Translations under genes and position numbers: made by a program | The notes under the pieces: model-generated | The model's database searches: none | What the model was told of the DNA's origin: nothing | Seen by the model: only the letters and a program-made list of their open reading frames with translations | Virus record (IMG/VR): IMGVR_UViG_3300023174_000038 | Location: 1-64,000 of that record | Length of the DNA: 64,000 nt | Strand: one strand, 5' to 3' | Shown: positions 1-64,000 of the stretch, one piece after another | How the letters are laid out: the number at the start of each line of letters is the position of its first letter | How positions within the stretch are numbered: position 1 is the stretch's first letter

Positions 1-448
1 CAAAGTATACACATCTTGGCTTAGGACCATCATCAATAGGCACACATAAGAATTGACCATTCTTCAAACGAGGTGCATACCATGTTACATCGTGATAAAT
101 GTCTACAATTTCAATTGGTACAAATGAAGGGCTAAAACTAGTTAGTGGATTAAATTCAAATGCATTGAATCCTCTATCATTAATACTAGTTAGTGGTAAT
201 GTTTCTAAGTCTCCGTGTTCTTGTTCACCAATTAATATCTGCCAATCTACTGGCATTTTAATTGTTTGATTGCCTATTCTTAATACTAATGCAGGGCTGT
301 TAAATGATTCCAAAAAGATTAATGGGATATAATGATAATCTACGTTTTGTGGATTACTGTTATCTAGTATCGCAAAGCGAAGGTCGTCAATCTCTTCAGG
401 CAATGTCTCTAAATTATAAAATTCGTTTTCAAGTGTTAATATACGCAT
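1..448 (-). CDS. Phage hypothetical protein, running off the window start (MRILTLENEFYNLETLPEEIDDLRFAILDNS...)
   Basis: Hand translation from ATG at 448, open to position 1; directly follows uvsW; absent from the ORF track because it has no stop in the window. Confidence 0.8.
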   Translation of the reverse strand, partial: MRILTLENEFYNLETLPEEIDDLRFAILDNSNPQNVDYHYIPLIFLESFNSPALVLRIGNQTIKMPVDWQILIGEQEHGDLETLPLTSINDRGFNAFEFNPLTSFSPSFVPIEIVDIYHDVTWYAPRLKNGQFLCVPIDDGPKPRCVYF

Positions 449-468
449 GTTTTTATTCTATCACATTC

Positions 469-1926
469 TTATCTATAAGTCAACTTTTCTACATCAAACG
501 GGTAATTAGCCTCTTTATAAAAAGCCTTACGTTGAGTTAAATGTCGTTTGGCAAATTTACAACTACTTGTTATATCGTAGATTTGGACATGGTCTTTATC
601 CTCTGCTTTTCTAATACCTCGCCCGATAGATTGGATAACTCTAACAAAGCTCTTTCCGGGTTCAATCAGAACAAGATTAAAAATACGAGGTATGTTAATA
701 CCAACAGCCGCAACACCATATGTAGCCACGATAATCTTGTTAGTGCTTGTAGCAACTTCATCATATTCTTCTTTCCTTTCATTCATATTAGTAGCACCAC
801 TAACAAACACGCTACCGGGTAATCTACTGACAATCTCTTTTCCTGCATTAACCCTATCAACTAAAATCAATGTATTACCGGTATCATTAATACCACTGAT
901 TAAACTAGCTATCTTATCTAATCTTTCACTATCTTCTAGTAAATGTTTCAATTCGCTTTGATAGTTGGTAAACTCTTTACCATCTTGTAATTGCATGATG
1001 TTAACGTAACAACGTGCTAATACACCTTGGTCCTGCAATTCGCTTGCTGACAGTTTACCAATAACATTACCCAAACTTACATAGATGCTTTGTGATTCAA
1101 ACTTAGCTTTAGGGATAGTTCCTGTTAATCCCCAACGAATGGGTACTTTAGCAAATACACCAGTAAGCAATGTTTTTAGTGCGTCAGCTTTTGCCATATG
1201 CACTTCGTCAACCATCACACATACAACACCTTCAATGAAGTCTCCGATATCCACTTCTGCTTCACCTGCTTTTGTTTTCTTAAGCATATTGTTAAGACTT
1301 TGCCAAGTACAGATAGTATGTGTCTTACCAAACTCTTTACGATCACCAAAGTATACACCAACATCTAATCCTAGATTGATATAATCTGCTTCTGTTTGTG
1401 TTACTAATGATTTGTTTGGAACAATAACAATACTACGACCATACTTCTCAACGCTATTAGATAATGCCGCAGTCATCAGTGTTTTACCTGCCCCTGTAGC
1501 AATTTCTTGTAATGATTGGGGGTTTTCTAGGAAGTTGTTTACAATTTCAATTTGATAGTCACGTAATACTACTGGCTCACCTTCTTTAGGATGACCTTTA
1601 GGCCAGTTCTTATTTTTGAACGTATCCTCGGACACTTTGTCAAATGTAAAGGTTGTAGTGTAATCTCTTAAATCTTCTAGTTCAATATCATATCCTGCAT
1701 TGTCTAGGTAAGGAAGTATTTCAGGTAACAAGTTAATGTATGTACTACCCGCCAAACTGAAATAGCTTACCTTACCATTCCATCTACCTAGTCTTACTGC
1801 AGGTAGATAACGTGCTCCGGGTATTTCATACTCAAACATTTTCATCAGTGCTTTTCGCTCTGCTAGTTCAAGTCCCTCTATCTTTACATTCACTTCGTCT
1901 TTGACGATTATTTTACATTGTTTCAT
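469..1926 (-). CDS. uvsW: UvsW-like SF2 DNA helicase
   Basis: Q motif LRDYQ, Walker A ATGAGKT, DEVH, TGT, QSIGRGIR; near uvsX/uvsY. Confidence 0.9.
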   Translation of the reverse strand: MKQCKIIVKDEVNVKIEGLELAERKALMKMFEYEIPGARYLPAVRLGRWNGKVSYFSLAGSTYINLLPEILPYLDNAGYDIELEDLRDYTTTFTFDKVSEDTFKNKNWPKGHPKEGEPVVLRDYQIEIVNNFLENPQSLQEIATGAGKTLMTAALSNSVEKYGRSIVIVPNKSLVTQTEADYINLGLDVGVYFGDRKEFGKTHTICTWQSLNNMLKKTKAGEAEVDIGDFIEGVVCVMVDEVHMAKADALKTLLTGVFAKVPIRWGLTGTIPKAKFESQSIYVSLGNVIGKLSASELQDQGVLARCYVNIMQLQDGKEFTNYQSELKHLLEDSERLDKIASLISGINDTGNTLILVDRVNAGKEIVSRLPGSVFVSGATNMNERKEEYDEVATSTNKIIVATYGVAAVGINIPRIFNLVLIEPGKSFVRVIQSIGRGIRKAEDKDHVQIYDITSSCKFAKRHLTQRKAFYKEANYPFDVEKLTYR

Positions 1927-2941
1927 TCTTTTCCAAGTTAACTGGTTGACTATTTACCACGTTGATTACTTTTGCTGTGTTAGCATGATCGGTATCACTT
2001 ATCAATTTGAATTTGATTACTACCGGGAACTTATACTTACTCATATTATCGTGTAGCATAAATCCCGGAGTATCATTATAACGTATCCCGGCAATTTCTA
2101 ATGCCATCTTTAAATCGTTTTTAAACTTTACATTAGTTGACAATGCTACACCCGATACAGAGACATAATCACATTTGATATTTTTTAACCAAGGCACAAT
2201 GTCACATATGTTTGTTAATTCTACTTTGGGATTATATGAGCCGGCAAATCGTTCTTCATCAGTTAATAAGATATTGTTATCAATATCTATTCCATATCGC
2301 ACTAGTTCTGCTAATGTAGATAATTCTGTATTTAAAGTAATATGTTTGATAGCTTCATTTAATGCAGAGTTAGTAGATGCTATCATATAATTTCCATTAA
2401 TACAAACTAATGTGGGTGTCCAATATTTTACATCTTTGTAATAGTCTTGTTGGTTTAATATTTTCTTAACATTATCGCTATATCTAATTTCATTGAAGAA
2501 AATTGCAGTCATACGTAATGCTAATTTTAGTGAGAAGGTACTCAAATCAGCAATATAGTATTTATTTGTATTATCCCATACAAAACTAGATTGACTAAGA
2601 TTCCTAAATGCTGTAATAAATGCTTTATTGTAAGGTGTCTTTAGAATGATATTATCATCTACAATACCTATATGAGCGGATGTATATTCATCAGTAGTTT
2701 CTACTACAAGTGTTTTCCAAGGAAGGTTTGATAAATCCTTAATGAACATTTGATTTTTTACAAATTGTCGTTCATATTTTTCAATAAGTTTATCCACTAA
2801 ATTTGATTGATTGCTAGTGATACGTTTTTTAATTAATATAATTTTCTCAAGATTTTGAAGGAATCTAATGTCATACCTACTTAATCTTAAGTTGGCAGCC
2901 ATATAATATATCAATTGTTCTTTATTATTCAATTCAATCAT
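1913..2941 (-). CDS. Hypothetical protein
   Basis: 342-aa ORF overlapping the uvsW start; TTGATT-N17-TATAAT just upstream. Confidence 0.75.
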   Translation of the reverse strand: MIELNNKEQLIYYMAANLRLSRYDIRFLQNLEKIILIKKRITSNQSNLVDKLIEKYERQFVKNQMFIKDLSNLPWKTLVVETTDEYTSAHIGIVDDNIILKTPYNKAFITAFRNLSQSSFVWDNTNKYYIADLSTFSLKLALRMTAIFFNEIRYSDNVKKILNQQDYYKDVKYWTPTLVCINGNYMIASTNSALNEAIKHITLNTELSTLAELVRYGIDIDNNILLTDEERFAGSYNPKVELTNICDIVPWLKNIKCDYVSVSGVALSTNVKFKNDLKMALEIAGIRYNDTPGFMLHDNMSKYKFPVVIKFKLISDTDHANTAKVINVVNSQPVNLEKNETM

Positions 2942-2976
2942 TCACTAATTATACAACAAATAAAACAAAAAATCAA

Positions 2977-3002
2977 TAAAAAAGGAGAGACCAAAGTCTC
3001 TC
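2977..3002 (-). terminator. Intrinsic terminator after the ATPase gene
   Basis: GAGAGAC-TTTG-GTCTCTC followed by CTTTTTT on the minus strand. Confidence 0.75.
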
Positions 3003-3082
3003 AAAAGTAATTAACAAAGGAACTAACGAAAAATATTAACGAAACGGGCTTATTGACATTGCCGTTACGCACACTGCAGGGG

Positions 3083-4111
3083 TTATGCTTTCATGCAAGT
3101 TGTCTTAGCAAGATTCTGCCAGTTACTGGGACTGATCTTAACTAAGTCTGCAATCTTTAAACACATACGCAAGGACACTTCACGCAATTTAGTATGATTG
3201 TCCCACATGAAGTTAATAACAGTTTGTGACTGTTCTTCATTGAAATCATAATCTTTAAACAAGCCACCATCAGCATCACGATGTACTTGCTTGATACGCA
3301 ACATCTTGTCACGATCACCGTCAATTGTCAAGTCAAGAAAGTGACAACGTGACTGCAATGCTTCTAAGTGGTCCTGCAATTTCTTAGACTTCAGATTGCC
3401 AAATTTCAAGTTAGTGATAAAGATAGCACTACCATTGAAGTTGAAAGTATTCGGGATACCTTCTTCACGCAACAAACGTGAATCACTATTCCAGCAAATT
3501 CTACGTGTCTTGCCTGAATCTAATGCTGCCTTGAGAATGTTCAAACTCAAGTCATCAGTAAAAACTGAATCACAATCATCAAAAATTAACACATTCTTTG
3601 TGTCAGAATACTTGTACAGTTGAGTATACAAACCCAATGCTGTCATAGCACCTTTAACAATTTGAAAACGCACACGTTTGCCTGCAAGTTTGTCAAACAT
3701 ACTTGCTTTTTCCATTTGTGTCTCAACACCATAACTTTTGCCGACACCGGGCGGGCCTGAAACAATCATAGCACGAATATCACCATTGATACAAGCACGT
3801 GACATTTCATCAAGAACCTCAAAACGTGTAGCAATACGGTCCATTGCTTCTTGTTCTGATTCTTTAGTTACTTCTTTCTTAAACTCTACTACAGCATTAG
3901 CCATAACTTTATCTCCATTTAAAAATTCAATATTATCAATCGTATCTACTAAGATTTTAATCTCAGCACTACGACCTGGGAACTGACCATCATTTTTAAC
4001 AGTCACATAACTACCTTTTTTACCTGTCTGAAAACCCTTAACAAGTGTGAACACTTCACCTTTAACTGCTTCATTGCGATATGAACCTGACAAAATACGA
4101 ACTGTAGACAT
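3083..4111 (-). CDS. P-loop (AAA-like) ATPase
   Basis: Walker A GPPGVGKS, Walker B LIFDDCD, FITN, ALQSR; SD AGGAGA. Confidence 0.85.
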   Translation of the reverse strand: MSTVRILSGSYRNEAVKGEVFTLVKGFQTGKKGSYVTVKNDGQFPGRSAEIKILVDTIDNIEFLNGDKVMANAVVEFKKEVTKESEQEAMDRIATRFEVLDEMSRACINGDIRAMIVSGPPGVGKSYGVETQMEKASMFDKLAGKRVRFQIVKGAMTALGLYTQLYKYSDTKNVLIFDDCDSVFTDDLSLNILKAALDSGKTRRICWNSDSRLLREEGIPNTFNFNGSAIFITNLKFGNLKSKKLQDHLEALQSRCHFLDLTIDGDRDKMLRIKQVHRDADGGLFKDYDFNEEQSQTVINFMWDNHTKLREVSLRMCLKIADLVKISPSNWQNLAKTTCMKA

Positions 4112-4134
4112 AGCTTCTCCTGTGTGTTAATCAA

Positions 4135-4177
4135 TCAATACAAGTATTGTATCACGGATACCATTTATTGTCAAATT
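4135..4177 (-). promoter_or_regulatory. Sigma70-type early promoter, copy 1 of an exact 43-bp direct repeat
   Basis: TTGACA-ATAAATGGTATCCGTGA(17)-TACAAT; identical to 4576-4618. Confidence 0.85.
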
Positions 4178-4553
4178 AAGCTACCTTACGAAAATACATA
4201 TAGGGCAAGCCCAATGTATAGCAGAGGTACTCATCATCACCTTGAGTGTCCTCAGCTTCGTGGATCCAACGCATTGCTGTTGCACGGTCCTTGGCACCTG
4301 ACAAGATCAGGGCATCCACTCTTTTCTCAAAAGAGAAAACAGCGTTTTGTTGTGCCTGAACACGGATCTTTTCTTCACGGTCAATAACCTCACCCAACTC
4401 CTTGAACTCAGCTAGGAAGTCTGTTTCAGTCCATGCAGAAGTATCAATACCTCGGGGACGAATGCCAAAAGCATCTTTATACATATCCCAGTAGATACCA
4501 GCATATTGCTCTAAAGTTGTCAACTCTTCCCAAGACTTGAATTCTGTAGTCAT
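4176..4553 (-). CDS. Hypothetical early protein
   Basis: 125-aa ORF with SD GAGGA, flanked by the 43-bp repeats. Confidence 0.8.
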   Translation of the reverse strand: MTTEFKSWEELTTLEQYAGIYWDMYKDAFGIRPRGIDTSAWTETDFLAEFKELGEVIDREEKIRVQAQQNAVFSFEKRVDALILSGAKDRATAMRWIHEAEDTQGDDEYLCYTLGLPYMYFRKVA

Positions 4554-4575
4554 TTCGTAGTCCTCTTTATCAGTT

Positions 4576-4618
4576 TCAATACAAGTATTGTATCACGGAT
4601 ACCATTTATTGTCAAATT
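4576..4618 (-). promoter_or_regulatory. Sigma70-type early promoter, copy 2 of the 43-bp repeat
   Basis: Exact copy of 4135-4177. Confidence 0.85.
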
Positions 4619-4824
4619 TTGGCTATCAAATTAGCGTGAATTTCATTCATTTCCGACTGTTCTACGTAGAAATCGGATCTAGGATCATAATATTGGCCCT
4701 CTTTGTTGTCATAATACAACACTCTACCGGAGAAATTGAACGGACCTTCTAGGCCATTACGTGGACCATACTTTGTACGCATTTCGTCCATCAGATACTT
4801 GTCAGCAACAACTTTGTAACTCAT
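4612..4824 (-). CDS. Hypothetical early protein
   Basis: 70-aa ORF (GLEGPF..GRVLYYDNKEGQYYDP); its TGA stop lies inside the TTGACA of the next promoter. Confidence 0.8.
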   Translation of the reverse strand: MSYKVVADKYLMDEMRTKYGPRNGLEGPFNFSGRVLYYDNKEGQYYDPRSDFYVEQSEMNEIHANLIAKI

Positions 4825-4850
4825 AAGGCCCTTTCAACTGAATAAGACTC

Positions 4851-4884
4851 TATTGTATAGCAAAATCCATTTATTGTCAAATTT
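4851..4884 (-). promoter_or_regulatory. Sigma70-type early promoter (TTGACAATAAAT family)
   Basis: TTGACA-ATAAATGGATTTTGCTA-TACAAT. Confidence 0.8.
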
Positions 4885-5875
4885 TGTACACTATGGTATC
4901 ATCGCTACTTTTAGCGTTTTTTACTATGTTCTGATTACTTTGTCGTTTGCTACTTTGAACTGTCAATACATCAATTTTGTTATATCCAAACTCAGTATGA
5001 TATTTTAATACATCATCGGCCATATCTCTATTACGAACCTTACCTACATTCCAGCAACTGACACCATTTGGATTTAGATGTTCTATACCCAATTTAATAA
5101 TCTCACGTAAGAATCCATCAGCCCAATCCTGATATGTAGGTTTAGTAGTAATTGATTGAGTTGGTTCATGTGTATATACTTCTAAATCAAAGTAAGGTGG
5201 ACTAGTCAATACTAAATCAGCTTTAGGTAATTTGTATTGTTTCATATTCAATGCATCATCACATATCAATGTGACTTTGTTTTGTATACCTAAAAAGTTT
5301 ACAATACTCATTAAATTATTATATGTTTGTGTGTTAGGTTCAAAAGCGATGTAATGTGCTCCATAACTTACTGCACCTAACATACGACCTCCCCAACCTG
5401 CACAAGGATCTAGTACTACTTCTGGCTTATATTTAATACAAGCTAGTTTCATCATTTGCGGCCTATACATTGTATTTTTAGTAAGACTACAGCAGAAGTA
5501 TATACCACGTTTTAATTCACTAAGATACGGTGTGCTATGACATTTACGATTCCATTTGAGGACTTTTTCTAAATTAGTTTGAGTCCACAAACTTCTAAAA
5601 CTTGTACCTGTACTGCTTTCAATATCATAGAAGTTAGGGCAATAGTGTTCGCTTAGTTTCATACCTAAACGTGATGTACTACTAATTGTTGTATCAGTAG
5701 TAGTCCACTTGCATAGTTGTTGCCAATCTTTTTTTAGTACATCGTCAGTGTATTGTGGTAAGAAGTTATATTGTTCTAGTTCCTTAGCCAGATTGGGAAC
5801 GGCGGCATCAAAGTCTGCGTCTGATAGATTACGTGTTGAGTAACGTACATTTAGAATATCAGCTAATGTTACCAT
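4877..5875 (-). CDS. Amino DNA methyltransferase (m4C/m6A)
   Basis: Motif I VLDPCAGWGG followed by motif IV LTSPPYF. Confidence 0.85.
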   Translation of the reverse strand: MVTLADILNVRYSTRNLSDADFDAAVPNLAKELEQYNFLPQYTDDVLKKDWQQLCKWTTTDTTISSTSRLGMKLSEHYCPNFYDIESSTGTSFRSLWTQTNLEKVLKWNRKCHSTPYLSELKRGIYFCCSLTKNTMYRPQMMKLACIKYKPEVVLDPCAGWGGRMLGAVSYGAHYIAFEPNTQTYNNLMSIVNFLGIQNKVTLICDDALNMKQYKLPKADLVLTSPPYFDLEVYTHEPTQSITTKPTYQDWADGFLREIIKLGIEHLNPNGVSCWNVGKVRNRDMADDVLKYHTEFGYNKIDVLTVQSSKRQSNQNIVKNAKSSDDTIVYKI

Positions 5876-6411
5876 TCTTCAAAACTTTTAACCCAAGGCA
5901 ATTTCAAAAAGTTTTCCCAAGCATTAGCCTTACTCCTGGTGGTATTATACATCCAATCATCATTACCGCCACCTTCTCCTCCTTGTTGCCGACTAAAAAA
6001 ATTATAAGTATCTTGTAAATGTGTTGTAAAGTCGGCTTTGGTAAACCATATTATGGTACTGTCCTCTACAGTATGAGCTACTAGTATAGCTCGTTCCCAA
6101 TCTTTCCCCACACCAAAATGATTAAAAATAAAACCGTTACTAGCATTTAATGCGCTAAATTTAATTTCAACTTTAATTTCACCCACAAATCTATCATGAC
6201 CGGGATTTTCTTTACCTCTTACGATATGCCCAAGTGAGGTCAAAATGTCTGTTAACATTGCTTCCCCGAATGCTCCTTTTGCACCCGGCTGAAGATAGGG
6301 TAATCCAGCTAATGGGGTGTTAGCCCATTTATCATTAAGTGATTTTGATATAAGACTGATTGTCTCTGGTGAAATATTAGTGTATACTGTTTCACTATTT
6401 ATTAATTTCAT
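5869..6411 (-). CDS. Putative PD-(D/E)xK restriction-type endonuclease
   Basis: KGAFGE...GHD...VEIKFS pattern; overlaps the MTase start; ATG at 6411 preferred over the track start at 6429. Confidence 0.6.
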   Translation of the reverse strand: MKLINSETVYTNISPETISLISKSLNDKWANTPLAGLPYLQPGAKGAFGEAMLTDILTSLGHIVRGKENPGHDRFVGEIKVEIKFSALNASNGFIFNHFGVGKDWERAILVAHTVEDSTIIWFTKADFTTHLQDTYNFFSRQQGGEGGGNDDWMYNTTRSKANAWENFLKLPWVKSFEEW

Positions 6412-6413
6412 AT

Positions 6414-7235
6414 TTAAACTAAACTCCAATGTAATATTTGATAGTATTGTAACTCATCATACTTTTTAGGATAATATGTTCCTTCAATACGCAAATGTTC
6501 ATTAGTAAACATCTTATCCCAAATATGTTTTAACGGGTTTTTAGGCTCAACAGAAATCATATGTGCATTTCCGTTACTATTCTTTAGCCAGTATTCATGT
6601 TGTTTTACACGTTTGTTGCTTTTATAAAAACTTGTAATAGGTGTCAACGTAGTAATTTGTTTAAGAGGGGGTGAATCAAAAGTAGGTAATTCTAATTTAA
6701 TATCTCTTTTAAATATATCAAATTTAACATCATAATCATAGAATTCGGGCAATCTAAAAATAATAGGTAACAATTCTTCTGTAACTTTTTTATCATTGCC
6801 GTGAATAAACGTATTTAGGTCTTGTCTATATTTTGATAGTTTAACACCCTTAAGAGACCATAGCATAATTTTCTTACTAAAGTAATCTCTAATTTCAGTA
6901 GCACGAACTCTATCAGATTCTTCTACCCGCCTAAATAAGTTATCATCTAATAGACTAGTAATACCAATATAGTGTGAGCTTTTATCTTTACTATCACGTA
7001 AACGTTTCCAAGCCACACTTAATGCCAGCACATCTTCGGTAGTTTCAATAACTTCATATCGTTTTACGTAGTCACTTCTATTAATATTTTTGAATAGGTT
7101 ATTAAGATAGCTATCATCTAATGAAATAGATGACTGCGGTGATATTGAACCGATACTTATTGGGCTGATAGAATTCATTCCACTAGCTCCACCACCAGTT
7201 ATTGTTATTGTATTACTACTATTTGTATTAGTCAA
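6414..7235 (-). CDS. Hypothetical protein
   Basis: 273-aa ORF coupled to uvsY. Confidence 0.7.
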   Translation of the reverse strand: MTNTNSSNTITITGGGASGMNSISPISIGSISPQSSISLDDSYLNNLFKNINRSDYVKRYEVIETTEDVLALSVAWKRLRDSKDKSSHYIGITSLLDDNLFRRVEESDRVRATEIRDYFSKKIMLWSLKGVKLSKYRQDLNTFIHGNDKKVTEELLPIIFRLPEFYDYDVKFDIFKRDIKLELPTFDSPPLKQITTLTPITSFYKSNKRVKQHEYWLKNSNGNAHMISVEPKNPLKHIWDKMFTNEHLRIEGTYYPKKYDELQYYQILHWSLV

Positions 7236-7689
7236 TTCGTATATCCTCCATGCCTGCTGTACGTAAACGTACTATATGTCCCATCTGCCATTGTTTAGCT
7301 TCAAGACCCTTCATTATACCTAACCAACGATTTCTTAGTAATGCTACTTCATTGATAAGTGTTTCAAAGTCAACTACTTCATCTTCACCATCAACATACT
7401 TTTCAGCGTCACGGCTTGTTAATGCTCTATTATACGCTTCTAAATATTTTTGAAAATGTTTTCGGCGAATTTTCCGTAATTGAATATTAAGATAGTTCAG
7501 TACTGCTTCTATCTCTTGTAGTTGATTAAATCTATGTTCTGTGATTCCGGGTAATGCGGCAATGTTTTTTTCAACATTGCCGTATACCTTTACATCACTC
7601 TTTGCCGAAATTATTTCGTTATCATAATGACTAATAAAATCGGGTATCACAGCTAAATTAGTTGTGATCCGTGTATACCAATTTGACAT
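7228..7689 (-). CDS. uvsY: UvsY-like recombination mediator
   Basis: Size, helical composition, AEKYVDGED motif, position downstream of uvsX. Confidence 0.75.
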   Translation of the reverse strand: MSNWYTRITTNLAVIPDFISHYDNEIISAKSDVKVYGNVEKNIAALPGITEHRFNQLQEIEAVLNYLNIQLRKIRRKHFQKYLEAYNRALTSRDAEKYVDGEDEVVDFETLINEVALLRNRWLGIMKGLEAKQWQMGHIVRLRTAGMEDIRID

Positions 7690-7941
7690 TTAGTTCCAAT
7701 CGTCTTGGTCTTCGTCTTCTTCGTATTCTTCGTAGTCATCTTCAATATCATGTTGTTCAGCGTAACCTTTCAATGCACTAAGCATTTCCTTGTCACCTTT
7801 AAACGCATCTTTGATATCGTCAGTTTCGTAGTTGTTGTCAATCAATAAATTGATTAATGTATCTGCGGCATCACCACGGTCATTGAAATCAATGTGTGTT
7901 CGTAGTGCATCCCAAACTTCAGCAACAAAATCTAAACTCAT
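7690..7941 (-). CDS. Hypothetical acidic protein
   Basis: 83-aa ORF coupled between uvsX and uvsY. Confidence 0.75.
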   Translation of the reverse strand: MSLDFVAEVWDALRTHIDFNDRGDAADTLINLLIDNNYETDDIKDAFKGDKEMLSALKGYAEQHDIEDDYEEYEEDEDQDDWN

Positions 7942-9005
7942 TCTGTACCCTCCTCCTCAGGTGTTACAGTACTTATCTTTGTAGATGCTTTTTGACTATA
8001 CTCAGTCATAACTTTGTCTAAGCAACTGTCAGTATTTGCTTCCCAGCCTTTACGAAACTTCTTAATGATTTCACCATCAAGTGTTGTGTAGACAAGTGAG
8101 TTACCTTCTTTTTTAACAAGTTCAGCCTTCTCAATCATATCTAGTAAACCTGAATAAGGGCTCATACCTGTTTCATAAGGAATCTTAACTTGTACTGATT
8201 CAAATGGTTTTGCATAACGTGTTTTCATAATCTTACATGCCGCACGAATACCTCGCACGTCACTAATCTTATTACCATCTTCATCTTCTTTAAGTTTCAA
8301 TTTCTTCATAGCAACAACAATACTTGATGCGTAAACAAAACCTTGACCACCACTAATTTTATCATCTGGATCAAACATATCTTGACTAGCATATGTGTGA
8401 TTAGTAGCAACCAAACCAATGTTCAATGAACCAAACATATTAACACAGTTACGAACAAGTGCTGTTAGTGCTTTAGGCTTACGACCCATATCACCTTTCA
8501 TATCACCTGCTTCAAACTGATTAACGTCAGTTGGTGTTAGTAGCATACCAAGACTGTCAAGTACGAATAGTACCTTTGGTCTATCTGTTTCTGCAAGACC
8601 TTTATAGTCTTTAACGAATGTTGATATAGTTTTACCCACATCGTCAATCATGGCCATGTTAAGTTTAAGCAACTTGCTTTCGTCAGTTGATACACCTAAG
8701 GCATGAAGCCATGCTTCGTCCAGTGCGTTCTCGGAGTCAATAAGAACTACAAAAATTCCTTGTTCTTGTGCGTGTCTAACAAGGTTTCCTGAGCAGATGA
8801 ATGATTTTCCTGCTCCTGACTCTCCGGCAAAGACAGTAACTTTACCAAGAGGAACGCCTTTATTAAAATCGCCGCTAATAAGATAATTGAGTGCATAGTT
8901 ACCAGTTGAGATCCAATCAGTAGGATCATTAAATCCTATTGATAGACCTTCAATACTTTTTGTTATGTCGCGGCGAAATTTGCTGATATCAAAAGGTTTT
9001 GCCAT
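7938..9005 (-). CDS. uvsX: UvsX/RecA-like recombinase
   Basis: ISTGNYALN, Walker A GESGAGKS, LIDSENA, VLDSLG, SGGQG. Confidence 0.93.
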   Translation of the reverse strand: MAKPFDISKFRRDITKSIEGLSIGFNDPTDWISTGNYALNYLISGDFNKGVPLGKVTVFAGESGAGKSFICSGNLVRHAQEQGIFVVLIDSENALDEAWLHALGVSTDESKLLKLNMAMIDDVGKTISTFVKDYKGLAETDRPKVLFVLDSLGMLLTPTDVNQFEAGDMKGDMGRKPKALTALVRNCVNMFGSLNIGLVATNHTYASQDMFDPDDKISGGQGFVYASSIVVAMKKLKLKEDEDGNKISDVRGIRAACKIMKTRYAKPFESVQVKIPYETGMSPYSGLLDMIEKAELVKKEGNSLVYTTLDGEIIKKFRKGWEANTDSCLDKVMTEYSQKASTKISTVTPEEEGTE

Positions 9006-9006
9006 A

Positions 9007-9198
9007 TTAATTATCCAATTCTAGTGCTAATGCTTCTTTGATTACCTCAAAGAGTTCTTCATCAGTAGTACAAAGAAATTTGTAATTCTTCCAATCATTC
9101 TCCGAATCTCTTCCACCTACTTCAATCATATAACCGTTAGTATAACGATTGATTGTAAATGATTCATTTACTTTGTTTAGTTTTTCTAGGTATTTCAT
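9007..9198 (-). CDS. Hypothetical protein
   Basis: 63-aa ORF with SD AAGGA, in the operon. Confidence 0.7.
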   Translation of the reverse strand: MKYLEKLNKVNESFTINRYTNGYMIEVGGRDSENDWKNYKFLCTTDEELFEVIKEALALELDN

Positions 9199-9210
9199 TT
9201 TATATTCCTT

Positions 9211-9444
9211 TTATTTTGCGTGTACACCATTAGTATACACACTGAACGTTTGTTTGTCTAGTATATCTGGACATTTTTCTGCGATAGATTCTAATTCCCA
9301 ATCATTTGGATAATGACGTAATGCTGTTCTTGCACGATCTCTAATTAAGCTAGGAACACGTGGTGTTTTACCTGGATCGCATAATTCTTCCAATAGTTTT
9401 TTACCTTGCTTAATGGCGCGGTATCTTTCGTCACTTGTTGTCAT
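9211..9444 (-). CDS. Small hypothetical protein (BPSL0761-like)
   Basis: ERYRA...TPRVP..IR..A...LRHYP motif. Confidence 0.65.
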   Translation of the reverse strand: MTTSDERYRAIKQGKKLLEELCDPGKTPRVPSLIRDRARTALRHYPNDWELESIAEKCPDILDKQTFSVYTNGVHAK

Positions 9445-9486
9445 GGAGTTCTCCTTAGGTAGGGAGCAATTGCTCCCTATTACCTT

Positions 9487-10491
9487 TTAAGACTTGTTTT
9501 GTCTAGCACGAATCATTGCTAGAATGTCTTGTGCTTTGTCACTTGATGGTTGTGCTGTTGGAACCTTAATAGATTCGGCTGCAGCCATTGCATCTTCTTC
9601 CCATGGTGCTGAAGTTTCTGCTACGGGGGCGGTTGCGGGTGCTCTAGTTTCAGTAGTAGCTGTTTGTTTTTCCGCGGTTGCTCCTGCAGGTGCTTCTAGT
9701 CCCCAAGGACGATAGTAACTACCCCAACGCTCTAAGTCATATGGTTGACCATCTACACTTGCATCAAACATTTCTTTGATTACACGCAACTCTGCTTCGC
9801 CAGGGCGCTTTGGCAAGAACTCTGCCAAATTGTACAAACCATGTGCTTCAATAGCGGCTTGTTCTGCCTCAGTCAATGCTGACTCTTTACGTGCCCAATT
9901 ACTTGTTGAGTAATCAGCATAGCCACCTTTACTTGTTTTCTTAATGTTCAAATCAAGACCACGCATAAAATCTGTTGGCAATTCTTCCATCTCAGGATCC
10001 ATCAAACTTGCTTTAATGATTGTAAAGATTTGTGGACTGATAATGAATCTACGAATCGGATTAGCCGGTGTCTTATCATCACCAATTGGGTTCTGACGAA
10101 CAAAACCTTGAAACAAATAACTGCGTTTCTTCCAGTATTTGTTTGCTAACTCTTTTAATGTTTCATCTTTATACCAAGGACGAACTTCTGTTAAGATTGG
10201 GCACTGTGCTTTTGGGTCATACATCTCAACGCAAGGTACTTGTACTTCAATACGCTTAACGTTAGGATCACCCTTAACTCCATTGAATGGGAGTTTAATA
10301 ATTTGTCGTTCTACCCAGAAGTATGGGTTATTACTATCTGCATCAGGCAATAGACGTAATGTGGCTGTCGTGCCTTCGTCCATATTCCAGTGGGGGTAGA
10401 TAGAGTTATCTGATTGTTTCTGTGTTGAACCAGAAGTTGATTTGTTTTCTTGTGCCGCAATACGGGCACGAATCTCTGCTAATGATGCCAT
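9487..10491 (-). CDS. gp32: T4 gp32-like single-stranded DNA-binding protein
   Basis: LRLLPD, CPI, KKTSKGGYADYSTS, acidic Ala-rich tail; next to uvsX. Confidence 0.85.
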   Translation of the reverse strand: MASLAEIRARIAAQENKSTSGSTQKQSDNSIYPHWNMDEGTTATLRLLPDADSNNPYFWVERQIIKLPFNGVKGDPNVKRIEVQVPCVEMYDPKAQCPILTEVRPWYKDETLKELANKYWKKRSYLFQGFVRQNPIGDDKTPANPIRRFIISPQIFTIIKASLMDPEMEELPTDFMRGLDLNIKKTSKGGYADYSTSNWARKESALTEAEQAAIEAHGLYNLAEFLPKRPGEAELRVIKEMFDASVDGQPYDLERWGSYYRPWGLEAPAGATAEKQTATTETRAPATAPVAETSAPWEEDAMAAAESIKVPTAQPSSDKAQDILAMIRARQNKS

Positions 10492-10569
10492 GATAAATTT
10501 CCTTATAAATTGAGATGGTCTCGTTTTTAATATTCGCCGCTTCCCTATGAAGCGACTAACACAAGAGTT

Positions 10570-10608
10570 AGTATAGCATGTCTAACTCTCAATGTCAATA
10601 GTATTTAT
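10570..10608 (-). promoter_or_regulatory. gp32 promoter: sigma70 TTGACA-N17-TATACT plus an upstream ATAAATA
   Basis: Minus strand ATAAATACTATTGACATTGAGAGTTAGACATGCTATACT. Confidence 0.7.
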
Positions 10609-10654
10609 CCCTATTGTGGGTAAACACATTTTTTTGTATAGGTTTTTAACCCTT

Positions 10655-12091
10655 TTAGATGTAGGGTAATCCAATGATTTTGTCCAGCATACGTGAATAT
10701 GTTTTATCCAAACTTTCAGTAAACAAGTCAAGTTGATTTTGTACTGGCTGTTCCCACAATTTATGTTTAACAACTGTTAGCCAATTTTCTACTTGTTCTT
10801 TTTTCAATGGAGTATTTTCGTCACCTAAATTATATAACATAGGTGTATATTTTTCTATCATATAATGTATTTGTTCATCTGTATACTGGGTTTCAGGGTT
10901 TTCCAAATCTCTCCAATATGTATTTTTAAATACTTGAATTAATGCAGGTAAATGTTTAGTTATCCATTCATTGTATTTGGGATTACTATACTTTTGTAAA
11001 GGTTTAAATGTTTTACCTTCGGCTAGTTTTCTACCAATCATTTGTTCTGCACCTTTAGTAATATTCTTTTCATCTGCTGGACCTTTAGCCATTTTACTTA
11101 ATATGTCGGCTTGTGGACCTGCACCAGCTGGCTCTTGCATAGTAGAATCGTTTTGTGCTTGCCCTGTCATTTTACTAGTCATTGCAGTAATTAAATTAAG
11201 CTGATCCTCAATTTTATCTTTCATATCAGAAACTGTCTGTGCATCTTGTTGTGCACCGGCTCTTAATTGATAGGTAATGTCTTTTTCTTTTTGTACAGCC
11301 GCTAACTGTTTTTTTACATTATTCATTTCATTACCAAAATCTTTAATTTGATTTTCATAACCTTTAACTATTTCAGAATATTTTTGAATTTCTCCGGCGT
11401 GTGTTTTTTGCAGGTTACCCAATTGACCTGCTTTCTTGTTAATATATTTTACAAATCTACCTTCTTTTGCATTCAAATCGTCCTGAGTTTTTTGTAACTG
11501 GTTTTCCAATCTCTGATATAACTCATCTCCGATATTTTTTTGTTTGTTTAATGTGACTATTAAAGTATTTACTTTTGCCAAATCTTTATCGTCAATAGAA
11601 GGATTGTTGGAAATTTGTTTAATTTGTGCTTCTATATTTCTAAACTTTTCTGGATCCATTCCAGGTTTATTTTTTAATATTTCTAAATCTTTTTGCAATT
11701 TTTCTAAATCATCGGCACTTACTTTTGCTTTTTGTTGTGTTTTAGCACCGCCGGTTGTTAATGTACCACTCAGTTGTTTTAATCTAGCAACTTCACGATC
11801 CGTTTCAATAGATTGTCTTTCAAAATCTTGTAACTCTTGATCCAAATCATCCACTGCACCTCTTAAACGTTCATTCTCACGTTTTTGAGTATCAATTAAT
11901 TTATTTTGAGTTGAATCAGTTTTTTCCTGAGTAGACATTTGGTCAGCAATATACAATGTCAATGCTTGTTGGCTATCATAACCAGGATATTTATTTCTAG
12001 CTCTGTATATTAAATCTTTATCAACCGGCAAACCTCTAACAGTACCTGTATTGGTTTCACGGTCTTCATTTAATAATGATGAAATTTTCAT
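10655..12091 (-). CDS. Coiled-coil protein, possible internal head protein
   Basis: 478 aa, K/Q/E-rich heptads, N-terminus MKISSLLNE. Confidence 0.7.
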   Translation of the reverse strand: MKISSLLNEDRETNTGTVRGLPVDKDLIYRARNKYPGYDSQQALTLYIADQMSTQEKTDSTQNKLIDTQKRENERLRGAVDDLDQELQDFERQSIETDREVARLKQLSGTLTTGGAKTQQKAKVSADDLEKLQKDLEILKNKPGMDPEKFRNIEAQIKQISNNPSIDDKDLAKVNTLIVTLNKQKNIGDELYQRLENQLQKTQDDLNAKEGRFVKYINKKAGQLGNLQKTHAGEIQKYSEIVKGYENQIKDFGNEMNNVKKQLAAVQKEKDITYQLRAGAQQDAQTVSDMKDKIEDQLNLITAMTSKMTGQAQNDSTMQEPAGAGPQADILSKMAKGPADEKNITKGAEQMIGRKLAEGKTFKPLQKYSNPKYNEWITKHLPALIQVFKNTYWRDLENPETQYTDEQIHYMIEKYTPMLYNLGDENTPLKKEQVENWLTVVKHKLWEQPVQNQLDLFTESLDKTYSRMLDKIIGLPYI

Positions 12092-13983
12092 TTTTTAATT
12101 CCAGCAATGTTTAATATTCTTGCTAAGTCATCGGAACCTTCGGCTACAGTCTCATTAGTTAACGGTGTATCTAATTTCTTAACAGGAGGTTTTGGAGTAG
12201 GATAGTATGCAGATTTAGCACGTTTATCAGTACCTTTGATTTTAGGATTGTCTACTCTAGGATTTACATGTTTCCATGGGTCAAGAGCATCATTATCTTT
12301 CTCTTCACCTTCACCAACTAGATCACCAATTGTTGCTGGCTTGTTAGCTTTAGGACCTTTATTACGCCATTGTCCTGCTTCCCCTGTAGCATAGTCACCC
12401 GCAAACTCACCATCTTCTGTTACAGGTTCTTCTTTACTGCTATACTTGGCACGAATATTTTGCATTGTTTTCTCACTAGCATCTTCTTGTCCGGCTTTAC
12501 GTAGTGCATCCATACCATCTTTACCATACTTCTTGTCACCCAAGTATGCCTGCAATGCACTTTCTTCAACTTCATCTTCTTCTATGGTACTCATACGTTT
12601 TTTCAACGCTGCCATACCGGCTGGACTTGTCATATTTTTTTCATCAGCTTTGGCTAAATCTTGTTTAGTAACTTTCCAATCACCACCTGGTTGCTTGCGT
12701 TGTACAGCCGGTGTGTTGATTTTTTGGTCAGCTTGATGTGCGGCGTCTAAAGCCTCATCAACTGGTTTATCTTTAGGTTCAGGTTTTTTACCAGTTTGTG
12801 GTACGCCGGCTGATTTTTGTAATTTTTTAATTAGGTCTTCTTCACTACCACCACCTAATTTGTCAAATACTTTACTTCCGACTTTCTTAACTGTATCTAA
12901 TATACCTTCATCTAAATCTTCCTCTTCAGGAATACCAGCTGGATTAAGAGCCTGTTGACCACCGTCACCTTCTTCTAAAGCAACTTCAGTTAAACTATCA
13001 GCCCATTCACTTAACTCATTAACTTCTTTCATCTCAGCTACTTTCTTGTGTAGCTTATTCAATATTGGCATTACACTTTCAATACGTGGATCTAATGTTT
13101 CTTGTACAAACAACTCATTCAAGTTATTTTCTTCACTTTCATCTTCCATTAATGGCGGAGTATATGATTCAAAGTACGCATTGTACCCACGTGCACCACG
13201 CATCTTGCTTAACGATTCTCTTAAACTTTGATAGTGGTTAATGCCTTCATTAACTAACTGTTGTGCTGATTCGTTAAACTGATTATTACGTGTAGCACGA
13301 ACAAATGCACCCATCTTATTGTATTCTTCACATAGACCGATAATATGATTCCAACGGTCATCATGTGGCATACCGCCTTCAGCTAAATGTCGGGCATATA
13401 CCTGAGCAACTCCGGGCTTAGTTGTAGGAGCAAGAATTCTTTCACCTTGTGTGTTCTCTAAGAAGATACGGTTTACATTACGATAACGTTGTTCACCCTC
13501 TTCAATTTGACGACTATGTTCAATAACAATCTTAACTGTTGGAATATTGTCATTATAACTGGCTTTCTTACCCATTGGATAGTAACCTTCTGATATTCTT
13601 TCTTGCTTTTTCATATGTTCCCTTTTTGCCATATCATATTTTAAATGGTCTCTGTTTTTAACTTCAAAACTTAATTGATGTTGCTGTGCAAAACGCTTTA
13701 GATGATTCAATAGTTTGTACCATGAGTCATCACCACCATTATCTTCTTTTTCACTATTGGCAACATCATCACCAAAGTAAATTATCAACTTATGTAATCC
13801 ATCAATAGATGCTGTTACTGTGCCATATTCTTCCCCGTCTTTAGTAAACTTAAACTGAAAGACTTCTGCTTCTTCTGGAACTGGAATTTCCTTACCAGAA
13901 GTATCTAATAGAGTCGGGGCATACCCTCTACTACGTAATAGCTCAAATAATGAGCGGTTAATTGATTCTTGATTTTTAGCCAT
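12088..13983 (-). CDS. Putative head/core-associated protein
   Basis: 631 aa; many (L/I/V)xE motifs in the low-complexity C-terminal half; ends DLARILNIAGIKK; ATAAATA just upstream; follows the terminase. Confidence 0.65.
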   Translation of the reverse strand: MAKNQESINRSLFELLRSRGYAPTLLDTSGKEIPVPEEAEVFQFKFTKDGEEYGTVTASIDGLHKLIIYFGDDVANSEKEDNGGDDSWYKLLNHLKRFAQQHQLSFEVKNRDHLKYDMAKREHMKKQERISEGYYPMGKKASYNDNIPTVKIVIEHSRQIEEGEQRYRNVNRIFLENTQGERILAPTTKPGVAQVYARHLAEGGMPHDDRWNHIIGLCEEYNKMGAFVRATRNNQFNESAQQLVNEGINHYQSLRESLSKMRGARGYNAYFESYTPPLMEDESEENNLNELFVQETLDPRIESVMPILNKLHKKVAEMKEVNELSEWADSLTEVALEEGDGGQQALNPAGIPEEEDLDEGILDTVKKVGSKVFDKLGGGSEEDLIKKLQKSAGVPQTGKKPEPKDKPVDEALDAAHQADQKINTPAVQRKQPGGDWKVTKQDLAKADEKNMTSPAGMAALKKRMSTIEEDEVEESALQAYLGDKKYGKDGMDALRKAGQEDASEKTMQNIRAKYSSKEEPVTEDGEFAGDYATGEAGQWRNKGPKANKPATIGDLVGEGEEKDNDALDPWKHVNPRVDNPKIKGTDKRAKSAYYPTPKPPVKKLDTPLTNETVAEGSDDLARILNIAGIKK

Positions 13984-14004
13984 ATTGTATTTATCTTTTT
14001 TGTC

Positions 14005-15552
14005 TTAGCTTATGACCGCAAAGAAGGGTAAAGGAGCTATATACTCATCATGGTCACGTATCTGTGTCTCTAAATTCACATGATAATCACTTAAATGCTG
14101 TAACATACGTGTTACTAATAAGCTAGCCATAATCAAATCGTCGGTATCACCTATTTTAGCAGCATAACTACCACCATGTGCTACAAATGCTTTTAGTTCA
14201 CTTATAAGACTACGACTATTTACAGTCATTTTCTTGCTCTCAACCAATGTTTTGAACTTAGCACAACTTGCTAGTTTACTTTTATTAGTTGTGTTAAATC
14301 CTCTACGTCCTTTGCCTGCTTCACTAATAAAGATGCCCGGGATATTGCTTTCGCCGTATTCGTTTAATGATATGATAGCGGCTTCCCCTATACCATTACA
14401 TTCTATACTGTAATAGATGTTATTGGGTTCATTTGTACATTCTGCTATGTATTTGCTTATTTGTGCTAAGAGTTTAATCTGACTAGGGATATCTGTTTTA
14501 TTATGTTTCCATTCACCAACTTGGGTAGTAGTGTTTGCTTCAAAAATTTGTATTGCTGACGGATCACCGCCTGTACCAAGACTTGGATCTAATCCTATAC
14601 AATAGATATTACCTTTCTTTGGCTTTTCATACCACCGAACTTGTCCTATACGACTAACAGGTTCTATACCTTCCATAGCTATCAATGTGTTAGGATTAAT
14701 CAATGTCTCATCGGCAATAATAAATTCGCACCCAATTTCTCGGTTGAAACGATCCTCGCCGAGCTGTGCTTTCATTTCGTCAGCCCACTTTTGGTCTCGT
14801 CCTGGTTGCTCACTCCAATGCGCTCTATATGCTCTAAATCCGTTAACACCAATCTCAGTGGTATTGCCAAAATCATCTTCAGTCTTGTTAGCACCTTTCC
14901 AAATATAAGCAAATTGATCCTCATCACTATTTGGTGTGCTTGTGATAATAGCTTTACCACCAGTACTTAGTGTTGGTGTAATAGCTGTCCAGAATTCTTT
15001 AGCGATACTTGGGCGAACGAACGCAAACTCATCCAAGTATAATAGAGTAATAGACATACCACGACCTGTATTTTCAGTTGTTGTAGCTGAAACTATACGA
15101 GATCCATTCTCAAAGTCTAATGACCCTTTATTGTATGTTGTTACACCTGCTTTAATGTAATCAGGACAGTTTTCATATGCATATCGTATCCGTTGCATAA
15201 TCTCCTGTGCACCTGTATATTTGTGTGCCGCAACTAAGATAGTAGAGTCCGGAACAAACATTGCATACCAAAGTAGGTAACCGGCTGCACTTGTTGATTT
15301 ACCTGATTGTCGTGGCATCAAACTAATTGAAAATCTATAGTTATGATAGGTTTCAATTAATCGTGTTTGATAAGCCCAAGGGTGATAGACCATACTACCT
15401 TTAGTAGGATGCTGTATTATAAAAAAGTTATCCATGAAGTATAGATAACCTGTAACAGGATCACAACATTTGATAAAATCCTGTAGTTCTTTATCAGTTT
15501 TGAAAACTGTTTTAGTATAAGGATTTTTTACTAGTGAAGGGGCATTACTCAT
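14005..15552 (-). CDS. terL: Terminase large subunit (T4 gp17-like)
   Basis: PRQSGKST, LYLDEFAF, ITSTPN, nuclease motifs GLDPSLG and DDLIMA. Confidence 0.95.
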   Translation of the reverse strand: MSNAPSLVKNPYTKTVFKTDKELQDFIKCCDPVTGYLYFMDNFFIIQHPTKGSMVYHPWAYQTRLIETYHNYRFSISLMPRQSGKSTSAAGYLLWYAMFVPDSTILVAAHKYTGAQEIMQRIRYAYENCPDYIKAGVTTYNKGSLDFENGSRIVSATTTENTGRGMSITLLYLDEFAFVRPSIAKEFWTAITPTLSTGGKAIITSTPNSDEDQFAYIWKGANKTEDDFGNTTEIGVNGFRAYRAHWSEQPGRDQKWADEMKAQLGEDRFNREIGCEFIIADETLINPNTLIAMEGIEPVSRIGQVRWYEKPKKGNIYCIGLDPSLGTGGDPSAIQIFEANTTTQVGEWKHNKTDIPSQIKLLAQISKYIAECTNEPNNIYYSIECNGIGEAAIISLNEYGESNIPGIFISEAGKGRRGFNTTNKSKLASCAKFKTLVESKKMTVNSRSLISELKAFVAHGGSYAAKIGDTDDLIMASLLVTRMLQHLSDYHVNLETQIRDHDEYIAPLPFFAVIS

Positions 15553-15588
15553 AACAAGTATTTATATGAGCAACTTAGGAATAGTATT

Positions 15589-15611
15589 AAAAAGCACTCC
15601 TAAGAGTGCTT
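15589..15611 (-). terminator. Intrinsic terminator
   Basis: AAGCACTC-TTAG-GAGTGCTT-TTT. Confidence 0.75.
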
Positions 15612-15615
15612 GATG

Positions 15616-16332
15616 TTATTTGATATCTAAAGGTCTTTGTTTAGTAGCAACAAGACAATAAAACTTCTCATTCATTGTAGTAAATGAACTAGGATTATTG
15701 TTATCTATAGCAACAGACTGCTCTGTTGGTACATTAATTTCAAATTCAAAATTATCAAATTGATTGATAACAAATCCACAACGATCCAATAGTGCGGCTA
15801 ATTGCTGTTCTCCAAAAATACTATAATGATTCAAATTCCATTCATGTTTACGCTCACTATCGGGAGCAGGGACTTCAATATATAATTTACCAAATTGCTT
15901 AAGAACACGATTATATTCCATTAAACTGAATATAGGATATGGACTATGCTCTAATGCTTGACGTAAAAAGATGAAGTCTACACTTTCGTCATAATATCCA
16001 TCTTTTTGTGGTAAAAAACTTAAATCATATTTTTTAATTGTATGACCTTTATCTTCACAAATTTTAATATCACCTGGACTTAATGTAACCCCAGTAAGAT
16101 CGGTGTACCCGCGTTCTTTCATTTCATCCAAGAAATAACCAGGACCACAACCTAAATCAAGAATTTTTGCATCTTTTTTTATTTCAAGGGGGTCAATATA
16201 TTTTTCAACAACAGATTTGGTAAGTGCTGAATGCATTTGGCTATCACCCTCATCATATATATGAGCTGTGTATAGCCATTCGTTGTAAAATTTAAGCTTA
16301 ACTAAGTCTAGTGTATTATTAATATCAATCAT
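15616..16332 (-). CDS. Class I SAM-dependent methyltransferase
   Basis: ILDLGCGPG, ALEHSPYP, RVLKQFG.LYIEVP. Confidence 0.85.
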   Translation of the reverse strand: MIDINNTLDLVKLKFYNEWLYTAHIYDEGDSQMHSALTKSVVEKYIDPLEIKKDAKILDLGCGPGYFLDEMKERGYTDLTGVTLSPGDIKICEDKGHTIKKYDLSFLPQKDGYYDESVDFIFLRQALEHSPYPIFSLMEYNRVLKQFGKLYIEVPAPDSERKHEWNLNHYSIFGEQQLAALLDRCGFVINQFDNFEFEINVPTEQSVAIDNNNPSSFTTMNEKFYCLVATKQRPLDIK

Positions 16333-16384
16333 TTAAATCCCTGTAATTTGATATAATTACTTATACTGATTGATATAGCTCAAA

Positions 16385-16762
16385 TTATTTTCTTTTATAG
16401 CCTTTAAAAGCCTTGTGCGGACTTACTTTATTAGTATCTTCTGGTTCCATACTTCTATGGTCACGTACTAGTGTAGTAGCATCGCTAGGAGATACTGTAT
16501 TAAACGCTTGTTTCATCATTGTATGCTCTGCTTCTGTATATGGGTATGCCATATTATTTTTACCAGCAAAACTCTCATGATCCATATCTAATGATTTGGT
16601 ACTTTTGCCGTCAGCCATTGCAGCTGCCTTCATTATTTGATTTAAATGATATATTCTATCAGTACCATCATCACGAAATTTATAGGCGCCTTGTGTAGCG
16701 GATGCATGATGAGAATGCATCTTACCGCTCTTACCTTCAGTTACAAATTCAATCGCTCTCAT
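16385..16762 (-). CDS. Putative internal head protein, paralog A
   Basis: N-terminus MRAIEFVTE, C-terminus FKGYKRK. Confidence 0.7.
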   Translation of the reverse strand: MRAIEFVTEGKSGKMHSHHASATQGAYKFRDDGTDRIYHLNQIMKAAAMADGKSTKSLDMDHESFAGKNNMAYPYTEAEHTMMKQAFNTVSPSDATTLVRDHRSMEPEDTNKVSPHKAFKGYKRK

Positions 16763-17154
16763 TTTCTTTTATATCCTTTAAAGGGATTTATTGGACTAGA
16801 TTTAACAACATCAACTGCTTCTTCACTCTTATTAGTGCTGATTAATTTTTTACCACCGACTACACCTGTTTCACGCATAGCATAGTCAATATCTTTATCA
16901 ATATCTCCATCCATATATGATGAAACAATCATATTCTCTCCCCATGGAGTTTCTTTTTCAAAGTTATAAGGTGGAATACTATCTTGTTCTCTGTCTATTT
17001 GACCACGAGCTCCAGCCATTGCCACACCAAACCGATATTGTTTATAAAAATCACTATTAGGTAATCCAGGAATAATGTATGTTCCTGGCAAGGCTCTAGA
17101 CACATCAACTGACAATGCCGCTCTTTGCTCTGTAATAAATTCTTTTGCTCGCAT
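16759..17154 (-). CDS. Putative internal head protein, paralog B
   Basis: N-terminus MRAKEFITE, C-terminus FKGYKRK. Confidence 0.7.
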   Translation of the reverse strand: MRAKEFITEQRAALSVDVSRALPGTYIIPGLPNSDFYKQYRFGVAMAGARGQIDREQDSIPPYNFEKETPWGENMIVSSYMDGDIDKDIDYAMRETGVVGGKKLISTNKSEEAVDVVKSSPINPFKGYKRK

Positions 17155-18032
17155 TAGCTTTCCGTTGTTAGTATTAAATTATCTTCAGTTCCCATTAGAT
17201 AATTATTAGCATATCCGTCTAATGCAATCTCAGCACCCTGTATATCAACTGGTATAGGATATGTCACAAATGCTGATATAAAATGTTCTATACCTATATC
17301 TGCTAAAGGATTAATTAAAATTCGTACATTACCATTGGCAACATCCATGTCATATCTACAAATAGCATTACCCTCAAACAACGTTGAATGTCCACTAAAT
17401 CTTACACCAGCAAGATTATTAGTAATACTTGCAGTAAGAGTAATATCTTGCATGTCAGGTGTACCACCGTCACTTGAACGAATTTGAAAATCACCTTGAT
17501 AAAAACGTACTATAGGAACTTCAAATATAACTTGATTTGCAGCTGGACCCAATGTGTACGCAGTAGCAGTGGTCGTAGTAGTAAGAAATAGATTACTAAA
17601 GTTATTGTTAATCTTATAGAAAGCTGTTCTTAATGGATCACCGTTACCGTCGTTAGGACTTTCACCAATATTAATGTATTCTTGGTTACCGTACGGACCA
17701 AATGTTAATGAATTAGTATCAACTACGTCACCTAACGTAAGTGTAGTAGGCCCTGCTGGTTTTGTAACTCTTTGTTTTTGTCTAATTAGTACCGGATTAT
17801 TTGCCCTACTATCAAATCTATTAGTAATATAAACATTACCAATGTTAAGATTGTTGGTATTACCCGTATTAGATTGAGTTGTAGGATTGATTACTTCAAC
17901 TACTGTAGGTGAATTTGTATCGGTGGTTGGAAAAGAAAACAAATTATTAGCTACATTAGCAAAAGCCGTACTTAATGGATCTGCGTTACCATCGTTTGGT
18001 TGACTACCTGTATTAATAAATTCTTGTGACAT
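17154..18032 (-). CDS. Virion protein with two gp9/gp10-like N-terminal motifs
   Basis: INTGSQPNDGNADPL and INIGESPNDGNGDPLRTAFYKINNNF; ATG 18032 lies downstream of ATAAATA (track start 18095). Confidence 0.7.
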   Translation of the reverse strand: MSQEFINTGSQPNDGNADPLSTAFANVANNLFSFPTTDTNSPTVVEVINPTTQSNTGNTNNLNIGNVYITNRFDSRANNPVLIRQKQRVTKPAGPTTLTLGDVVDTNSLTFGPYGNQEYINIGESPNDGNGDPLRTAFYKINNNFSNLFLTTTTTATAYTLGPAANQVIFEVPIVRFYQGDFQIRSSDGGTPDMQDITLTASITNNLAGVRFSGHSTLFEGNAICRYDMDVANGNVRILINPLADIGIEHFISAFVTYPIPVDIQGAEIALDGYANNYLMGTEDNLILTTES

Positions 18033-18060
18033 GTAAAATCCTAGACCTATATAGTATTTA

Positions 18061-18321
18061 TCAAAAGCCGAACCAATTCTTCTTTGGGGCTTCAATAACT
18101 ATAGGGGTTTTACTACGTTGAATCTCTTGTAATGCTCTAATTGCTTCCATTTTAACTTGGTTGTCTGAACTCTTTGTCATTTCAATCAATACTGAAATCC
18201 TTGCGGCTTCACTCATAGTGGCGTCTCTACTTATGGATTTTTGTGCTTCTAAATATAACTCAAAGTCATTATTGGTGGCACAGCCGGCTAACAATACACT
18301 CAATAATATCAAATACTTCAT
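18061..18321 (-). CDS. Lipoprotein
   Basis: Lipobox LLAGC after MKYLILLSV. Confidence 0.75.
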   Translation of the reverse strand: MKYLILLSVLLAGCATNNDFELYLEAQKSISRDATMSEAARISVLIEMTKSSDNQVKMEAIRALQEIQRSKTPIVIEAPKKNWFGF

Positions 18322-18330
18322 AATATGCTA

Positions 18331-18591
18331 TTATTTTACGTTATCAAATATCTTTTTCTGTTCGTTATACCAATCTTGCCATCCATCTACTTTAGTTGAA
18401 CATTCATAGTAAAGTGAATAGTTATGTACAATAACTTTAAGCATTTCCGTAATAGCTACTTTATCACCTTCAATTTTTTTAAGACTTTCGCATTTCTTCA
18501 TTAATTCAGGGGTAGCATTGGGGAATTTTTGTTTAACAGGAACTACGGTTGAGCATCCGGCTAATAATAGAAGTATTAATAGATATTTCAT
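18331..18591 (-). CDS. Putative o-spanin (Rz1-like lipoprotein)
   Basis: Lipobox LAGC, P..P.LM..C..L pattern, NY..Y..C; overlaps the i-spanin stop. Confidence 0.7.
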   Translation of the reverse strand: MKYLLILLLLAGCSTVVPVKQKFPNATPELMKKCESLKKIEGDKVAITEMLKVIVHNYSLYYECSTKVDGWQDWYNEQKKIFDNVK

Positions 18592-19046
18592 TTTGTAGCC
18601 GCCTTATTCAACTCAGTAGCTTGGTTATGCAAATCTATGATTTCTTTAGGAACGGGACAATTTTCAATATACTTGATAACTTCCTCTTTCTTAACTACTT
18701 CTTTATCAATATACTTGATAACATCACGACCTTTTTCACGGATAACTTTAGTCTTTTCTACAATCTTTTCTTGGATTTCAATGTTCTTATTAGCAGATTG
18801 TACTTCAGCTTGAGCCATTTTAGCTTCCATCTCTTTGACTTTAAGTTCCCACTCTTTATAGTCGGCTAATCCGCCCTCAAGATAAACGCCAAAGACAAGT
18901 ACAATAATGCTACATATTTGTATAGCAAATTGATATGTTTTGACAAAAGGAATGAATCCTAGGACGAATCCTGCTATTGTGCCCAAAATACCTAATCCAA
19001 AGATTATATGTATTGCGGCGTCGGGTAGTAATGATAGTATCCACAT
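18588..19046 (-). CDS. Putative i-spanin (Rz-like)
   Basis: N-terminal TM segments, periplasmic coiled coil, C-terminal C.VP..II.LHN. Confidence 0.65.
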   Translation of the reverse strand: MWILSLLPDAAIHIIFGLGILGTIAGFVLGFIPFVKTYQFAIQICSIIVLVFGVYLEGGLADYKEWELKVKEMEAKMAQAEVQSANKNIEIQEKIVEKTKVIREKGRDVIKYIDKEVVKKEEVIKYIENCPVPKEIIDLHNQATELNKAATK

Positions 19047-19064
19047 AGTACCCTTATTTATGCT

Positions 19065-20141
19065 TTAAAAGAATGATTTTACTTTATCCGCTATATATTG
19101 TACTTCTTGGTCATTTAACTCTGGATACATTGGGAGACTTAATACACCCCTAGATAGTAACACACTATTACTTAATAAGTCAGGTTTGCCTAACTCTTTG
19201 CCAATTGGTAAATCACCCAACACATACTCATAATGAATTTTACTATCAATTCCGTCACTAAGCAAATGAGCTTGTAGTGAATTTCTATCGGCTAGGTACA
19301 TTACAAACTTTTGATGTGCATGAGGATCTTTAGTATCTGATAAACAATTTATAGGTAAATCCTTAAATTTATCACACCAATATTTTGCTATATCACTTCT
19401 ACGCTTCTGCCAAGCATCTATATACTTTGTTCTAACAAGAATTTGAGCACAATCTTGCTCACTCATTTTACTATTAGTACCTGCATCATAGAAATAAGGT
19501 TTGTTGTTATCTCTGTAACTTGAAGCATATAGGTATAACTTCTCATCATTAGTTACAATAGCACCACCGTTACCCGAGCTAGGTAAATTCTTTGTGGGAT
19601 CAAAACTTATTGACATACCACTACCTACCTCACCTTCACATACTAACCAGTGTTGTGCACCATCAACTATTACTCCATACGCAGTTGAATAACCTGCATT
19701 TGGCCAAGGTTTACGCCCAGCAAAACCCATCACACAATCATATATTCCACCTCTACTAGCATCAATGTGAATAACACCATTTTTATCAGTATCAGCTAAT
19801 TCAACATCCCATCCTGCTGTCAGAAAGGCATTCAATGTAGCCGGATAAGTTAAATTAGGAATACGAATGGTTGGATTGCCTTCCATAGTTTCACTATGTT
19901 TAATCTTTTTCCAACGGGCAATAATCTCTAACGCTTGTGTACCTGAATGTACAGTTATAGCATATTTTGTTTTAGTTCTGTGTTTAAGCCATTCTTCAAA
20001 CGAACGTGTATAATGCCCACCAACTAACTTCCCGTCTTTGAGGGCACGGTCTGTAGCATCTAGTAATTCATCTCTTAAATTACTGTACTGTCTTGCTAGA
20101 CCAAAATGTGCTATTACTAAGCCAGGCATAATATCTTTCAA
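19065..20141 (-). CDS. DegT/DnrJ/EryC1/StrS PLP sugar aminotransferase
   Basis: HSGTQAL, DGAQ, SFDPTKNL (PLP lysine), GGAIVTND, LSLPMYP; real start may be 20129. Confidence 0.9.
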   Translation of the reverse strand: MKDIMPGLVIAHFGLARQYSNLRDELLDATDRALKDGKLVGGHYTRSFEEWLKHRTKTKYAITVHSGTQALEIIARWKKIKHSETMEGNPTIRIPNLTYPATLNAFLTAGWDVELADTDKNGVIHIDASRGGIYDCVMGFAGRKPWPNAGYSTAYGVIVDGAQHWLVCEGEVGSGMSISFDPTKNLPSSGNGGAIVTNDEKLYLYASSYRDNNKPYFYDAGTNSKMSEQDCAQILVRTKYIDAWQKRRSDIAKYWCDKFKDLPINCLSDTKDPHAHQKFVMYLADRNSLQAHLLSDGIDSKIHYEYVLGDLPIGKELGKPDLLSNSVLLSRGVLSLPMYPELNDQEVQYIADKVKSFF

Positions 20142-21057
20142 ATCCTTCTTCTACATCTACTTTAGGATCATATCCAAAGTCTCTACGAGCGGCATCAATG
20201 TTTAATGCACCGCGACTAGGAAAATCAGCATCTTTATCTTTAACTACTAATGTGCCACCGCCTACTAACTTCAACGCTAGTTGTGCGGCTTCTAACAATG
20301 TACGACTGTGGCTCTTAGTAATATTGTATGTCTTGTTCTCTGTGTTATCACTCAATGAGGCTGCAACAATACCATCTGCGGCATCATCAACATATGTAAA
20401 GTCTAATGTTTCATTAGCACCATTGACGTTCAATATTCCACCGCGCATAGCAGTAAGCATGAACTTAGCAATCACACGATCCTCAACATCTAATGGACCA
20501 TATACAGCACTAGGACGAATGATAGTGTGGACAAGATTAGACTTACGTGTGTAATCTTTGACTAACCATTCACCTGCAAGTTTTAATATACCGTATTGAC
20601 CTTGTGGCTTACAGATTGCATCCTCGGTTACATCATCGGTGAAATCACCGTATACCATTGAACTGCTGATATAGATAAATTTACGTACATCATACTTATC
20701 ACTAGCTTCCAGCAAGTTGAGCAACCCTTCACTCATAACACGACTTCCCCATGCGGGATTTGCGTTAACTACTTTTTGTCTTGGGAAGCTAGCCATATGT
20801 ATAACAATTTCTGGCTGCTCTACATTGAATACGTGGTCAACTGATTTAGCATCACTAATATCTCGGTCGTAGATATAACTATCTACTGCTATTTTCTTTC
20901 TACGTTCAGTCATCAAATAATCAATTTCATCTTGTGGGATGATGCCATAGTTTGTTTTAGTATCCATGATAGATACTAGATGACCCTTGTCTTGCAATCG
21001 TTTAACTACATTGTGTCCTATAAGGCCAAGACCTCCTGTAACCAATATATTACTCAT
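20080..21057 (-). CDS. NAD-dependent sugar epimerase/dehydratase
   Basis: TGGLGLIG, SSSMVYG, YGILK, RPSAVYGP, DFTYVDD. Confidence 0.9.
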   Translation of the reverse strand: MSNILVTGGLGLIGHNVVKRLQDKGHLVSIMDTKTNYGIIPQDEIDYLMTERRKKIAVDSYIYDRDISDAKSVDHVFNVEQPEIVIHMASFPRQKVVNANPAWGSRVMSEGLLNLLEASDKYDVRKFIYISSSMVYGDFTDDVTEDAICKPQGQYGILKLAGEWLVKDYTRKSNLVHTIIRPSAVYGPLDVEDRVIAKFMLTAMRGGILNVNGANETLDFTYVDDAADGIVAASLSDNTENKTYNITKSHSRTLLEAAQLALKLVGGGTLVVKDKDADFPSRGALNIDAARRDFGYDPKVDVEEGFERYYAWLSNSTFWSSKTVQ

Positions 21058-21382
21058 ATTTTAATTTCCAAAATGTTAATTGTTTATGTGTTAGATATGC
21101 TCTAATTTGATAGACGTGACCATAACTATATAAATCATGGTTACGATGCCAACTAGGTGCAGGATTAGAGTTTTCCATTATCCACTTACCTTGTTCTGTT
21201 TGTTGCCATTCATATATAGGTTGTGCAACCATAAGATCGGGATCTTCAACATCACCCATTCTAATAGTATGAACTAATTGAGTAATGGATATGGTTTCTT
21301 CCCCGTCATCAGACACTTGTATCTGATATTTAGGTCTAGTGAATTCGTCTTTAGACTGCCATTGTTGCTTTGATTGGGCCAT
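21050..21382 (-). CDS. Hypothetical protein
   Basis: 110-aa ORF coupled between thyA and the epimerase. Confidence 0.65.
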   Translation of the reverse strand: MAQSKQQWQSKDEFTRPKYQIQVSDDGEETISITQLVHTIRMGDVEDPDLMVAQPIYEWQQTEQGKWIMENSNPAPSWHRNHDLYSYGHVYQIRAYLTHKQLTFWKLKYE

Positions 21383-22250
21383 GACTTTGATAGTTCTCTA
21401 AATGTATATCTTCCATTGTCATCTCAAAAATATTATTCTTTGTTGCATTTAACATCAATGTAGGCAATGGATATGGTTCACGTGTTAATTGTTCTTTAAC
21501 TTGTTCAATATGGTCTTTATAGATGTGTGTATCTCCTGTACTGATGACAAGTTCACCTACTTTTAGACCACAGTGATGTGCCAATAGATGTGTAAGTAGT
21601 GCATAACTAGCAATGTTAAAAGGTAAACCCAAGAACACATCAACACTACGCTGATACATATGGCAAGATAGTTCACAATTTTTGTTGACATAGAATTGGC
21701 TCATAACGTGACAAGGGGGCAATGCCATTTCATCTAACTCGCTCACGTTCCAAGAACTTAATATGTGTCTGCGCCCATTAGGATCTTCAGTTAATCCTTT
21801 AATGAGATTTGACAATTGGTCAACTTCAATCTTGTCAACTGCAAGGCGTGTGCCACCTTTGTGTGCCGAGCCCATGTCTTTTTCGGTACGGTACTTGTTC
21901 CAATGGCGCCATTGTACTCCGTATATACGTCCGAGATCGCCTTCAAATTTTGCTTTGTGTTTCCAATACGGTGCAAGCGCATTTGGCGTCCATATCGTAA
22001 CGGTACCATCTCTACTACCATGGGTAATCTCAGCCAATCTACGTTCATCACTAGAGCCTTCAATAAACCAAAGTAGTTCACCGACACAAGCTTTCCAAGC
22101 AAGTTTTTTAGTTGTAACGGCTGGAAAACCTCTACGCAAATCAAACCTTAACTGTCTAGCAAATAAAGAAATTGTACCGATTCCAGTTCTGTCATCTTTA
22201 ATTTCCCCGTTGTCTAAAATATCTTGTAATAGTTCTAAATATTGTTTCAT
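21351..22250 (-). CDS. thyA: Thymidylate synthase
   Basis: DRTGIGT, ELLWFI, YGVQWR, MALPPCH, YQRSVDVFLGLPFN, DTHIY. Confidence 0.96.
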   Translation of the reverse strand: MKQYLELLQDILDNGEIKDDRTGIGTISLFARQLRFDLRRGFPAVTTKKLAWKACVGELLWFIEGSSDERRLAEITHGSRDGTVTIWTPNALAPYWKHKAKFEGDLGRIYGVQWRHWNKYRTEKDMGSAHKGGTRLAVDKIEVDQLSNLIKGLTEDPNGRRHILSSWNVSELDEMALPPCHVMSQFYVNKNCELSCHMYQRSVDVFLGLPFNIASYALLTHLLAHHCGLKVGELVISTGDTHIYKDHIEQVKEQLTREPYPLPTLMLNATKNNIFEMTMEDIHLENYQSHGPIKATMAV

Positions 22251-22274
22251 AAATTATTATATCATGTTAATAAG

Positions 22275-22301
22275 AAAAGCCCCGACTTATCAGGGCTTTT
22301 T
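22275..22301 (-). terminator. Intrinsic, possibly bidirectional, terminator
   Basis: AAAAAGCCCTGA-TAAG-TCGGGGCTTTT. Confidence 0.7.
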
Positions 22302-22308
22302 GATTGAA

Positions 22309-22605
22309 TTAAAGTTTACCCAAAAGTCTATCAGTTTCGGGTTGAACAGTTTCAGCAATACTTTGCACATTAAGTACAAACTCTACACTTACAATAGAAT
22401 CTTCCAACTCATTTAATTTACGACTAACAGCATCTTCTACTTGATCTGGATCTAAACCTTGTTGAAGTAACTTCTGAATGTTAATCGTTTGTTGCTTCTT
22501 ACCGGTTAGTTTAATAATTAATTTTTTAATAAACTCTACTGGTATTTTGTTCTTCTCCACATCTTCAAGGATATGCTCCCATTTATCAATAAAATCAGGC
22601 GACAT
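22309..22605 (-). CDS. Hypothetical protein
   Basis: 98-aa ORF coupled to the upstream gene. Confidence 0.7.
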   Translation of the reverse strand: MSPDFIDKWEHILEDVEKNKIPVEFIKKLIIKLTGKKQQTINIQKLLQQGLDPDQVEDAVSRKLNELEDSIVSVEFVLNVQSIAETVQPETDRLLGKL

Positions 22606-23305
22606 TAGTTACTTTTTTTGTATATTTTCTTTTTGCTGGAGCAGCCACTTCTGTGATAACCTCTGCCTTTTTAGTTTTAGCTTTAGTTGCCTTAGGTGCT
22701 AATGAAGGATCCAATGTTTGAGCCTCAGTAGTTAGACGTTGTGCTTCAGCTAATAAGCCTTTAGCTTCACGTTCCATTTTTTGTGCTTGTTCAATACGTT
22801 GTTTAGCTAATGACGCATCACCCAATGCATCGCCTGATGAAGCGACTACTGGTGATTGACCTTTTTGTCCACGCATTCTACGTGCTACATCAGCTGGATC
22901 TTGTAATCCACGACTCTGGTCTAATTCAGCCATACGTTTAACTGCATCTTCACCCAATTTCATTTCATCTAAAATTTTATTAAGTTCATTCAACTTGATA
23001 CGTGTGTTTGGTGCAGGTGTCATTACAATCACTTCTGTATTGACTTTCTTTAGTTGACTTTCAGCATGTAAAACTTGCAGTATTGGTCTTCCGTCTTGTG
23101 TATAACTTCTATTTAATGCATCAGCCAAATTTTCACTACTTTGTCCAATATCACTTTCAATACAACGAATTAATGAATCATGTATGTTCTTATTGATTGT
23201 TTCTGTATATGTTACCAAGCACATATGAGGCTCGCCTGGTACTTCTCGGAAAATTACAGCTACTTTTCTATCCCCGTGTTTCCCTACGTGTCTTGTAAAA
23301 CTCAT
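22595..23305 (-). CDS. Hypothetical protein
   Basis: 236-aa ORF, SD AAGGAG, basic C-terminus. Confidence 0.75.
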   Translation of the reverse strand: MSFTRHVGKHGDRKVAVIFREVPGEPHMCLVTYTETINKNIHDSLIRCIESDIGQSSENLADALNRSYTQDGRPILQVLHAESQLKKVNTEVIVMTPAPNTRIKLNELNKILDEMKLGEDAVKRMAELDQSRGLQDPADVARRMRGQKGQSPVVASSGDALGDASLAKQRIEQAQKMEREAKGLLAEAQRLTTEAQTLDPSLAPKATKAKTKKAEVITEVAAPAKRKYTKKVTNVA

Positions 23306-23380
23306 ATTATGTTCTCCTTGTAATATGCTTAAAGTTATTTAATAAGAAATTTGTTGTTTACAAAATTTCCATATGCCCAT

Positions 23381-23638
23381 TTATGACCATTTTAGTTCGT
23401 AAAATACTGCTTCTTGTGGATCTTCAAATGCAATACAACTAGGAGAAACTAGTTCAAGTAACCTACTACTATTACTAATAGTAGGATATGTAATACTAAA
23501 TCTACCACTCAATTTATCTAAAACCCATTGTTTAGATTCAGGTGTGCATGGGTGTGAGGTTACTATAAAATGTTTAGGAGTATGTGTCAATTCTCTTTCA
23601 CTAAACCATGTAATAGGATCCAATTGATATTCAATCAT
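23381..23638 (-). CDS. Hypothetical protein
   Basis: 85 aa ending AFEDPQEAVFYELKWS; ATGA overlap with the upstream gene. Confidence 0.7.
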   Translation of the reverse strand: MIEYQLDPITWFSERELTHTPKHFIVTSHPCTPESKQWVLDKLSGRFSITYPTISNSSRLLELVSPSCIAFEDPQEAVFYELKWS

Positions 23639-24066
23639 TTTGTTAAATTATCCAACATCTTATATTTCTCCCAAGCTTCTACTACTACAGGTGTACTGTT
23701 ATCATTAGTGGGAACAACTTGCATCCACAATCCGTGACCTAACTTTGCCGGATGGTTGTATGGATAATAATGTCCGGCTGTTCTGCCTTCACTATCAAAT
23801 ACTCTAGGTTGGTGTATTCTGCCTGAATAATACAATCTAGTTGCTAATTCTGTTACTTTAGTTAAATCATAGTCATCTAATCCATAACTTGCAGGGTTAC
23901 TGGCATGAGGATTACCTTCTAGATAATATTGCTGTACTACCTGAATGTATTTTTCATGATCAGGGCATAACGTGCGTGTTACTATAAACATAACATCATC
24001 CTCGGACACTTCACCTGCCATCAAACTAAGTAAGCAACCGCCGAGGCTTGTACCAATGTACATCAT
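23635..24066 (-). CDS. Hypothetical protein
   Basis: 143-aa coupled ORF. Confidence 0.7.
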   Translation of the reverse strand: MMYIGTSLGGCLLSLMAGEVSEDDVMFIVTRTLCPDHEKYIQVVQQYYLEGNPHASNPASYGLDDYDLTKVTELATRLYYSGRIHQPRVFDSEGRTAGHYYPYNHPAKLGHGLWMQVVPTNDNSTPVVVEAWEKYKMLDNLTK

Positions 24067-24419
24067 ACAATCAATTTTCTTTCTTGCTTAACATAATCAC
24101 TATAAACTTTCTTCCCATTCTTTCTAATCCATTCTACAATAGGTTGTGGATCATCATTAAATGCTTCTGTAAGTTCTTTATACTTTAAAGTGCTAGTGAA
24201 TTCATAAATCTCATACGCACGTTGGCTATTAAATTTAGCACGAAGGATCAGCATTTGTAATGGAATGCCTGTAGGTTTTGCTGGAATTTGTTCTTCTTTA
24301 AGAATAGCAACAACCTTTTGCTTCTCCCATTGATTGTATCTATCCATATGATAGCCAACATCATGTAGGCTTTCAAGACCGTTACAGTCCCAAACTGCTA
24401 AGTAGTGTTTAGTCATCAT
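24063..24419 (-). CDS. Hypothetical protein
   Basis: 118-aa coupled ORF. Confidence 0.7.
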   Translation of the reverse strand: MMTKHYLAVWDCNGLESLHDVGYHMDRYNQWEKQKVVAILKEEQIPAKPTGIPLQMLILRAKFNSQRAYEIYEFTSTLKYKELTEAFNDDPQPIVEWIRKNGKKVYSDYVKQERKLIV

Positions 24420-24525
24420 GCTTTGATAAGGTATCTAATGCTCCGGTGAGTAGTCTAATAAAAATATAAAAGATTACTCCTAGTACTAATACTATAAATC
24501 CATAGCCAAGTATATCTAATATCAT
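24409..24525 (-). CDS. 38-aa single-TM membrane peptide (MILDILGYGFIVLVLGVIFYIFIRLLTGALDTLSKHDD)
   Basis: Hand translation; ATGA overlap with the vWA gene stop; fills the gap between neighbours. Confidence 0.6.
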   Translation of the reverse strand: MILDILGYGFIVLVLGVIFYIFIRLLTGALDTLSKHDD

Positions 24526-25808
24526 GCTGTTACTGGCTCATCATAGATTGCATATGTACCGAATGGGGGATTGGGATTCTTATCACCATGAATGACCCAT
24601 GTCGTATCACAATAATCTGCATCACCCCAACTACCAAAAGGATAGCCATCAGTAAAACAAATCAATCGTTTAGGTACATTGCCGATATCTTTCAAGTACT
24701 TAAAGATACAATCAAAGTCAGTACCGCCACCGCCCATTGGCTCATATTCATCAATGAGGTCCATGTTCTCACTACTGAAGTCTTTGGGGTTGTATGTCTC
24801 AGTATCAAAACAGAATACATGGACCTTATAACCATCAAAACTATTCATCATGCCACCGATTTCACCTAAGAATGCCTGTGCTTGACTATTGCTAATACTA
24901 CCTGACATATCAATTGCAATAACAACATCAATTTCTTCACCGGGATTCATGCCGGGCATGATAGCATCCATGTGCCAACCTCTACGTGAGGGACGCATCC
25001 AACTATAATCTGTACGAATAGCACTTGTCAAATTAGTTTGAATCAGTTCACGCCAAGGCATAACTGGGTTAGTATGCTGTTTAATCAAACGCTCAACACC
25101 TAAGGGTAATGAACCTGCTTCAGCACTACTTGCGGCATTGATAATAGCTTGCTTAACTTCCTGACGTACACGTTCACGTTCTTCAGGACTCATTGAAGGA
25201 CGCTTACCTTTTTTATTACCTTCACCTTCTTGATCACCGTCACTATCACCGTCACCATCCATGTGATCGTCAATCATCTGGTCAACTAAATCATCAATAG
25301 AGATTTTCTGAACATTCTTCATTAAATCATCATAGATTTCTTCTGCGGCTTTACCATCATACTTTTGCTCATATAAGCAAGGTACTGTCTTAATAAACTC
25401 ACCTACTTTGTGACGTTTCAAATCAGCATTAACAGCATAGTCATCAGCAATGTTCCAGATCTCAGGATCACGATTACCTCTACGACCCATGTGGTCATAT
25501 ACAACGTGTAACACTTCATGTCCAACTAAGAATTCAACTTCTTTGGGCTTCAACATCATAATGAAACGACTATTGTAGTAGAATTTCAAGCCATCAGTTG
25601 CCGCTGTACTACACCATTCATCAGCATTAATCAATTGCATACGTGTAGCAAGATTGCCAAAAAAACTATGACGTAACAATAGACCAATACGTGCGGTAAC
25701 TAATTTCTCACGTGCTTGATAGTCAATCTTACTATCTGTAGGTCCTACAAGATTCTCAAATTTCTTACTACGACTACGTTTCTTACTGGGATTAATTACT
25801 TCACTCAT
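24522..25808 (-). CDS. Metallopeptidase-like plus vWA domain protein (DUF2201-type)
   Basis: TAATDG, HEVLH, WN.A.D, MIDAS motif DMSGS, GGGGTDF, FTDG. Confidence 0.85.
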   Translation of the reverse strand: MSEVINPSKKRSRSKKFENLVGPTDSKIDYQAREKLVTARIGLLLRHSFFGNLATRMQLINADEWCSTAATDGLKFYYNSRFIMMLKPKEVEFLVGHEVLHVVYDHMGRRGNRDPEIWNIADDYAVNADLKRHKVGEFIKTVPCLYEQKYDGKAAEEIYDDLMKNVQKISIDDLVDQMIDDHMDGDGDSDGDQEGEGNKKGKRPSMSPEERERVRQEVKQAIINAASSAEAGSLPLGVERLIKQHTNPVMPWRELIQTNLTSAIRTDYSWMRPSRRGWHMDAIMPGMNPGEEIDVVIAIDMSGSISNSQAQAFLGEIGGMMNSFDGYKVHVFCFDTETYNPKDFSSENMDLIDEYEPMGGGGTDFDCIFKYLKDIGNVPKRLICFTDGYPFGSWGDADYCDTTWVIHGDKNPNPPFGTYAIYDEPVTA

Positions 25809-25833
25809 ATTGGTCCTTTGTTATTTAAGTATC

Positions 25834-25866
25834 TATTGTAACAGAGATTGTATTAATTGTCAAAAT
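25834..25866 (-). promoter_or_regulatory. Sigma70-type early promoter
   Basis: TTGACA-ATTAATACAATCTCTGT-TACAAT. Confidence 0.75.
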
Positions 25867-26030
25867 TACATTGACAGTTTGCGATAGCCTTTATCAAAGT
25901 AAATCCTTGCGTAAGGATCCGCACCTTTAGTGTACAGTTCCTCCGCTTCACTTTTGTTCAATCCACGATCTCGGGCACTTTGACCCATTGCGTAGAAATA
26001 CTTCTTGCCAGTTAAAATCTTTGTTGCCAT
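25866..26030 (-). CDS. 54-aa hypothetical protein (MATKILTGKKYFYAMGQSARDRG...)
   Basis: Hand translation; starts just after the ATPase stop and ends at the next promoter. Confidence 0.6.
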   Translation of the reverse strand: MATKILTGKKYFYAMGQSARDRGLNKSEAEELYTKGADPYARIYFDKGYRKLSM

Positions 26031-26031
26031 A

Positions 26032-27132
26032 TTAATTACCTGCGTCTACAATGTACTTGCCGTATTTCTTGTGAAAGTCATCAAAGTTCTTCAACTGACT
26101 AGGTTCAATCGGTAACTTGTATGTCTTAAGCGCAATCTTAGCACCCATAACAACTAGTTCAGTCTCAAAGTTTGCCATAATGTAACTGAAGAAATTATCA
26201 GCCATTGTGTGAAACTCTTTACTAGAAACTTTCTTTGTTTCAAGTGCATCACGCAATTCATAGCACATTGAAATTGTCAATGAGTACATAGCAGAAATTT
26301 CTTTAACTGCAAGGTCCTTAACTTTACCTGACAAAATATCTGAGGGTTCGGGCATACGACCTGCTACTTTACGATGTGCCGCAAACTTAACAGCAAGACC
26401 TTCACCGACAGCACCTGAAATCAAATTGAACAATGTATCACTATCTGTATCATCTTCATCATTCAACAAGTCACTTACAAAACACCATGTACGAGGTGTA
26501 GCAAATGCTCTGCTTGATGATTTAGCATCAAAGTCATACAAATCTTGTTTAGCGAAACTCAAGTAACCCACAACGTCTTTGTGAATACCTTTGTTTACTG
26601 CCCAGTTCTGCCAAGAAGTAAAATCTGCTCTCATTTCTAAGTGTAAGAAACGATTAGCGAGGGGCATCGGCATACGATATGTAACACCTTTGTCACTATC
26701 ACGATTACCTGCCGCAACAATCACAACGTTATCGGGAAGTACATACTTACCAACTCTGCGATTCAAAATCAACTGATAGCCGGCCGCTTGTACTGCGGGA
26801 CTTGCTGAATTCATTTCATCTAAGAATAGAACAACGATAGGGTACTTGCTTGCTAGTTCATCATCAGGCAAGTCAACTGGTGCCGCCCAATCCATCTTAT
26901 TAATATCTTTATTAAAGAATGGGATACCACGAATGTCAGTAGGCTCCATTTGTGCCATACGCAAGTCAATCATGTAGCCACCGAGTTCTTCAGTAACTTC
27001 TGCTACAACTTCTGATTTACCGATGCCGGGAGGGCCCCACAAGAAAAGCGGGCGTTTTGCTTTAAATGCTTTAAGCATTGCTTTGCGAGTTTGTACACTA
27101 GTGATAGTGAGATTATCTGATACTGATGCCAT
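26032..27132 (-). CDS. MoxR-like AAA+ ATPase
   Basis: WGPPGIGKS, LFLDEMN, AAGNR, PLANRF, TPRTW; partner vWA gene downstream. Confidence 0.88.
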   Translation of the reverse strand: MASVSDNLTITSVQTRKAMLKAFKAKRPLFLWGPPGIGKSEVVAEVTEELGGYMIDLRMAQMEPTDIRGIPFFNKDINKMDWAAPVDLPDDELASKYPIVVLFLDEMNSASPAVQAAGYQLILNRRVGKYVLPDNVVIVAAGNRDSDKGVTYRMPMPLANRFLHLEMRADFTSWQNWAVNKGIHKDVVGYLSFAKQDLYDFDAKSSSRAFATPRTWCFVSDLLNDEDDTDSDTLFNLISGAVGEGLAVKFAAHRKVAGRMPEPSDILSGKVKDLAVKEISAMYSLTISMCYELRDALETKKVSSKEFHTMADNFFSYIMANFETELVVMGAKIALKTYKLPIEPSQLKNFDDFHKKYGKYIVDAGN

Positions 27133-27165
27133 TAAGTGCTCCTGTTGAAAATTTAATATGTATGA

Positions 27166-27298
27166 AGTATAGTATAAAACTGATTTATTGTCAAATTTTG
27201 TGTTGTTGTTTATTTACAACAGTTTGGGTGTTGATAAACTGTCAGTTTTCTAGCTTCAATATGAGTATTGTATCACTGATTGGATTTATTGTCAAATT
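27166..27298 (-). promoter_or_regulatory. Two tandem sigma70 early promoters of the TTGACAATAAAT family
   Basis: TTGACA-N17-TACAAT (about 27267-27295) and TTGACA-N17-TATACT (about 27166-27194). Confidence 0.8.
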
Positions 27299-27594
27299 TA
27301 AGCAATACACTTGTATGCTCTACTTAGCATAGCTTGTAAGAGAGTACTGGCCCTACTAACATCAAAGTTTTCTTGACGATAGTGCCATTTTTTCTTACGT
27401 TCTGCAATTTCTAGTAGGTCCATTAGTTTATACTTGTCTTTTAGATCATTTGTACCCATAAGCATTTTCTGCATATCTACAATATCTAAACTGTACTCTA
27501 CCCATTTCATTGTACTATCAATCTTTTTCTTAGGGATCATTAGTGGCCCATCAATTGATTTTGTATACTTCAATACATAATTTGCTATCTTCAT
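27298..27594 (-). CDS. Hypothetical early protein
   Basis: 98 aa with its own promoter and SD AAGGA. Confidence 0.7.
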   Translation of the reverse strand: MKIANYVLKYTKSIDGPLMIPKKKIDSTMKWVEYSLDIVDMQKMLMGTNDLKDKYKLMDLLEIAERKKKWHYRQENFDVSRASTLLQAMLSRAYKCIA

Positions 27595-27621
27595 AATAGG
27601 TCCTTAATTAAGTAAAAGTCA

Positions 27622-27652
27622 ATTATAGACCCAAAACGATTTATTGTCAAAT
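27622..27652 (-). promoter_or_regulatory. Consensus sigma70 promoter
   Basis: TTGACA-ATAAATCGTTTTGGGTC-TATAAT. Confidence 0.85.
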
Positions 27653-27906
27653 TACTTCATTAAATTAGCCATTAATACTAACTTTTCTAAGTGATTGATA
27701 GCATTATTGATATCGGCTACTTTGTCATCAAGCATTGAGAACTTACCCGTTCTACGAATAGCTACCTCAAGCTTGCTTAATTCTGTAACCATTTTGTCTA
27801 TGTTTTTGTGCATACGATGTAAGTCTGGATTATAGCCAATGCCATTCATTTGACTACTTAAGTAACTACTAACTTGATTCCAATCTAATGCACGTTCTAT
27901 TTTCAT
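27652..27906 (-). CDS. Hypothetical early protein (probably leaderless mRNA)
   Basis: 84 aa; TTGACA-N17-TATAAT ends 6 nt before the ATG. Confidence 0.7.
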   Translation of the reverse strand: MKIERALDWNQVSSYLSSQMNGIGYNPDLHRMHKNIDKMVTELSKLEVAIRRTGKFSMLDDKVADINNAINHLEKLVLMANLMK

Positions 27907-27942
27907 AAGAGTATTATAACATGTTATGGTATTTATGTCAAC

Positions 27943-27966
27943 AAAAAAGGCTCCTAAGAGCCTTTT
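27943..27966 (-). terminator. Intrinsic terminator after the porin gene
   Basis: AAAAGGCTC-TTAG-GAGCCTTTTTT. Confidence 0.8.
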
Positions 27967-27985
27967 GTATAATCTTAACTAAAGA

Positions 27986-28891
27986 TTAAAAGCTATGAGA
28001 TAAACCAATACCAACTTGTTTAACATCATTTGTTTTACCACCAGCATCAACATTGCGATAAGCAACTAATACATTGGTACGCTTACTGAAAGCATAATTA
28101 ACACCTACGTTATATGCTTTAACTTCTCCTGCGGCTAAACCAGTTTTAGTAGCATAGCTACCTTTAACACTAACTTCATTAGTTACCGGAGCTGTTACAC
28201 CATAAAAATGACCTTTAGTTTTAACTAGACCTGCTTTATCATCACTTTGAATTGTAGACAATTCAAAACCAGCTAGTTTTCCACTAGCAGTTACTACATT
28301 GGTATAATCTGTACCAGATTCAAAACGTGCAACTGCGGCTGCAACAGGACCTAATTTTCCACCAATACTCCATGATGTTGCTTCTAACGTAGCAGGTGCT
28401 GTGTACATACTACGGTCATACGTAGCAAATACAGGACCAAAATTTGCGGCTAAGTAAGCACCATCACCAATACGCTTGTCACGTACATTAACTACATCAA
28501 CCGAAACGGATGAATAAAGCGCACCGCCAAATGGATCAGCGTTCTTCATAGTAATGTATTCACTGTGTTCTTTACGACCTAAATCAATACTACCAAATTT
28601 ATTAGAAAGACCAATTGTACTTTGACGATCACCTAATTGTGTTGTAGCCCCAGCTTTTGGATCATCGGCTACTACAGAAGTTTCAACAACTACTCTAGCT
28701 GTTAATCCATGTCCTAATTTTTCTTCAGCTTTGATGCCAAAACGACTTGAATCATTAACAAGAGAGTTAATTTTTACAGTACCTGTTTTAGTGCTATCAG
28801 CAAATTCACTGATTTTACCATATACTGATACTTGTGCTGTTGCAACCATTGTTGTTGCAGCCAATAATGTCGCTAATGCGATTTTTTTCAT
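27986..28891 (-). CDS. Gram-negative general porin (beta-proteobacterial type)
   Basis: Signal peptide, AQVSVYG, SRFGIKAEEKLGHGL, RQSTIGL..FGSIDLGR, YAFSKRT, C-terminal GIGLSHSF. Confidence 0.9.
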   Translation of the reverse strand: MKKIALATLLAATTMVATAQVSVYGKISEFADSTKTGTVKINSLVNDSSRFGIKAEEKLGHGLTARVVVETSVVADDPKAGATTQLGDRQSTIGLSNKFGSIDLGRKEHSEYITMKNADPFGGALYSSVSVDVVNVRDKRIGDGAYLAANFGPVFATYDRSMYTAPATLEATSWSIGGKLGPVAAAVARFESGTDYTNVVTASGKLAGFELSTIQSDDKAGLVKTKGHFYGVTAPVTNEVSVKGSYATKTGLAAGEVKAYNVGVNYAFSKRTNVLVAYRNVDAGGKTNDVKQVGIGLSHSF

Positions 28892-28975
28892 AAAATTTCC
28901 TTTTAAAAATAAACCTGATTAATCAGGCTAGACTAATATTTATAGTAATTTTTTCTACCCATATAAAATAGTTGT

Positions 28976-29668
28976 TTACGTAATAACGTCTGCTTTAACA
29001 TGAAAAATAGCTCTTTTTACCAAACTATCTATACTATTAACTAAGGGAATGCCGTTTTTTTCTACTTCTCTAACGGCTAATGGTAATTCTGTACAACCTA
29101 ATACTACTGCACTTGCTCCACGACTAATCAAACTGTCTACTACAGGCATTAACATATTATGTGATACAACCATATCCCCTGCCTTAATTAAATCTATAGC
29201 AGGTTGTACTATGTTGTTCATTTCTTCTTGACTGGGGACAATACAATCCCAATCAATTAAACGATTTTGATATAAGCCTAATTCAATTGTAGCTTGTGTT
29301 CCCATTATACCTATTGTACCCGTAACATTTATATCACGTAATACATCAGCTACACTATCTACAATATGTAAAATAGGAACTTTAAATTTAACTAATTCAT
29401 CATACCAGTAATGCGCTGTATTACAAGGGATAACAATCGTAGTACATCCAACTGCTTTCAATACTTGCATACCTTGTAGTAAATATGGTAGTGGTCTATC
29501 ATCACCATTACGTATACTTGTGCTACGATCAGGTACACGTGGCTCATTCCATAATACAAATGGAATATGTTCTTGGTCACAAGTTGCGGGGGTTTGTTGT
29601 ATAAGTCGTGTTATATATTCCGCACTTGCTGCCGGACCCATACCGCCTAGTATACCTAGACGTTTCAT
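28976..29668 (-). CDS. Aspartate/glutamate racemase family protein
   Basis: LGILGGMGP, catalytic cysteine pair IPCNTAH and LGCTELP. Confidence 0.92.
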   Translation of the reverse strand: MKRLGILGGMGPAASAEYITRLIQQTPATCDQEHIPFVLWNEPRVPDRSTSIRNGDDRPLPYLLQGMQVLKAVGCTTIVIPCNTAHYWYDELVKFKVPILHIVDSVADVLRDINVTGTIGIMGTQATIELGLYQNRLIDWDCIVPSQEEMNNIVQPAIDLIKAGDMVVSHNMLMPVVDSLISRGASAVVLGCTELPLAVREVEKNGIPLVNSIDSLVKRAIFHVKADVIT

Positions 29669-30270
29669 TTTTTGTTAAACAATAAACTAGATGCAATAAC
29701 CATAGCAGTTTGTGCGGCTTCTACATCTGTGGGTTGTTCTTTCCAACCTACACTAATCTGCCCAATGAAGACTCCGGGCTCTGCTGGTACACTGATACGA
29801 CACATATAGTTTACTCCGTATTCTTTATATACAAATCCAATAAGACTTTGTGGCTTTGTATATGGGCTACAGGGAATCTTACCTGACATCAATCCAATAA
29901 CATCGTTATTATTGTCATAGTTTTTACTAAACAACCCAACTTCTAATCCGTCATTTCTTTTATCTCTACCACCATTGCGTGTAGCTAAGTAAACAACTTT
30001 TCGTGTGTTAAGCAATGTATTGACTTCAAGAAAGGCAACCATTTCTACTTCAGTATTTTTTAATAAGAAATTATATGCGTCATCATACTTACCGTTCATC
30101 TTTGGTAATGCCTGTTGAGCACGGTAACTTGCTAAGAAGGCATCTTTTTCTGTATAAACTATCCAACCACCAAATCCTAGTACACAGAGAAACACAACGG
30201 TGAATAGGCGAAATGGACTTTCGCCTATATAGGTTAATAAACTAAAGAGAAAATCTTTAAGTTTGTCCAC
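29665..30270 (-). CDS. Single-TM membrane protein with a C-terminal GAF-like domain; resembles the T4 holin T architecture
   Basis: N-terminal amphipathic segment, TM at about aa 20-39, two Cys, C-terminal strand-strand-helix pattern; CDS is solid, function is inference. Confidence 0.55.
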   Translation of the reverse strand: MDKLKDFLFSLLTYIGESPFRLFTVVFLCVLGFGGWIVYTEKDAFLASYRAQQALPKMNGKYDDAYNFLLKNTEVEMVAFLEVNTLLNTRKVVYLATRNGGRDKRNDGLEVGLFSKNYDNNNDVIGLMSGKIPCSPYTKPQSLIGFVYKEYGVNYMCRISVPAEPGVFIGQISVGWKEQPTDVEAAQTAMVIASSLLFNKK

Positions 30271-31534
30271 CAGTAGCTACCTCTTTGTCGCAGACAAATG
30301 CTGTTACTGCAACATTGCCGTGTACGTGACTTGCTGTACGAATCATATCCATTAATGGATCAACGGCAATTAACAATACTAACACAGCTTCACTTGGTAG
30401 TTTTAATAAGTCACACACAACTGCTACTGTAGCAACTGTAAGAATACCTGTTGTACCTGCACTTGCTAATCCTGCCAAAATACTACCAAATAACACAACT
30501 GCTAGTCCCGTTAAGCCTAATGGAGCATCATAGATATTAGCAATGAATACTGTAGCAATAGCATAGTAAACAATACTACCAATACGATTGACTGTAAAAC
30601 TTAGTGGAACTGTTAGTTCAACACCACCTTTATCAAAGTGTAGTCTGTGTAATGATTCTTGTGCGTATGGAATACAAGCTAAACTACTACGTGAACTAAT
30701 AGCAACAATCAATGTTTCTTTAGTTTCACGGATAACAGTCATTAGACTTAATCCACTACGATACCAGATCATAGCAGTACCTGCGGCTACAACTAATAGT
30801 CCACCAACAAACTGTTGGAATACAAAGTCAAACATTGTTAAGAATATACCTACCCCTACCTTACCAACTTGGGCAGCAATCATTGCTAATAGAGCGATTG
30901 GTAAAAAGTAATTTAAGAATTTAAAGATACTGATACTTGCTTGTTGAATGCTTTTAAGTACTTCAACTAGCATCTTTTGACCTTCTGTTTTAAGATGTCC
31001 AAGAGCAACACCAAATATTAAACAGAAGATAACAATCTTCAAACTTTCACCATTGTTTAACGTGTTGAAAATGTTTTCTGGAATAAACTTCTCTGCCATC
31101 TTACCTGCACTTACTGCCGGTGCTACTGGCATTGGTTCTTTAAGAGTAATGTTTAAATCAGTACCACTGTCTTTGTTATTAACCAATACACCAAGTTGTG
31201 TTTTCTTTTCAGGAGTCATTTCAGTTCCTGTGACTAAAACTGTACCTACGCCAATTATTGCGGCTAAGAACATGCTACCAACAAAGCCTACAATGATTTT
31301 GCGTATTAATTGTTGGCTGCCTTCTTTTTGTAGTAAGCCAATGATACCAACTAGTATAGTTGCTAACAAGAATGGTAGTACAACAACTTTAAGTAAACTT
31401 ATATAGATACTACCAATACTATCAAAGTTAATGCTGAACTCGGGTGCGTAAACACCACTCAATATACCCACGATAATAGAACCAAGTATGGTCCACGGGC
31501 TTGTTAAAAACGTTTTTAAATGTGCGGTTGTCAT
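30257..31534 (-). CDS. Dicarboxylate/amino acid:cation symporter (DAACS, GltP-like)
   Basis: Multi-TM; LLK.VVLP, FIPENIF, SSRSS motif, DMIRTA in TM8. Confidence 0.9.
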   Translation of the reverse strand: MTTAHLKTFLTSPWTILGSIIVGILSGVYAPEFSINFDSIGSIYISLLKVVVLPFLLATILVGIIGLLQKEGSQQLIRKIIVGFVGSMFLAAIIGVGTVLVTGTEMTPEKKTQLGVLVNNKDSGTDLNITLKEPMPVAPAVSAGKMAEKFIPENIFNTLNNGESLKIVIFCLIFGVALGHLKTEGQKMLVEVLKSIQQASISIFKFLNYFLPIALLAMIAAQVGKVGVGIFLTMFDFVFQQFVGGLLVVAAGTAMIWYRSGLSLMTVIRETKETLIVAISSRSSLACIPYAQESLHRLHFDKGGVELTVPLSFTVNRIGSIVYYAIATVFIANIYDAPLGLTGLAVVLFGSILAGLASAGTTGILTVATVAVVCDLLKLPSEAVLVLLIAVDPLMDMIRTASHVHGNVAVTAFVCDKEVATGGQT

Positions 31535-31543
31535 ACTGAGTCC

Positions 31544-32361
31544 TTATTTCTTTTCAGCTTTGTAGCGATCCATTAACTTTTTAGTGTCAATATTACTGTA
31601 TTCATTTTTAATAACGTAATTAATAATGCTTAACAGTTGTAGTGATTTAGGATTTACTGCTACAGCAATATTATCTACGCTATCACTTATTGTAATTGTC
31701 TTAGTACTAATTGCGGCGTCTGGTTTCTCAAAAGCAATTTTCTTAATTTCAAACTCATCACGGTACGCAGCCGCAATATCACCCCTTGTAACTTTATCAA
31801 TGATTACATCCCATTTATCTTCTGGTAGAAATACAGCATTAGGGAAATTGATACGGGCAAATGTGTCATAGCTTGAGTTACGAATAAAACTTATTTTACC
31901 GTTAAAATCTCTAATTACTTGATATGTTTCTTTGCCTTGACTATTTTGACTTAGCCATAAACGATTAACAACTAAACTTTGTCTTAGCTTAATATAAGGA
32001 TCACTGAACCTAACAACCTGTAATCTAGGGCCGGTTACTGACAATTTGCTAACAGCAATATCGGCACGTCCGTCTCGTACTTGTTCAACAACTTCAGCAA
32101 AACTTTCTGCATCTCGTCTAAATTGTACTGGAACTCCGAGTAATACTCCAATTCTTCGTGCAATTTCAACGTCAAGACCATGGATATCATCCTCACCGCC
32201 ACTGAAGAAGGGAGGGTTATCTTTTTTGGTCATAGCCACAATAAGAACGTTTGCTTTCTTAATTGCGGCTATATCAGGGGGTAGTGGTACCGTAGAAGTT
32301 GGTAATTGTGCGTGGACAACTGAACTAATCAGTACAAATAATAATAGTAGTAGTTTTTTCA
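31544..32361 (-). CDS. Periplasmic amino-acid binding protein (family 3 SBP)
   Basis: Signal peptide MKKLLLL, NPPFF, GLDVEIA, GRADIAVS.LSVT..R, RFSDPY; start near 32361 (track start 32380). Confidence 0.85.
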
Positions 32362-32404
32362 TAGTGTTGTATTTATGCAAGGTTATATGTCAATTGTTTT
32401 ACTA

Positions 32405-32430
32405 ATAAAAAAGAGCCCCACAGAGCCCTT
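32405..32430 (-). terminator. Intrinsic terminator
   Basis: GC-rich hairpin AAGGGCTCTGTGGGGCTCTT followed by a T tract. Confidence 0.65.
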
Positions 32431-32512
32431 AGTACTGGTTACGCAAATCCAGCGACACGCTATTTTGTGTCCGATTTAAATATAGCTAAAAACCAGCGTT
32501 TAACGCCAGTAA

Positions 32513-33160
32513 TTACTTTCCCAATAAGCTGTCAACCTTAGCCTCAGCAACATCTAAACGTGCTTCAATAGCGTCCAATATTGGATCTGCTGGAGTAGAA
32601 ACTGCTTCAACAATTTGTTGTGTTACTTCAGGAGAAACTTCTTCAACACCTGTAGCTGTAGCAATTACTTCAGCAACTGCGGCTGCTACTTCTTGTGCTA
32701 CTTCTGGGGCCGGAGTTGGCATATCAGCAACTGCTTGCATAATAGCTTCTGTAATTGCTACTGGATCAACTACAACTTCTGGCTCTGCTGTTACAACTGC
32801 CATAACTGCGGCTGCAACGATTTCAGCAACTTCCTCATGAGCAACGGCTGCTGCTTCAGTTTGTGCTATAACAACGTCAGCAACAATGTCAGCGGCTTCT
32901 GCATGGTCAGCACTTGGTGATAGTGCAACTACTTCTTCAACTTCTATCGGTGCATCTGCGGCTGGGGCAGAAATAATAGCATCAATATGTTCTTGAGTTT
33001 GAACAGCAATCAAGTGGTCAACTTGTACTTCAACTACGGATAATCTTGCGTCTAGTTCTTCAATGCTTATGGCACTGTCTGTGTTAACTGTTGTTCCAGT
33101 TAGGTTGGCTAATTTGGCTTCTACAGCTACTAATCTTGCGGCTAAATCTTCAAATCTCAT
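32513..33160 (-). CDS. Acidic Ala/Val/Glu-rich protein with three ARLxxxE coiled-coil motifs; likely -1 frameshift extension to 32460
   Basis: SD AAGGAG; ends G GGA AAG TAA followed by a hairpin. Confidence 0.75.
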   Translation of the reverse strand: MRFEDLAARLVAVEAKLANLTGTTVNTDSAISIEELDARLSVVEVQVDHLIAVQTQEHIDAIISAPAADAPIEVEEVVALSPSADHAEAADIVADVVIAQTEAAAVAHEEVAEIVAAAVMAVVTAEPEVVVDPVAITEAIMQAVADMPTPAPEVAQEVAAAVAEVIATATGVEEVSPEVTQQIVEAVSTPADPILDAIEARLDVAEAKVDSLLGK

Positions 33161-33206
33161 GAGTTTCTCCTTGTGGGGTTAATTGTGTGCCACCATGGCA
33201 CATAAT

Positions 33207-33241
33207 TATTTAACAAGTATTGTGTGACAATGATGTGACAA
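33207..33241 (-). promoter_or_regulatory. Pho-box-like direct repeat plus TAAATA
   Basis: TTGTCAC-ATCA-TTGTCAC, 11 nt, TAAATA. Confidence 0.7.
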
Positions 33242-33242
33242 A

Positions 33243-33953
33243 TCACGACCAATATTTAGATCCGTCTAAATTGTCCCAATATTTTTTATTGTTCCGATTA
33301 ACAAAATTCTTAACCAAATATTTACCCATACCAAGATATCCCATCTTTTTAAATCTACGACTATCCTGTCCAAAGTGATGCTTAATGATTCTAAATTTTT
33401 TTGGACTGTACTTTTTAGACAAGAAATAATCCTCAGATGTTACAAACTGTTCAGGGAATCCTCCATATTCAATAAACTTATCTCTACGGGTTAGCATAAA
33501 TGCCCCAACAGCAAATGGACTAAAGAATTTCAATGTATGATTTATTGTATTAAAAAGCGTAAATCCAATCATAGCTCTTGGGTCTTTATCATAAGATTTG
33601 ATGTTTAACCCAACAAGATCCAATTGTTTAGATTCCATAATATCTACTGCATCTTTTATTACATTATTCTTAAAGAAACGAACATCAGCATCAATGAATA
33701 AAATGTACGGCGTTGTGGCTAATTTAGCACCGTTATTTTTAGCAATAGAAACAGGGCCGCCACCAATAATTTCAACATTCAATGAATAACTATTATCTTT
33801 AATGACCTTTCTAGTATTATCAGTGGAACAGTCAGCAATGATAACTCTAGTATCACCAATATCTTGACTACGCAACGAATCTAACAAATGATGAATATAA
33901 TTTTCTTCATTCTTGCAAGGTACAACAATAGTAATTTTATCACTGAGTTTCAT
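33243..33953 (-). CDS. Family 2 glycosyltransferase
   Basis: TIVVPCKNEE, IIADCSTDNT, KNNGA, LFIDAD, GGF, SED; start MKLSDK at 33953. Confidence 0.9.
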   Translation of the reverse strand: MKLSDKITIVVPCKNEENYIHHLLDSLRSQDIGDTRVIIADCSTDNTRKVIKDNSYSLNVEIIGGGPVSIAKNNGAKLATTPYILFIDADVRFFKNNVIKDAVDIMESKQLDLVGLNIKSYDKDPRAMIGFTLFNTINHTLKFFSPFAVGAFMLTRRDKFIEYGGFPEQFVTSEDYFLSKKYSPKKFRIIKHHFGQDSRRFKKMGYLGMGKYLVKNFVNRNNKKYWDNLDGSKYWS

Positions 33954-34120
33954 TTTTTTATACACTTTCCTTCAATTTTAAATTGATTAAACTTTAACCA
34001 ATATGTCATACTTTGTAAACTTTGTTCACATGAGGATCGGTCCTGAAATGTCAGTTCTACCCGTCCCGGTATGTCCTTTGGGTCGTTCATATGAACTGCT
34101 AATATTAGTAATACCCACAT
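33950..34120 (-). CDS. 56-aa protein with hydrophobic N-terminus (MWVLLILAVHMNDPKDIPGRVELTFQDRSSCEQ...GKCIKK)
   Basis: Hand translation; SD GGAGAAGGA; ATGA overlap with the GT2 start; overlaps the tail of the upstream phosphoesterase gene. Confidence 0.55.
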   Translation of the reverse strand: MWVLLILAVHMNDPKDIPGRVELTFQDRSSCEQSLQSMTYWLKFNQFKIEGKCIKK

Positions 34121-34868
34121 TGTCCTTCTCCTTAGTCCAAGTAACTATTTCCCAACGTCCATCATGATGTTCTACTAATGCTGTACAACTTTCAACCCAG
34201 TCGCCATCATTCATATAGATAACACCATCTATAGTTTTTATTTCAGCATGGTGTATATGACCACATATCACACCATCAAAGCCACGCTTTTTACAATAGC
34301 CAGCAAGATTCTTTTCAAACTGAAACATAAAATCTATAGCTTTTTTTACTTTGTGTTTAAGGTATTTGCTAATACTAAAGTACCCAAAACCAAAACGATG
34401 ACGTATCCAATTGAACTTACTATTGAGCGATAAAATGAAATCATATGCTTTGTCTCCTAAAAATGCTAACCAAGGTGCTAGTCGTGTTATGCCATCAAAC
34501 AAATCACCATGTGTAACTAAATAATGCTTACCATCTATACCTATATGTTCTATTTGATTATGAATTTCTATAAGACCAAAACTAAAATCATATGGAATCA
34601 TAGGTCTTAAAAACTCATCGTGATTGCCAGCAATATAAACAACTCTAGTACCACGTTTAGCATGGCCTAACACTCTACGTACTACATTGGTATGGCTTTG
34701 TTTCCAGCGCCATTTGTTTTGCTGTATACGCCATGCATCAATAATATCACCTACTAGATAAAGTGTATCACATGTATTGTGCTTTAAAAAGTTATTTAAC
34801 CTATCAGCCTGACTATCTTTGGTACCTAAATGTACATCACTCACAAAAATAGAACGATATGTTTTCAT
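34026..34868 (-). CDS. Metallophosphoesterase of the PlcP/LpxH-like family
   Basis: SDVHLG, LVGDIID.W, GNHDE, HGDLFD, CGHIHH, YMNDGDWVESCTAL; start MKTYRS at 34868. Confidence 0.85.
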   Translation of the reverse strand: MKTYRSIFVSDVHLGTKDSQADRLNNFLKHNTCDTLYLVGDIIDAWRIQQNKWRWKQSHTNVVRRVLGHAKRGTRVVYIAGNHDEFLRPMIPYDFSFGLIEIHNQIEHIGIDGKHYLVTHGDLFDGITRLAPWLAFLGDKAYDFILSLNSKFNWIRHRFGFGYFSISKYLKHKVKKAIDFMFQFEKNLAGYCKKRGFDGVICGHIHHAEIKTIDGVIYMNDGDWVESCTALVEHHDGRWEIVTWTKEKDNVGITNISSSYERPKGHTGTGRTDISGPILM

Positions 34869-34872
34869 ATAG

Positions 34873-34907
34873 TATTTATTGAGAGATATGTGACAAATTA
34901 GTGACAA
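34873..34907 (-). promoter_or_regulatory. Pho-box-like direct repeat plus TAAATA
   Basis: TTGTCAC-TAAT-TTGTCAC, 11 nt, TAAATA, 4 nt, ATG. Confidence 0.72.
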
Positions 34908-34909
34908 TC

Positions 34910-35530
34910 TTATTTGTTAGCTAAAGGATTGTCCATAGCTTTTTGTATTTTGCTATCAACTTCTCTCTTTAGCGTCTCTACTTCACGGTTGATTTCTCTA
35001 CGTGCCGCAGTAAATTCACTGTTAATTTCTTTACGGGTTGATTCCATATCTTTGCGAATTTGATTAGCTTCGTTCCTTGCTCTCTCCAAGTCTTCTCGCA
35101 CAGCTTTACGCATATCACGCATTTCTGATTCTGTTTCACGTTGTGCATTCTTAACACTACGTTCTACTTGTTCAGTTACAGTTTCATTACGGCGAATATC
35201 GTTCTTTAAATCGGTTTTGATATCACGTGTGTAATCAGCACCCTTTTGACTATTTTCTTCAATAACTGCTAAACGCTTATCAAATCCAGATAAGTCTGGC
35301 GCAGAGTATTCAGCTATCTTTTTCTTCATACCCACATAGTCTTTATAGACTTCAAATGTTCCATAAAGTCCACCTAATATAGATGATACGATAGTAAACG
35401 CTACCATTAGTTTAGCTGGAGTAAACTCATACCCACCAATACTAATTACAGTATCTTTACTTGCGTATTTCTTAGCGGCGGCTTCAAGTTCATCAACTTT
35501 AGCATTTACGTTTTTAATTTCTTCACTCAT
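34910..35530 (-). CDS. Membrane-anchored coiled-coil protein
   Basis: One TM (LMVAFTIVSSILGGLYG), long R/E/K heptad region, ends DNPLANK. Confidence 0.75.
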   Translation of the reverse strand: MSEEIKNVNAKVDELEAAAKKYASKDTVISIGGYEFTPAKLMVAFTIVSSILGGLYGTFEVYKDYVGMKKKIAEYSAPDLSGFDKRLAVIEENSQKGADYTRDIKTDLKNDIRRNETVTEQVERSVKNAQRETESEMRDMRKAVREDLERARNEANQIRKDMESTRKEINSEFTAARREINREVETLKREVDSKIQKAMDNPLANK

Positions 35531-35541
35531 TTTATTTTCCT

Positions 35542-37209
35542 TTATTTATATTGTAGATTCACCAAATCTTGGTGTAGTTTATCGCTAGACAATTGACGCA
35601 AAACTCTTGCGTTGTCTACATTTACTTGATTTTTGTAAATCTCTTTTGGTGCATAGAACGGTGCATCTGCTAATGCAAATGAATATGCTTGATAGCCTGC
35701 AGGTTGTGTTGCCATTCTTGCTATATCAACACCGCCGGCTAATTCATTTGGCTGAACATTTCTATTCACTGTTTCTGTCTTTTGTTCTTGTGTATTTGTA
35801 TTTTGTACAATTGGTCTTTCTTCAATTGCATCATTCAATACTGAACGTGAACCCATTTTAATACCTTCATTCTGAGGTACTTCTATTTCAGGAGTAGTAG
35901 CATTACGACCCTGCGGTGATTGTAAACTATACATTTCAGTTGATCCAAATGAAACATTATTACTCATTGTATTATTAGGATCAGAAAATATAGTTTGAGT
36001 TGGTGAACGTAGTCCTCCAAGATTGATTACACTAGTCTGTGTAGTATTTACAATAGCAACAATAGATGATTGTGAGGATGTATTTATTTGTGTAGTTGAT
36101 GATCCAGTAGTTGTCATACTGCTAGTAACACTTTGTGCAGTTAGTGAACCAGCAACTGATTCTGCTTGTTCTCGTGCTTGCTGTGCATCTTTTGCGGCGG
36201 CTGACTCTGCTGCCTGAACAACTGCCTTAGCTTCATTGCCTATTCTAGTTTGGTTACTACTAATCATACTTAATACATTACCTAGACTAGGACCGGCTTT
36301 ACTATCATCTTTAGCAGATTTATTTTCACTAGGACGAGGCTGAGATCCTGCAGGAGGAGGATTTCCTGGCGGGGGAAGGGGCCCTGCTTGTTGAGAACCA
36401 TTAGGTGGGGGAGGACTACCTGGGGGAGGAGGTGGAGGTGCGCCATCTTCTGGTGGAGGTGGGGGAGGTGCATCCGCTACTGCTACTGGAGTAGGTGCTA
36501 ATTTAGCAAGAGCATCTGAGTAACCTCTACAACTAGGTGAGTATAATGGGTTAGTAGCACAAGGGTCAACACTATACTTCAAACTAAAATTTACATTAAT
36601 AATTTCAGGACCATATGGTCCAACCCAGTAGTTGTTGTCTCTTCCCACAAATCCATACTGAGCATTACCTAAATCAGGAGTAGCATATGCTGACTTAAAT
36701 GTTTCTGACCAATAGAACTGAGTCCAACCATATCTACGATTTACATCATAGTTGTATGCTTCTACTACCTTTGTGTTTGTGTTGTTGTATATGTTTACAT
36801 AAGCCTTTAGATAATCTTGTCTGCCATCATCCCATCCATTACCGTTCTTAGCAGTAAAGCCAAAGTTAAAACCATTCACTTGTAATCCTGTGCCACTATT
36901 AGGTAGCGCATTTTTAATAGCAACAGTTTGATTTAAGTCTGTTAGTCCATATGAAAAATTAATGACATTAGACCCTGCGCCCCAGGCGGCAACTCTGGGC
37001 AATGGACCACAATAACCAGGGCCGCCCGGCTCCCAACATGTAAGCTGTTGACCAATAGTACCGGCATTTTGCCATGTACTTGTAGTAGCTGTGGCATTAC
37101 TGGTAAAATTGACCAAATTACCAGTTGTTGTTACATCCTGACTATTAGAATATCTTATTGACAATAAGACCAAGAACAGCCCCAATGCCAATTTTCTTAT
37201 AAGTGTCAT
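35542..37209 (-). CDS. Secreted/surface protein with a beta-rich N-domain, Pro-rich linker and low-complexity stalk
   Basis: Signal peptide; DPCATNPLYSPSC; PPPPPP runs. Confidence 0.75.
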   Translation of the reverse strand: MTLIRKLALGLFLVLLSIRYSNSQDVTTTGNLVNFTSNATATTSTWQNAGTIGQQLTCWEPGGPGYCGPLPRVAAWGAGSNVINFSYGLTDLNQTVAIKNALPNSGTGLQVNGFNFGFTAKNGNGWDDGRQDYLKAYVNIYNNTNTKVVEAYNYDVNRRYGWTQFYWSETFKSAYATPDLGNAQYGFVGRDNNYWVGPYGPEIINVNFSLKYSVDPCATNPLYSPSCRGYSDALAKLAPTPVAVADAPPPPPPEDGAPPPPPPGSPPPPNGSQQAGPLPPPGNPPPAGSQPRPSENKSAKDDSKAGPSLGNVLSMISSNQTRIGNEAKAVVQAAESAAAKDAQQAREQAESVAGSLTAQSVTSSMTTTGSSTTQINTSSQSSIVAIVNTTQTSVINLGGLRSPTQTIFSDPNNTMSNNVSFGSTEMYSLQSPQGRNATTPEIEVPQNEGIKMGSRSVLNDAIEERPIVQNTNTQEQKTETVNRNVQPNELAGGVDIARMATQPAGYQAYSFALADAPFYAPKEIYKNQVNVDNARVLRQLSSDKLHQDLVNLQYK

Positions 37210-38287
37210 CTATCTTTTCCTCATCCATTTTTGGAATCTTGTCTGGATTAGCTTCCCACTGTGCTTTAGCTTGCTCACCAATCTTACCTTCATATGGACA
37301 AGGTGTGCCGGCTGCTAACATAGCATCAAATACACGACGGTCTTGACACATAGTAGCAACAGCGGCTACTTTCATACCCATATCATATAGTGTCTTAGAT
37401 AACTTTAATCGTTCACAATTCATATCACGTATTGTTCCACCTGAACTTACACCAAACACTTGTGTTTGTACACTACCTGAACTTCCTGTTGAACAAAGGT
37501 CAGCATTACCACCTGATAACATAGAAGGAGCTACAGCAGTAGGTGGAGGTTGAATCACACGTTGGGTAATTTCAGTCTGATTAATATTCTTGTTAGTTAA
37601 TTCACCTTGTTGAATATTTGTATTAACTGAATTGTTTTGATTTATATTATTATTAGTGGAAGTACTAGTACTAGTTGATGTGTTAATATTACGGTTAGTC
37701 ATATCACCCGTATTAACATTGTTATTAGTAGCTGTACTTGTACTAACATTGTTATTGTTATTAGTAGCCGTACTTGCACTAACATTGTTGTTATTGTATG
37801 TCATCGTACCAGTATTTTCGTTCTTATTAATATTGGTATTATTACTTGTACTCGTACTAACATTGTTATTGTTATAAGTCATAGTACCAGTATTGACATT
37901 GTTATTATTATATGTCATTGTACCAGTATTTTCATTTTTATTAATATTTGTAACAGTTCCACTCTGAATATTATTGTTTGTGTTTACACTAGTGCTAGAA
38001 CTATTGTTATTATTAGTATTTGTACTAGTACTATTAACAGCACTGGTACTATTGCTATTGCTGTTACTGACTGTATTACTGTTTGAAGTAACCGTACTAG
38101 TGCTATTACTTGTACTGTTTGTATCAACTAAACTTTTGGAATCATACCCGCCTTGATTGATTAATGTACTTGTACCTGTGGTTGTACCACCGCTGGAACT
38201 TGATGTGGTAGTAGTTTGTGCTTGTGTAGTGAATGCCATACCCAGCAAGGCAACTATAGCGAGAATCTTTTTCATTTTTATTATCAT
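37145..38287 (-). CDS. Secreted Asn/Thr/Ser-repeat protein with a Cys-containing C-terminal domain
   Basis: Signal peptide (MKKILAIV...AQA); NTGTMTYNNNNV repeats; PPPTAVAP...C..CERLKLSK..MCQD..PCP. Confidence 0.75.
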   Translation of the reverse strand: MIIKMKKILAIVALLGMAFTTQAQTTTTSSSSGGTTTGTSTLINQGGYDSKSLVDTNSTSNSTSTVTSNSNTVSNSNSNSTSAVNSTSTNTNNNNSSSTSVNTNNNIQSGTVTNINKNENTGTMTYNNNNVNTGTMTYNNNNVSTSTSNNTNINKNENTGTMTYNNNNVSASTATNNNNNVSTSTATNNNVNTGDMTNRNINTSTSTSTSTNNNINQNNSVNTNIQQGELTNKNINQTEITQRVIQPPPTAVAPSMLSGGNADLCSTGSSGSVQTQVFGVSSGGTIRDMNCERLKLSKTLYDMGMKVAAVATMCQDRRVFDAMLAAGTPCPYEGKIGEQAKAQWEANPDKIPKMDEEKIDDTYKKIGIGAVLGLIVNKIF

Positions 38288-38347
38288 CCTCTAGAGATAG
38301 TATTTATTTGCTTATTAGTTGAGAAATATCACACTTTATTAAATAGG

Positions 38348-38367
38348 AAAGGCTCCTAAGAGCCTTT
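38348..38367 (-). terminator. Terminator hairpin ending the tmRNA coding piece
   Basis: AAAGGCTC-TTAG-GAGCCTTT, identical to 27946-27965. Confidence 0.7.
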
Positions 38368-38681
38368 ACTGAGTTTCTGTTACGAGGTATGTCTTACCCT
38401 AGGCTGCGTTTAGGCTGCCAATGCGAACTGTGAGTCGTTTGCGTTTACTTTTTTTGCTTCTACGGCCGAGTTCCCCCAACCCTAACGGCTTCTGCTTTGC
38501 CGAGCGCCTAATCTTAACTACTATCCTGTCGGTCGATCCCAAGTCACCCCCATCATAAAAACACAATACCAAAGTAAATTTACACGGAATACCAAAGTAA
38601 ATTTATGCTCTTATGGTGGAGGTGGGGAGAATTGAACTCCCGTGTCGCCAGTGTTTCCTAAGCAGGTTTACGCTGTTCTTA
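38368..38681 (-). ncRNA. ssrA: Two-piece (circularly permuted) tmRNA: acceptor piece about 38681-38614, intervening segment 38613-38552, coding piece from 38551; tag ANDSQFALAA at 38442-38410
   Basis: T-arm GGGAG-TTCAATT-CTCCC and CACCTCC-ACCA end; 5' GGGGGTG pairs with CACCTCC including the G3-U alanine wobble; tag frame GCA AAC GAC TCA CAG TTC GCA TTG GCA GCC TAA. Confidence 0.92.
38565..38605. repeat. 18-bp direct repeat (AATACCAAAGTAAATTTA x2, 23-nt period) in the tmRNA intervening segment
   Basis: 38565-38582 identical to 38588-38605. Confidence 0.9.
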
Positions 38682-39314
38682 CTATTTAGTCAACCTACCC
38701 CTAGATAGATTGAATAAAGTAATTTTATCATCATCTGGTTTTAAATAAAAGTTAATTTGGGAATTATTATACCAATGTTTACCGTATGCATTACTATTCT
38801 TATTCTTTCTGTTGTCTCTCCATTCCGATGTAGGTATCCATCCGGATGGAATTTCATTTTTGTAGTACATTTTACGATTAACTAATTCAACTGACGATTT
38901 TTCTACACACCAAACTTTTCCAAAATTAGAGTTATTTTCTTTTTGTTGGTGCTTTCTTTCTTTAAAAGTTTTATTTCTCTTTTCCATTGCAGATTGGGTT
39001 TTTGACAACTTACTTGCTCGGGCTTGTTGTTCTTGATTTATCGCAAAATTAGTTTTAGTTTGAACATTTTTAAATGGATTAGGATGTAATTGTCTGCATT
39101 TTTTACCAGCTTCACTTTGTCTAATTTTTACTAATTCTTCTTTAGGACTTAATTTTGCTAAACCCTGCCATGCAACATAATCTTGCCAACGACCATATTC
39201 TTCGTATAACTTGCGATGTGCCTCTGCATGTTCATCAATAGATAATTCTATAAGGTTCCTAGGATCATCTGTCCCGCCTGCGTGTTTAGGAATAATATGG
39301 TGTTTATGGCTCAT
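38682..39314 (-). mobile_element. Free-standing HNH homing endonuclease
   Basis: HHIIPKHAGGTDDPRNLIEL...EHAEAH; two NS(N)xxGKxW repeats; own ATAAATA 5 nt before ATG 39314. Confidence 0.85.
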
Positions 39315-39332
39315 GCAAGTATTTATGCCTGC

Positions 39333-39381
39333 CGCACCCCCGTCCAAGACACTTTTCTCTTTGCTTCATACAGCAATAACT
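39333..39381 (-). pseudogene. Truncated relic of a second tmRNA acceptor piece
   Basis: TAAATA (39394-39389), then GCTGTATGAAGCAAAGAGAAAAGTGTCTTGGACGGGGGTGCG breaking off in the presumed T-loop at the HNH promoter. Confidence 0.55.
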
Positions 39382-42300
39382 TCAATTGTATTTAGTATTA
39401 AAATACTCTTTTAACCAAGGCCAATCATAACTTAGTCGTAATTTATCTAACTCACCATTGACTGATTCATAGTATTCTACAGCATGTTGAGCACCTTGTA
39501 TACTATATTGGGCATAGTCTCCTTCACCAACTGTTGTCCATACTTTCAATCTGTGTCTACTAATAGCACTATCATCTAATCGTAACTTAATAGCTTCACG
39601 GAAACTAGTGCGCCATGTACTAAACTCATCTGTATTATATTTTGCTACACCTGAATTAATCTCAACAACTTCATGCTCACTATCCAATGTAAAGTCTAGA
39701 CCTTTACCCATATTACCTAATGTAATCTGTTTATTGTATGCAATCATGGCTTGGTGACCATATACTAATCCATTAACAGGGTTACTTGCATAGAAGATAT
39801 AATGTTTAGGTACTTGTAATCTATCAGGTTGCCATGAGAAATCAAACTTACTATTGACTTTTAACTTAGCAAATACAGTAAACATCCAAGATGTTTGACT
39901 AGCAATTGCGGTTGCATGATAGGCAGCAACACGACCATTGACCCCATCAACTCTAACAACACGATTTTTCAGCCCTTTAGTCACGTTCAGTAAGTGTTCG
40001 TAGTTCTCGTCAGCTATGGCTTCACCGTTACTTAGGAAGACTATATCCAGCGGCTTTGACTGTCCCATCTTTGTTGATTTAGCAATATATGGATAATCAT
40101 ACAATTCTTTCTCAACATGATCGTTAGCTTCTTTGGGTACAACAATACGTGTGCCTCCCATATTCGTAATCAATATATTCTTAGATTCAATAGACCACAT
40201 ACTGATTGGTTCATCATTAATGTCTGGTGCGATTAAATTATCACTTGTAGTAAACACAGCATAAGGGAAGTTATAACTATGTTTTTTGAAATTCAAATGT
40301 GTATCAGCATCAGTAACAAAACTAGGGGCAGGCAAACGTTTTACTTTTTGATGCTGATTAAAGTTAATCTTCTCTATATTTTCTAGCTTATCCAAATCTT
40401 CTACAAGAATACGTAATTTGTTTACATTAATAAAGAATGTATCTCCAAACTTCTGTTTATCACTAGGGAATACATGTAACTGCTCCAATGAGAATGGATC
40501 ACATATATAAGTAAAGTCAAAGTTAGTGTAATCACATATTGAACTGCATACCCAAATGTAATGGTCCTTTTTAATGCCCAACTCATATAGCATATTCTTC
40601 AATGTAGTTAAGTAATCAGTTTCATACTTAATTGTATAAACGTTTTCACGTTTAGTCTTGCTTTCAATTAATGAAACAATATCATTAACTCCGTCATTAC
40701 CATAATCAATTAAGTAAACATCATACAAACAGTTACTAGCAACGGCACGTTTTGTTTTTACAAAGTTTAAGTTACTTAGGTGTTCAATAATTTTCACATA
40801 CTTTGTATCTTCCGCAAAGGTTTCTTTATTGACCATAAACGTACTACCCCAATGACTCCATTGTGTTCCAAACACATGAACCATTGTCATTTGCCACGGG
40901 TTAGGATAATAGTTAAAATCAAAGTTAGTGTAATCTAATTCGCTATTCAGTATCCAGCATAGTTCTGTAGTAGATTTATTGATACAGCGATTGATTGTGT
41001 CTACCCAACTGTGTAGATAACGTGTCTTTTGTAATGTAGGGAATTGTAACTTAAGCTGTTCAAATCTATTAGCTGATTCTTTATTACCTTTATCCACAAA
41101 GAAAGTATCAACTTGTTTGAATAACTTAGATAGATATTCTTCATCTAATTTTGTATTCTCAATAAAACTAATATCTCTATAACCTTTTTGCCACATCTTA
41201 CCGTTAACTAAGTAGGTTTGTGTTAACTCACTGTCAGGACTACCAAACGTATTAATATTAAATGCTTGTTCTTTAGTAGGTTTCCAACTAAAATCAAATT
41301 TAGTATAATTAATATTTTTACGTAATGCCCAAAATATTTCATTGCTATGTTGTTCTATTAATGCATCAAGTGTAGTTTCAATGTAATATTGAGGGTATTG
41401 AATAATACTATCTTCTGATAATAGTATATTTTCTAATAATACTATTTCTCCATCATTACCCGGTGTTATAAATTTAGGACCATCTTGCAAGTGAATATCT
41501 TCTAATATTGTACCAAATTGATAGATATAAGGAGGACTATATGGATCTGGGTGCCAACTAAAATCAAATATAGTTTTATCAAAACCTGCAGGTATGATCC
41601 AATTAGTAAAATTTTGTTTAAGTTTTGCTATAGGATAATCCATATATTTGACCTCAGTTGCGCCATTTGCAATATATCTTGGGCCACCTATCTTATCCCA
41701 TGTGTTAGGGAACTGATAGATATATGCAGGCTCAGTACTATCTGGATGCCAACTATAATCAAATTCTTCTATATTATCAGGTATATCCCAATTAGTTTTA
41801 TTAGGCAAATACTTTGATTTAATGATATCCATGTACTTTATGTTTGTATTTTCTGTACAGCCGGGAGCAGTAAACATAGGTCCATTTGTTTTTTGCCATT
41901 GTGTTCCAAATTGATAGAATAAAGGCTCATCATCTATATTTGGATGCCAGCTAAAATCAAACTCACTAGTATCTAGCCCTGCAGGTATAGACCAATGTGT
42001 CATATCTTGTTTAACTTTTGCTATAGGATAGTCTAAGTATTTTGTTTCTGTAGCACCCTCTACTGTAAATTTAGGTCCACCTGTTTGACTCCACGTACTA
42101 GGGAACTGATAGATATATGCAGGTTCTGTATCATCGGGGTGCCAACTCCAATCAAATGACGTTTGGTCTACATTACGTGGGATCAACCAATTTGTAAATC
42201 TCCATGCTACTACTTCTGCTTTAACAGCATCAATATATTTTAATTCTGTTGCACCAGGAACTATATAGCGAGGTCCCCCTGTCTTTTGATGTATAGTACC

Positions 42301-43524
42301 AAATTGATATATGTAAGGTGGGTCATGTGGATTAGGTTCCCAACTAAAATCAAAACTATTCTTTATAACATAAGGGGGTATTTCCCAATTGTCCGTGCAT
42401 GGTTTACGTGTAGCACGTTCTTCCATGTATTTGTATTCAGTTGCTCCTTCAACAACATATTGTATAGATATTTTATCTTCTGGCTTATTCCATTGATTGC
42501 CCCATGCATAGATATAGGGAGGACTCCACGGGTCAGGAACCCATGAATAATTTATCCCATCACTATTTTCTAAATGTTCAAATCGTGTACTGTTAGGTAA
42601 CAGTTTAGCTTTCATTGATTCATCATCAATAAACTTATATTCTGTTGCTCCTGGTACATGATATTCAACAGTTGGCATAATCTCTGCTGGATATTGCGTA
42701 TTACCAAATACATAAATAAATGCAGGTTCACGCGGATCAGGTCTCCAACTAAAATCAAAATTAAACTTATCTATAGAGTTCCATATTACCCACCTATCCC
42801 ATTCAGGTAATACAGCAACTGAGTTATCCATATACTTTCGGTCAGTAGCTCCTACACAATGATACTCTACTGTGGGTTTTAACTCAGCGGATATATATTT
42901 ATTACCCCAAGTATAGATATATGCGGGTTCACGTGGGTCAGGTCTCCAACTAAAATCAAAACTTGATTTATCTACCGCTTGTATTTCTATCCAGTTATCC
43001 CATTCAGGTATTAATTCTACTACCTCAGGCATGTATTTTACATTAGTTGCATCCTTGACATGATATTCTACATAATGTTTAATTTCAGTTGGATAGAATT
43101 TGCAACCCCATTTATATATGTAGGGCGGGTCATGTGGGTTTGGCTCCCAACTAAAATCAAACTTTAATTCATCAATTTTATCTAGCACCACCCAATTAGC
43201 ATTTTTTAAATTCTTTCTGAGTATAGGCTCAACATCAGCACGATATATAATTATGTCGCTATATCGGTGTGAGCATAGCCAAGTGCCACTATCTTTATTT
43301 TGTTTATTAGGCCATACATTGTTATGTTCACTTGTCCAAACTTCGTCATCGGGTAAAAAGTCAAAGTCCCAATCCCAATCAAAATTTGTATAATCACAAT
43401 ATTCATTGATTATCCAAAAATGGTCGGTGGTACATTGTTGTCTAGCATCGGCTAAATCAATTGCATGTTTTTCTCTGGGGTGGGCGTTGGGTTTACTACC
43501 GTAATAAAATACATCTCTAAGCAT
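39382..43524 (-). CDS. 1380-aa repeat protein with degenerate glycosyltransferase-like modules
   Basis: Nine roughly 67-aa FDFSWxPxPxxPxYIYxFG repeats; C-terminal domain (DIVFLSNGE..RVDGVNG..AYH..NPVNGLVYG..WRTSFRE..K) resembles 50931-51884. Confidence 0.75.
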   Translation of the reverse strand: MLRDVFYYGSKPNAHPREKHAIDLADARQQCTTDHFWIINEYCDYTNFDWDWDFDFLPDDEVWTSEHNNVWPNKQNKDSGTWLCSHRYSDIIIYRADVEPILRKNLKNANWVVLDKIDELKFDFSWEPNPHDPPYIYKWGCKFYPTEIKHYVEYHVKDATNVKYMPEVVELIPEWDNWIEIQAVDKSSFDFSWRPDPREPAYIYTWGNKYISAELKPTVEYHCVGATDRKYMDNSVAVLPEWDRWVIWNSIDKFNFDFSWRPDPREPAFIYVFGNTQYPAEIMPTVEYHVPGATEYKFIDDESMKAKLLPNSTRFEHLENSDGINYSWVPDPWSPPYIYAWGNQWNKPEDKISIQYVVEGATEYKYMEERATRKPCTDNWEIPPYVIKNSFDFSWEPNPHDPPYIYQFGTIHQKTGGPRYIVPGATELKYIDAVKAEVVAWRFTNWLIPRNVDQTSFDWSWHPDDTEPAYIYQFPSTWSQTGGPKFTVEGATETKYLDYPIAKVKQDMTHWSIPAGLDTSEFDFSWHPNIDDEPLFYQFGTQWQKTNGPMFTAPGCTENTNIKYMDIIKSKYLPNKTNWDIPDNIEEFDYSWHPDSTEPAYIYQFPNTWDKIGGPRYIANGATEVKYMDYPIAKLKQNFTNWIIPAGFDKTIFDFSWHPDPYSPPYIYQFGTILEDIHLQDGPKFITPGNDGEIVLLENILLSEDSIIQYPQYYIETTLDALIEQHSNEIFWALRKNINYTKFDFSWKPTKEQAFNINTFGSPDSELTQTYLVNGKMWQKGYRDISFIENTKLDEEYLSKLFKQVDTFFVDKGNKESANRFEQLKLQFPTLQKTRYLHSWVDTINRCINKSTTELCWILNSELDYTNFDFNYYPNPWQMTMVHVFGTQWSHWGSTFMVNKETFAEDTKYVKIIEHLSNLNFVKTKRAVASNCLYDVYLIDYGNDGVNDIVSLIESKTKRENVYTIKYETDYLTTLKNMLYELGIKKDHYIWVCSSICDYTNFDFTYICDPFSLEQLHVFPSDKQKFGDTFFINVNKLRILVEDLDKLENIEKINFNQHQKVKRLPAPSFVTDADTHLNFKKHSYNFPYAVFTTSDNLIAPDINDEPISMWSIESKNILITNMGGTRIVVPKEANDHVEKELYDYPYIAKSTKMGQSKPLDIVFLSNGEAIADENYEHLLNVTKGLKNRVVRVDGVNGRVAAYHATAIASQTSWMFTVFAKLKVNSKFDFSWQPDRLQVPKHYIFYASNPVNGLVYGHQAMIAYNKQITLGNMGKGLDFTLDSEHEVVEINSGVAKYNTDEFSTWRTSFREAIKLRLDDSAISRHRLKVWTTVGEGDYAQYSIQGAQHAVEYYESVNGELDKLRLSYDWPWLKEYFNTKYN

Positions 43525-43542
43525 TATATTACTTAGCTGGAT

Positions 43543-45096
43543 TTATTTGTTATAATTATTTAATATATCAGATAGCCATGGTATATAATTTTCTAATTTA
43601 TGACCTCTAATGTCATCTAACCTACGGGTATCGTCAGCTAGCTTTGGTAACAGATGGCTATTATCTTTAGCAAACATATAGTTGATTAAACCACTATAGC
43701 TATGCCTAAATATATTACCCATTTCTAGTCCATATTTTTCATCTATTTCTTTGTAAAAAAATTCATATGCTTCTCGTATTTGATTTTTTACATTAACGGG
43801 TAGTACTTGTATACTCATGGGAGACGGGCCCTCTAGTACGTGATAGCTAGGCGTTTTTCTAATTCTTTTATAATTTTTTTCTATTAACCATTTAGAAATT
43901 TCTAAAAAATGATATACATTGAATATACTTATAGTAGTAGATATTGTACCATAAATAGATTTAGTTGGATTATTACCTAACACATCTAAATTTTGTTCTA
44001 GTGCATCCCAAGTACTTGGATATCTTAGATAGTATGCCAAATCCTCAATTGCATCTATACTGCATCCTATTCCTACGGATCTGAACTCTTCCCATAAGTT
44101 ATATAGCTTATTTGGTATAGCAAACATATTTGAATTGTAATCCAAATGAACACGATTGCTATGACCCATATCTATAATTTTTTGTAATAATTTAAAATGT
44201 ATTTTATTAATTGTAGGTTCGCCGCCGGTAAAATAATATCGGTCAATATAGGGAATTAGTTTTTCAATTTGATTCCAGAATTCATCCGATTCATACCATT
44301 CAAAATCCGAAGAATCAATGGTATAATTATTATTTTTTTTGATTACATTATACGTTTTTCCCCCATAAAAAGACATAGGAGCTGAGGAAGGCTTTTCTCC
44401 CTCGTATGACATGAAAACAAAATCGTCATACCACAGACTGCTATCGGTCGGGCCGCAATATCTACATTTTAAATTGCATAAATTTCCAAAACGAATATCA
44501 ATATATTTTATTGGAAACTTTTCTATATCTATACTTCCATCATTAGCAGTGTTATCAATGAATCCTGTATGTCCGTATGTATTAATACTGTGTAATCTTT
44601 TACTAGATAAACCGGTGTCTTCTTCTTTCCAACATAAATTACATGACGGATGTTTTTCTCCGCGCAACATACTTGCACGTAATTCTTTAAATACTGTGTT
44701 ATTTCGTGATTGATTTATATCAGTATTTTTAACGTTTAACATTTCTCCGTTCTCTATTAGTTTACCGTACGGGTAGTATATCTGTTGACAACAAATTCTT
44801 AAATCTCCATTTTGTTGTATGCCAGTAGAGACCCATGGTATTGGGCAAAACGTTGAATTTTTTGGAAGGTCCTGCATTTGAGGATTTATTTGATTCAGTC
44901 TTGTTTTTGCTAGCTCAATTGAAGCTTCTGAGCAATGAGGATTTTTCATACCTGCTACTATAACTTCTGATTCAACATCATGTGTTATCATAGCTGTTAT
45001 TAATTCAGGAAAATCTGTAATTGTAATAAGTTCAACTCGTTCATTAGAATCAAAACAGTTGTGAAGTTTATTAAACCAATATTCACTGGTATTCAT
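43543..45096 (-). CDS. Radical SAM protein with an N-terminal Twitch/SPASM-like domain
   Basis: FCPIPW..GDLRICC..SCNLCW; CNLKCRYC; FTGGEP. Confidence 0.88.
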   Translation of the reverse strand: MNTSEYWFNKLHNCFDSNERVELITITDFPELITAMITHDVESEVIVAGMKNPHCSEASIELAKTRLNQINPQMQDLPKNSTFCPIPWVSTGIQQNGDLRICCQQIYYPYGKLIENGEMLNVKNTDINQSRNNTVFKELRASMLRGEKHPSCNLCWKEEDTGLSSKRLHSINTYGHTGFIDNTANDGSIDIEKFPIKYIDIRFGNLCNLKCRYCGPTDSSLWYDDFVFMSYEGEKPSSAPMSFYGGKTYNVIKKNNNYTIDSSDFEWYESDEFWNQIEKLIPYIDRYYFTGGEPTINKIHFKLLQKIIDMGHSNRVHLDYNSNMFAIPNKLYNLWEEFRSVGIGCSIDAIEDLAYYLRYPSTWDALEQNLDVLGNNPTKSIYGTISTTISIFNVYHFLEISKWLIEKNYKRIRKTPSYHVLEGPSPMSIQVLPVNVKNQIREAYEFFYKEIDEKYGLEMGNIFRHSYSGLINYMFAKDNSHLLPKLADDTRRLDDIRGHKLENYIPWLSDILNNYNK

Positions 45097-46403
45097 AGCC
45101 GTTCTCCTGTATGATGTTGTAACTCAGGAAAGGTTTTTTTGAAATCAGTATTTCTTTCTTTATCTAGTTTAATCAAATAACCCATATACCAGTTAACATC
45201 AAAGTCAACAGTTTCTTCTAATGCATTTTTAATTATACTTAACCTGTTATCAAATACATTTTTACAATCTTCCTGTAATTTTTGTGAAGATTTTAATGGT
45301 AATAATGTATTGTAATACCATTGCTCATACTCGGAAATTTTAATACGTAAATGTTCTTTCCATTCTTTACTAGCGGACCTTATTGAAAAGTACTCAGGAT
45401 ATAGTAAAACAATATTATGATAATCAGATTCCCAAATACTAGTGTTGTAAAACGTATGCGGGAAGAGGTCATTTACTAAAAAATATTCTAGTATATCTTT
45501 TATCCGATGTATATTCATCAGACTCCAGGTTGGAGTAATTACCCAATGACGATTACTTCCTGTTAAATTATCTTTTAATAGTTTAATATTTTTCAATATT
45601 TTATTTGCATCAGCTGGATAGCGTATGTAAAATAATCTATCCACATCAACTTCATCTAAACTTACTAATACACGTAATTTTTCCATGTGTTTCCAGTAAT
45701 CTAAAACGTCTGTTGATTTATAAGTCATTGTGGTTAAGTTAGTACTGTACACAAATTCTATTTCTCCTAATCTGTTTGATTCTTTAATATATTCTAGTAT
45801 TTCATAATGTTCAGGATGAAGTAAAGGTTCTCCACCAGCAAAATATATTTCTTCAACATTGTTTACTTGCGATTTTATAGTTTCAATGAAGCTTTCTTTA
45901 TGATTTTTACTGTTATTAAATTGATCCTCAGTATAATTAGGATCAATTGCCTTCATAATAGGTACCCATGAACTACTATACGTAGGATGGCACACTGTAC
46001 ATGCTAGATTACATAAATTGTTAAATCTGAAATCCCATTTCAAAAATTTCATACTACTCATTGTTCCATCTATAGCAGTATTATCTTCAATCAGTTCTTC
46101 ATAAAAATCTTTAAACCTATCATTAAAGCTTCGGCGTATTGTTGACGTACTTCCCCATTCTTCTTCTTTGTAGCATCTTGTACAATGTTTTGATTTTGTA
46201 TCGTTTAATATATCTCGTCTTAATTCTTTATAATTTTCATTGTTCCAAATATCTTGTATATTTTCTTTATACAAATTCCCCATACTGCCACCTAAACTGA
46301 TACAGCAGGGAAGTATATCTCCTGTTGGAACATTATGTATATGCATAAACGGAGCCATGCAAAATACTTTGCTTTCTTTAATGTGAAATGTTTTTTTAGT
46401 CAT
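45093..46403 (-). CDS. Radical SAM protein with an N-terminal Twitch/SPASM-like domain
   Basis: FCMAPF..GDILPCC..HCTRCY; CNLACTVC; FAGGEP; start MTKKTF at 46403 (track 46523). Confidence 0.88.
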   Translation of the reverse strand: MTKKTFHIKESKVFCMAPFMHIHNVPTGDILPCCISLGGSMGNLYKENIQDIWNNENYKELRRDILNDTKSKHCTRCYKEEEWGSTSTIRRSFNDRFKDFYEELIEDNTAIDGTMSSMKFLKWDFRFNNLCNLACTVCHPTYSSSWVPIMKAIDPNYTEDQFNNSKNHKESFIETIKSQVNNVEEIYFAGGEPLLHPEHYEILEYIKESNRLGEIEFVYSTNLTTMTYKSTDVLDYWKHMEKLRVLVSLDEVDVDRLFYIRYPADANKILKNIKLLKDNLTGSNRHWVITPTWSLMNIHRIKDILEYFLVNDLFPHTFYNTSIWESDYHNIVLLYPEYFSIRSASKEWKEHLRIKISEYEQWYYNTLLPLKSSQKLQEDCKNVFDNRLSIIKNALEETVDFDVNWYMGYLIKLDKERNTDFKKTFPELQHHTGERL

Positions 46404-48720
46404 TTGAAATTTTAAAAACTTTTTTTGATTTATTTCTATACTGTTCGTGTACCGTTTCTTTTGTTTGAATTTCAGATGATATCCAATCTTTAATATTACC
46501 TGTTTCTTCAAAAACACCATCAAAACTATAATTAACCTTTTCTCTTTCCAATCGGTATGTTTCTTTTAAGTGCGGAGTTACTGTATCATGTACAAATTTA
46601 TGTGTCAACTTTATATTATAGTTGCCATTAGAGTCTATCTCAAACGTTAGATCAGAGTCGTACATTCTAGAAATATAATCACCAAACGTATTAAAGTCAG
46701 TTTCTGCATTGCACTTAAATGTAAATTTAAAAGCTCCAAAGTACGTGTGTATAACATATAGCAAAGCAAAATATTCGTTAGTTATACTAGCAAAAAACGT
46801 GTTATCTGTGTTTCTATTCAAGTTAACATATTGGTCATATGTTATATAGTCTGTTACATTTTTAGTACCAGTAAAAGTATAAAAATCTTGTATATTGTGA
46901 TATCGTTGAGCATTAATCATAGCAGAATCAGAATAATAATTGATTATATCTAACCACACATGGTTTAATTTTATTCTTAAAAATCTATGCATAGCAGTAT
47001 TATTATCAGTATGCCATGAGTTAAATAAATTGTTATCGTAGGGTTTCTCAATCCAATTCATTCCATAATCTTTCCAATTAGTATCCCAGTGTGCAATACT
47101 TTGGGGCGGTGATGCTCCAAAGCCTGGACTTATATTATCAATCCAATTTCTACAATTGAATAGTAATTGAAAACTATGTAAGCAGTCGATTGGTTCTTCT
47201 GTGGGGAATCCTACCATCCAATTTATGTGAACAAACATCCCCGACGCTTTAGAATCTTTAAGATTATTTTCTACTTCCCATATGTCAATCTTCTTACGCA
47301 TATCATTAAGAACTTTTTGACTTCCTGATTCTACCCCATAGCTCAGACATGTGCATCCACTATCTGTAACCTTTTGTAAGAATTCAGCAGTCATTCTTCC
47401 ATCACATCTTGCGTAAGAGTTCCAATGTATTTTAATATTTCTTTCTAATATTAGATCAACCAGTTTTTGGAAATTTTTTAAATTTCCATTAACTAAACTA
47501 TCAACAAACCAAAATCTACTAACACCTAAATTATTTTGTTGGTATTCTATTTCATCTACTACTCTTTCCGGAGTCATTGATCTAAATTTCCAGAAATGTG
47601 TTTCAGCGCAAAAACTACAGTCTGCTACACACCCTCTAGACGTTTCAATGCTAACCCCGTAGCTGTGTTCGTAGTTGCTAAAATTGTAATCAGAATAGTC
47701 CGGATACGGGTATACGTCTAAATCTAATTTACTATTTACCGTCCCTATAGTTTGACTGCTACCAATATCGGTATCATCAGTTAACTCTTCCAAAAATTTT
47801 ACAAAATTTTCTTCAGCCTCTCCTATAAATTTGTAATTTATAAGAGTTGTTAATAAATGTCCGTTGCTAATAGCACCGGGACCTCCTACCACGATACATA
47901 CATCGGGCATCATATATCTTAATTCCCGTATTAGATATAGACTAGCATGGATGTTTGTATCATATAAACTAAATCCAACGACCTTGGGATTAGATTGAAG
48001 AATATTAAATAATGTTCTATCAAATACGTCCTTCAAGTCGGGCAATATAAATTCACTAAAACTTTCCGAGCTATTCCAATAAAAATATCTATTTGATGCC
48101 CAGTAGTCAATTCCGGTGGTATCATGAAGATGATGGAAAGATTCTATATTAAGATCGTACACTCTAACACTATAATCTAAATGTCTCAATAATCCTGTTA
48201 GTTTGGCGAGGTTGTAAGGTGGAAATAGTTTTCCCCAAGCTGGCGCTACTACAAGTCCAATTCTAAATTTAGAAGTGTCTGCCCATTCAACTTCTTTATG
48301 GATATATCCGGAATCTACGGTAGGTTGTTCATCTCCTAAATGTGATATTGCATGACTTAGATTTGAATCTTTTTTAAGTATATGATTTAGGATAATTTGA
48401 TCCCGATCACCGACAACCATCTTTGTTGCCTCTTCCTCTTGTTTTGCAATATCATCCGACATTAGTGTTATTCTTTGTCGTCTGTCTCTTTCACTCCAAA
48501 ATCTAGGATTATCAATTTCGGGAAATCTTAATATTGCAATTTCAATAAATGCTTTATCAATTTTAGAACTAACCGCGGCAGCCTCTACGACAGACGCCAT
48601 TGTGTCCCATTTGATCATATTTTCTAATATATAAGTTGGGCATCCTCGTGTGGATGCAACATTAATTCTTTCTAAATGATCCGCATCTTTTAGTCTTTCT
48701 TCAAAGTTTATTTTTTTCAT
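46396..48720 (-). CDS. B12-binding (class B-like) radical SAM protein
   Basis: PPYNLAKL, VVGFS, VVGGP, GEAE (cobalamin domain); ETSRGCVADCSFC; YGVESGS; MVGFPTE. Confidence 0.88.
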   Translation of the reverse strand: MKKINFEERLKDADHLERINVASTRGCPTYILENMIKWDTMASVVEAAAVSSKIDKAFIEIAILRFPEIDNPRFWSERDRRQRITLMSDDIAKQEEEATKMVVGDRDQIILNHILKKDSNLSHAISHLGDEQPTVDSGYIHKEVEWADTSKFRIGLVVAPAWGKLFPPYNLAKLTGLLRHLDYSVRVYDLNIESFHHLHDTTGIDYWASNRYFYWNSSESFSEFILPDLKDVFDRTLFNILQSNPKVVGFSLYDTNIHASLYLIRELRYMMPDVCIVVGGPGAISNGHLLTTLINYKFIGEAEENFVKFLEELTDDTDIGSSQTIGTVNSKLDLDVYPYPDYSDYNFSNYEHSYGVSIETSRGCVADCSFCAETHFWKFRSMTPERVVDEIEYQQNNLGVSRFWFVDSLVNGNLKNFQKLVDLILERNIKIHWNSYARCDGRMTAEFLQKVTDSGCTCLSYGVESGSQKVLNDMRKKIDIWEVENNLKDSKASGMFVHINWMVGFPTEEPIDCLHSFQLLFNCRNWIDNISPGFGASPPQSIAHWDTNWKDYGMNWIEKPYDNNLFNSWHTDNNTAMHRFLRIKLNHVWLDIINYYSDSAMINAQRYHNIQDFYTFTGTKNVTDYITYDQYVNLNRNTDNTFFASITNEYFALLYVIHTYFGAFKFTFKCNAETDFNTFGDYISRMYDSDLTFEIDSNGNYNIKLTHKFVHDTVTPHLKETYRLEREKVNYSFDGVFEETGNIKDWISSEIQTKETVHEQYRNKSKKVFKISND

Positions 48721-49973
48721 TATGTTTGATTTTTAAATAATTCAAGTTGTTGCTCAGTATACTGAACTACTTCTCCTGGATTTTGCATCCCTCGTATTGG
48801 AACAAGACTTACAACACCTTTAACTCTTCCATTTGCACCCGGTCTGTTTAATAAATCTAAATTTAATATTTTCTCTTTTAATTTTAATGCTCTATCTATA
48901 TATTTAGGAGGAGCCATTAATTTTACTTCTAACCAATGGTCATCGTCATGTTCATCAAAATGTTCGCATATTACTTTAATATTTTTAACAAATCTATCTT
49001 CATCATTGTATTCTGTTAAGCCGTCAAAATGAGCACTTAATAATATGCTATTCATATATTTTGCTAGTTCCCCCCAGTATTTATGATCTCTGGTTCCATT
49101 ACTAGTTACCATAGTCCATTGGTTTTTACCTTTAAGATACTTAATAAAATCTAAAAAGTTAGGATGTAACGTAGGCTCACCGCCGCCAAAGTTCCATCTG
49201 ATGGTTTTATTATGGGCCCATTCTTCAATAATCTTATCAGCAGTGCTTATCAATAAGTCATAATCTTTATGGGTATCAGTTTTATTATGCACTCCTGGCC
49301 AGCAATAGGAACAATCATAATTACATTTTCTGCTAAGATCCCATAAAATTTGATAGGGCATAGAATAATTCAATTCAACTGCAACTGGATCACTTATATT
49401 ATCAACATAATCATTTTCAGTACGGTCTCGCCCTTGCCATCCTTCATTGTTAACAGCAAGCGTTGTCCTATGCATTTTAGTTTTGACTTTGCTTAATACA
49501 ACATCAGCACCGCAGCTACATGAATTCCACGGACATACAAACCACTCTTTAGACAAAGAAAAACTTTCATTTATATTGCCCAAAAACCCAGGTATATTAT
49601 TTTTATTTTCTTCTGTTACTGGGATTATTTTTTTATATGCCTTGCCATTCTTTTTAAATTCTGATTCTAATTTTAAAAATTCTTCGCCTGTATGCCACCA
49701 CTCAGATGGAATATTTTTTCCAAATTTATCAATCTTAGAGAATAACAATTCTTTCCAATTGTCATGATTAAAACGGTCTATGAATGAACTAGCTGTATTA
49801 CATACCCAAATGTTGCCGTCAAAGTCAATATATAAATTTTGAACTCCGGCGCTACATTTCCAATTTTGCCAATAATTATATCTGTTTGCAATTGCTTCGT
49901 CAACCGAAACTCTTATAAATTTTCCATCATCATCATATATTCTTAATTGCTTGTTGTTGTTAATATTATCCAT
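48720..49973 (-). CDS. Radical SAM protein with the SPASM-like domain placed N-terminally
   Basis: N-terminal WKCSAG..IDFDGNIWVC..CPWNSCSCGAD; CNYDCSYC; GGGEPT. Confidence 0.85.
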   Translation of the reverse strand: MDNINNNKQLRIYDDDGKFIRVSVDEAIANRYNYWQNWKCSAGVQNLYIDFDGNIWVCNTASSFIDRFNHDNWKELLFSKIDKFGKNIPSEWWHTGEEFLKLESEFKKNGKAYKKIIPVTEENKNNIPGFLGNINESFSLSKEWFVCPWNSCSCGADVVLSKVKTKMHRTTLAVNNEGWQGRDRTENDYVDNISDPVAVELNYSMPYQILWDLSRKCNYDCSYCWPGVHNKTDTHKDYDLLISTADKIIEEWAHNKTIRWNFGGGEPTLHPNFLDFIKYLKGKNQWTMVTSNGTRDHKYWGELAKYMNSILLSAHFDGLTEYNDEDRFVKNIKVICEHFDEHDDDHWLEVKLMAPPKYIDRALKLKEKILNLDLLNRPGANGRVKGVVSLVPIRGMQNPGEVVQYTEQQLELFKNQT

Positions 49974-49977
49974 TATG

Positions 49978-50937
49978 TTACTTTATATCTAATTCTTTGG
50001 TGCTCATTATGTCAAAATTACAATGACACATAGTTTTATTACATAATACAGGTGTTTTTGGTACTTCAAAGGCTTCAAATATATTACCAATCTTTCCACC
50101 TACTCTACACCAACCACGATATATGTCGCCACCTAAGTCTACAATAATCTGCTCTGCACCGGCATAACAATTCCACCCACTCCAATCATTAGTCTTTTGA
50201 CTGATAAATCTATGTGCGCTAGAAACAACTTCTGTATTATCTTCTTTAATCATCTTCATGGCACCACGATAGTAATCAAATGATTTGGTATACTTAATGT
50301 GTTTAACAATCAACTCATGTTGTTTATCAAATATCTTCTTTTGAAACTCATCATAATCATACAATGTATCACCAAAATCATGTATCAACGGCTGTAATGC
50401 CATACTGATATTGCCTATACCCTTAACTTTATTAGCTACAGCATAGCAAAAATCAAACTTATCTGGACTCATCATAATGTTTACATGTGTACGTACATCA
50501 TCATGCAACAACTTTACTACTTCTACAAAGTGGTCAGCTTCTGCAAACTCAGGGTGAAAGCTTAAACATACATGGTCAAAGTATTGTTTATTATCTTCCC
50601 ACCAACGTAATGTTCTACTGCCGTTACTAATCAATCCTACTTTAGCACCTAATTCGGTGCAATGTTTACATATCTCTACAAAATGTTTGTATAGTGTTAC
50701 TTCACCACCGGTTAGTTCAAAGTAAACTTTACGCGGAGCAACTTGTTCTACTACACGTGTGATAAATTCTTTAACTTTATCTAGTTCAGGCCATTTAATA
50801 TCACCTGAATGAAGATTCTCTGGACAATAACTACATTCAAAGTTACAAGTATTACCCATACACCAATTGACTACAAACCATTCTTCATGTACAGGGTTAC
50901 TGTGTACTAACTTAATATAATTGTGTTCCATTACCAT
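49978..50937 (-). CDS. Radical SAM/SPASM protein
   Basis: CNFECSYC, TGGEVT, SNGSR; C-terminal WNCYAG..GWC..CNKTMCHC. Confidence 0.88.
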   Translation of the reverse strand: MVMEHNYIKLVHSNPVHEEWFVVNWCMGNTCNFECSYCPENLHSGDIKWPELDKVKEFITRVVEQVAPRKVYFELTGGEVTLYKHFVEICKHCTELGAKVGLISNGSRTLRWWEDNKQYFDHVCLSFHPEFAEADHFVEVVKLLHDDVRTHVNIMMSPDKFDFCYAVANKVKGIGNISMALQPLIHDFGDTLYDYDEFQKKIFDKQHELIVKHIKYTKSFDYYRGAMKMIKEDNTEVVSSAHRFISQKTNDWSGWNCYAGAEQIIVDLGGDIYRGWCRVGGKIGNIFEAFEVPKTPVLCNKTMCHCNFDIMSTKELDIK

Positions 50938-51884
50938 CCTTCTATTTTTCTAATAACATCCATCTCTTTAACTAACGGTCCGAGATTATATTTATCAGAG
51001 CTATAGTGACGCTTGAAGAACTTGCTTTGTCCCCCGTCAAAGTGATGCATTGGCAAATCAAGTTTATCAGTTAATGCCGCACCTAATAATGCTGATTCAC
51101 GATCAGGATCTCTATGTAAATGTTCTTCCCATAATACAGTATAGTTATCAAACCATTGTACATTAGCAGGATCCCACTCAGTAAGCATAGTCATATATGT
51201 TCCAAGGCGGGCTCCATAGATAGCCCACTCACCGTTCTCTATATCACGACCGATGTTGTGCCAAATAGTTAAATTGTTTAAGTTACGACTAGCAACAGTT
51301 TCTTTTAGTGCATCAACTGTAGGTTTTGATCCACGGTCAAGAACCATTTTTACTCCTTCACGGAATCCAGCTCGCCACGCTTGAAACGGAGTATAATTAG
51401 GATAAGTAGTAGAGTAGCAGTCATACATTGTCCAATATAAGTTGTCTTTGCTGTCTAAACAAAAGTCAGCAATTCGTGAAACATCACCTTCAGTTTGATG
51501 CTCGTGTGTTTTCATTTCACGCACATAAGTTTTTGTCCAACTACTCATTCCACCATTGCCATAGCGTAGTCCATTGATGTTATTAATGGCTTTCCAACGA
51601 TATTGTGCTATCTTGTAGTTAGGATCTTTGTCAGTGAAGTCTAATTGTAGGTTGAAGAAACTTTCATCTGGCATGTTGTCACCGTCAATCAAAATGAAAC
51701 GTTCTGTGTCGCTTGCTTCACCTGCGGCTTTATGTGCGGCATCAGATCCCTTAACACTATCAACACGTTTGGCCCAAGGCACCATGTTTTTAATTTTGAG
51801 CCAAAATTCTTCTTTTTGTGGTTCATCATAACTGAGATAGATGCAGTCTAAGTCTGCTACATCAATAATATCATCAGAGTTCAT
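50931..51884 (-). CDS. Glycosyltransferase-like (GT-A) protein
   Basis: IYLSYDEP, RVDSVKGSDAAHK, FILIDGDN (DxD), AWRAGFREGVKM. Confidence 0.6.
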   Translation of the reverse strand: MNSDDIIDVADLDCIYLSYDEPQKEEFWLKIKNMVPWAKRVDSVKGSDAAHKAAGEASDTERFILIDGDNMPDESFFNLQLDFTDKDPNYKIAQYRWKAINNINGLRYGNGGMSSWTKTYVREMKTHEHQTEGDVSRIADFCLDSKDNLYWTMYDCYSTTYPNYTPFQAWRAGFREGVKMVLDRGSKPTVDALKETVASRNLNNLTIWHNIGRDIENGEWAIYGARLGTYMTMLTEWDPANVQWFDNYTVLWEEHLHRDPDRESALLGAALTDKLDLPMHHFDGGQSKFFKRHYSSDKYNLGPLVKEMDVIRKIEGW

Positions 51885-52203
51885 ATGTTTTTAATTTCCA
51901 TTTAGTTATATTATTGTAAGAGCTATCTACAACGATGCTCAAATCTTCATTAGCACAACTTGTACCTTCATCATCATGTATTAACTTAGATACAACGGAA
52001 CCGGCTATAGCGCCTGCTACTTTACCATCTACTACTCTAAGATCAGGACGACCTTGAGCATAGGTACTTGAGTCTATTACAACATAATTACCTTCTGGTT
52101 TTTCACATGTATAAAATAATACATTACCACGTTCATCATAATACAATCTGAACTCAGGCTTAATGATGGGAGGTGCTTCCCAAATTACAAATTCTTCCAT
52201 CAA
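51874..52203 (-). CDS. Hypothetical protein
   Basis: 109-aa coupled ORF. Confidence 0.7.
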   Translation of the reverse strand: MMEEFVIWEAPPIIKPEFRLYYDERGNVLFYTCEKPEGNYVVIDSSTYAQGRPDLRVVDGKVAGAIAGSVVSKLIHDDEGTSCANEDLSIVVDSSYNNITKWKLKTYEL

Positions 52204-52946
52204 TAACTTTCTAATATTTTATCACTAAACGATTTAATGTGATAGTGAAACGGGTAAAGTTGTGGGTAAGTATTTACTCTAATCATTTTAGGTAATACTT
52301 CGTATACTAACGTGTTAGTCCAATCTTCACTGGGTATACCATTAACATATTGTTTCATATGAATCATACTCATTTCATTAAAATCAGGCAATGTAGTTTT
52401 TTCTACACCTACTATATGACATGCTATAGCATATACCCAATCAGTTGATACTTCTTCGTTTGGGTTACATTTTAATATGGCTTTATATTCTTCCCAATTT
52501 TCAAAAATATCTCTTACTACTGTATAAAACAGCTTAGCCGTTTCTGACTTTTTAAAGTATGTTATGCTATTATAAGTATCTGGTAGCATATTCTCATCAA
52601 TAAACTTTCTATATACTCTGCAATCAGATAGTTCACCTTTAAAATTTCTAATAGTAGTGGATACTACTACATCATTTATACTTAGTATATCCCACCAATG
52701 TTCTATGCTTCGGGGGATAATCATATCTGCTTCTAGTTTGATGGTTTCATCGTACGGGCTTGCTTCATATACTTGCCAATCATTTGTATAACCACCCGTA
52801 TCACCATGTGGCAACATGTCACTGGTGATAATAGTTACATTAGCATTGGGCATAACTTTTTTAATGCTTAACTCTAATGCTTTTGCACAATTAGTATAAC
52901 TAACTTTCTCAGTATCTTGTGCCATAATTACAAAACCTCTAGTCAT
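52200..52946 (-). CDS. GT8-like glycosyltransferase
   Basis: A..L..SIK, SPYDETIKLEADM; paralog of 52943-53746. Confidence 0.65.
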   Translation of the reverse strand: MTRGFVIMAQDTEKVSYTNCAKALELSIKKVMPNANVTIITSDMLPHGDTGGYTNDWQVYEASPYDETIKLEADMIIPRSIEHWWDILSINDVVVSTTIRNFKGELSDCRVYRKFIDENMLPDTYNSITYFKKSETAKLFYTVVRDIFENWEEYKAILKCNPNEEVSTDWVYAIACHIVGVEKTTLPDFNEMSMIHMKQYVNGIPSEDWTNTLVYEVLPKMIRVNTYPQLYPFHYHIKSFSDKILESY

Positions 52947-53746
52947 GCTATTAGCTCCATAAAGTTTTCTTTATTCATAACATGAAAATCCATATTTTTA
53001 ATTGTTATATACTCTTTTCGTATTTTACCACGTTGCCAGTTGTCATACATAACAGTATATTCTGTGTTAAACACACTATCATTATCTCTATATATTGATG
53101 TGTTTTTACCAACATGTACTAAATTCCAGGGTATAATATCACGAGGACTATCACTATGCCCATTTGCTATACGTAAGGCAAGTGTTAGTGCGTAATCATT
53201 ACGATATACTCCACCAACAAAGCTATGTATATCACAGTAGTGGTCATAGTTATTTTGTACCATTTCTAAACATTCAAATATTTGTTTAGCACGATTGGAT
53301 TTTTTAAATGTAACAACGGTAGCCCACAAAGTTTTAAAACTATATGAACTTAATACTTCCTGTGCTACTCCTGGTTGCATTAAGTAACTAGTAGTATCAT
53401 GGCAACAGAAGTCATCATATATATTAAAAATTCTTAATAATTTATCTGAGTTAACCATATAATCTGTGTCTAGCAGAATCGTTTCATCATACGGGCTAAA
53501 GTCATATGCTTGATAACGTCCCTTGTTAATCCAAATATTATGTTCACGTATGTTGTTTTTATCAGCAGTGGTAACTATAACTTTGTCAAAGGTATATGAT
53601 TCTGTTGTTGGTAATGATTCTTCATCTGTAACTAATGTAACTGGAAGATTTAAGAAATGGTTAATGCGTTTAGCAGTGGCTACTGCCATGTCATAGTAAT
53701 TAAACTTGGGAGAGTTAAACGCAAATAATATTGCACCTTTGCTCAT
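52943..53746 (-). CDS. GT8-like glycosyltransferase
   Basis: TLVTD, FDKVI, SPYDETILLDTD (DxD), YRND, FHVMNK. Confidence 0.7.
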   Translation of the reverse strand: MSKGAILFAFNSPKFNYYDMAVATAKRINHFLNLPVTLVTDEESLPTTESYTFDKVIVTTADKNNIREHNIWINKGRYQAYDFSPYDETILLDTDYMVNSDKLLRIFNIYDDFCCHDTTSYLMQPGVAQEVLSSYSFKTLWATVVTFKKSNRAKQIFECLEMVQNNYDHYCDIHSFVGGVYRNDYALTLALRIANGHSDSPRDIIPWNLVHVGKNTSIYRDNDSVFNTEYTVMYDNWQRGKIRKEYITIKNMDFHVMNKENFMELIA

Positions 53747-54048
53747 CGTACAATCTCAATCTCTTTCCATTCTTTATACCAGTCAAGCATAACTTTACTA
53801 TATGTTTCTTTTAATACGTTTAGCAATTGTGCGCGGTTGACCTGTACAGGGTTATTAAAGTTATCAATTAATACAACAAAATTATCATCTAATGCATTTA
53901 AAAATGCAATAAGTTCAGGACTAGCTTTCCATAGTCCACCTTGTTCGGCAATAATAAATTTGCCATCGTATTTGTCTTTTAGTTGCGCTTTTGCGCTATT
54001 GTGATTGAAGCGGGCTTTAGCCTCGCTAATTAAGGTTTTGGTATCCAT
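53743..54048 (-). CDS. Hypothetical protein
   Basis: 101 aa, SD AGGAG, TAAATA upstream. Confidence 0.7.
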   Translation of the reverse strand: MDTKTLISEAKARFNHNSAKAQLKDKYDGKFIIAEQGGLWKASPELIAFLNALDDNFVVLIDNFNNPVQVNRAQLLNVLKETYSKVMLDWYKEWKEIEIVR

Positions 54049-54094
54049 TAAACACTCCTAAAAGTATTTAGATAGATACTGTGCTGTTGAAAAA

Positions 54095-55045
54095 TTAACT
54101 ACCTGTTACAGTACCAGTAATACTAGGTGTTCCCCACGTGTTGGCAATATATGTAACTTCGGGTGGGCGTATAGTTACTGTAGTAGCTGAACCGGTTGCT
54201 ACAGTAAGACCATTTGGGATTTCATCCCAAACTGTGTATATAGTAACAATACTACCTACGTCACCATTACTACCTTGAGTACCATTTGTTTTAACAAAGA
54301 TATTAATGTTAGTTGATAAGTAACCAGAAGGGCCTGTACTAGCAGTTTGATAGAATACATTAGCATTAGCAGTTGACCAATTATAATATCCACTATTAGT
54401 TGATATAGTAGGGCTAGATCCTCCGCCACCTACTCTAGTTACTCCGTTATAGCTTGTACCAGCAATACTTGCAGCACCCGAAGTAGGTGAGCTTAGAACC
54501 ACAGTACCCACATTGCTTGCTAAGTTATTTAATAGCAAATTAATTCCTGAACCAGCAGGATGCGAACATGTAATTGCTAATTGTCCACCTGAGTTAAAGA
54601 AATAACGTGCGGCATCACCGTTAGCAAACGATACAGTATGAGTAAATGTGATTGCGTTAAGCCATGTTGCACCATAAGTTGCGGTATTTGCACTTGTTCC
54701 GCTTTGCGATACAGCATTTAATCTATTTGTGTAAATTGTTTGTAAATTAGTAACAACATTAGCATTATATGTAATTGTATTTCCAGAGGCCGGGGCTGTT
54801 ACACTAGTAATACTTGAACTTTGATGACTAGCTGAGTTGGATGTTCTATTAATTAAATTAGCCCAACTAGTAGCAGTAACTGTGTCACCCGTAGCTACAT
54901 TTGCTAACGCTGTTTGACCATAACCTGCACCACCACTACCTGTAGCCCATACTGTGTTTAATACATTAGCTGTGCTGCCTGCGGCTGCACCCACTAAATT
55001 ATTATAATCACTAGCTTGAATTGTTCCGTATTGTGCGTAGCTCAT
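54095..55045 (-). CDS. Virion structural (tail-associated) protein
   Basis: G/S/T/N-rich; GYGQ and ARYFFNSGG motifs; tail gene context. Confidence 0.7.
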   Translation of the reverse strand: MSYAQYGTIQASDYNNLVGAAAGSTANVLNTVWATGSGGAGYGQTALANVATGDTVTATSWANLINRTSNSASHQSSSITSVTAPASGNTITYNANVVTNLQTIYTNRLNAVSQSGTSANTATYGATWLNAITFTHTVSFANGDAARYFFNSGGQLAITCSHPAGSGINLLLNNLASNVGTVVLSSPTSGAASIAGTSYNGVTRVGGGGSSPTISTNSGYYNWSTANANVFYQTASTGPSGYLSTNINIFVKTNGTQGSNGDVGSIVTIYTVWDEIPNGLTVATGSATTVTIRPPEVTYIANTWGTPSITGTVTGS

Positions 55046-55048
55046 CTT

Positions 55049-56230
55049 TTATCCTTTAATTGAAACAAATGCTTCTACTGTTCCAACACTGTCAGTAGTT
55101 TTGTTTGCTAGAGCACGACCAATTACATTAAATGATGTTGCTTCCCCGGCTTTTGCCGCACGTGCTATGCCGTTACCAGCACTAACTAAACGTTGACCTT
55201 TTTTAACTTTTCCAGTGACTTTAACTTGTACACGACCACCAACTGCTACTGCTGGGTGAGTTGAATCATTGCCGGCACCTGCATTCATTAGATAAGCCGC
55301 AGTATTTGATACAACACCAAATACATCTTCACTTAATTCATGTACTACTGCTGTGATTTCTGCATCACCGCCCAATTCAACTACTGTGCCTGCATCATAT
55401 TGAGAGTCTGCTTCAAACCGTTCAGCCAAGTCAGCGTATGTTGCATTTAATCTTGCTCCAACCCCTAATGTCCAAATACCTGAAATTGTTCCGCCGCCTG
55501 TAATAGCTGTAGTACTTATACTGCTAGGTTGTAATGTGCCAGTATATGTTGGCAAAAATAATGCTACATTAGCATTACCATAAGTACCAGTAGGATTGAA
55601 TGGTGTTCCGTTTGCATAATAATAGTTGTCTGTTTTAATACCTGAGGTGTAAATATTACCATTAGCTACAACCATAGTATTACCACCCAAGCCTCCGTTA
55701 TATGTCCATGTACCGTTCATTGTACCAGGCGTAATATTAGAACCTGTTGTAATATTTGATGTATTTAATGTAGCAACATTACCTACTGTAATGTTGGCAT
55801 TTGCAATTGTTGCATTAGCAGTAACGGTAGCTAAACGAACAGTAATTGTATCTCCAACTAATGCATTTACTGCTGTGATATTATTGGATTGTAGATTTCC
55901 AGTAACTGTAACTGATCCAAATGTTGTTGTACCTGTACCACCTGATTGTGCTAGAGTAATCCAAGAACTTGCAGTAGTAGTTCCGTCAGCAGGACATACA
56001 CATAGTGTATTTGCATTTGTGTTATACCATAATTGACCACGTAATGGATTTGCAGGTGGAGTTGTATCTGCAAAGTTTTCCATTGCATGAACAAAGTTAG
56101 TATCAAGTGATTGACCGTAACCGGCATAATTTCTGCCCGGTAAGCCCAATGATGTACTAGTTGTGTTTATAGTACCGTCAGCAATGGTTGTTAGTACTGT
56201 TCCATCACTCTTTACAATCGTATATGCCAT
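55049..56230 (-). CDS. Tail fibre/baseplate protein with a C-terminal chaperone-like domain
   Basis: N-terminal L.GRNYAGYG..NF...ENFA..PP.NPL.GQLWY; C-terminal YADLAE...GTVV..GVVS..GRV.VKV.G.V.KG. Confidence 0.75.
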   Translation of the reverse strand: MAYTIVKSDGTVLTTIADGTINTTSTSLGLPGRNYAGYGQSLDTNFVHAMENFADTTPPANPLRGQLWYNTNANTLCVCPADGTTTASSWITLAQSGGTGTTTFGSVTVTGNLQSNNITAVNALVGDTITVRLATVTANATIANANITVGNVATLNTSNITTGSNITPGTMNGTWTYNGGLGGNTMVVANGNIYTSGIKTDNYYYANGTPFNPTGTYGNANVALFLPTYTGTLQPSSISTTAITGGGTISGIWTLGVGARLNATYADLAERFEADSQYDAGTVVELGGDAEITAVVHELSEDVFGVVSNTAAYLMNAGAGNDSTHPAVAVGGRVQVKVTGKVKKGQRLVSAGNGIARAAKAGEATSFNVIGRALANKTTDSVGTVEAFVSIKG

Positions 56231-56261
56231 ATTAAATTACCCCGATATTCTGTTATTTATC

Positions 56262-56882
56262 TTAAATTGTCACTAAGTTTGTCAAACTCTGTATTCTTAC
56301 TGTATAGTCTATTTGAATTTGCCTATTTAAACTCTTTTGTACTGGGTGAAAAATCACATGAGTTAATAATCGTGTGAGAACATTCCCGTTACTATCTGTT
56401 CCGTAGTTTGCTAATAAACCCAATTCGTCAAATACATAAGCTGAATCTGTTTGAGTGCTATTATCAAATGCATTTTGTCCTGCAGGTTCACCGTAATCTA
56501 ACAAACATTGTACTAAAATATCAGTATAAACTCTACCGGTTGTATGTGATACTGTCATTTTGTTACGTGTAGGATCTAAATTAAAAACACTTGTATCATC
56601 TACAATTTTAGCGTAAGTTTGATTATATAGGGCTGCATTTTGACCAGTTGTATTTGGGGGTAGATATGTGATTACACCTGTTTCATCTACGCTTGCACCA
56701 CCGTTCCCAAATGCCATCTGATAAATTTCACCGTAACCACGACTGCTTAATGTATCAGCAATGGCTTCAGACATGTTTTCGTAGTTAATGGCATTGTGCT
56801 TATCTACTAGAACTTCTCCGCTAATAGGGTCATAAATCTTTAAAAACCCTTCTACTTTATATGATAGTGTTATTACTGACAT
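56262..56882 (-). CDS. Putative baseplate/tail protein
   Basis: HNAI, MAFGNGG, FDELGL, LLTHVIFHPVQKS..IDYTVRI; tail gene context. Confidence 0.7.
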   Translation of the reverse strand: MSVITLSYKVEGFLKIYDPISGEVLVDKHNAINYENMSEAIADTLSSRGYGEIYQMAFGNGGASVDETGVITYLPPNTTGQNAALYNQTYAKIVDDTSVFNLDPTRNKMTVSHTTGRVYTDILVQCLLDYGEPAGQNAFDNSTQTDSAYVFDELGLLANYGTDSNGNVLTRLLTHVIFHPVQKSLNRQIQIDYTVRIQSLTNLVTI

Positions 56883-57034
56883 TAGTTATCGCCTCTTGTT
56901 TGAACCAAAACTTCTTTAGTGTTTGGATCAGTTATTTTTAGATGAGATGAGAAGTAAAACCCACCGTGTTCGTCAGGTTTTGGACCATATTCCTGTACAG
57001 GTTTGGTCTTATTTTCTTCACTATTTTCACTCAT
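56882..57034 (-). CDS. 50-aa protein (MSENSEENKTKPVQEYGPKPDEHGGFYFSSHLKITDPNTKEVLVQTRGDN)
   Basis: Hand translation; ATAAATA just upstream; TAATG stop/start coupling to 56882. Confidence 0.7.
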   Translation of the reverse strand: MSENSEENKTKPVQEYGPKPDEHGGFYFSSHLKITDPNTKEVLVQTRGDN

Positions 57035-57049
57035 ATATTTATTTATCAT

Positions 57050-60000
57050 TTAAGACACGTCCGTATTTAAGAAATATGCCGCTACAGTCTCACTAATCTG
57101 TAAAGGATCGCCCTCAGTTACATTGTAAACATTGCTATTCCAAGTCAAATTGTAATTTACGCTAGGTAATAAGTTACTAGACAATATACCAAATACTTCA
57201 GAATATTCTGGGATATAAGCTAATTCTCCAGTACCATTAGTGCCCCGTTGTAATCCGGAAATAGCATTTAATGCCACTGCAGTACCTGTACCCGATCCTA
57301 TTCCAGTTGCAGTAAATTCTAGTCCCGGGGTATTACTACTAGCACCAATAGCTATAAAGTTTGTAGTTCCCACTGACTGTATAACATAATTACGACCTAC
57401 TTTAAAAGTACTAGCCTGTAATACAGGATTTACAATTGTATATCTAATTTGTTCACCATTAATGTACAACAAATTACCCTCAAGGGTAGTAATAGTTAAA
57501 CTATCACCTACAGTAACATCATTGTATATTTCTAGTATTGGTGCTAAATCTATAATAACAATATCATAATTTATAGAATCTATATAACTGCTGGTAGTAT
57601 TATTATATACAACTACTCTAGAAATAATATTTTTGTCTGCATTTAATCCAATACTGATAACACCGTTAACAGCCGCCGGTGCAGTTACGTTTTGTATAAC
57701 AGTATCAGTTACTCTGGTTAAATCATTAATGTACAATGTTGAATCAGTATAGAACAATGGTTCTACTAACCAAGTTTTAGTATTAGTGTTTGCTCTATAT
57801 ACAGAGCCTGCCCCGTTTTTATTAACGTTCTGTAAATATACCAATTCATTTGGTGTAGCACTAGATACCATACTAGTAATGATTATTTCATCAGCCGAAG
57901 TGATTGGAACCAATATACTTAGATTGTTATTAGCATTTAAATATAATGAACTAGATGGGACACGATATCCGTTAATAGTAACCCATAATCTGTCAACATT
58001 ATTTTGTTCCCAATCACTGTCTACTACAAATGATTCATTTTCCCAAATATAACCACCTGATATATATGACGAAGTACCTACAACAGGATCGTTAACAGCA
58101 CTTATACCTGATAGATATGGTGTATTGTATAAATCAACTTGAGTAGTATTAATTACATGCACGTAGTATGTATTATTATTTAACTGAGTGGAACCTATTG
58201 TGCCATCTATTCTAATTAACGCATTTCCTGCTACCGGCGCACTTAATCCATGTGGTATTCCGGTAGTTACACGTACTGCAGGAGATCCACCTACATATGT
58301 AAACATACCACCGGTACCGTTACCTGGATTGAATGTTGCACCACCTAAGGTTTGTGATATAGTGAATGTACCATTATACGGGAACGTTACCGATTTTACA
58401 TAATAAACTGTACCATTTGTTAATACATTACCAAATGCCGTTCCTTTAAAAATAACAGTTTGGTCAACAATAAATTTACTAGTATCACTACATGTTAATA
58501 AATTGCCTGTACTAGACACCACAGTAACATTTGTAGTTACAATAGGGGGAGAAATTTCGTTATCAATATTAACTATATTTGCAACTGTTACACCATTTAA
58601 ACCATACTGAGTATTAAATGATTGACGATCTGTCAAATTATAACTGGTAACTGCAACAACGTCATTTACCGTAGCTCCGGTAGTCAATGTTAATGTAGTA
58701 GTTAAAGAATTAATTGAATATTCACTATTAGTTAAACGAATTCCATTTACTTCTACTATTGCATTCGTTGGATTATCTCCGCTTACATAGTTAGTTAAAT
58801 CAAACTCAGTTTGTCCTGTTGTGGCAATAAACGTTTCAAGTTCAGGAATAGTGTACCCATATTGAGCCGGGAATGTTTCCCCAAATACAGTATACGTCAA
58901 GTAATCTACTTTATCATCATATTGTGATGTGAATATCATTATTGCTGATATACCATTTGGCGATATACCAAATGTATAATCATTTGTAATAGCTATTGCA
59001 CCACCAACAGCATCCGTTAACGGTACTATGCTTCCTCCCGGTGTTGTTGAAATAGTAAATTGATTACTATCAATAATTGATTTGATATAATATGTTGTTT
59101 GAGGAATTATTACACCACCAAACATTGTATTACTGAATATTATTGATTCATTTACTGACATTCCTTCAGTAGAGTTACAGGTAATACTATCAGTGGCACT
59201 TTCGGTTTCAGTTATGCGAGTTGAATTTCCCATTACCATTTTAGTACCATTATGATAAACAATAGGATTACTCCATGTTGTTCCGCTACCCGTTTGTATT
59301 ACTATATCCATTGATCCAGTGTCACTGGTTAACTGAAATGTAGGGCCTGCTACGCCACTTACTGTAGTGTCAGAAATTGTAATTTTATTTGTTATTGTAC
59401 TAATAGTTTTTATGTAGTACTGAGTATTTACCACAACTCCACCAAATACTCCACCTTGAAATATGATTGGAGAATTTAATGTTAGACTATGTACGGTGTT
59501 ACATAATATTGTGTCCGTTACGCTATTAGTTTCAGTAGCAACAATATTAATAGGTTCAGAACCTGGTCTAATAACACCCGAACCTGCAGTACGTGTTGCT
59601 GAATAATTACAATTTAAATATATTTCATTAAATCCAGTTGTATTATTAGTTCTAATAGGGTCAGACTGACTATTAGATTTCTCTAATTGATCTCCGTTAC
59701 CTACTTCATATACTTCTAACATTAATGTATCATTTAATGGCAATGCACTATATAAACTAATTGTTTTTGTTATCCAATCAGTCGTAAAAGAATCATCATA
59801 TAAACGTATAGCCAATCCAGTTGAACTATCAACTTGAAATACTGATAACTGTGCTGGAATTTGCACTAGACCAAAGAAGCTAAAAGTTACTTGGCCAACA
59901 GTTGGGGTGATTTGAGTAGATACTACATTATACCCAACATGTTGATAAGTTTCTACATCCCAATTTGTACCAGGACGAGTTGTAACTACCATAGTTAAAT

Positions 60001-63000
60001 TATCAGATACTACCCCAGGCACTAATTCTTCTGGTCCATAACCCGCAGTAAATGCATCTCCTTGTACATCATATACCGTAGGAGATGTTATGAATAACCC
60101 TGTGTTTACCCATACAACACCGTCTTCACTTTGTAGTACAACATTGTTGTTACCTACTATTGTTAGTAGACTGTCCGTACTATTCCAAATAATAGCATTC
60201 AAATTATATGTTGTACCCGAAGATTGGCTTGTCCATGTTACACCGTTGTCCGATGATGTTAATATAGTACCCAATTCTCCAATCGCTACAAACAATCCTA
60301 AATCATCTGCGTATATAATATTAGTTAGATTATCGCTGCCGGTGCTTACGTTTACCCAATTAGCTCCATTAATAGATGTGTAGATAGTTCCATTATTACC
60401 TACTATAACTATAATATTATTACCACTAGTTACACCATTAATGTTTTCTGTAGATCCTGTCGGAGTAACATTCGTCCATGTTACTCCATTCACGCTTCTT
60501 AATACAACACTTTTCGTAATTGTCGGTATCACGCTATAATCCGGTCCATATCCTACTGCTATGAATCCAGTGAAGTTGTTAATATTAATGCCAGCTACTC
60601 CATATAATTCAGAACCAGTAACTCGGTATCTTTCAACCCAATTATAAGCATCGGTACTGGATACAATATTATCTCCTACTGCAACGTAAATATCATTTAA
60701 ATATGATACACTATTTAAACTAGTACTGGCTATAGATACTGAACTAGTTGTTAAACCAGTAGTAGTCCAAACTAAACCATCATTACTAACAAAGATAGGG
60801 GTTGCACCATTAGTAGAAGTCATTACATAGGTACCATTAAAGTAACCAATATCACTTAACCCTAAAGGTTGATTTGATAATTTATCTGAAACCCATGTAG
60901 AATTATTTTTATATATTACATCTGAATATGCGGGTGTGTTAGCTGATGCCAAATAAGTTACACCGTTAAATATAATTCCAGTAGTATCTACTTCTGTAGG
61001 ACTAAACGGTTGGTCTTGTAATTCAGTATCTAATGTATATTCTTCTGCCGGCGGAAATGCATTATCCATATATGTACTATTTGGATATGTTATACCATCT
61101 ACTAATTGTGTTAGGTCTAGTCCCGGCATATTAGCAGTGGGTTGATAATAACCAACTATCCTGTCTAATGCATTAAGTTTTCTATTATCACTTTGTAATA
61201 ATTCCCATTTACCAAATATAAATTCAGTGTCATTATTACTTACAATACATTGGTATACTCTGTTGTTATACTTAACAATACTTTGATTGAAGTAGAACGG
61301 TTCTGGCAGTAATGCATAATCTCCTGCAGTATAAGGGAAAGCTATACCGCTTACAGGGATTTGCATTAGAGGATCGCTATAAACTTCACATTCTGTTGCA
61401 GAAATAACTTTTAAATAATATTGCTCTGTAACTTCATTTGGGGTGCCTGCGCCAATAACAGATAATATTGTTCCGTCTGATTCTAACGGTAAGAATTCAT
61501 TATCTGGGTTAGCAGTAATAGTATCAATGGTGTTAACTGTCATAACCAAATCATTAGCAGGAGTTGTTCCACCTAATAGATTTCCAGGTATAGTTATAGT
61601 ATTAGTTACTGTATAACCTTCACCTGGATCAGTAATAATTACTCTATATCCACCTAATATCCAACTTACAGTAAATTCAGGCACTGCTGTAGGTGTTTGC
61701 GTTAATGTTACATTAGTAGATGTATCTGATAACGGGAATACTGATCCGCCAGGAGTAGTTGATATTTTGATATATGGTTGACCGGTTACTGTCATAATTG
61801 CACCACTATCACTAGTTAAATCTATTTCGCTACCGTTAGGTAGTTGTGATATTTTAAACTGTGTACTAGTAATTGAAGCGCCAATAACATAGTATGCAGT
61901 ATCTAACACAGTACCACCTAATGCAGTGCCAGTAAATAGTATTTGCATGTTATTATAAAAACCTGCAGTGCTAGTACATATTAACACATTTCCTGCAGTA
62001 GTAGATGTTACATCAGTTTGCACTACACCGTTGTCCACAACATAATATGTTGTACCACCAATTAAAGTACTATAATTAGTAGGGACTGTGATTGGCATAT
62101 TATTGTAAATATTATTCAATCCGCCACTAGCTGACGTTATGCTTAAATAATCGCCTGCTGCCAATGCATTATCTATTTCACGTTCTACTAGGTTACCATC
62201 AGTACCAGTTAGTCCAATATATGTTGACGTAGAACTTGTTGGATAGAATGTAAATTGTTGTCCAGTTATTTGTCCTGGGCTAACAGGTAAACCAACATTA
62301 CAAGTCATTGTTCCTGTTGCAGTAGTTAATTTAACGGTGTTTGTTTGATCCGTTGCCATACAAGTGCCAGTGGCATCAGCTAATGCAAATGTTCCACCAT
62401 TAATTACAGTAGAGATTTGAAAATTATTACTATTAATTACGTTACTTACATAATAAGTAGTTCCTTGAACTATGTTACCAAATGTTAACACAGACGAACC
62501 ACTGATAGACATATTATTAAATATTATTGGATCATTAACAGATAAGCCCAATGTTCCTTCACATGTAATATAATCGGTGCTAGCAGTAGTGTTAGTAACA
62601 TTAATAATTAATGGATCTTCGGTCGTAGATATAGTAAAGTTTTCATCATCTATTACCGTTGTAACATAATATCTTTCATTTTCAATGATGCCGCCAAATA
62701 CATTACCAGTAAAGAATACCGGTAAGTTAGTATAAAATCCACTTGTTCCGCCTAAGTTACCGGCTGTTAAAGGACTAGTTATTGTATTAATTGTACCAGT
62801 AGTATTTGTAACATTTAGTATGCCGGAATAGAATAATGTAACTACGGCTGTATTGGTAACTTCACCTACATATAATAGTAGACCGGCTGAGCTAATAGTA
62901 GCATCACCTAAAGCAAACGTCCCGCCACCTACAGTAGTTGATATAGTAATATCAGTATCATTTAAAATTTCTTTTATATAATATATAGTGTTGTTAACTA

Positions 63001-64000
63001 TATTACTTGCTCCAACCGCACCTTGAAACTTGATTGGCATATTAACATAGAAACCAACTGTTGCACCAACAGTTCCCTGATCAGGTGCACCGCCTATTGA
63101 TGGTTGAATTGTAATTATATCTGTAGCTGCTACGGTTGATATAACATTTCTTGTACGTGAACTCCAAGACAAGATTTGGTCATTAGTAACACCTTCTATT
63201 TCAAATACTGCACCTGCCGCACTGGCTAAGATAGTGTCAATATTGGGTTGTGTTGATTCTAAACTAATACTTGAACTAGATATTCTTACTGAATTATTGT
63301 ATAATCCTGCATAAAAACTGCCATAGAATTGACCAGCTTGCCAATCTATCAATTGTGAATTGTATGTTGTTCTATCAAATCTTAAAGCAATTTGATTTTC
63401 TCTTATAGGAATTGATGTTGAAACACAGCTTGCTTTTGCGCTAAGGTTTAATATATTATTATCACCTAAGCCTGTACTAAAAAACACAACACGGTCAACA
63501 TCATTAATAGCATCTCTGTAAGTGGTGTACAATCCTACGTTAAATGCAGGAGTAGATTCTAATACGTTTACATAATAATATTGGTCAACATCTAGTCCAC
63601 CAACGGCAGTTGTATTTGCACCTATAGTATATTTTATCAAATCGCCAGTTTGTAACAATGGTGAAGGTAACGTTATTGTATTTGATAACATATCAACATT
63701 ATCAGCAGTAAATGTTATTGATATAGAAGGATCTATTATAATTTCAGGTAATACAGCATAGCCATCACCCGAATCAATTACATCCACACGTAATATTGAA
63801 TCCAAATTCATCACAGCTTGTAATACTGCCGCACGTCTTGGTTCTGGATATATTGTAGTATCAATATATGCAGTTACTCTAGGAGGATTTGTGTACCCAC
63901 GTCCACCGTTTAACATTAATATAGCCGGTAAATCAATTGTAATAATTTCCCCAGGAATATGTACAGTTATAGGAGTACCATCAACACCACGAGTTAATCC
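57050..64000 (-). CDS. Very large virion (baseplate/tail) protein, start outside the window; repeated beta modules and a BNR/propeller-like segment
   Basis: Frame stays open from 63916 to 64000; repeated G(L/F)xxNxPIxF...GxxYY(I/V)...F(T/Q)IS motifs; SxDGxxW repeats. Confidence 0.85.
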   Translation of the reverse strand, partial: GLTRGVDGTPITVHIPGEIITIDLPAILMLNGGRGYTNPPRVTAYIDTTIYPEPRRAAVLQAVMNLDSILRVDVIDSGDGYAVLPEIIIDPSISITFTADNVDMLSNTITLPSPLLQTGDLIKYTIGANTTAVGGLDVDQYYYVNVLESTPAFNVGLYTTYRDAINDVDRVVFFSTGLGDNNILNLSAKASCVSTSIPIRENQIALRFDRTTYNSQLIDWQAGQFYGSFYAGLYNNSVRISSSSISLESTQPNIDTILASAAGAVFEIEGVTNDQILSWSSRTRNVISTVAATDIITIQPSIGGAPDQGTVGATVGFYVNMPIKFQGAVGASNIVNNTIYYIKEILNDTDITISTTVGGGTFALGDATISSAGLLLYVGEVTNTAVVTLFYSGILNVTNTTGTINTITSPLTAGNLGGTSGFYTNLPVFFTGNVFGGIIENERYYVTTVIDDENFTISTTEDPLIINVTNTTASTDYITCEGTLGLSVNDPIIFNNMSISGSSVLTFGNIVQGTTYYVSNVINSNNFQISTVINGGTFALADATGTCMATDQTNTVKLTTATGTMTCNVGLPVSPGQITGQQFTFYPTSSTSTYIGLTGTDGNLVEREIDNALAAGDYLSITSASGGLNNIYNNMPITVPTNYSTLIGGTTYYVVDNGVVQTDVTSTTAGNVLICTSTAGFYNNMQILFTGTALGGTVLDTAYYVIGASITSTQFKISQLPNGSEIDLTSDSGAIMTVTGQPYIKISTTPGGSVFPLSDTSTNVTLTQTPTAVPEFTVSWILGGYRVIITDPGEGYTVTNTITIPGNLLGGTTPANDLVMTVNTIDTITANPDNEFLPLESDGTILSVIGAGTPNEVTEQYYLKVISATECEVYSDPLMQIPVSGIAFPYTAGDYALLPEPFYFNQSIVKYNNRVYQCIVSNNDTEFIFGKWELLQSDNRKLNALDRIVGYYQPTANMPGLDLTQLVDGITYPNSTYMDNAFPPAEEYTLDTELQDQPFSPTEVDTTGIIFNGVTYLASANTPAYSDVIYKNNSTWVSDKLSNQPLGLSDIGYFNGTYVMTSTNGATPIFVSNDGLVWTTTGLTTSSVSIASTSLNSVSYLNDIYVAVGDNIVSSTDAYNWVERYRVTGSELYGVAGININNFTGFIAVGYGPDYSVIPTITKSVVLRSVNGVTWTNVTPTGSTENINGVTSGNNIIVIVGNNGTIYTSINGANWVNVSTGSDNLTNIIYADDLGLFVAIGELGTILTSSDNGVTWTSQSSGTTYNLNAIIWNSTDSLLTIVGNNNVVLQSEDGVVWVNTGLFITSPTVYDVQGDAFTAGYGPEELVPGVVSDNLTMVVTTRPGTNWDVETYQHVGYNVVSTQITPTVGQVTFSFFGLVQIPAQLSVFQVDSSTGLAIRLYDDSFTTDWITKTISLYSALPLNDTLMLEVYEVGNGDQLEKSNSQSDPIRTNNTTGFNEIYLNCNYSATRTAGSGVIRPGSEPINIVATETNSVTDTILCNTVHSLTLNSPIIFQGGVFGGVVVNTQYYIKTISTITNKITISDTTVSGVAGPTFQLTSDTGSMDIVIQTGSGTTWSNPIVYHNGTKMVMGNSTRITETESATDSITCNSTEGMSVNESIIFSNTMFGGVIIPQTTYYIKSIIDSNQFTISTTPGGSIVPLTDAVGGAIAITNDYTFGISPNGISAIMIFTSQYDDKVDYLTYTVFGETFPAQYGYTIPELETFIATTGQTEFDLTNYVSGDNPTNAIVEVNGIRLTNSEYSINSLTTTLTLTTGATVNDVVAVTSYNLTDRQSFNTQYGLNGVTVANIVNIDNEISPPIVTTNVTVVSSTGNLLTCSDTSKFIVDQTVIFKGTAFGNVLTNGTVYYVKSVTFPYNGTFTISQTLGGATFNPGNGTGGMFTYVGGSPAVRVTTGIPHGLSAPVAGNALIRIDGTIGSTQLNNNTYYVHVINTTQVDLYNTPYLSGISAVNDPVVGTSSYISGGYIWENESFVVDSDWEQNNVDRLWVTINGYRVPSSSLYLNANNNLSILVPITSADEIIITSMVSSATPNELVYLQNVNKNGAGSVYRANTNTKTWLVEPLFYTDSTLYINDLTRVTDTVIQNVTAPAAVNGVISIGLNADKNIISRVVVYNNTTSSYIDSINYDIVIIDLAPILEIYNDVTVGDSLTITTLEGNLLYINGEQIRYTIVNPVLQASTFKVGRNYVIQSVGTTNFIAIGASSNTPGLEFTATGIGSGTGTAVALNAISGLQRGTNGTGELAYIPEYSEVFGILSSNLLPSVNYNLTWNSNVYNVTEGDPLQISETVAAYFLNTDVS

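What the first reader, a model, noticed from the sequence alone, without database searches (positions are those of the whole stretch)
29665..30270. Holin-T-like protein embedded in the amino-acid operon: possible nutrient-responsive lysis timing
The 201-aa protein has the layout of T4 holin T: amphipathic N-terminus, one TM, and a periplasmic domain of about 160 aa with two Cys and a GAF-like C-terminal pattern (YMCRISVP...FIGQISVGW...helix). In T4, lysis inhibition acts through a periplasmic partner binding this domain. Coupling to an amino-acid binding protein and a racemase suggests lysis could be tuned by external (D-)amino acids. The fold similarity is judged by eye and the regulatory model is speculation.
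Basis: inference. Interest (0 to 1): 0.7.

Follow-up and report, generated by a model that had tools for sequence, protein, structure and literature searches.

The report
T4-holin-like gene in transporter operon
A freshwater giant phage carries a distant relative of the phage T4 lysis-timing protein (holin T) that is wired, in most related phages too, into one operon with a nutrient-uptake transporter, an unexpected pairing whose purpose is untested.

Summary
The ORF is real: 201 aa, window 29665-30270 (-), under strong purifying selection. It has an amphipathic N-terminus, one TM helix and a 160-aa C-terminal domain with two near-invariant Cys.

The holin-T guess is supported.
- The AF2 model (pLDDT 96) has a GAF-like fold. 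The solved T4 holin T periplasmic domain is its best PDB match (Z 12.8), only slightly ahead of ordinary GAF domains.
- A profile of 57 family members aligns with a profile of 27 PF11031 holins over the whole length (95%, E 3e-8). Pfam itself does not detect the protein.
- Relatives at 40-50% identity sit in lysis cassettes beside GH19 or GH108 endolysins and Rz-like spanins.

In 66 of 80 IMG/VR relatives the gene directly follows an SBP-SDF symporter pair. A racemase follows in 51, and a conserved TATAAATA-type promoter precedes the unit.

This is most likely a class III (T-type) holin. The 348.7-kb genome also encodes a GTA-type holin candidate, a soluble GH19 endolysin and a spanin pair.

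Nutrient-tuned lysis remains speculation. The SBP complex prediction gave no answer, and the racemase scores as a cysteate racemase rather than an Asp/Glu one.

The parts
29665..30270 (-). T-holin-like gene, 201 aa. Residues 2-16 form an amphipathic cytoplasmic helix, residues 20-40 the TM helix (nt 30151-30213), and residues 58-200 a periplasmic GAF-like domain (nt 29671-30099) with conserved C134 and C157.
30257..31534 (-). Sodium:dicarboxylate (DAACS/SDF) family symporter, 425 aa. Its stop overlaps the T-like start.
   Evidence: Pfam SDF E 4e-66. Directly upstream of the T-like gene in 66 of 80 related loci.
31544..32362 (-). Periplasmic solute-binding protein (SBP_bac_3) with a signal peptide. 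The true start is the ATG at 32362, not the TTG at 32380.
28976..29668 (-). Asp/Glu-family racemase with both catalytic Cys motifs (IPCNTAH, GCTE). It scores above the cut-off for cysteate racemase CuyB.
   Evidence: Downstream of the T-like gene in 51 of 80 loci.
32370..32377 (-). CATAAATA, a T4-late-promoter-like motif 7 nt upstream of the SBP ATG. It is conserved in relatives although the flanking sequence is not.
32411..32510 (-). Two terminator-like hairpins (32510-32492 and 32430-32411) that close the preceding gene just upstream of the operon.
28912..28929 (-). Terminator-like hairpin after the racemase gene, closing the four-gene unit.
18588..19046 (-). i-spanin candidate: TM region, then coiled coil, then a C-terminal CPVP motif. 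It has the same ATAAATA-type motif 8 nt upstream.
18331..18591 (-). o-spanin candidate, a lipoprotein with lipobox LLAGC. Weak match to the Rz1-like LysC family.
27986..28891 (-). Porin_4 outer-membrane porin gene next to the operon. It is present near the block in only some relatives.

Best explanation
The gene encodes a distant member of the T4 gpt type of holin (class III, or 'IIIa'). The proposed mechanism has four steps.
1. The short amphipathic N-terminus stays in the cytoplasm, one TM helix spans the inner membrane, and a disulfide-stabilised GAF-like domain sits in the periplasm.
2. The protein is made from a late-type (TATAAATA-like) promoter. It is translationally coupled to an SBP-SDF uptake pair and a racemase.
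3. It accumulates in the inner membrane. At a set time it oligomerises through its TM helix into large holes.
4. The holes release the phage's soluble GH19 endolysin. The Rz/Rz1-like spanin pair (18331-19046) then completes lysis.

As in T4, the periplasmic domain is the likely site at which hole formation is delayed or released by a partner or ligand.

Shown here: fold, remote homology, architecture, operon structure, lysis-cassette context in relatives, and the lysis gene inventory of this genome.

Inferred: topology, the disulfide, holin activity, late timing, and any regulation.
For: Structure:
- AF2 model with pLDDT 96.3.
- VIA-align ranks 1-3 are T4 holin T chains 6px4_B, 6psk_T and 6pxe_B: Z 12.8-12.5, rmsd 3.2 A, 131-134 of about 141-145 residues.
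- Foldseek ranks the same entries 3-7.
- BFVD matches include proteins named holin, class III holin and T holin.

Sequence:
- hhalign of the family profile A1 against the PF11031 profile A2 gives 95.1%, E 3e-8, over 190 collinear columns from the N-terminus through the TM to the C-terminus.
- W176 and G170 align with the invariant W192 and G186 of T.
- A neighbouring ESM Atlas cluster carries PF11031.

Context in relatives:
- L021 has GH19 endolysin, T-like and Rz-like spanin in that order, with 4-nt overlaps. L022 has GH19, spanin, T-like.
- L012 has a GH108 endolysin directly upstream. L007 has a GH108 directly downstream.
- MW202825 has a lysozyme two genes away.
- Straboviridae phages S13 and Ci1 carry this family and have no PF11031 gene, while T4 as the control scores E 1e-119.

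Topology:
- R or K precedes the TM in 122 of 138 members, and the Cys pair is conserved in 137 of 138.
- Paralogues in L056 and L058 have a Lys-rich N-terminal tail.

This genome:
- It has a single T-like gene.
- It has a soluble GH19 endolysin that would need a holin.
- It has a spanin pair carrying the same promoter motif.
Against: - There is no Pfam, NCBIfam or PADLOC-type family hit. The PF11031-based profile alone does not detect the protein.
- The structural margin over ordinary GAF domains is small (Z 12.8 against 12.2).
- The disulfide of T (C175-C207) is not at the same positions.
- In this genome the gene is not next to an endolysin. The GH19 gene lies at genome 311204-311824.
- A GTA_holin_3TM-family protein just over the Pfam cut-off lies at genome 300129-300755 and could be the real holin.
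- In L056 and L058 the SDF-linked copy coexists with a second T-like gene placed nearer the endolysin. The SDF-linked clade may therefore have a specialised role.
- No experiment of any kind exists.
Confidence: 0.6

Rival explanations
1. The protein is a lysis regulator (antiholin or timing sensor), not the hole-former. The GTA_holin_3TM-like protein makes the holes. The T-like protein uses its periplasmic GAF-like domain to sense a periplasmic signal, possibly the liganded SBP or the transported solute, and delays or advances triggering.
For: - A second holin candidate exists in the genome.
- Two T-like paralogues occur in L056 and L058, one inside the SDF block and one near the GH19 gene.
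- The SBP-SDF-T-like linkage is conserved in 66 of 80 loci while the flanks vary.
- In T4 the same domain is the docking site of antiholin RI (PDB 6psk and 6px4 titles).
Against: - The SBP complex prediction scored 0.00, which the tool rates as no evidence either way.
- In L021 and L022 the T-like gene is the only membrane candidate besides the spanin.
- No ligand or partner has been identified.
- The GTA-holin match is marginal (25.4 bits against a cut-off of 24.8) and covers only the C-terminal third of the protein.
Confidence: 0.17
2. In the SDF-linked clade the T-like protein has been recruited as an accessory subunit of the uptake system. It would be a bitopic adaptor that couples the periplasmic SBP to the SDF symporter, by analogy with the small subunits of TRAP and TTT transporters. 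It would have no role in lysis.
For: - The gene order SBP, SDF, T-like is tight and conserved, with overlapping or closely abutting reading frames, and the unit ends at T-like in the basal lineages.
- SBP_bac_3 proteins normally need a membrane partner, and SDF carriers are not known to use one (established knowledge of the families).
Against: - A Burkholderiales MAG contig carries the same SBP-SDF pair at 66% identity without any T-like gene, so the pair can exist without it.
- Members nested inside the SDF-linked clade occur away from any transporter (L032, L038, L059, L077, L080, L084).
- The window protein is 43-46% identical to lysis-cassette members.
- It is the only T-like gene in a genome that needs a holin for its soluble endolysin.
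Confidence: 0.13
3. The protein is a generic membrane-anchored GAF sensor unrelated to T holins, and the similarity is only the common GAF fold.
For: - Many GAF domains score Z 11-12, close to T's 12.8.
- The top AFDB Swiss-Prot hits are all cellular GAF proteins. Per the tool's own description, the AlphaFold DB libraries hold no viral proteins.
Against: - The profile-profile match to PF11031 spans the N-terminal segment and the TM as well as the domain.
- There is no Pfam GAF hit.
- Architecture, size and phage lysis-cassette context match T, not cellular GAF proteins.
Confidence: 0.05

Closest known systems
Phage T4 holin T (gpt; Pfam PF11031 Phage_holin_T; PDB 6PSK, 6PX4, 6PXE), founder of the class III holins
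   Same: - About 200-220 aa with a short cytoplasmic N-terminus, one TM and a large periplasmic alpha/beta (GAF-like) domain.
- Whole-length profile-profile homology and best structural match.
- Found beside endolysin and spanin genes or at the end of tail-fibre modules in relatives.
   Different: - Not detected by the Pfam model.
- 11-12% identity in the structural alignments.
- The N-terminal segment is shorter by about 15 residues.
- The conserved Cys pair (134/157) differs from T's 175/207.
- No rI or rIII homologues are found.
- It occurs in a 349-kb freshwater phage and in small integrase-bearing phages, and is embedded in a transporter operon.
phiKZ gp142 ('class IIIb' holin, PMC12894885)
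   Same: A jumbo-phage holin with a single N-in, C-out TM.
   Different: gp142 has its large soluble domain in the cytoplasm and a small periplasmic one (PMC12894885). Here the large domain is C-terminal, which is the T4-like 'IIIa' layout.
GAF domains of cellular sensor proteins (for example PDE10A 2ZMF, histidine-kinase GAF 3O5Y)
   Same: Same fold at Z 11-12 and rmsd 3.2-3.6 A.
   Different: There is no sequence-family match. The domain is membrane-anchored, periplasmic and carries a Cys pair. No output domain is attached.

Membership tests
Phage_holin_T (PF11031), class III holin | Match to the curated family HMM at or above its cut-off | tested here: not met
   No Pfam hit at E <= 0.1. 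No PF11031 match in the whole genome at E <= 1. A local profile built from A2 gives E = 1.
Phage_holin_T (PF11031), class III holin | Homology to T holins detectable at profile-profile level over the full length | tested here: met
   hhalign of A1 against A2: 95.1%, E 3e-8, 190 columns.
Phage_holin_T (PF11031), class III holin | One TM, N-in and C-out, with the large soluble domain on the periplasmic side | tested here: inconclusive
   A single TM at residues 20-40 is predicted. A basic residue before the TM is conserved and a Cys pair in the C-terminal domain is conserved. Topology itself has not been measured.
Phage_holin_T (PF11031), class III holin | Periplasmic domain with the fold of solved T | tested here: met
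   6px4_B Z 12.8, rmsd 3.2 A, 131 of 141 residues, rank 1 of 999 chains. The margin over GAF domains is small.
Phage_holin_T (PF11031), class III holin | The T disulfide pair C175-C207 (both invariant in the A2 alignment) | tested here: not met
   C157 aligns two residues from the C175 of T, and no Cys aligns with C207. The family instead has its own pair, C134/C157.
Phage_holin_T (PF11031), class III holin | Genetic association with endolysin and spanin genes | tested here: met
   Met in relatives L007, L012, L021, L022, L028 and MW202825. In this genome the lysis genes are scattered, as they are in T4.
Phage_holin_T (PF11031), class III holin | Partner antiholins RI (periplasmic) and RIII (cytoplasmic) | tested here: not met
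   phmmer --max with T4 rI, rI.1 and rIII finds nothing below E 0.2 in the genome or in the 80 loci. These proteins diverge quickly, so absence is weak evidence.
Phage_holin_T (PF11031), class III holin | Timed lethal hole formation that releases soluble endolysin | not testable with these tools
   Needs a complementation or induction experiment.
GAF domain (Pfam clan GAF) | GAF fold | tested here: met
GAF domain (Pfam clan GAF) | Match to a GAF family HMM, and small-molecule binding | tested here: not met
   No GAF-family Pfam hit. Ligand binding is not testable here.
SBP-dependent secondary transporters (TRAP, TTT) | DctQ/TctB-type multi-span small subunit with a DctM/TctA carrier | tested here: not met
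   The carrier is of the SDF family, and the small protein has a single TM with a T-like domain.

The most novel reading that the evidence does not exclude
The unit SBP, SDF symporter, T-like holin (with or without the racemase) is a dedicated phage module in which lysis timing is gated by nutrient status. Two mechanisms are conceivable. The liganded periplasmic SBP could act on the holin's GAF-like domain as an RI-like antiholin. Alternatively, substrate-driven cation symport could drain the membrane potential that holds the holin in check. This would be the first environmental-solute input into a holin clock.
Probability: 0.15. Interest if true: 0.85.

Novelty: new variant of a known kind. 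Interest (0 to 1): 0.6.

Why it matters
[quoted passage not shown] This family extends the type in several ways.
- It reaches abundant freshwater jumbo phages: more than 600 clusters at 90% identity, on contigs up to 525 kb.
- It reaches small integrase-bearing phages.
- It occurs in two Straboviridae that lack a canonical t gene.
- It gives an annotation to phrog_31287.

The conserved operon with a probably host-derived SBP-SDF uptake pair is not something known lysis systems show. If the coupling is functional, it offers a testable route by which a phage could read nutrient conditions when deciding when to lyse.

Tried and rejected
- Pfam, NCBIfam and PDB sequence searches gave no informative hit for the protein.
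- phmmer matches to long Flg_new-repeat proteins (P0170, P0189, P0198, P0212) were judged spurious.
- The complex prediction with the SBP gave no answer.
- The RNA run search found only one run holding 4% of the words, probably DNA.
- I guessed that the 168-aa membrane protein of MW202825 was a GTA-type holin. Pfam did not confirm this and the guess is withdrawn.
- GH108, T4-lysozyme, SLT and Amidase_2 endolysins are absent from the genome.
- The M15_4 domain lies inside a 930-aa ORF, so it is probably a virion lysin rather than the endolysin.
- The search for related loci failed with the 57-sequence alignment because it was too diverse. It worked with four sequences.
- The genome-contig scan is pattern-limited and returned only two MAG contigs. 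It cannot show how common the SBP-SDF pair is in bacteria.
- SG-SG distances of C134 and C157 could not be read because model coordinates are not exposed.
- The sigma-70 scan showed no excess of promoters in the region.

Full report
SETTING

The window is the first 64 kb of a 348,701-bp IMG/VR phage record that CheckV rates complete. GC content is about 35% and nearly all genes lie on the minus strand. Runs holding the sequence come from lake and other freshwater metagenomes.

OBSERVATION

The ORF at 29665-30270 (-) encodes 201 aa. Its GTG start follows AGAGG and overlaps the end of an SDF-family symporter gene by 14 nt. Its stop overlaps the start of a racemase gene by 4 nt.

- It has one hydrophobic segment (residues about 20-40).
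- The N-terminal helix is amphipathic (moment 0.43).
- Cys residues are at 29, 134 and 157.
- More than 600 clusters at 90% identity match it in metagenomes, on contigs up to 326 kb.
- An exhaustive search finds 97 representative clusters at 50% identity, nearly all about 200 aa.
- dN/dS against relatives is 0.02-0.09.

WHAT THE PROTEIN IS

No Pfam or NCBIfam family matches. PHROGs places it in phrog_31287, of unknown function.

Structure:
- With a 57-sequence alignment, AlphaFold2 gives a model at pLDDT 96.3. It has helix 2-16, TM helix 19-40, helix 42-54, and then an alpha/beta domain at residues 58-200.
- Foldseek against the PDB returns GAF domains together with the periplasmic domain of T4 holin T, from the RI-T complexes 6PX4, 6PSK and 6PXE, at ranks 3-7.
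- Realigned with VIA-align, the three T entries are ranks 1-3: Z 12.8-12.5, rmsd 3.2 A, 131-134 residues aligned. Model residues 58-200 correspond to T residues 78-217. Ordinary GAF domains follow at Z 12.2 and below.
- The margin is small, so the fold alone does not separate 'T' from 'GAF'.

Evidence that does separate them:
- A profile-profile comparison of the family (A1) with 27 PF11031 holins (A2) gives 95.1% probability and E 3e-8. It covers 190 collinear columns that include the N-terminal segment, the TM, the linker helix and the domain. Against the single T4 sequence the value is only 15%.
- W176 and G170 align with the invariant W192 and G186 of T.
- The ESM Atlas lists a neighbouring cluster in which 12% of members carry PF11031.
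- BFVD matches include proteins annotated as holin, class III holin and T holin.

The family is therefore a remote homologue of T that Pfam's model does not reach. T's own Cys pair (175/207, invariant in A2) is not conserved. The family has another pair, 134/157, kept in 137 of 138 members.

CONTEXT IN RELATIVES

Lysis-cassette contexts:
- L007 (P0172): T-like directly upstream of a GH108 endolysin.
- L012 (P0123, 43% identical): tail fibres, then GH108 endolysin, then T-like, then an 88-aa one-TM protein, then an integrase.
- P0122 (46% identical): preceded by a LysC-like o-spanin.
- P0142: four genes upstream of a GH108.
- MW202825: two genes upstream of a lysozyme.
- IMG/VR locus L021: GH19 endolysin, T-like and a 112-aa Rz-like spanin, with 4-nt overlaps. 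L022: GH19, spanin, T-like.
- P0133: lies after tail-fibre genes next to divergent early genes. T4's t gene sits in the same kind of position.

The Straboviridae phages S13 and Ci1 have a member of this family. They have no PF11031 gene at E <= 1, while T4 scores 1e-119 in the same search.

These contexts are what one expects of a holin.

THE OPERON

In this phage the gene order is SBP_bac_3 (signal peptide, true ATG at 32362), SDF symporter, T-like, racemase.

- The racemase has both catalytic Cys motifs. It scores 211.7 bits against NCBIfam's cysteate racemase CuyB, whose cut-off is 190. It falls far below the cut-offs of the Glu and Asp/Glu racemase equivalogs.
- Terminator-like hairpins lie just before the SBP gene and just after the racemase gene.
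- Close relatives keep the four genes together while the flanks differ.
- A 60%-identical relative keeps SBP-SDF-T-like.

Of 80 IMG/VR loci found with a four-sequence alignment, local phmmer classification gives the following:
- 66 have an SDF gene directly upstream of the T-like gene.
- 58 also have the SBP.
- 51 have a racemase downstream.
- 13 have a homologue of this phage's GH19 endolysin within 5 kb, in at least six different arrangements.

Further points on the unit's history:
- Basal lineages have a three-gene unit that ends with T-like.
- On a tree of 89 T-like proteins, four of the five endolysin-adjacent forms fall in one clade (SH-aLRT 100). The fifth, L007, sits apart on a very long branch. 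The SDF-linked forms fill most of the rest. A few members nested among them lie elsewhere, for example L032, L038 and L059 beside a secreted 98-aa protein.
- L056 and L058 carry two T-like genes. One is in the SDF block. The other has a Lys-rich N-terminal tail and sits beside a secreted 92-aa protein near the GH19 gene.
- A Burkholderiales MAG contig with bacterial-looking neighbours has the SBP-SDF pair at 66% identity and no T-like gene. The pair is therefore probably host-derived, and the T-like gene is the phage-specific addition.

PROMOTER

Seven nucleotides upstream of the SBP ATG lies CATAAATA. The same [TC]ATAAATA motif is found at the same place in relatives whose upstream sequence is otherwise unrelated.

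- In the whole genome the motif occurs 54 times, against about 117 expected from base composition.
- Half of the occurrences lie within 60 nt upstream of a gene start on the correct strand. Those positions make up about 3% of the genome.
- Genes preceded by the motif include the i-spanin gene and several very large genes.

TATAAATA is the T4 late-promoter consensus (established knowledge). That it marks late genes in this phage is an inference.

OTHER LYSIS GENES IN THE GENOME

- A soluble 206-aa GH19-type endolysin at 311204-311824 (phrog_181, E 4e-73), lying between tail-fibre-like giants.
- A Hydrolase_2 protein with an N-terminal TM at 176911-177549.
- An M15_4 domain inside a 930-aa ORF.
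- An i-spanin and lipoprotein o-spanin pair in the window at 18331-19046.
- A 208-aa protein at 300129-300755 whose C-terminal third passes the Pfam cut-off for GTA_holin_3TM by 0.6 bits.
- Only one T-like gene.
- No rI or rIII homologues.

MECHANISM AND RIVALS

The best-supported reading is a T-type holin that releases the soluble GH19 endolysin, with the spanins finishing lysis (confidence 0.6).

The main rival is that it regulates lysis while the GTA-type protein forms the holes (0.17). It draws on the conserved linkage to the SBP and on the role of the same domain in T4 as the RI docking site. The single complex prediction, T-like residues 42-201 with mature SBP, scored 0.00, and the tool states that this is no evidence either way.

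A third reading, recruitment as an accessory subunit of the uptake system (0.13), is weakened by two observations. The bacterial SBP-SDF pair lacks it. Members of the SDF-linked clade also occur without a transporter.

A generic GAF sensor (0.05) is disfavoured by the full-length homology to T.

NOVELTY

[quoted passage not shown] This family widens that range, and its habitual operon with uptake genes has no described counterpart. I rate it a new variant of a known kind, with interest 0.6. The function itself is inferred, not shown.

Noticed in passing
window 18331-19046 (-): A spanin pair. The 152-aa i-spanin candidate has a TM region, a coiled coil and a C-terminal CPVP motif. The 86-aa lipoprotein has lipobox LLAGC and a weak LysC/Rz1-like hit. 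The two genes overlap by 4 nt, and an ATAAATA-type motif lies 8 nt upstream.
   Followed up: partly
whole genome; window 32370-32377 and 28935-28945 (-): [TC]ATAAATA, the T4 late-promoter consensus, is under-represented overall (54 occurrences against about 117 expected). Half of the copies lie within 60 nt upstream of gene starts, often only 3-8 nt from the ATG. That spacing would imply leaderless or near-leaderless mRNAs.
   Followed up: partly
window 27166-27941 (-): Four near-perfect sigma-70 consensus promoters (12/12, 12/12, 11/12, 11/12) lie in front of small ORFs just downstream of the porin gene. They look like a cluster of host-RNAP early promoters.
   Followed up: no
window 27986-28891 (-): The phage encodes a Porin_4 outer-membrane porin with a signal peptide and weak similarity to Neisseria PorB. 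With the SBP, the SDF carrier and the racemase, it would give a complete route from the outer membrane to the cytoplasm.
   Followed up: partly
window 28976-29668 (-): The racemase passes NCBIfam's equivalog cut-off for cysteate racemase CuyB (211.7 bits against 190). This hints that the operon handles a sulfonate or acidic amino acid other than Asp or Glu.
   Followed up: no
genome 300129-300755 (-) (L114): A 208-aa protein with a Gly/Ser-rich N-terminal half and a C-terminal membrane part. It just passes Pfam GTA_holin_3TM (25.4 bits against 24.8). It is a second holin candidate, 11 kb from the GH19 endolysin.
   Followed up: partly
genome 311204-311824 (-) (L014:1378-1998) and 176911-177549 (+) (L101): Two muralytic candidates. 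One is a soluble GH19-type endolysin wedged between 1761-aa and 825-aa tail-fibre-like genes. The other is a Hydrolase_2 (SleB-like) protein with a Leu-rich N-terminal TM or signal sequence, lying after baseplate-like genes.
   Followed up: partly
L032:4129-4425, L059:4142-4438, L056:4849-5127; genome 226587-226904 (+): Small secreted proteins of 92-98 aa, with a signal peptide and Cys residues, sit directly after T-like genes that lie outside the transporter block. This is reminiscent of T4's periplasmic antiholin RI. A phrog_25396 homologue exists in this genome, far from the T-like gene.
   Followed up: partly
L116 (CAIQHG010000029.1, uncultured Burkholderiales MAG): A bacterial-looking contig carries an SBP-SDF pair 66% identical to the phage's, without a T-like gene. 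Nearby are a CoxS-like gene and a second SDF paralogue. This is a clue to the host lineage and to the origin of the uptake genes.
   Followed up: partly
L047 and L081 (IMGVR_UViG_3300027749_002876, 524,565 bp): One 525-kb viral contig holds two diverged copies of the SBP-SDF-T-like-racemase block, about 193 kb apart. It is either a very large phage with a duplicated module or a chimeric assembly.
   Followed up: no
window 24522-27132 (-), 33243-34907 (-), 34910-35530 (-): Other unusual cargo near the operon: a MoxR-type AAA ATPase with a VWA-domain protein, a GT2 glycosyltransferase, an LpxH-like metallophosphatase, and a 206-aa bitopic coiled-coil protein preceded by the ATAAATA motif.
   Followed up: no

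What the first reader, a model, noticed from the sequence alone, without database searches (positions are those of the whole stretch)
28976..32400. Coupled amino-acid binding/import/racemisation operon in a phage
A family-3 periplasmic binding protein, a DAACS symporter, a single-TM protein and an Asp/Glu racemase are tightly spaced or overlapping (9-nt gap, 14-nt overlap, ATGA overlap) behind ATAAATA, with the porin next. An SBP paired with a secondary symporter and no ABC permease or ATPase is atypical. One model is scavenging D-Glu/D-Asp from peptidoglycan of lysed cells for L-amino acids and nucleotide synthesis. Another is producing or sensing D-amino acids as a signal.
Basis: partly seen in the sequence, partly recalled or inferred. 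Interest (0 to 1): 0.75.

Follow-up and report, generated by a model that had tools for sequence, protein, structure and literature searches.

The report
Phage amino-acid uptake operon with holin-like insert
A widespread lake jumbo phage carries a bacterial-type operon (binding protein, unusual secondary transporter, amino-acid racemase) with a phage holin-like membrane protein inserted in it; the binding-protein/transporter pair may be an undescribed transporter class.

Summary
Four minus-strand genes are tightly coupled (9-nt gap, 14-nt overlap, ATGA overlap): a family-3 SBP, a DAACS/SDF transporter, a 201-aa single-TM protein (X201) and an Asp/Glu-type racemase. They lie behind CATAAATA in a 348.7-kb freshwater jumbo phage.

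The block is not decaying. The same gene order holds in about 45 related viral loci, with dN/dS of 0.06-0.13.

SBP+DAACS is a pre-existing, rare bacterial gene pair. In five sampled bacterial genomes the order SBP-DAACS-racemase matches the phage order. This DAACS subfamily lacks the canonical cation-site acidic residues (NMDGT reads NRIGS, with an invariant Arg).

X201 is absent from every bacterial version. It belongs to a phage-only family (phrog_31287). It has one TM helix and a GAF-like domain, and its best structural matches are T4 holin T. Distant relatives sit beside endolysins.

The porin has its own promoter and is not a conserved part of the cassette.

Best reading: a late-expressed, host-derived, SBP-dependent uptake and racemisation module for an acidic amino acid (D/L-Asp-like, or possibly cysteate), with a T-type holin-like gene embedded in it. 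Substrate, SBP dependence and X201's role remain inferred.

The parts
32411..32430 (-). Terminator-like hairpin plus T-run that closes the upstream gene and insulates the cassette
   Evidence: 8-pair stem, 4 G-C pairs, T-run; sequence read.
32370..32377 (-). CATAAATA, a T4-late-promoter-like element 7 nt before the SBP start codon (TATAAATA in most relatives). Implies a near-leaderless late transcript.
   Evidence: It is the only conserved upstream element in 30 distinct loci. Genome-wide the motif is depleted, and 10 of 27 coding-strand copies lie 3-8 nt before an ATG ORF, including the terminase. A gp55-like match lies at G000:87076-87318, E 2.3e-5.
31544..32362 (-). Periplasmic family-3 solute-binding protein, 272 aa, signal peptide MKKLLLLLFVLISSVVHA|Q, no lipobox Cys
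   Evidence: PF00497 at 1.5e-17. Nearest solved relatives are amino-acid ABC binding proteins. Residues invariant from phage to bacterial homologues include T110, R113, R201, D202, R83 and R134. dN/dS 0.064.
30257..31534 (-). Variant DAACS/SDF (SLC1-type) transporter, 425 aa. NMDGT is replaced by NRIGS. TM8 reads D-M-I-R-T-A-S-H-V-H-G-N.
   Evidence: PF00375 at 4e-66. Alignment to solved aspartate transporters. Motifs invariant in 35 phage orthologues and shared with bacterial subfamily members. dN/dS 0.070.
29665..30270 (-). X201: phage-only single-pass membrane protein with a GAF-like domain, T4 holin T-like (class III holin-like). GTG start, SD AAGAGG upstream.
   Evidence: phrog_31287. AF2 pLDDT 95.5. 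Top VIA-align hits are T4 holin T, Z 12.3-12.7. BFVD hits to annotated class III holins. ESM features score 0.98 to a cluster that contains PF11031 members. Invariant Cys134/Cys157. Relatives lie beside endolysins. Absent from the bacterial operons. dN/dS 0.072.
28976..29668 (-). PLP-independent two-Cys amino-acid racemase, 230 aa, Asp-racemase/CuyB-like
   Evidence: PF01177 at 3.2e-38. NF052483 CuyB 211.7 bits against a cut-off of 190; TIGR00035 169 bits. Closest solved relatives are aspartate racemases (3S7Z, 1JFL). Catalytic Cys82/Cys192 and Arg/Lys ligands invariant in 34 orthologues. dN/dS 0.126.
28912..28944 (-). Perfect TATAAATA (28937-28944) followed by a weak hairpin (28912-28929): the porin's own late-type promoter and leader
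27986..28891 (-). Outer-membrane porin (Porin_4), signal peptide, C-terminal Phe. A neighbour of the cassette, not a fixed member. Followed by a hairpin plus T-run at about 27943-27966.
   Evidence: PF13609 at 5.7e-23. In relatives it is only 47-49% identical, 1.6-3 kb away or absent. Sequence read.

Best explanation
The block is a late-expressed auxiliary uptake-and-conversion cassette in a freshwater T4-core jumbo phage that probably infects a betaproteobacterium (Burkholderiales).

Proposed mechanism:
1. The secreted family-3 SBP captures an acidic amino acid in the periplasm. D/L-aspartate-like is most likely; cysteate or glutamate are alternatives.
2. The SBP hands the ligand to a variant DAACS elevator-type transporter. 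This transporter has lost the acidic cation-site residues and carries an invariant Arg in place of the NMDGT Met, so transport is probably SBP-dependent and not Na+/H+-coupled in the usual way.
3. The cytoplasmic two-cysteine racemase converts the imported enantiomer into the form the host's metabolism can use.

Origin: SBP+DAACS, and in some bacteria SBP+DAACS+racemase, is a pre-existing bacterial unit. The phage version is a mosaic of that unit with a racemase from a different Burkholderiales branch.

Inserted gene: a phage-only gene, X201, lies between transporter and racemase and is translationally coupled to both. It encodes a single-pass inner-membrane protein with a periplasmic GAF-like domain of the T4 holin T (class III holin) type. 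It is most likely a lysis or lysis-timing protein that uses the same late promoter. Its function is probably autonomous and not a transporter subunit.

Shown: gene identities, junctions, conservation, purifying selection, bacterial synteny, motif changes, fold resemblance.
Inferred: substrate, direction of racemisation, SBP dependence, loss of cation coupling, late timing, X201's holin activity.
For: - Gene content and junctions.
- Phage identity and kin (PA5oct, Atu_ph07, Phosso terminase at 48-50%).
- Host clue: beta-type tmRNA, RF01850, 91 bits. The closest cellular SBP+DAACS pair, at 65-66% identity, is on a genuinely bacterial Burkholderiales contig.
- Cassette order is conserved in 46 viral loci while the flanks are rearranged.
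- dN/dS 0.06-0.13 with dS above 1.
- Bacterial synteny: the DAACS subfamily is in 10 of 401 sampled genomes of the phylum. An SBP_bac_3 gene is adjacent in all 9 assessable genomes. A racemase follows directly downstream in G037, G072, G669, G393 and G362.
- DAACS motif changes are invariant in phage copies and shared with bacteria.
- The SBP keeps amino-acid-type ligand residues plus extra invariant Arg residues.
- Racemase: catalytic Cys pair invariant; nearest solved relatives are Asp racemases; the sister bacterial clade sits beside an Amidohydro_3 enzyme and amino-acid ABC genes.
- SDF transporter plus CuyB racemase clustering is known in Bilophila (PMC11193023).
- X201. Contexts beside endolysins or after tail fibres. 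It stands alone in another phage at 67% identity. A Straboviridae phage with an X201 relative has no PF11031 holin T, while T4 as positive control scores 1.3e-119.
- Late-type promoter.
- RNA-library contigs from four lake metatranscriptomes cover SBP-DAACS-X201 and bridge every junction.
Against: - No substrate, transport or enzyme assay exists. All specificity statements are inferences from homology.
- The racemase passes NCBIfam's cysteate-racemase equivalog cut-off. BwCuyB was never tested on aspartate. Asp versus cysteate is therefore open.
- X201 has no sequence-level homology to T4 T (hhalign probability 3.6%; no PF11031 hit). Generic GAF domains score almost as well structurally (Z 11-12 against 12.7).
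- No endolysin was located near the cassette, and none of the PF00959 type in the genome.
- X201's fixed position and translational coupling could instead mean that it works with the transporter.
- The complex prediction gave no verdict.
- Late timing rests on analogy with T4 and a weak gp55-like match.
- The metatranscriptome contigs cannot prove a single transcript or exclude DNA carry-over.
- The bacterial surveys are samples with 1.5-kb flanks only.
Confidence: 0.6

Rival explanations
1. Sulfonate version. The cassette imports L-cysteate (a sulfonate analogue of aspartate) and racemises it to D-cysteate, as in the Bilophila CuyB/CuyA pathway. A host D-cysteate sulfo-lyase then yields pyruvate, ammonium and sulfite.
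For: The phage racemase and five further phage orthologues score 207-212 bits on the NF052483 'cysteate racemase CuyB' equivalog (cut-off 190). The operon-linked bacterial racemases score 219-231. The model passes its cut-off in only 1 of 14 control genomes. In B. wadsworthia an SDF transporter is clustered with CuyB (PMC11193023).
Against: The phage genome has no PF00291 enzyme. None of five operon-bearing bacterial genomes has a DcyD/CuyA-family protein above cut-off, and two have essentially none. The nearest solved relatives are aspartate racemases. The phage racemase's sister clade sits beside an Amidohydro_3 enzyme and amino-acid ABC genes, which points to D-amino-acid metabolism. CuyB was never tested against aspartate.
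Confidence: 0.2
2. X201 is not a lysis protein. It is an accessory or regulatory subunit of the phage transporter: a membrane-anchored periplasmic GAF-like sensor that gates, stabilises or retargets the DAACS/SBP system in the infected cell.
For: It sits invariably between DAACS and racemase, with a 14-nt overlap and an ATGA overlap, in about 45 loci. Its dN/dS is as low as the transporter's. GAF domains are typically small-molecule sensors, and generic GAF domains match nearly as well as holin T.
Against: Bacterial versions of the operon work without it. Close and distant relatives occur with no transporter nearby: between terS and terL at 67% identity, beside endolysins, after tail fibres. 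Three loci tolerate 1-2 kb inserts between X201 and the racemase. The complex prediction gave no verdict, which is evidence neither way.
Confidence: 0.2
3. Signalling or lysis-clock version. The cassette mainly senses a periplasmic D-amino acid or other cue, for example from lysed neighbours, and adjusts lysis timing through the T-like protein. Uptake and racemisation serve to sense or clear the signal.
For: A T4-T-like protein is embedded in an operon with a periplasmic ligand-binding protein. In T4, the periplasmic domain of T is the target of the antiholin RI (titles of PDB entries 6PSK/6PX4). The promoter is of the late type.
Against: There is no evidence of SBP-X201 contact; one search gave no verdict. 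The SBP-DAACS pair has an obvious transport role in bacteria that lack X201. Nothing identifies the ligand.
Confidence: 0.08
4. Passenger DNA: a recently captured, decaying host fragment with no role in infection.
For: The genes are of cellular type and lie in a region rich in host-like envelope genes (porin, GT2, LpxH-like).
Against: About 600 near-full-length X201 homologues and 46 viral loci keep the cassette intact across divergence with dS above 1 and dN/dS of 0.06-0.13. Catalytic and binding-site motifs are invariant. A conserved promoter element sits immediately upstream. RNA-library contigs cover the cassette.
Confidence: 0.02

Closest known systems
Bacterial SBP_bac_3 - variant DAACS - racemase operons (uncharacterised; e.g. 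loci L060/L065, L077-L079 in Burkholderiales and other members of the phylum)
   Same: Same three families in the same order and with tight spacing. The same DAACS subfamily signature: invariant Arg in place of the NMDGT Met, a hydrophobic residue in place of Asp, the TM8 Arg kept, and no acidic residue at the second cation site. The racemases pass the same CuyB HMM.
   Different: No X201 gene. 35-37% identity only, except the SBP+DAACS pair of one low-GC Burkholderiales MAG at 65-66%, which lacks the racemase. The phage racemase belongs to a different branch from the operon-linked ones.
SBP-dependent secondary transporters: TRAP (DctPQM), TTT (TctABC), and the recently proposed TAXI-GltS class (PMC12344293)
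   Same: A soluble periplasmic binding protein is encoded next to, and co-transcribed with, an elevator-type secondary transporter and no ABC components. The 2025 paper calls SBP association with elevator transporters 'an emerging theme'.
   Different: The SBP is family 3 (the ABC-type amino-acid binder fold), not DctP, TAXI or TctC. The membrane part is DAACS/SLC1, not DctQM, TctAB or GltS. DAACS is not mentioned in that paper, and two literature searches found no description. SBP dependence here is inferred from synteny only.
Bilophila wadsworthia cysteate cluster (SDF transporter, CuyB racemase, RidA, CuyA lyase; PMC11193023)
   Same: An SDF/DAACS importer is clustered with a PF01177 racemase that the same NCBIfam model recognises.
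   Different: No SBP is reported there. The phage has no CuyA or RidA, and no CuyA is adjacent in the bacterial SBP-DAACS-racemase operons.
T4 holin T (gene t; class III holin; PDB 6PSK/6PX4/6PXE)
   Same: About 200-220 aa. Short N-terminus, a single TM helix, and a C-terminal alpha/beta GAF-like domain of about 145 aa. T4 T gives the best structural matches (Z 12.3-12.7, model 58-201 against T 78-218). X201 has a conserved Cys pair. Relatives are placed after tail-fibre genes or beside endolysins, as t is after genes 37/38..
   Different: No detectable sequence homology. X201 sits inside a transporter operon, not in a lysis or tail-fibre context. No RI-like antiholin or adjacent endolysin was identified. 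Holin activity is untested.
Cyanophage pstS and other nutrient-uptake auxiliary metabolic genes
   Same: A phage carries a host-derived periplasmic binding protein to boost nutrient acquisition during infection (established knowledge; e.g. PMC10976474, listed).
   Different: Cyanophage PstS relies on the host's own ABC permease. Here the phage brings the binding protein, the membrane transporter and a downstream enzyme as one operon.

Membership tests
DAACS / SDF (PF00375, SLC1-type glutamate/aspartate/dicarboxylate transporters) | Full-length match to the family profile above the curated cut-off | tested here: met
   PF00375, 224 bits against a cut-off of 27.9, profile positions 3-384 of 387. 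Homology to solved GltPh, GltTk and EAAT chains.
DAACS / SDF (PF00375, SLC1-type glutamate/aspartate/dicarboxylate transporters) | Canonical NMDGT motif in TM7 and an acidic residue at the TM8 cation site (cation coupling; residue roles from established GltPh/GltTk structural work) | tested here: not met
   NRIGS replaces NMDGT, and ...RTASHVHGN replaces ...RTxxNVxGD. The changes are invariant in 35 phage orthologues and shared by bacterial subfamily members. It is a divergent subfamily, not a canonical Na+/H+ symporter.
DAACS / SDF (PF00375, SLC1-type glutamate/aspartate/dicarboxylate transporters) | TM8 Asp/Arg pair that binds the amino group and the acidic side chain of the substrate | tested here: met
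   D396 and R399 are invariant in the phage copies. The Arg is invariant across the whole subfamily, while the Asp varies in some bacterial members.
Family-3 periplasmic solute-binding proteins (PF00497) | Profile match, export signal, and conserved Arg and Asp ligands for the alpha-carboxylate and alpha-ammonium groups | tested here: met
   PF00497 at 64 bits against 26.4. The signal peptide is visible in the sequence. T110/R113 and R201/D202 are invariant from phage to bacteria. Mapping of these residues onto the pocket is by analogy, not by structure.
Family-3 periplasmic solute-binding proteins (PF00497) | Partnered with ABC permease and ATPase genes | tested here: not met
   No PF00528 permease is found in the phage genome. 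In phage and bacteria the neighbour is a DAACS gene.
SBP-dependent secondary transporters (TRAP / TTT / TAXI-GltS) | SBP gene adjacent to and co-transcribed with a secondary (elevator-type) transporter across many genomes | tested here: met
   9-nt gap in the phage. Adjacent in all 9 assessable bacterial genomes that carry the subfamily. RNA-library contigs bridge the junction.
SBP-dependent secondary transporters (TRAP / TTT / TAXI-GltS) | SBP of the DctP, TAXI or TctC type with a DctQM, TctAB or GltS membrane component | tested here: not met
   The SBP is PF00497 and the membrane part is PF00375. If functional, it is a different class.
SBP-dependent secondary transporters (TRAP / TTT / TAXI-GltS) | Transport requires the SBP | not testable with these tools
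   Needs reconstitution or genetics.
Asp/Glu racemase superfamily (PF01177); cysteate racemase CuyB (NF052483) | Profile match and two catalytic cysteines | tested here: met
   PF01177 at 132 bits. Cys82 and Cys192 are invariant in 34 orthologues.
Asp/Glu racemase superfamily (PF01177); cysteate racemase CuyB (NF052483) | Score above the NCBIfam equivalog cut-off for CuyB | tested here: met
   211.7 bits against 190. Other phage copies score 207-212. The margin is small, and aspartate was never tested for BwCuyB.
Asp/Glu racemase superfamily (PF01177); cysteate racemase CuyB (NF052483) | Genomic association with the D-cysteate sulfo-lyase CuyA | tested here: not met
   No PF00291 in the phage. 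No lyase next to the bacterial operon. No DcyD/CuyA-family hit above cut-off in five operon-bearing genomes.
T4 holin T / class III holins (PF11031) | Sequence-profile membership | tested here: not met
   No PF11031 match in the genome at E<=1. The same model finds T4 t at 1.3e-119. hhalign of the X201 family against T4 T gives probability 3.6%.
T4 holin T / class III holins (PF11031) | Architecture and fold: one N-proximal TM helix plus a C-terminal alpha/beta domain of about 145 aa resembling T's periplasmic domain | tested here: met
   AF2 pLDDT 95.5. T4 T chains are ranks 1-3, Z 12.3-12.7, but generic GAF domains follow closely. BFVD hits to annotated class III holins. ESM feature score 0.98 to a cluster that contains PF11031 members.
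T4 holin T / class III holins (PF11031) | Lysis-cassette context or holin activity | tested here: inconclusive
   Distant relatives overlap or neighbour endolysin genes in three small-phage lineages. In this phage the gene lies in a transporter operon, and no endolysin was located. Activity is not testable here.
T4-type late promoter | TATAAATA element upstream of late genes together with a gp55-type sigma factor | tested here: inconclusive
   The motif is conserved before the SBP start and before the terminase, and is depleted elsewhere. The gp55-like match is weak: E 2.3e-5, 31% over 86 residues. No transcription start data.

The most novel reading that the evidence does not exclude
The cassette is a ligand-gated lysis clock. 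The periplasmic SBP, loaded with an acidic D-amino acid released from the cell walls of lysed neighbours, contacts the periplasmic GAF-like domain of the T-type holin-like X201, much as antiholin RI contacts T in T4 lysis inhibition. Lysis timing is then set by a chemical cue of nearby lysis or host density, while the DAACS transporter and racemase drain and recycle the signal. Independently of this, the family-3 SBP plus cation-site-less DAACS pair would be a new class of SBP-dependent elevator transporter.
Probability: 0.07. Interest if true: 0.9.

Novelty: new variant of a known kind. Interest (0 to 1): 0.62.

Why it matters
1. Phage nutrient-uptake genes described so far are mostly single parts that plug into host machinery, such as cyanophage pstS. 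Here an abundant lake jumbo-phage lineage carries a self-contained capture, import and conversion operon. This suggests that acidic or D-amino acids in lake dissolved organic matter matter for phage production.

2. Following the phage gene led to a conserved bacterial pair: a family-3 SBP with a DAACS transporter that lacks the usual cation-site residues. A 2025 paper states that only TRAP and TTT, plus its newly proposed TAXI-GltS class, use soluble SBPs, and asks for further classes to test whether the elevator mechanism is what allows SBP coupling. This pair is a ready candidate.

3. A holin-T-like gene is fixed inside a metabolic operon. This gives a concrete system for asking whether lysis timing and nutrient status are linked.

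4. It also assigns a likely role to phrog_31287, a phage family with no annotated function.

Tried and rejected
- Megablast of the region against cultured phages found nothing.
- The search for homologous proteins for X201 and the racemase returned only near-identical phage relatives. The lists were saturated and gave no cellular context.
- Pfam and NCBIfam give nothing for X201 or its distant relatives. Weak hits of X201 to long Flg_new repeat proteins were judged to be compositional or beta-repeat noise.
- hhalign of the X201 family against T4 T gave probability 3.6%, so no homology is claimed.
- The three-chain complex prediction (DAACS + SBP + X201, with X201 as the partner) gave no verdict (score 0.00). 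It is not used as evidence either way.
- The phage porin was not found in the candidate host-like MAG G001, and neither was the racemase. The MAG is incomplete, so these are weak negatives.
- The apparent 726-aa 'fusion' frame in L061 is a high-GC read-through artefact. The SBP and DAACS are in different frames.
- No exact RNA run holds the window; only relatives' RNA is available.
- The degrading-fragment hypothesis was rejected on dN/dS and motif invariance.

Full report
**Observation.** The window is the first 64 kb of a 348,701-bp IMG/VR virus record, judged complete by CheckV, with GC about 36%. It is a phage: its large terminase matches phrog_36964 at 8.6e-106, and it has a DnaB-type helicase. 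The terminase is 48-50% identical to those of the T4-core jumbo phages PA5oct, Atu_ph07 and Phosso.

On the minus strand, one search lists:
- SBP, 31544-32380
- DAACS, 30257-31534
- a 201-aa protein (X201), 29665-30270
- racemase, 28976-29668
- porin, 27986-28891

Pfam confirms SBP_bac_3 (1.5e-17), SDF (4e-66), Asp_Glu_race (3.2e-38) and Porin_4 (5.7e-23). X201 has no Pfam family. Reading the DNA confirms the 9-nt gap, the 14-nt overlap (GTGGACAAACTTAA, with AAGAGG upstream) and the ATGA overlap.

The true SBP start is the ATG at 32362. That start and the element [T/C]ATAAATA 7 nt before it are the only things conserved upstream in 30 distinct related loci. A terminator-like hairpin precedes the cassette. 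All cassette genes are single-copy, and the genome has no ABC permease.

**The cassette is a conserved functional unit.** X201 has about 600 close relatives in metagenomes, on contigs up to 326 kb, and 46 loci in IMG/VR. tblastn of all neighbourhood proteins shows the order SBP-DAACS-X201-racemase wherever the flank is long enough. The flanks themselves are shuffled: cc206, GT2, the LpxH-like gene and the porin move or are absent. The porin is present in only some loci, at 47-49% identity and 1.6-3 kb away. In the window it has its own perfect TATAAATA and leader hairpin.

Pairwise Nei-Gojobori estimates against the window give median dN/dS of 0.064 (SBP), 0.070 (DAACS), 0.072 (X201) and 0.126 (racemase), at dS above 1. 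The degrading-fragment alternative is therefore refuted.

The phage occurs in lake and other freshwater metagenomes. Contigs from four lake metatranscriptome libraries (relatives at 80-95% identity) cover SBP, DAACS and X201, and single contigs bridge each junction. This is consistent with expression as a unit but does not prove it.

**Origin of the SBP-DAACS pair.** A scan of species-representative genomes with a DAACS alignment found an adjacent SBP+DAACS pair at 65-66% identity in a Burkholderiales MAG. Its neighbours are a CoxSML-type molybdenum dehydrogenase, CoxD/E and an MscS-cNMP channel, so the contig is truly bacterial. It has no X201 and no racemase. The phage's tmRNA is of the betaproteobacterial type (RF01850, 91 bits), so a Burkholderiales host is plausible.

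Sampling gave these counts:
- 4 of 301 genomes of that order carry the DAACS subfamily.
- 10 of 401 genomes of the phylum carry it.
- In all nine assessable genomes an SBP_bac_3 gene is adjacent.
- In G037, G072, G669, G393 and G362 a PF01177 racemase follows directly, in the phage order.
- X201 is in none of them.

A LysR regulator and amino-acid-related genes flank one such operon.

**The transporter is a distinct subfamily.** Against solved aspartate transporters, the TM7 signature NMDGT reads NRIGS, and TM8 reads D-M-I-R-T-A-S-H-V-H-G-N instead of D-x-x-R-T-x-x-N-V-x-G-D. These residues are invariant in 35 phage orthologues. Across phage and bacterial members:
- the Arg replacing the Met is invariant;
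- the cation-binding Asp is always replaced by a hydrophobic residue;
- the TM8 Arg is invariant;
- the second cation-site Asp is never acidic.

From established GltPh/GltTk structural work, those acidic residues coordinate Na+, and the TM8 Arg binds the substrate's acidic side chain. I infer an anionic amino-acid substrate and altered or lost cation coupling, with the SBP possibly supplying affinity and directionality as in TRAP systems.

A 2025 paper states that only TRAP and TTT were known to use soluble SBPs before its proposed TAXI-GltS class. It calls SBP-elevator association an emerging theme and does not mention DAACS. My literature searches found no description of SBP-DAACS systems. 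From my own knowledge, Bacillus subtilis DctB is a binding protein that acts with DctA/DctS in sensing, not transport. A sensory role for an SBP next to a DAACS gene therefore has precedent.

**The SBP.** It has a signal peptide without a lipobox. It keeps T110/R113 and R201/D202, plus R83 and R134, invariant from phage to distant bacterial homologues. Its nearest solved relatives are amino-acid ABC binding proteins. This fits an acidic amino-acid ligand, but it is an inference.

**The racemase.** The two catalytic cysteines and the Arg/Lys ligands are invariant. The nearest solved relatives are aspartate racemases (3S7Z, 1JFL). NCBIfam's CuyB (cysteate racemase) equivalog is passed by the phage enzymes (207-212 bits against 190) and by the operon-linked bacterial ones (219-231 bits). 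The model is selective in the control genomes. In Bilophila, CuyB is clustered with an SDF transporter.

Against a cysteate pathway:
- the phage has no PF00291 enzyme;
- the operon-bearing bacteria show no CuyA/DcyD-family protein above cut-off, and two have essentially none;
- BwCuyB was never assayed on aspartate.

A maximum-likelihood tree places the phage racemases (support 100/99) as sister (99/96) to a Burkholderiales clade with no adjacent transporter in the flanks fetched. Two members of that clade lie downstream of an Amidohydro_3 enzyme (the Pfam family that includes N-acyl-D-amino-acid deacylases) and beside amino-acid ABC ATPases. The operon-linked racemases form a separate clade (97/86). 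The phage cassette therefore looks like a mosaic, and transporter-racemase juxtaposition appears to have arisen more than once. That argues for a functional link between import and racemisation.

**X201.** It belongs to phrog_31287, a family of unknown function. The exhaustive representative search finds only proteins of about 200 aa without Pfam domains. Their contexts are all phage:
- overlapping the start of a PF00959 endolysin;
- a few genes from a GH108 endolysin;
- between a tail-fibre gene and a lysozyme in a 34-kb phage;
- after tail-fibre genes, which is where T4 keeps t;
- between terS and terL at 67% identity in another small phage;
- standalone in Cronobacter phage S13.

The AF2 model (pLDDT 95.5) has an N-terminal helix, a TM helix at 19-40 and a GAF-like domain. 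Foldseek finds GAF domains and T4 holin T. After VIA-align re-ranking, the three T4 T entries are ranks 1-3 (Z 12.3-12.7), covering the whole domain, with generic GAF domains at 11-12. BFVD returns full-length viral proteins of the same size, including ones annotated as holin, class III holin and T holin. ESM-Atlas features link X201 at 0.98 to a cluster that contains PF11031 members. Two cysteines are invariant; T4 T is known to need a periplasmic disulfide (my own knowledge).

Sequence homology to T is not demonstrable. Phage S13, a member of the Straboviridae, has an X201 relative but no PF11031 hit, whereas T4 scores 1.3e-119 in the same search. This is consistent with the family standing in for T.

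I conclude that X201 is a T-type holin-like membrane protein. I rate an actual lysis or lysis-timing role at about 0.5, a transporter-accessory role at about 0.2, and leave the rest open.

**Timing.** TATAAATA is depleted genome-wide: 14 per strand against about 35-40 expected from composition. On the coding strand, 23 of 27 [T/C]ATAAATA copies precede an ORF. Ten of them do so by only 3-8 nt, including the terminase. A weak gp55-like match exists. I infer late, near-leaderless transcription by analogy with T4. This suits both a holin-like gene and a demand for amino acids and precursors late in infection.

**Verdict.** The most interesting outcomes are a candidate new SBP-dependent DAACS transporter class, a complete uptake-plus-racemase operon in a phage, and a holin-T-like gene fixed inside that operon. 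Substrate, SBP dependence, ion coupling and X201's activity all need experiments.

Noticed in passing
window 38344-38717 (-): Phage-encoded tmRNA of the betaproteobacterial type (RF01850, 91 bits; it also matches the permuted-tmRNA model), tag ANDSQFALAA. An ORF resembling a homing endonuclease (38682-39347, phrog_655) abuts it.
   Followed up: partly
window 27913-27941 and 27622-27650 (-): Two perfect sigma-70 consensus promoters (TTGACA, 17 nt, TATAAT; 12 of 12 matches) directly after the porin terminator, ahead of small ORFs. The phage seems to use both host-type and T4-late-type promoters.
   Followed up: no
G000 genome-wide; e.g. window 15559-15566 (terminase), 35543-35550, 19055-19062, 39320-39327: A recurrent [T/C]ATAAATA, then 3-12 nt, then an ATG. 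This implies leaderless or near-leaderless late mRNAs, including for the large terminase.
   Followed up: partly
window 34910-35530 (-): cc206, a membrane-anchored coiled-coil protein with no family match. It lies directly next to the cassette in most related loci (upstream in the same orientation, or inverted downstream) but is separated from it here by three inserted genes. It has its own TATAAATA.
   Followed up: partly
window 33243-34907 (-): Envelope-type morons beside the cassette: a GT2 glycosyltransferase (GtrB-like O-antigen conversion phrogs) and an LpxH-like metallophosphoesterase (UDP-2,3-diacylglucosamine diphosphatase models, below cut-off). Together with the porin they form a cell-surface remodelling neighbourhood.
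   Followed up: no
window 32513-33160 and 35542-37209 (-): A 215-aa Ala/Glu/Val-rich low-complexity protein and a 555-aa secreted protein with a long proline-rich segment. Neither has any family match.
   Followed up: no
window 43543-49973 and 57050-63916 (-): Two radical-SAM-domain proteins in a run of large genes, and a giant ORF of 2288 aa or more that runs to the window edge.
   Followed up: no
L002 and L031 (IMGVR_UViG_3300027749_002876, 524,565 bp): One 524-kb viral contig holds two diverged copies of the whole cassette (X201 at 97% and 72% identity to the window). It is either a chimeric assembly of two related phages or a genuine duplication.
   Followed up: no
L057 11828-15416 (Burkholderiales MAG G001): A second, very divergent SBP_bac_3 gene plus two tandem DAACS-like genes (22-27% identity). 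Their TM7/TM8 motifs are further degenerated and the TM8 Arg is lost. The region has unusually low GC (33%).
   Followed up: partly
L058 (2,980-bp contig in an Alphaproteobacteria MAG): A fragment carrying DAACS (88%) and X201 (72%). It is almost certainly a phage contig mis-binned into a bacterial MAG, and the DAACS match is split into two pieces.
   Followed up: no
L020, L021, L023 between X201 and the racemase: Inserts of 1-2 kb encoding glycine-rich 'GSGWxIGPGW' proteins, with paralogues at about 129-133 kb and 226 kb in G000. This looks like a mobile or expanding gene family.
   Followed up: partly
window 26032-27132 (-): A MoxR-like AAA+ ATPase (phrog_1297, 8.9e-99) just downstream of the porin region. 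CoxD-type MoxR/VWA genes also flank the bacterial SBP-DAACS pair in L057, which is probably coincidental.
   Followed up: no

What the first reader, a model, noticed from the sequence alone, without database searches (positions are those of the whole stretch)
32460..32522. Likely programmed -1 frameshift adding an amphipathic membrane tail
The ORF ends TTG GGA AAG TAA. This contains the G GGA AAG heptamer (32522-32516) used in the lambda G/GT frameshift, in the correct phase. A hairpin ACTGGCGT-TAA-ACGCTGGT follows after 5 nt. The -1 frame continues as GK-VITGVKRWFLAIFKSDTK-stop (32460), a basic amphipathic helix. The result would be soluble and membrane-tethered forms of an acidic coiled-coil scaffold in a fixed ratio, outside the usual tail-chaperone context.
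Basis: partly seen in the sequence, partly recalled or inferred. Interest (0 to 1): 0.7.

Follow-up and report, generated by a model that had tools for sequence, protein, structure and literature searches.

The report
Frameshift adds amphipathic tail, jumbo phage
An abundant acidic protein of uncultured freshwater jumbo phages very probably comes in two forms, because some ribosomes slip back one base at its last two codons and add a short, positively charged amphipathic helix of the kind that anchors proteins to membranes.

Summary
The 215-aa gene (32513..33160, minus strand) ends TTG GGA AAG TAA, with G GGA AAG in phase. An 8-bp hairpin starts 5 nt later. The -1 frame runs 18 more codons.

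One sequence alone proves little: an 18-codon stop-free run has about a 0.27 chance at 36% GC. The case rests on 72 distinct homologous 3' ends from phage and lake metagenome contigs:
- 62 keep G GGR AAN, against the genome's codon bias.
- 60 of those 62 keep the -1 frame open for 13-19 codons.
- None has a start codon in that frame.
- The -1 peptide keeps a strict amphipathic pattern: 99% hydrophobic at seven positions, 6% at the others, net charge +1 to +5. Nucleotide identity there is only 56%.
- A hairpin 5-9 nt downstream persists with many different stem sequences and is far more stable than the peptide alone requires.
- Heptamer and -1 frame are lost together in several lineages.
- A relative only 47% identical keeps all three parts.

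This is most likely a real -1 programmed frameshift in a new gene family, outside any tail or capsid context. Membrane tethering by the tail and the role of the parent protein are inferred. No expression data exist. A conserved pseudoknotted RNA follows in the 3' UTR.

The parts
33202..33230 (-). Sigma-70-like promoter match: TTGTCA, 17 nt, AATTAT. It overlaps a TGTCAC doublet.
   Evidence: 9 of 12 matches, consensus only; the TGTCAC-N-TGTCAC doublet occurs only twice in the genome, here and upstream of the neighbouring phosphoesterase gene.
33166..33172 (-). Strong Shine-Dalgarno sequence AAGGAGA, 5 nt before the ATG
   Evidence: Read directly
32513..33160 (-). 0-frame gene: 215-aa acidic, Ala/Val/Glu-rich, all-helical protein of unknown family. 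The stop TAA lies at 32513-32515.
   Evidence: No Pfam, PHROG, NCBIfam or PDB match.
32536..32539 (-). SD-like AAGG, 13 nt upstream of the heptamer. A weak lead for an upstream stimulator.
   Evidence: raw association with an intact cassette, p = 3e-5; not supported once relatedness is controlled.
32516..32522 (-). Slippery heptamer G GGA AAG, in phase, covering the last two sense codons
32492..32510 (-). Hairpin of 8 bp with a 3-nt loop, 5 nt after the heptamer. Likely frameshift stimulator.
32460..32516 (-). -1 frame extension: 18 codons (VITGVKRWFLAIFKSDTK), then TAG at 32460-32462. No start codon of its own.
32435..32471 (-). Conserved 3'-UTR RNA element: two hairpins joined by a pseudoknot pairing. 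The -1 frame's TAG lies in the first loop.
   Evidence: Single copy in the genome. No Rfam family.
32405..32430 (-). Terminator-like hairpin plus T-run. Probable 3' end of the transcript.
   Evidence: The position is conserved in the A2 alignment.

Best explanation
This is a genuine -1 programmed ribosomal frameshift cassette at the very end of a phage gene.

Mechanism (inferred). Most ribosomes decode Gly-Lys and terminate at TAA, giving the 215-aa acidic helical protein. A fraction pause because the hairpin 5 nt downstream sits at the mRNA entrance. The tRNAs for Gly (GGA) and Lys (AAG) then re-pair one base back, on GGG and AAA. Translation continues in the -1 frame for 18 codons.

Product (inferred). 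The longer isoform carries about 14 residues of basic amphipathic helix, with the pattern V-I-x-x-hydrophobic-K/R/Q-x-W/F-hydrophobic-x-x-L/I-F-K. This most likely acts as a weak in-plane membrane-binding helix, like the C-terminal targeting helices of MinD and FtsA. A set proportion of the protein would then be held at the cytoplasmic membrane.

What is shown here: nucleotide-level selection on the heptamer, selection on RNA structure in the hairpin, peptide-level selection on the -1 frame, the absence of any start codon in that frame, and the joint loss of the parts.

What is inferred: that slippage occurs and at what rate, which tRNA slips in the G GGG AAG variants, and what the tail does.
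For: 1. Slip site.
- 93 homologous loci give 72 distinct 3' ends. Of these, 62 carry G GGR AAN: GGGAAAG 27, GGGGAAG 25, GGGAAAC 5, GGGAAAA 4, GGGGAAA 1.
- This runs against genome codon usage. Leu codons ending in G are 18% genome-wide but 62/72 here. Gly GGR is 29% genome-wide but 68/72 here. Lys AAG is 26% genome-wide but 59/72 here. The neighbouring Leu codon ends in G in only 8/72.

2. The -1 frame.
- It is open for 13-19 codons in 60 of the 62. The +1 frame is open that far in only 5/62.
- No ATG, GTG or TTG occurs in that frame upstream in any of the 72. In most, the frame closes 2-3 codons upstream of the heptamer.

3. Coding signature in the -1 frame.
- Entropy by codon position is 0.98 / 0.69 / 1.23.
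- pN/pS is 0.64, against 1.03 and 1.30 in the other two frames.
- At 56% nucleotide identity, the BLOSUM62 score per site is 2.03, against 0.74 and 0.20.
- Seven positions are 99% hydrophobic and the other six are 6% hydrophobic.
- The hydrophobic moment is 0.63, z = 2.4 against own shuffles. Net charge is +1 to +5.

4. Hairpin.
- It is present in about 50 of 53 sequences, 5-9 nt after the heptamer, with unrelated stem sequences. Mean z is -2.5.
- It is much more stable than synonymous recodings that keep the same peptide: mean z -3.2, and 44/53 fall below -1.64.

5. Evolution.
- The cassette is ancestral on the gene tree. There are 3-7 independent losses of the heptamer, and the -1 frame is lost along with it, never the reverse.
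- A relative only 47% identical still has G GGA AAA, a hairpin of -12.9 kcal/mol and the -1 peptide ITSGFRKLFRSLF.
- The cassette also travels with the C-terminal module on a protein with a different N-terminal part.

6. Background.
- G_GGA_AAG is reported as highly shift-prone in E. coli (PMC5009743).
- The phage encodes tRNA-Lys(UUU) and tRNA-Gly(UCC) and no tRNA-Lys(CUU).
Against: - There is no experimental or expression evidence. No RNA run could be listed and no cultured phage carries the gene.
- 26 of the 62 sites are G GGG AAR. These are not canonical X XXY YYZ sites, because Lys-tRNA would need a G-U pair at the first codon position after the shift. Alternatively only the Gly-tRNA slips on the G_GGG tetranucleotide.
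- Several lineages have lost the cassette, so the long form is dispensable for them.
- pN/pS of 0.64 is only a moderate constraint.
- In the window the hairpin is followed by TTTTT and also fits a terminator pattern.
- The supported independent losses are too few for a significant sign test.
- Membrane binding rests on composition and analogy only.
Confidence: 0.75

Rival explanations
1. The frameshift is real, but the tail is not a membrane anchor. The basic amphipathic helix might instead dock onto the protein's own acidic body or onto a partner protein, switching assembly state. It might also act as a degradation or sorting tag.
For: The parent protein is very acidic and the tail is basic, so electrostatic self-interaction or partner interaction is plausible. 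No membrane data exist. The Atkins review notes that C-terminal 'dangling tails' can be degradation signals.
Against: The pattern has 7 hydrophobic positions in i, i+3/4 spacing, with Trp/Phe favoured and Lys/Arg flanking. This is typical of in-plane membrane helices. The gene is usually linked to genes for membrane-associated envelope chemistry: an LpxH-like phosphoesterase in 61/95 loci and a GT2 glycosyltransferase in 47/95.
Confidence: 0.25
2. There is no recoding. The heptamer simply reflects a conserved Leu-Gly-Lys C-terminus. The hairpin is a terminator or an mRNA-stabilising 3' structure. The open -1 frame is an untranslated by-product of RNA-level conservation.
For: The hairpin plus TTTTT scores as terminator-like in the window. 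An 18-codon open frame has a 0.27 chance. The last 4 codons of the -1 frame do overlap a conserved RNA element and vary together with its stem.
Against: - Synonymous choices at Leu, Gly and Lys are biased towards G GGR AAG against genome usage.
- A T-run after the hairpin is not conserved, and a stronger conserved terminator lies about 60 nt further on.
- RNA constraints do not produce period-3 conservation with an invariant middle T, nor a BLOSUM score of 2.03 in one frame only.
- The peptide pattern is kept across at least five unrelated stem sequences and two hairpin registers.
- Lineages without the 3'-UTR element still keep the 13-15-codon core.
Confidence: 0.08
3. The short ORF is translated on its own as a 15-20-aa peptide. 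This would occur by re-initiation after termination or from a non-canonical start (the conserved ATH codon), with GGGR acting as a weak Shine-Dalgarno sequence. There would be no frameshift fusion.
For: A G-rich run lies about 6 nt before the conserved ATH codon. Stop and putative start are adjacent, as in coupled genes.
Against: - No ATG, GTG or TTG is available in 72/72 sequences.
- The candidate codon is ATA 32, ATT 16, ATC 11 and ATG only 3. This is the opposite of what selection for initiation would give, and fits selection for Ile.
- GGGA and GGGG pair poorly with the anti-SD sequence.
- The AAC variants keep GGA upstream (5/5), as tandem slippage requires.
Confidence: 0.07

Closest known systems
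Phage lambda G/GT tail assembly chaperone frameshift (and its relatives in tailed phages)
   Same: It has the same heptamer, G GGA AAG, and a -1 shift that produces two proteins sharing an N-terminus (heptamer shiftiness: PMC5009743).
   Different: - This is not a tail locus and has no homology to chaperones.
- The shift happens on the last two codons, directly before the stop.
- The extension is 13-19 aa, not a whole domain.
- A downstream hairpin is conserved here. That lambda needs no such structure is from memory.
Phage T7 gene 10A/10B, and the Lactobacillus phage A2 major head protein
   Same: A -1 shift near the end of a highly expressed phage gene gives a minor, C-terminally extended isoform (cited in PMC5009743, and in PMC10885494).
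   Different: Those are capsid proteins whose extensions decorate the virion. Here the parent is an acidic all-helical protein with no capsid signature, in a non-structural region, and its tail is an amphipathic basic helix.
E. coli dnaX (tau/gamma) and B. subtilis cdd
   Same: These are bacterial -1 shifts on an A_AAG-type site with a downstream stem-loop. In dnaX the new frame ends almost at once. In cdd the shift gives a short C-terminal extension.
   Different: dnaX shortens the product, whereas here it is lengthened. The cdd extension is described as incidental, whereas here the extension is under peptide-level selection. An upstream SD-like stimulator as in dnaX is only weakly suggested.
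C-terminal membrane-targeting amphipathic helices of MinD and FtsA
   Same: These are short C-terminal basic amphipathic helices. The MinD helix binds membrane weakly and only at a valency of two or more (PMC6803595). That would make the share of tailed subunits a natural dial for membrane avidity.
   Different: In MinD and FtsA the helix is encoded in frame and is always present. Here it would be added only to the frameshifted fraction. Membrane binding is untested and there is no sequence homology.
Arterivirus nsp2TF
   Same: Frameshifting swaps the C-terminus for one with a different membrane-association region, and the product goes to a different compartment (PMC5009743).
   Different: That case is a eukaryotic RNA virus with a -2 shift stimulated by proteins in trans, and the new region is a transmembrane segment rather than an in-plane helix.

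Membership tests
-1 programmed ribosomal frameshift cassette | Slippery site in the correct phase (X XXY YYZ or a near variant) | tested here: met
   The window has G GGA AAG in phase. Of 62 homologs with the cassette, 36 are canonical (GGGAAAG, GGGAAAA, GGGAAAC) and 26 are G GGG AAR. Codon choice runs against genome bias.
-1 programmed ribosomal frameshift cassette | Stimulatory RNA structure 5-9 nt downstream | tested here: met
   The window has a 5-nt spacer and a hairpin of -9.9 kcal/mol. About 50 of 53 homologs have a hairpin with a spacer mostly of 3-9 nt. It is more stable than synonymous recodings, z = -3.2.
-1 programmed ribosomal frameshift cassette | A -1 frame ORF without its own start, under purifying selection as protein | tested here: met
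-1 programmed ribosomal frameshift cassette | Trans-frame protein actually made, at a measurable efficiency | not testable with these tools
   No RNA runs were listed, there are no proteomic data, and no cultured phage carries the gene.
Lambda-type tail assembly chaperone (G/GT) | Gene pair between the tail tube and tape measure genes, with homology to chaperone families | tested here: not met
   There is no PHROG or Pfam hit. The neighbours are a GT2 glycosyltransferase, an LpxH-like phosphoesterase and a solute-binding protein.
Lambda-type tail assembly chaperone (G/GT) | The -1 frame encodes a whole extra domain | tested here: not met
   The extension is 13-19 codons.
Capsid-protein frameshift (T7 10A/10B type) | The parent gene is the major capsid protein | tested here: not met
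   The Phage_capsid family (PF05065) has no match anywhere in the genome. The model is all-helical and acidic. No fold match was found.
MinD/FtsA-type membrane-targeting sequence (function by analogy, not homology) | Short C-terminal amphipathic helix with basic residues | tested here: met
   Hydrophobic moment 0.63, z = 2.4, net charge +1 to +5. Seven hydrophobic positions at 99%.
MinD/FtsA-type membrane-targeting sequence (function by analogy, not homology) | Binds the lipid bilayer | not testable with these tools
   Needs localisation or liposome assays.
Intrinsic terminator (alternative reading of the first hairpin) | GC-rich stem directly followed by a U-run, conserved among homologs | tested here: not met
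   The window fits the pattern. In many homologs the stem is not directly followed by a T-run. A separate conserved terminator lies downstream.

The most novel reading that the evidence does not exclude
The frameshift may act as a dial for membrane avidity. The acidic helical protein would self-assemble, and the share of subunits carrying the weak membrane helix would decide whether assemblies sit on the inner membrane. There they might organise the neighbouring lipid A and glycan-modifying enzymes during jumbo-phage infection. The conserved pseudoknotted RNA that begins where the -1 frame ends might tune the ratio, or mRNA fate, in response to a signal. That would be a regulated, recoding-based protein-localisation switch in a phage.
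Probability: 0.1. Interest if true: 0.8.

Novelty: new member of a known kind. Interest (0 to 1): 0.62.

Why it matters
Nearly all annotated phage frameshifts are in tail assembly chaperone genes. In SEA-PHAGES genomes the count is 2397 of 2476 (PMC10885494). This case differs in four ways:
- It is a well-conserved cassette in a new, very abundant gene family: more than 500 proteins with E <= 0.001, with the related contigs coming almost entirely from freshwater-lake metagenomes.
- The phages are uncultured PA5oct-like jumbo phages.
- The shift sits on the last two codons before the stop.
- The only product difference is a 14-18-residue amphipathic basic helix.

If confirmed, it would show that phages use recoding to make soluble and membrane-directed versions of one protein. 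It would also give gene callers a concrete example of a missed C-terminal extension. Finally, it offers a natural series of slip-site variants (G GGA AAG, G GGG AAG, G GGA AAC) and hairpin variants for studying bacterial frameshifting.

Tried and rejected
- **Family and fold of the parent protein.** Nothing significant came from Pfam, PHROGs, NCBIfam, PDB sequences, Foldseek against PDB, BFVD or AFDB clusters, or the ESM Atlas. The only named Atlas lead was a GPO-type scaffold cluster at score 0.69, which is within chance range.
- **In-frame fusions.** I looked for homologs with the tail fused in frame, which would have been strong evidence. The longer database proteins (224-229 aa) are N-terminal start miscalls. 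No distant representative has an in-frame amphipathic tail.
- **Transcripts.** No RNA run was listed, so transcript ends and transcriptional slippage could not be examined. Slippage is unlikely on runs of 3-4 identical bases (established knowledge).
- **Upstream SD-like stimulator.** The raw association looked strong but disappears when relatedness is controlled.
- **Dimer prediction.** The result was 'no answer' and counts as no evidence either way.
- **Cultured relatives.** None carries the gene.
- **Rfam for the 3' UTR.** Only chance-level hits.
- **Literature search for GGGGAAG as a slip site.** Nothing relevant.
- **First representative search.** The job was lost on the remote machine and was rerun.

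Full report
**What is in the sequence.**
The minus-strand ORF 32513..33160 encodes a 215-aa protein and ends TTG GGA AAG TAA.
- The heptamer G GGA AAG (32522-32516) is in the X XXY YYZ phase.
- Five nucleotides after it comes an 8-bp stem (two G-U pairs) with a 3-nt loop, at 32510-32492. Its energy is -9.9 kcal/mol, z = -2.45.
- The -1 frame reads Gly-Lys and then VITGVKRWFLAIFKSDTK, with TAG at 32462-32460.

On its own it is weak. At 36% GC, 18 stop-free codons have a chance of about 0.27. The hairpin is followed by TTTTT and also fits a terminator pattern. Even so, this is the only in-frame GGGAAAG in 243 long ORFs of the genome.

**Where it lies.**
The window is the first 64 kb of a 348,701-bp virus record that CheckV rates as complete.
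- It has a large terminase subunit. This is about 48-50% identical to those of jumbo phages such as Pseudomonas phage PA5oct and Sinorhizobium phage Phosso.
- It carries 25 tRNA genes and a tmRNA gene.
- The gene has a strong Shine-Dalgarno sequence.
- Its neighbours are non-structural genes linked to the cell envelope. Upstream lie a GT2 glycosyltransferase and a distantly LpxH-like phosphoesterase. Downstream lie a solute-binding protein, a dicarboxylate symporter, a racemase and a porin.
- The phosphoesterase (61/95 loci) and the GT2 gene (47/95) are the usual neighbours. The downstream genes vary.

The protein is acidic (41 D+E, 7 K+R) and is predicted to be all-helical, with mean pLDDT 80. 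It matches no family or fold.

**Comparative test.**
Scans of viral and metagenome contigs gave 95 related loci, nearly all from freshwater-lake samples. A protein search found more than 500 relatives. The C-terminus ...AEAKVD-x-LLG-K/N is essentially invariant. The 93 usable loci give 72 distinct 3' ends.

1. *Slip site.*
   - 62 of 72 carry G GGR AAN: GGGAAAG 27, GGGGAAG 25, GGGAAAC 5, GGGAAAA 4, GGGGAAA 1.
   - This runs against genome usage. Leu codons ending in G are 18% genome-wide and 62/72 here. Gly GGR is 29% and 68/72. Lys AAG is 26% and 59/72.
   - The adjacent Leu codon, which is not part of the heptamer, ends in G in only 8/72.
2. *Frame.*
   - In 60 of those 62 the -1 frame stays open for 13-19 codons. 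The +1 frame does so in only 5/62.
   - No ATG, GTG or TTG exists in the -1 frame upstream in any of the 72. In most, that frame closes 2-3 codons before the heptamer. The frame can therefore only be entered by frameshifting.
3. *Peptide.*
   - Positions 1, 2, 5, 8, 9, 12 and 13 are hydrophobic in 99% of 48 distinct peptides. The other six positions are hydrophobic in 6%.
   - Positions 6 and 14 are basic.
   - The mean hydrophobic moment is 0.63, z = 2.4 against shuffles of each peptide. Net charge is +1 to +5.
   - Entropy by codon position is 0.98 / 0.69 / 1.23.
   - pN/pS is 0.64, against 1.03 and 1.30 in the other frames.
   - At only 56% nucleotide identity, the BLOSUM62 score per site is 2.03, against 0.74 and 0.20.
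   - The second codon of the extension is ATA, ATT or ATC in 59 of 62 and ATG in 3. That is selection for Ile, not for a start codon.
4. *Hairpin.*
   - About 50 of 53 sequences have a hairpin starting mostly 3-9 nt after the heptamer. At least five unrelated stem sequences occur, in two registers relative to the peptide.
   - The hairpin is much more stable than sequences that encode the same peptide with resampled synonymous codons: mean -9.7 against -3.5 kcal/mol, z = -3.2, and 44/53 fall below -1.64. RNA structure is therefore selected in addition to the peptide.
5. *Joint loss.*
   - On a tree built without the last codons, the cassette is ancestral.
   - The heptamer was lost 3-7 times. 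The -1 frame goes with it in every informative comparison and never the other way. The supported pairs are too few for a significant test.
   - Of the 10 ends with TTA-Leu, 8 have the -1 frame closed after at most 5 codons.
6. *Depth.*
   - A relative only 47% identical has TTG GGA AAA TAA, a hairpin of -12.9 kcal/mol and the -1 peptide ITSGFRKLFRSLF.
   - A protein with an unrelated N-terminal part but the same C-terminal module also carries the cassette.
   - Three other distant relatives lack it.

**How it most likely works.**
The hairpin at the mRNA entrance would slow the ribosome while Gly-tRNA and Lys-tRNA occupy GGA and AAG. Both re-pair one base back, on GGG and AAA. Val-Ile... then follow. 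Unshifted ribosomes meet TAA at once.
- G_GGA_AAG is described as highly shift-prone in E. coli. The A_AAG effect is tied to bacteria that have a single tRNA-Lys(UUU) (PMC5009743).
- The phage itself supplies tRNA-Lys(UUU) and tRNA-Gly(UCC), and no tRNA-Lys(CUU).
- All five AAC variants keep GGA before the AAC codon. This is what tandem slippage needs, since tRNA-Asn is reported to shift only in tandem.
- The 26 G GGG AAR sites are not canonical. One possibility is that only the Gly-tRNA slips on the G_GGG tetranucleotide, giving Gly-Glu-Val. The other is that Lys-tRNA re-pairs with a G-U at the first codon position. A comparable G-U 'mimic' is discussed for annotated phage frameshifts in PMC10885494.

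All of this mechanism is inference. The efficiency is unknown.

**What the tail does.**
The conserved core is about 14 residues. Lineages that lack the downstream RNA element end the frame right after ...L-F-K. In the others, the last four residues vary together with an RNA stem.

The core resembles the C-terminal membrane-targeting helices of MinD and FtsA. The MinD helix binds membrane only weakly and needs two or more copies (PMC6803595). I therefore favour a model in which the frameshifted fraction tethers the protein, or assemblies of it, to the cytoplasmic membrane. The envelope-related neighbourhood fits this model. It is not tested. The main alternatives are a tail that binds the acidic body or a partner protein, or one that acts as a degradation tag. 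A dimer prediction gave no answer.

**Rivals for the recoding itself.**
- *Hairpin as terminator, frame as by-product.* This is contradicted by the period-3 signal, the frame-specific amino-acid conservation, the codon bias at the heptamer, the lack of a conserved U-run and the separate conserved terminator.
- *Independent translation of the short ORF.* This is contradicted by the lack of any start codon and the depletion of ATG at the only candidate position.
- *Stop-codon read-through or a +1 shift.* This is contradicted by pN/pS near or above 1 in those frames and by early stops in most +1 frames (5/62 open for 13 or more codons, against 33/62 in the 0 frame past the stop).
- *Assembly error.* This is excluded because about 90 independent contigs agree.

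**Comparison with known systems.**
The signal (heptamer plus hairpin) is the textbook -1 frameshift cassette, and the heptamer is the one used by lambda G/GT. It is not a tail-chaperone frameshift, because the location, homology and extension length all fail. It is not a capsid frameshift of the T7 10A/10B or phage A2 type either. In outcome it is nearest to cases where recoding changes the membrane association of a viral protein, such as arterivirus nsp2TF. I know of no phage or bacterial case in which a frameshift adds a short amphipathic helix. Literature searches here found none, but those searches are limited. I therefore file it as a new member of a known kind, with an unusual product.

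**Also present.**
Directly after the -1 frame lies a conserved RNA element (32471-32435), found in 55/72 ends.
- It has two hairpins with conserved loops, plus a covarying pair that links the first loop to the second loop. The pair types are AU 20, CG 18, GU 4, GC 2 and UG 1.
- This amounts to an H-type pseudoknot, followed by the terminator.
- 92.9% of cells are paired, and the covariation score is 0.277 against 0.084 in shuffles and at most 0.135 when the pairs are slid.
- It is single-copy in the genome and has no Rfam family.
- It persists in lineages that lost the frameshift cassette, and the cassette persists without it. The two are therefore separable modules.
- Its function is unknown.

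Noticed in passing
window 32435-32471 (-), with the terminator at 32405-32430: A conserved structured RNA lies in the 3' UTR. It has two hairpins with conserved loops (AAGATAG-like and CGTAA-like) and a covarying loop-to-loop pair that makes an H-type pseudoknot. It occurs in 55 of 72 homologous 3' ends, is single-copy in the genome and has no Rfam family. It is independent of the frameshift cassette. Its function is unknown.
   Followed up: partly
window 38319-38707 (-): The phage encodes its own tmRNA gene (tag peptide ANDSQFALAA), about 5 kb upstream of the gene studied.
   Followed up: no
window 27986-32380 (-): A run of host-like envelope and transport genes sits in a jumbo phage: a porin-like outer-membrane protein, an Asp/Glu racemase, a dicarboxylate/amino-acid:cation symporter and a family-3 solute-binding protein. 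This is an unusual auxiliary gene set. It is present next to the gene in only 11 of 95 related loci.
   Followed up: partly
window 33186-33240 (-) and about 34880-34906 (-): The doublet TGTCAC-N-TGTCAC occurs only twice in the 348.7-kb genome. One copy lies upstream of the studied gene, overlapping its -35 match. The other lies upstream of the LpxH-like phosphoesterase gene. It may be a shared operator. A perfect 7-bp palindrome (33186-33202) follows the -10 match of the studied gene.
   Followed up: partly
G000:C1:193529-202935 (outside the window): A cluster of 25 tRNA genes. It includes Lys(UUU), Gly(UCC), Asn(GUU), Leu(UAA) and Leu(UAG), which are the tRNAs that read the slip-site codons.
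   Followed up: partly
L004 compared with L024 (3' ends): The coding sequences are nearly identical (tree branches of 0.001 and 0.004). Yet the cassettes differ: G GGG AAG with an 18-codon tail, against G GGA AAC with TGA and a 14-codon tail, and the hairpins differ too. The 3' cassette seems to be exchanged by recombination as a module.
   Followed up: no
protein P0134: A 247-aa database protein joins an EF-Ts-like N-terminal segment to the C-terminal 150 residues of this family. It could be a real fusion or a chimeric assembly.
   Followed up: no
window 35542-38287 (-): Two large low-complexity secreted proteins lie upstream. One has long proline-rich tracts (555 aa). The other consists of Asn/Thr/Ser repeats (380 aa).
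   Followed up: no
window 43543-49973 (-): Three ORFs (43543-45096, 45093-46523 and 48720-49973) match radical-SAM PHROG families, the first only weakly. The 774-aa ORF lying between the second and third has no such match.
   Followed up: no
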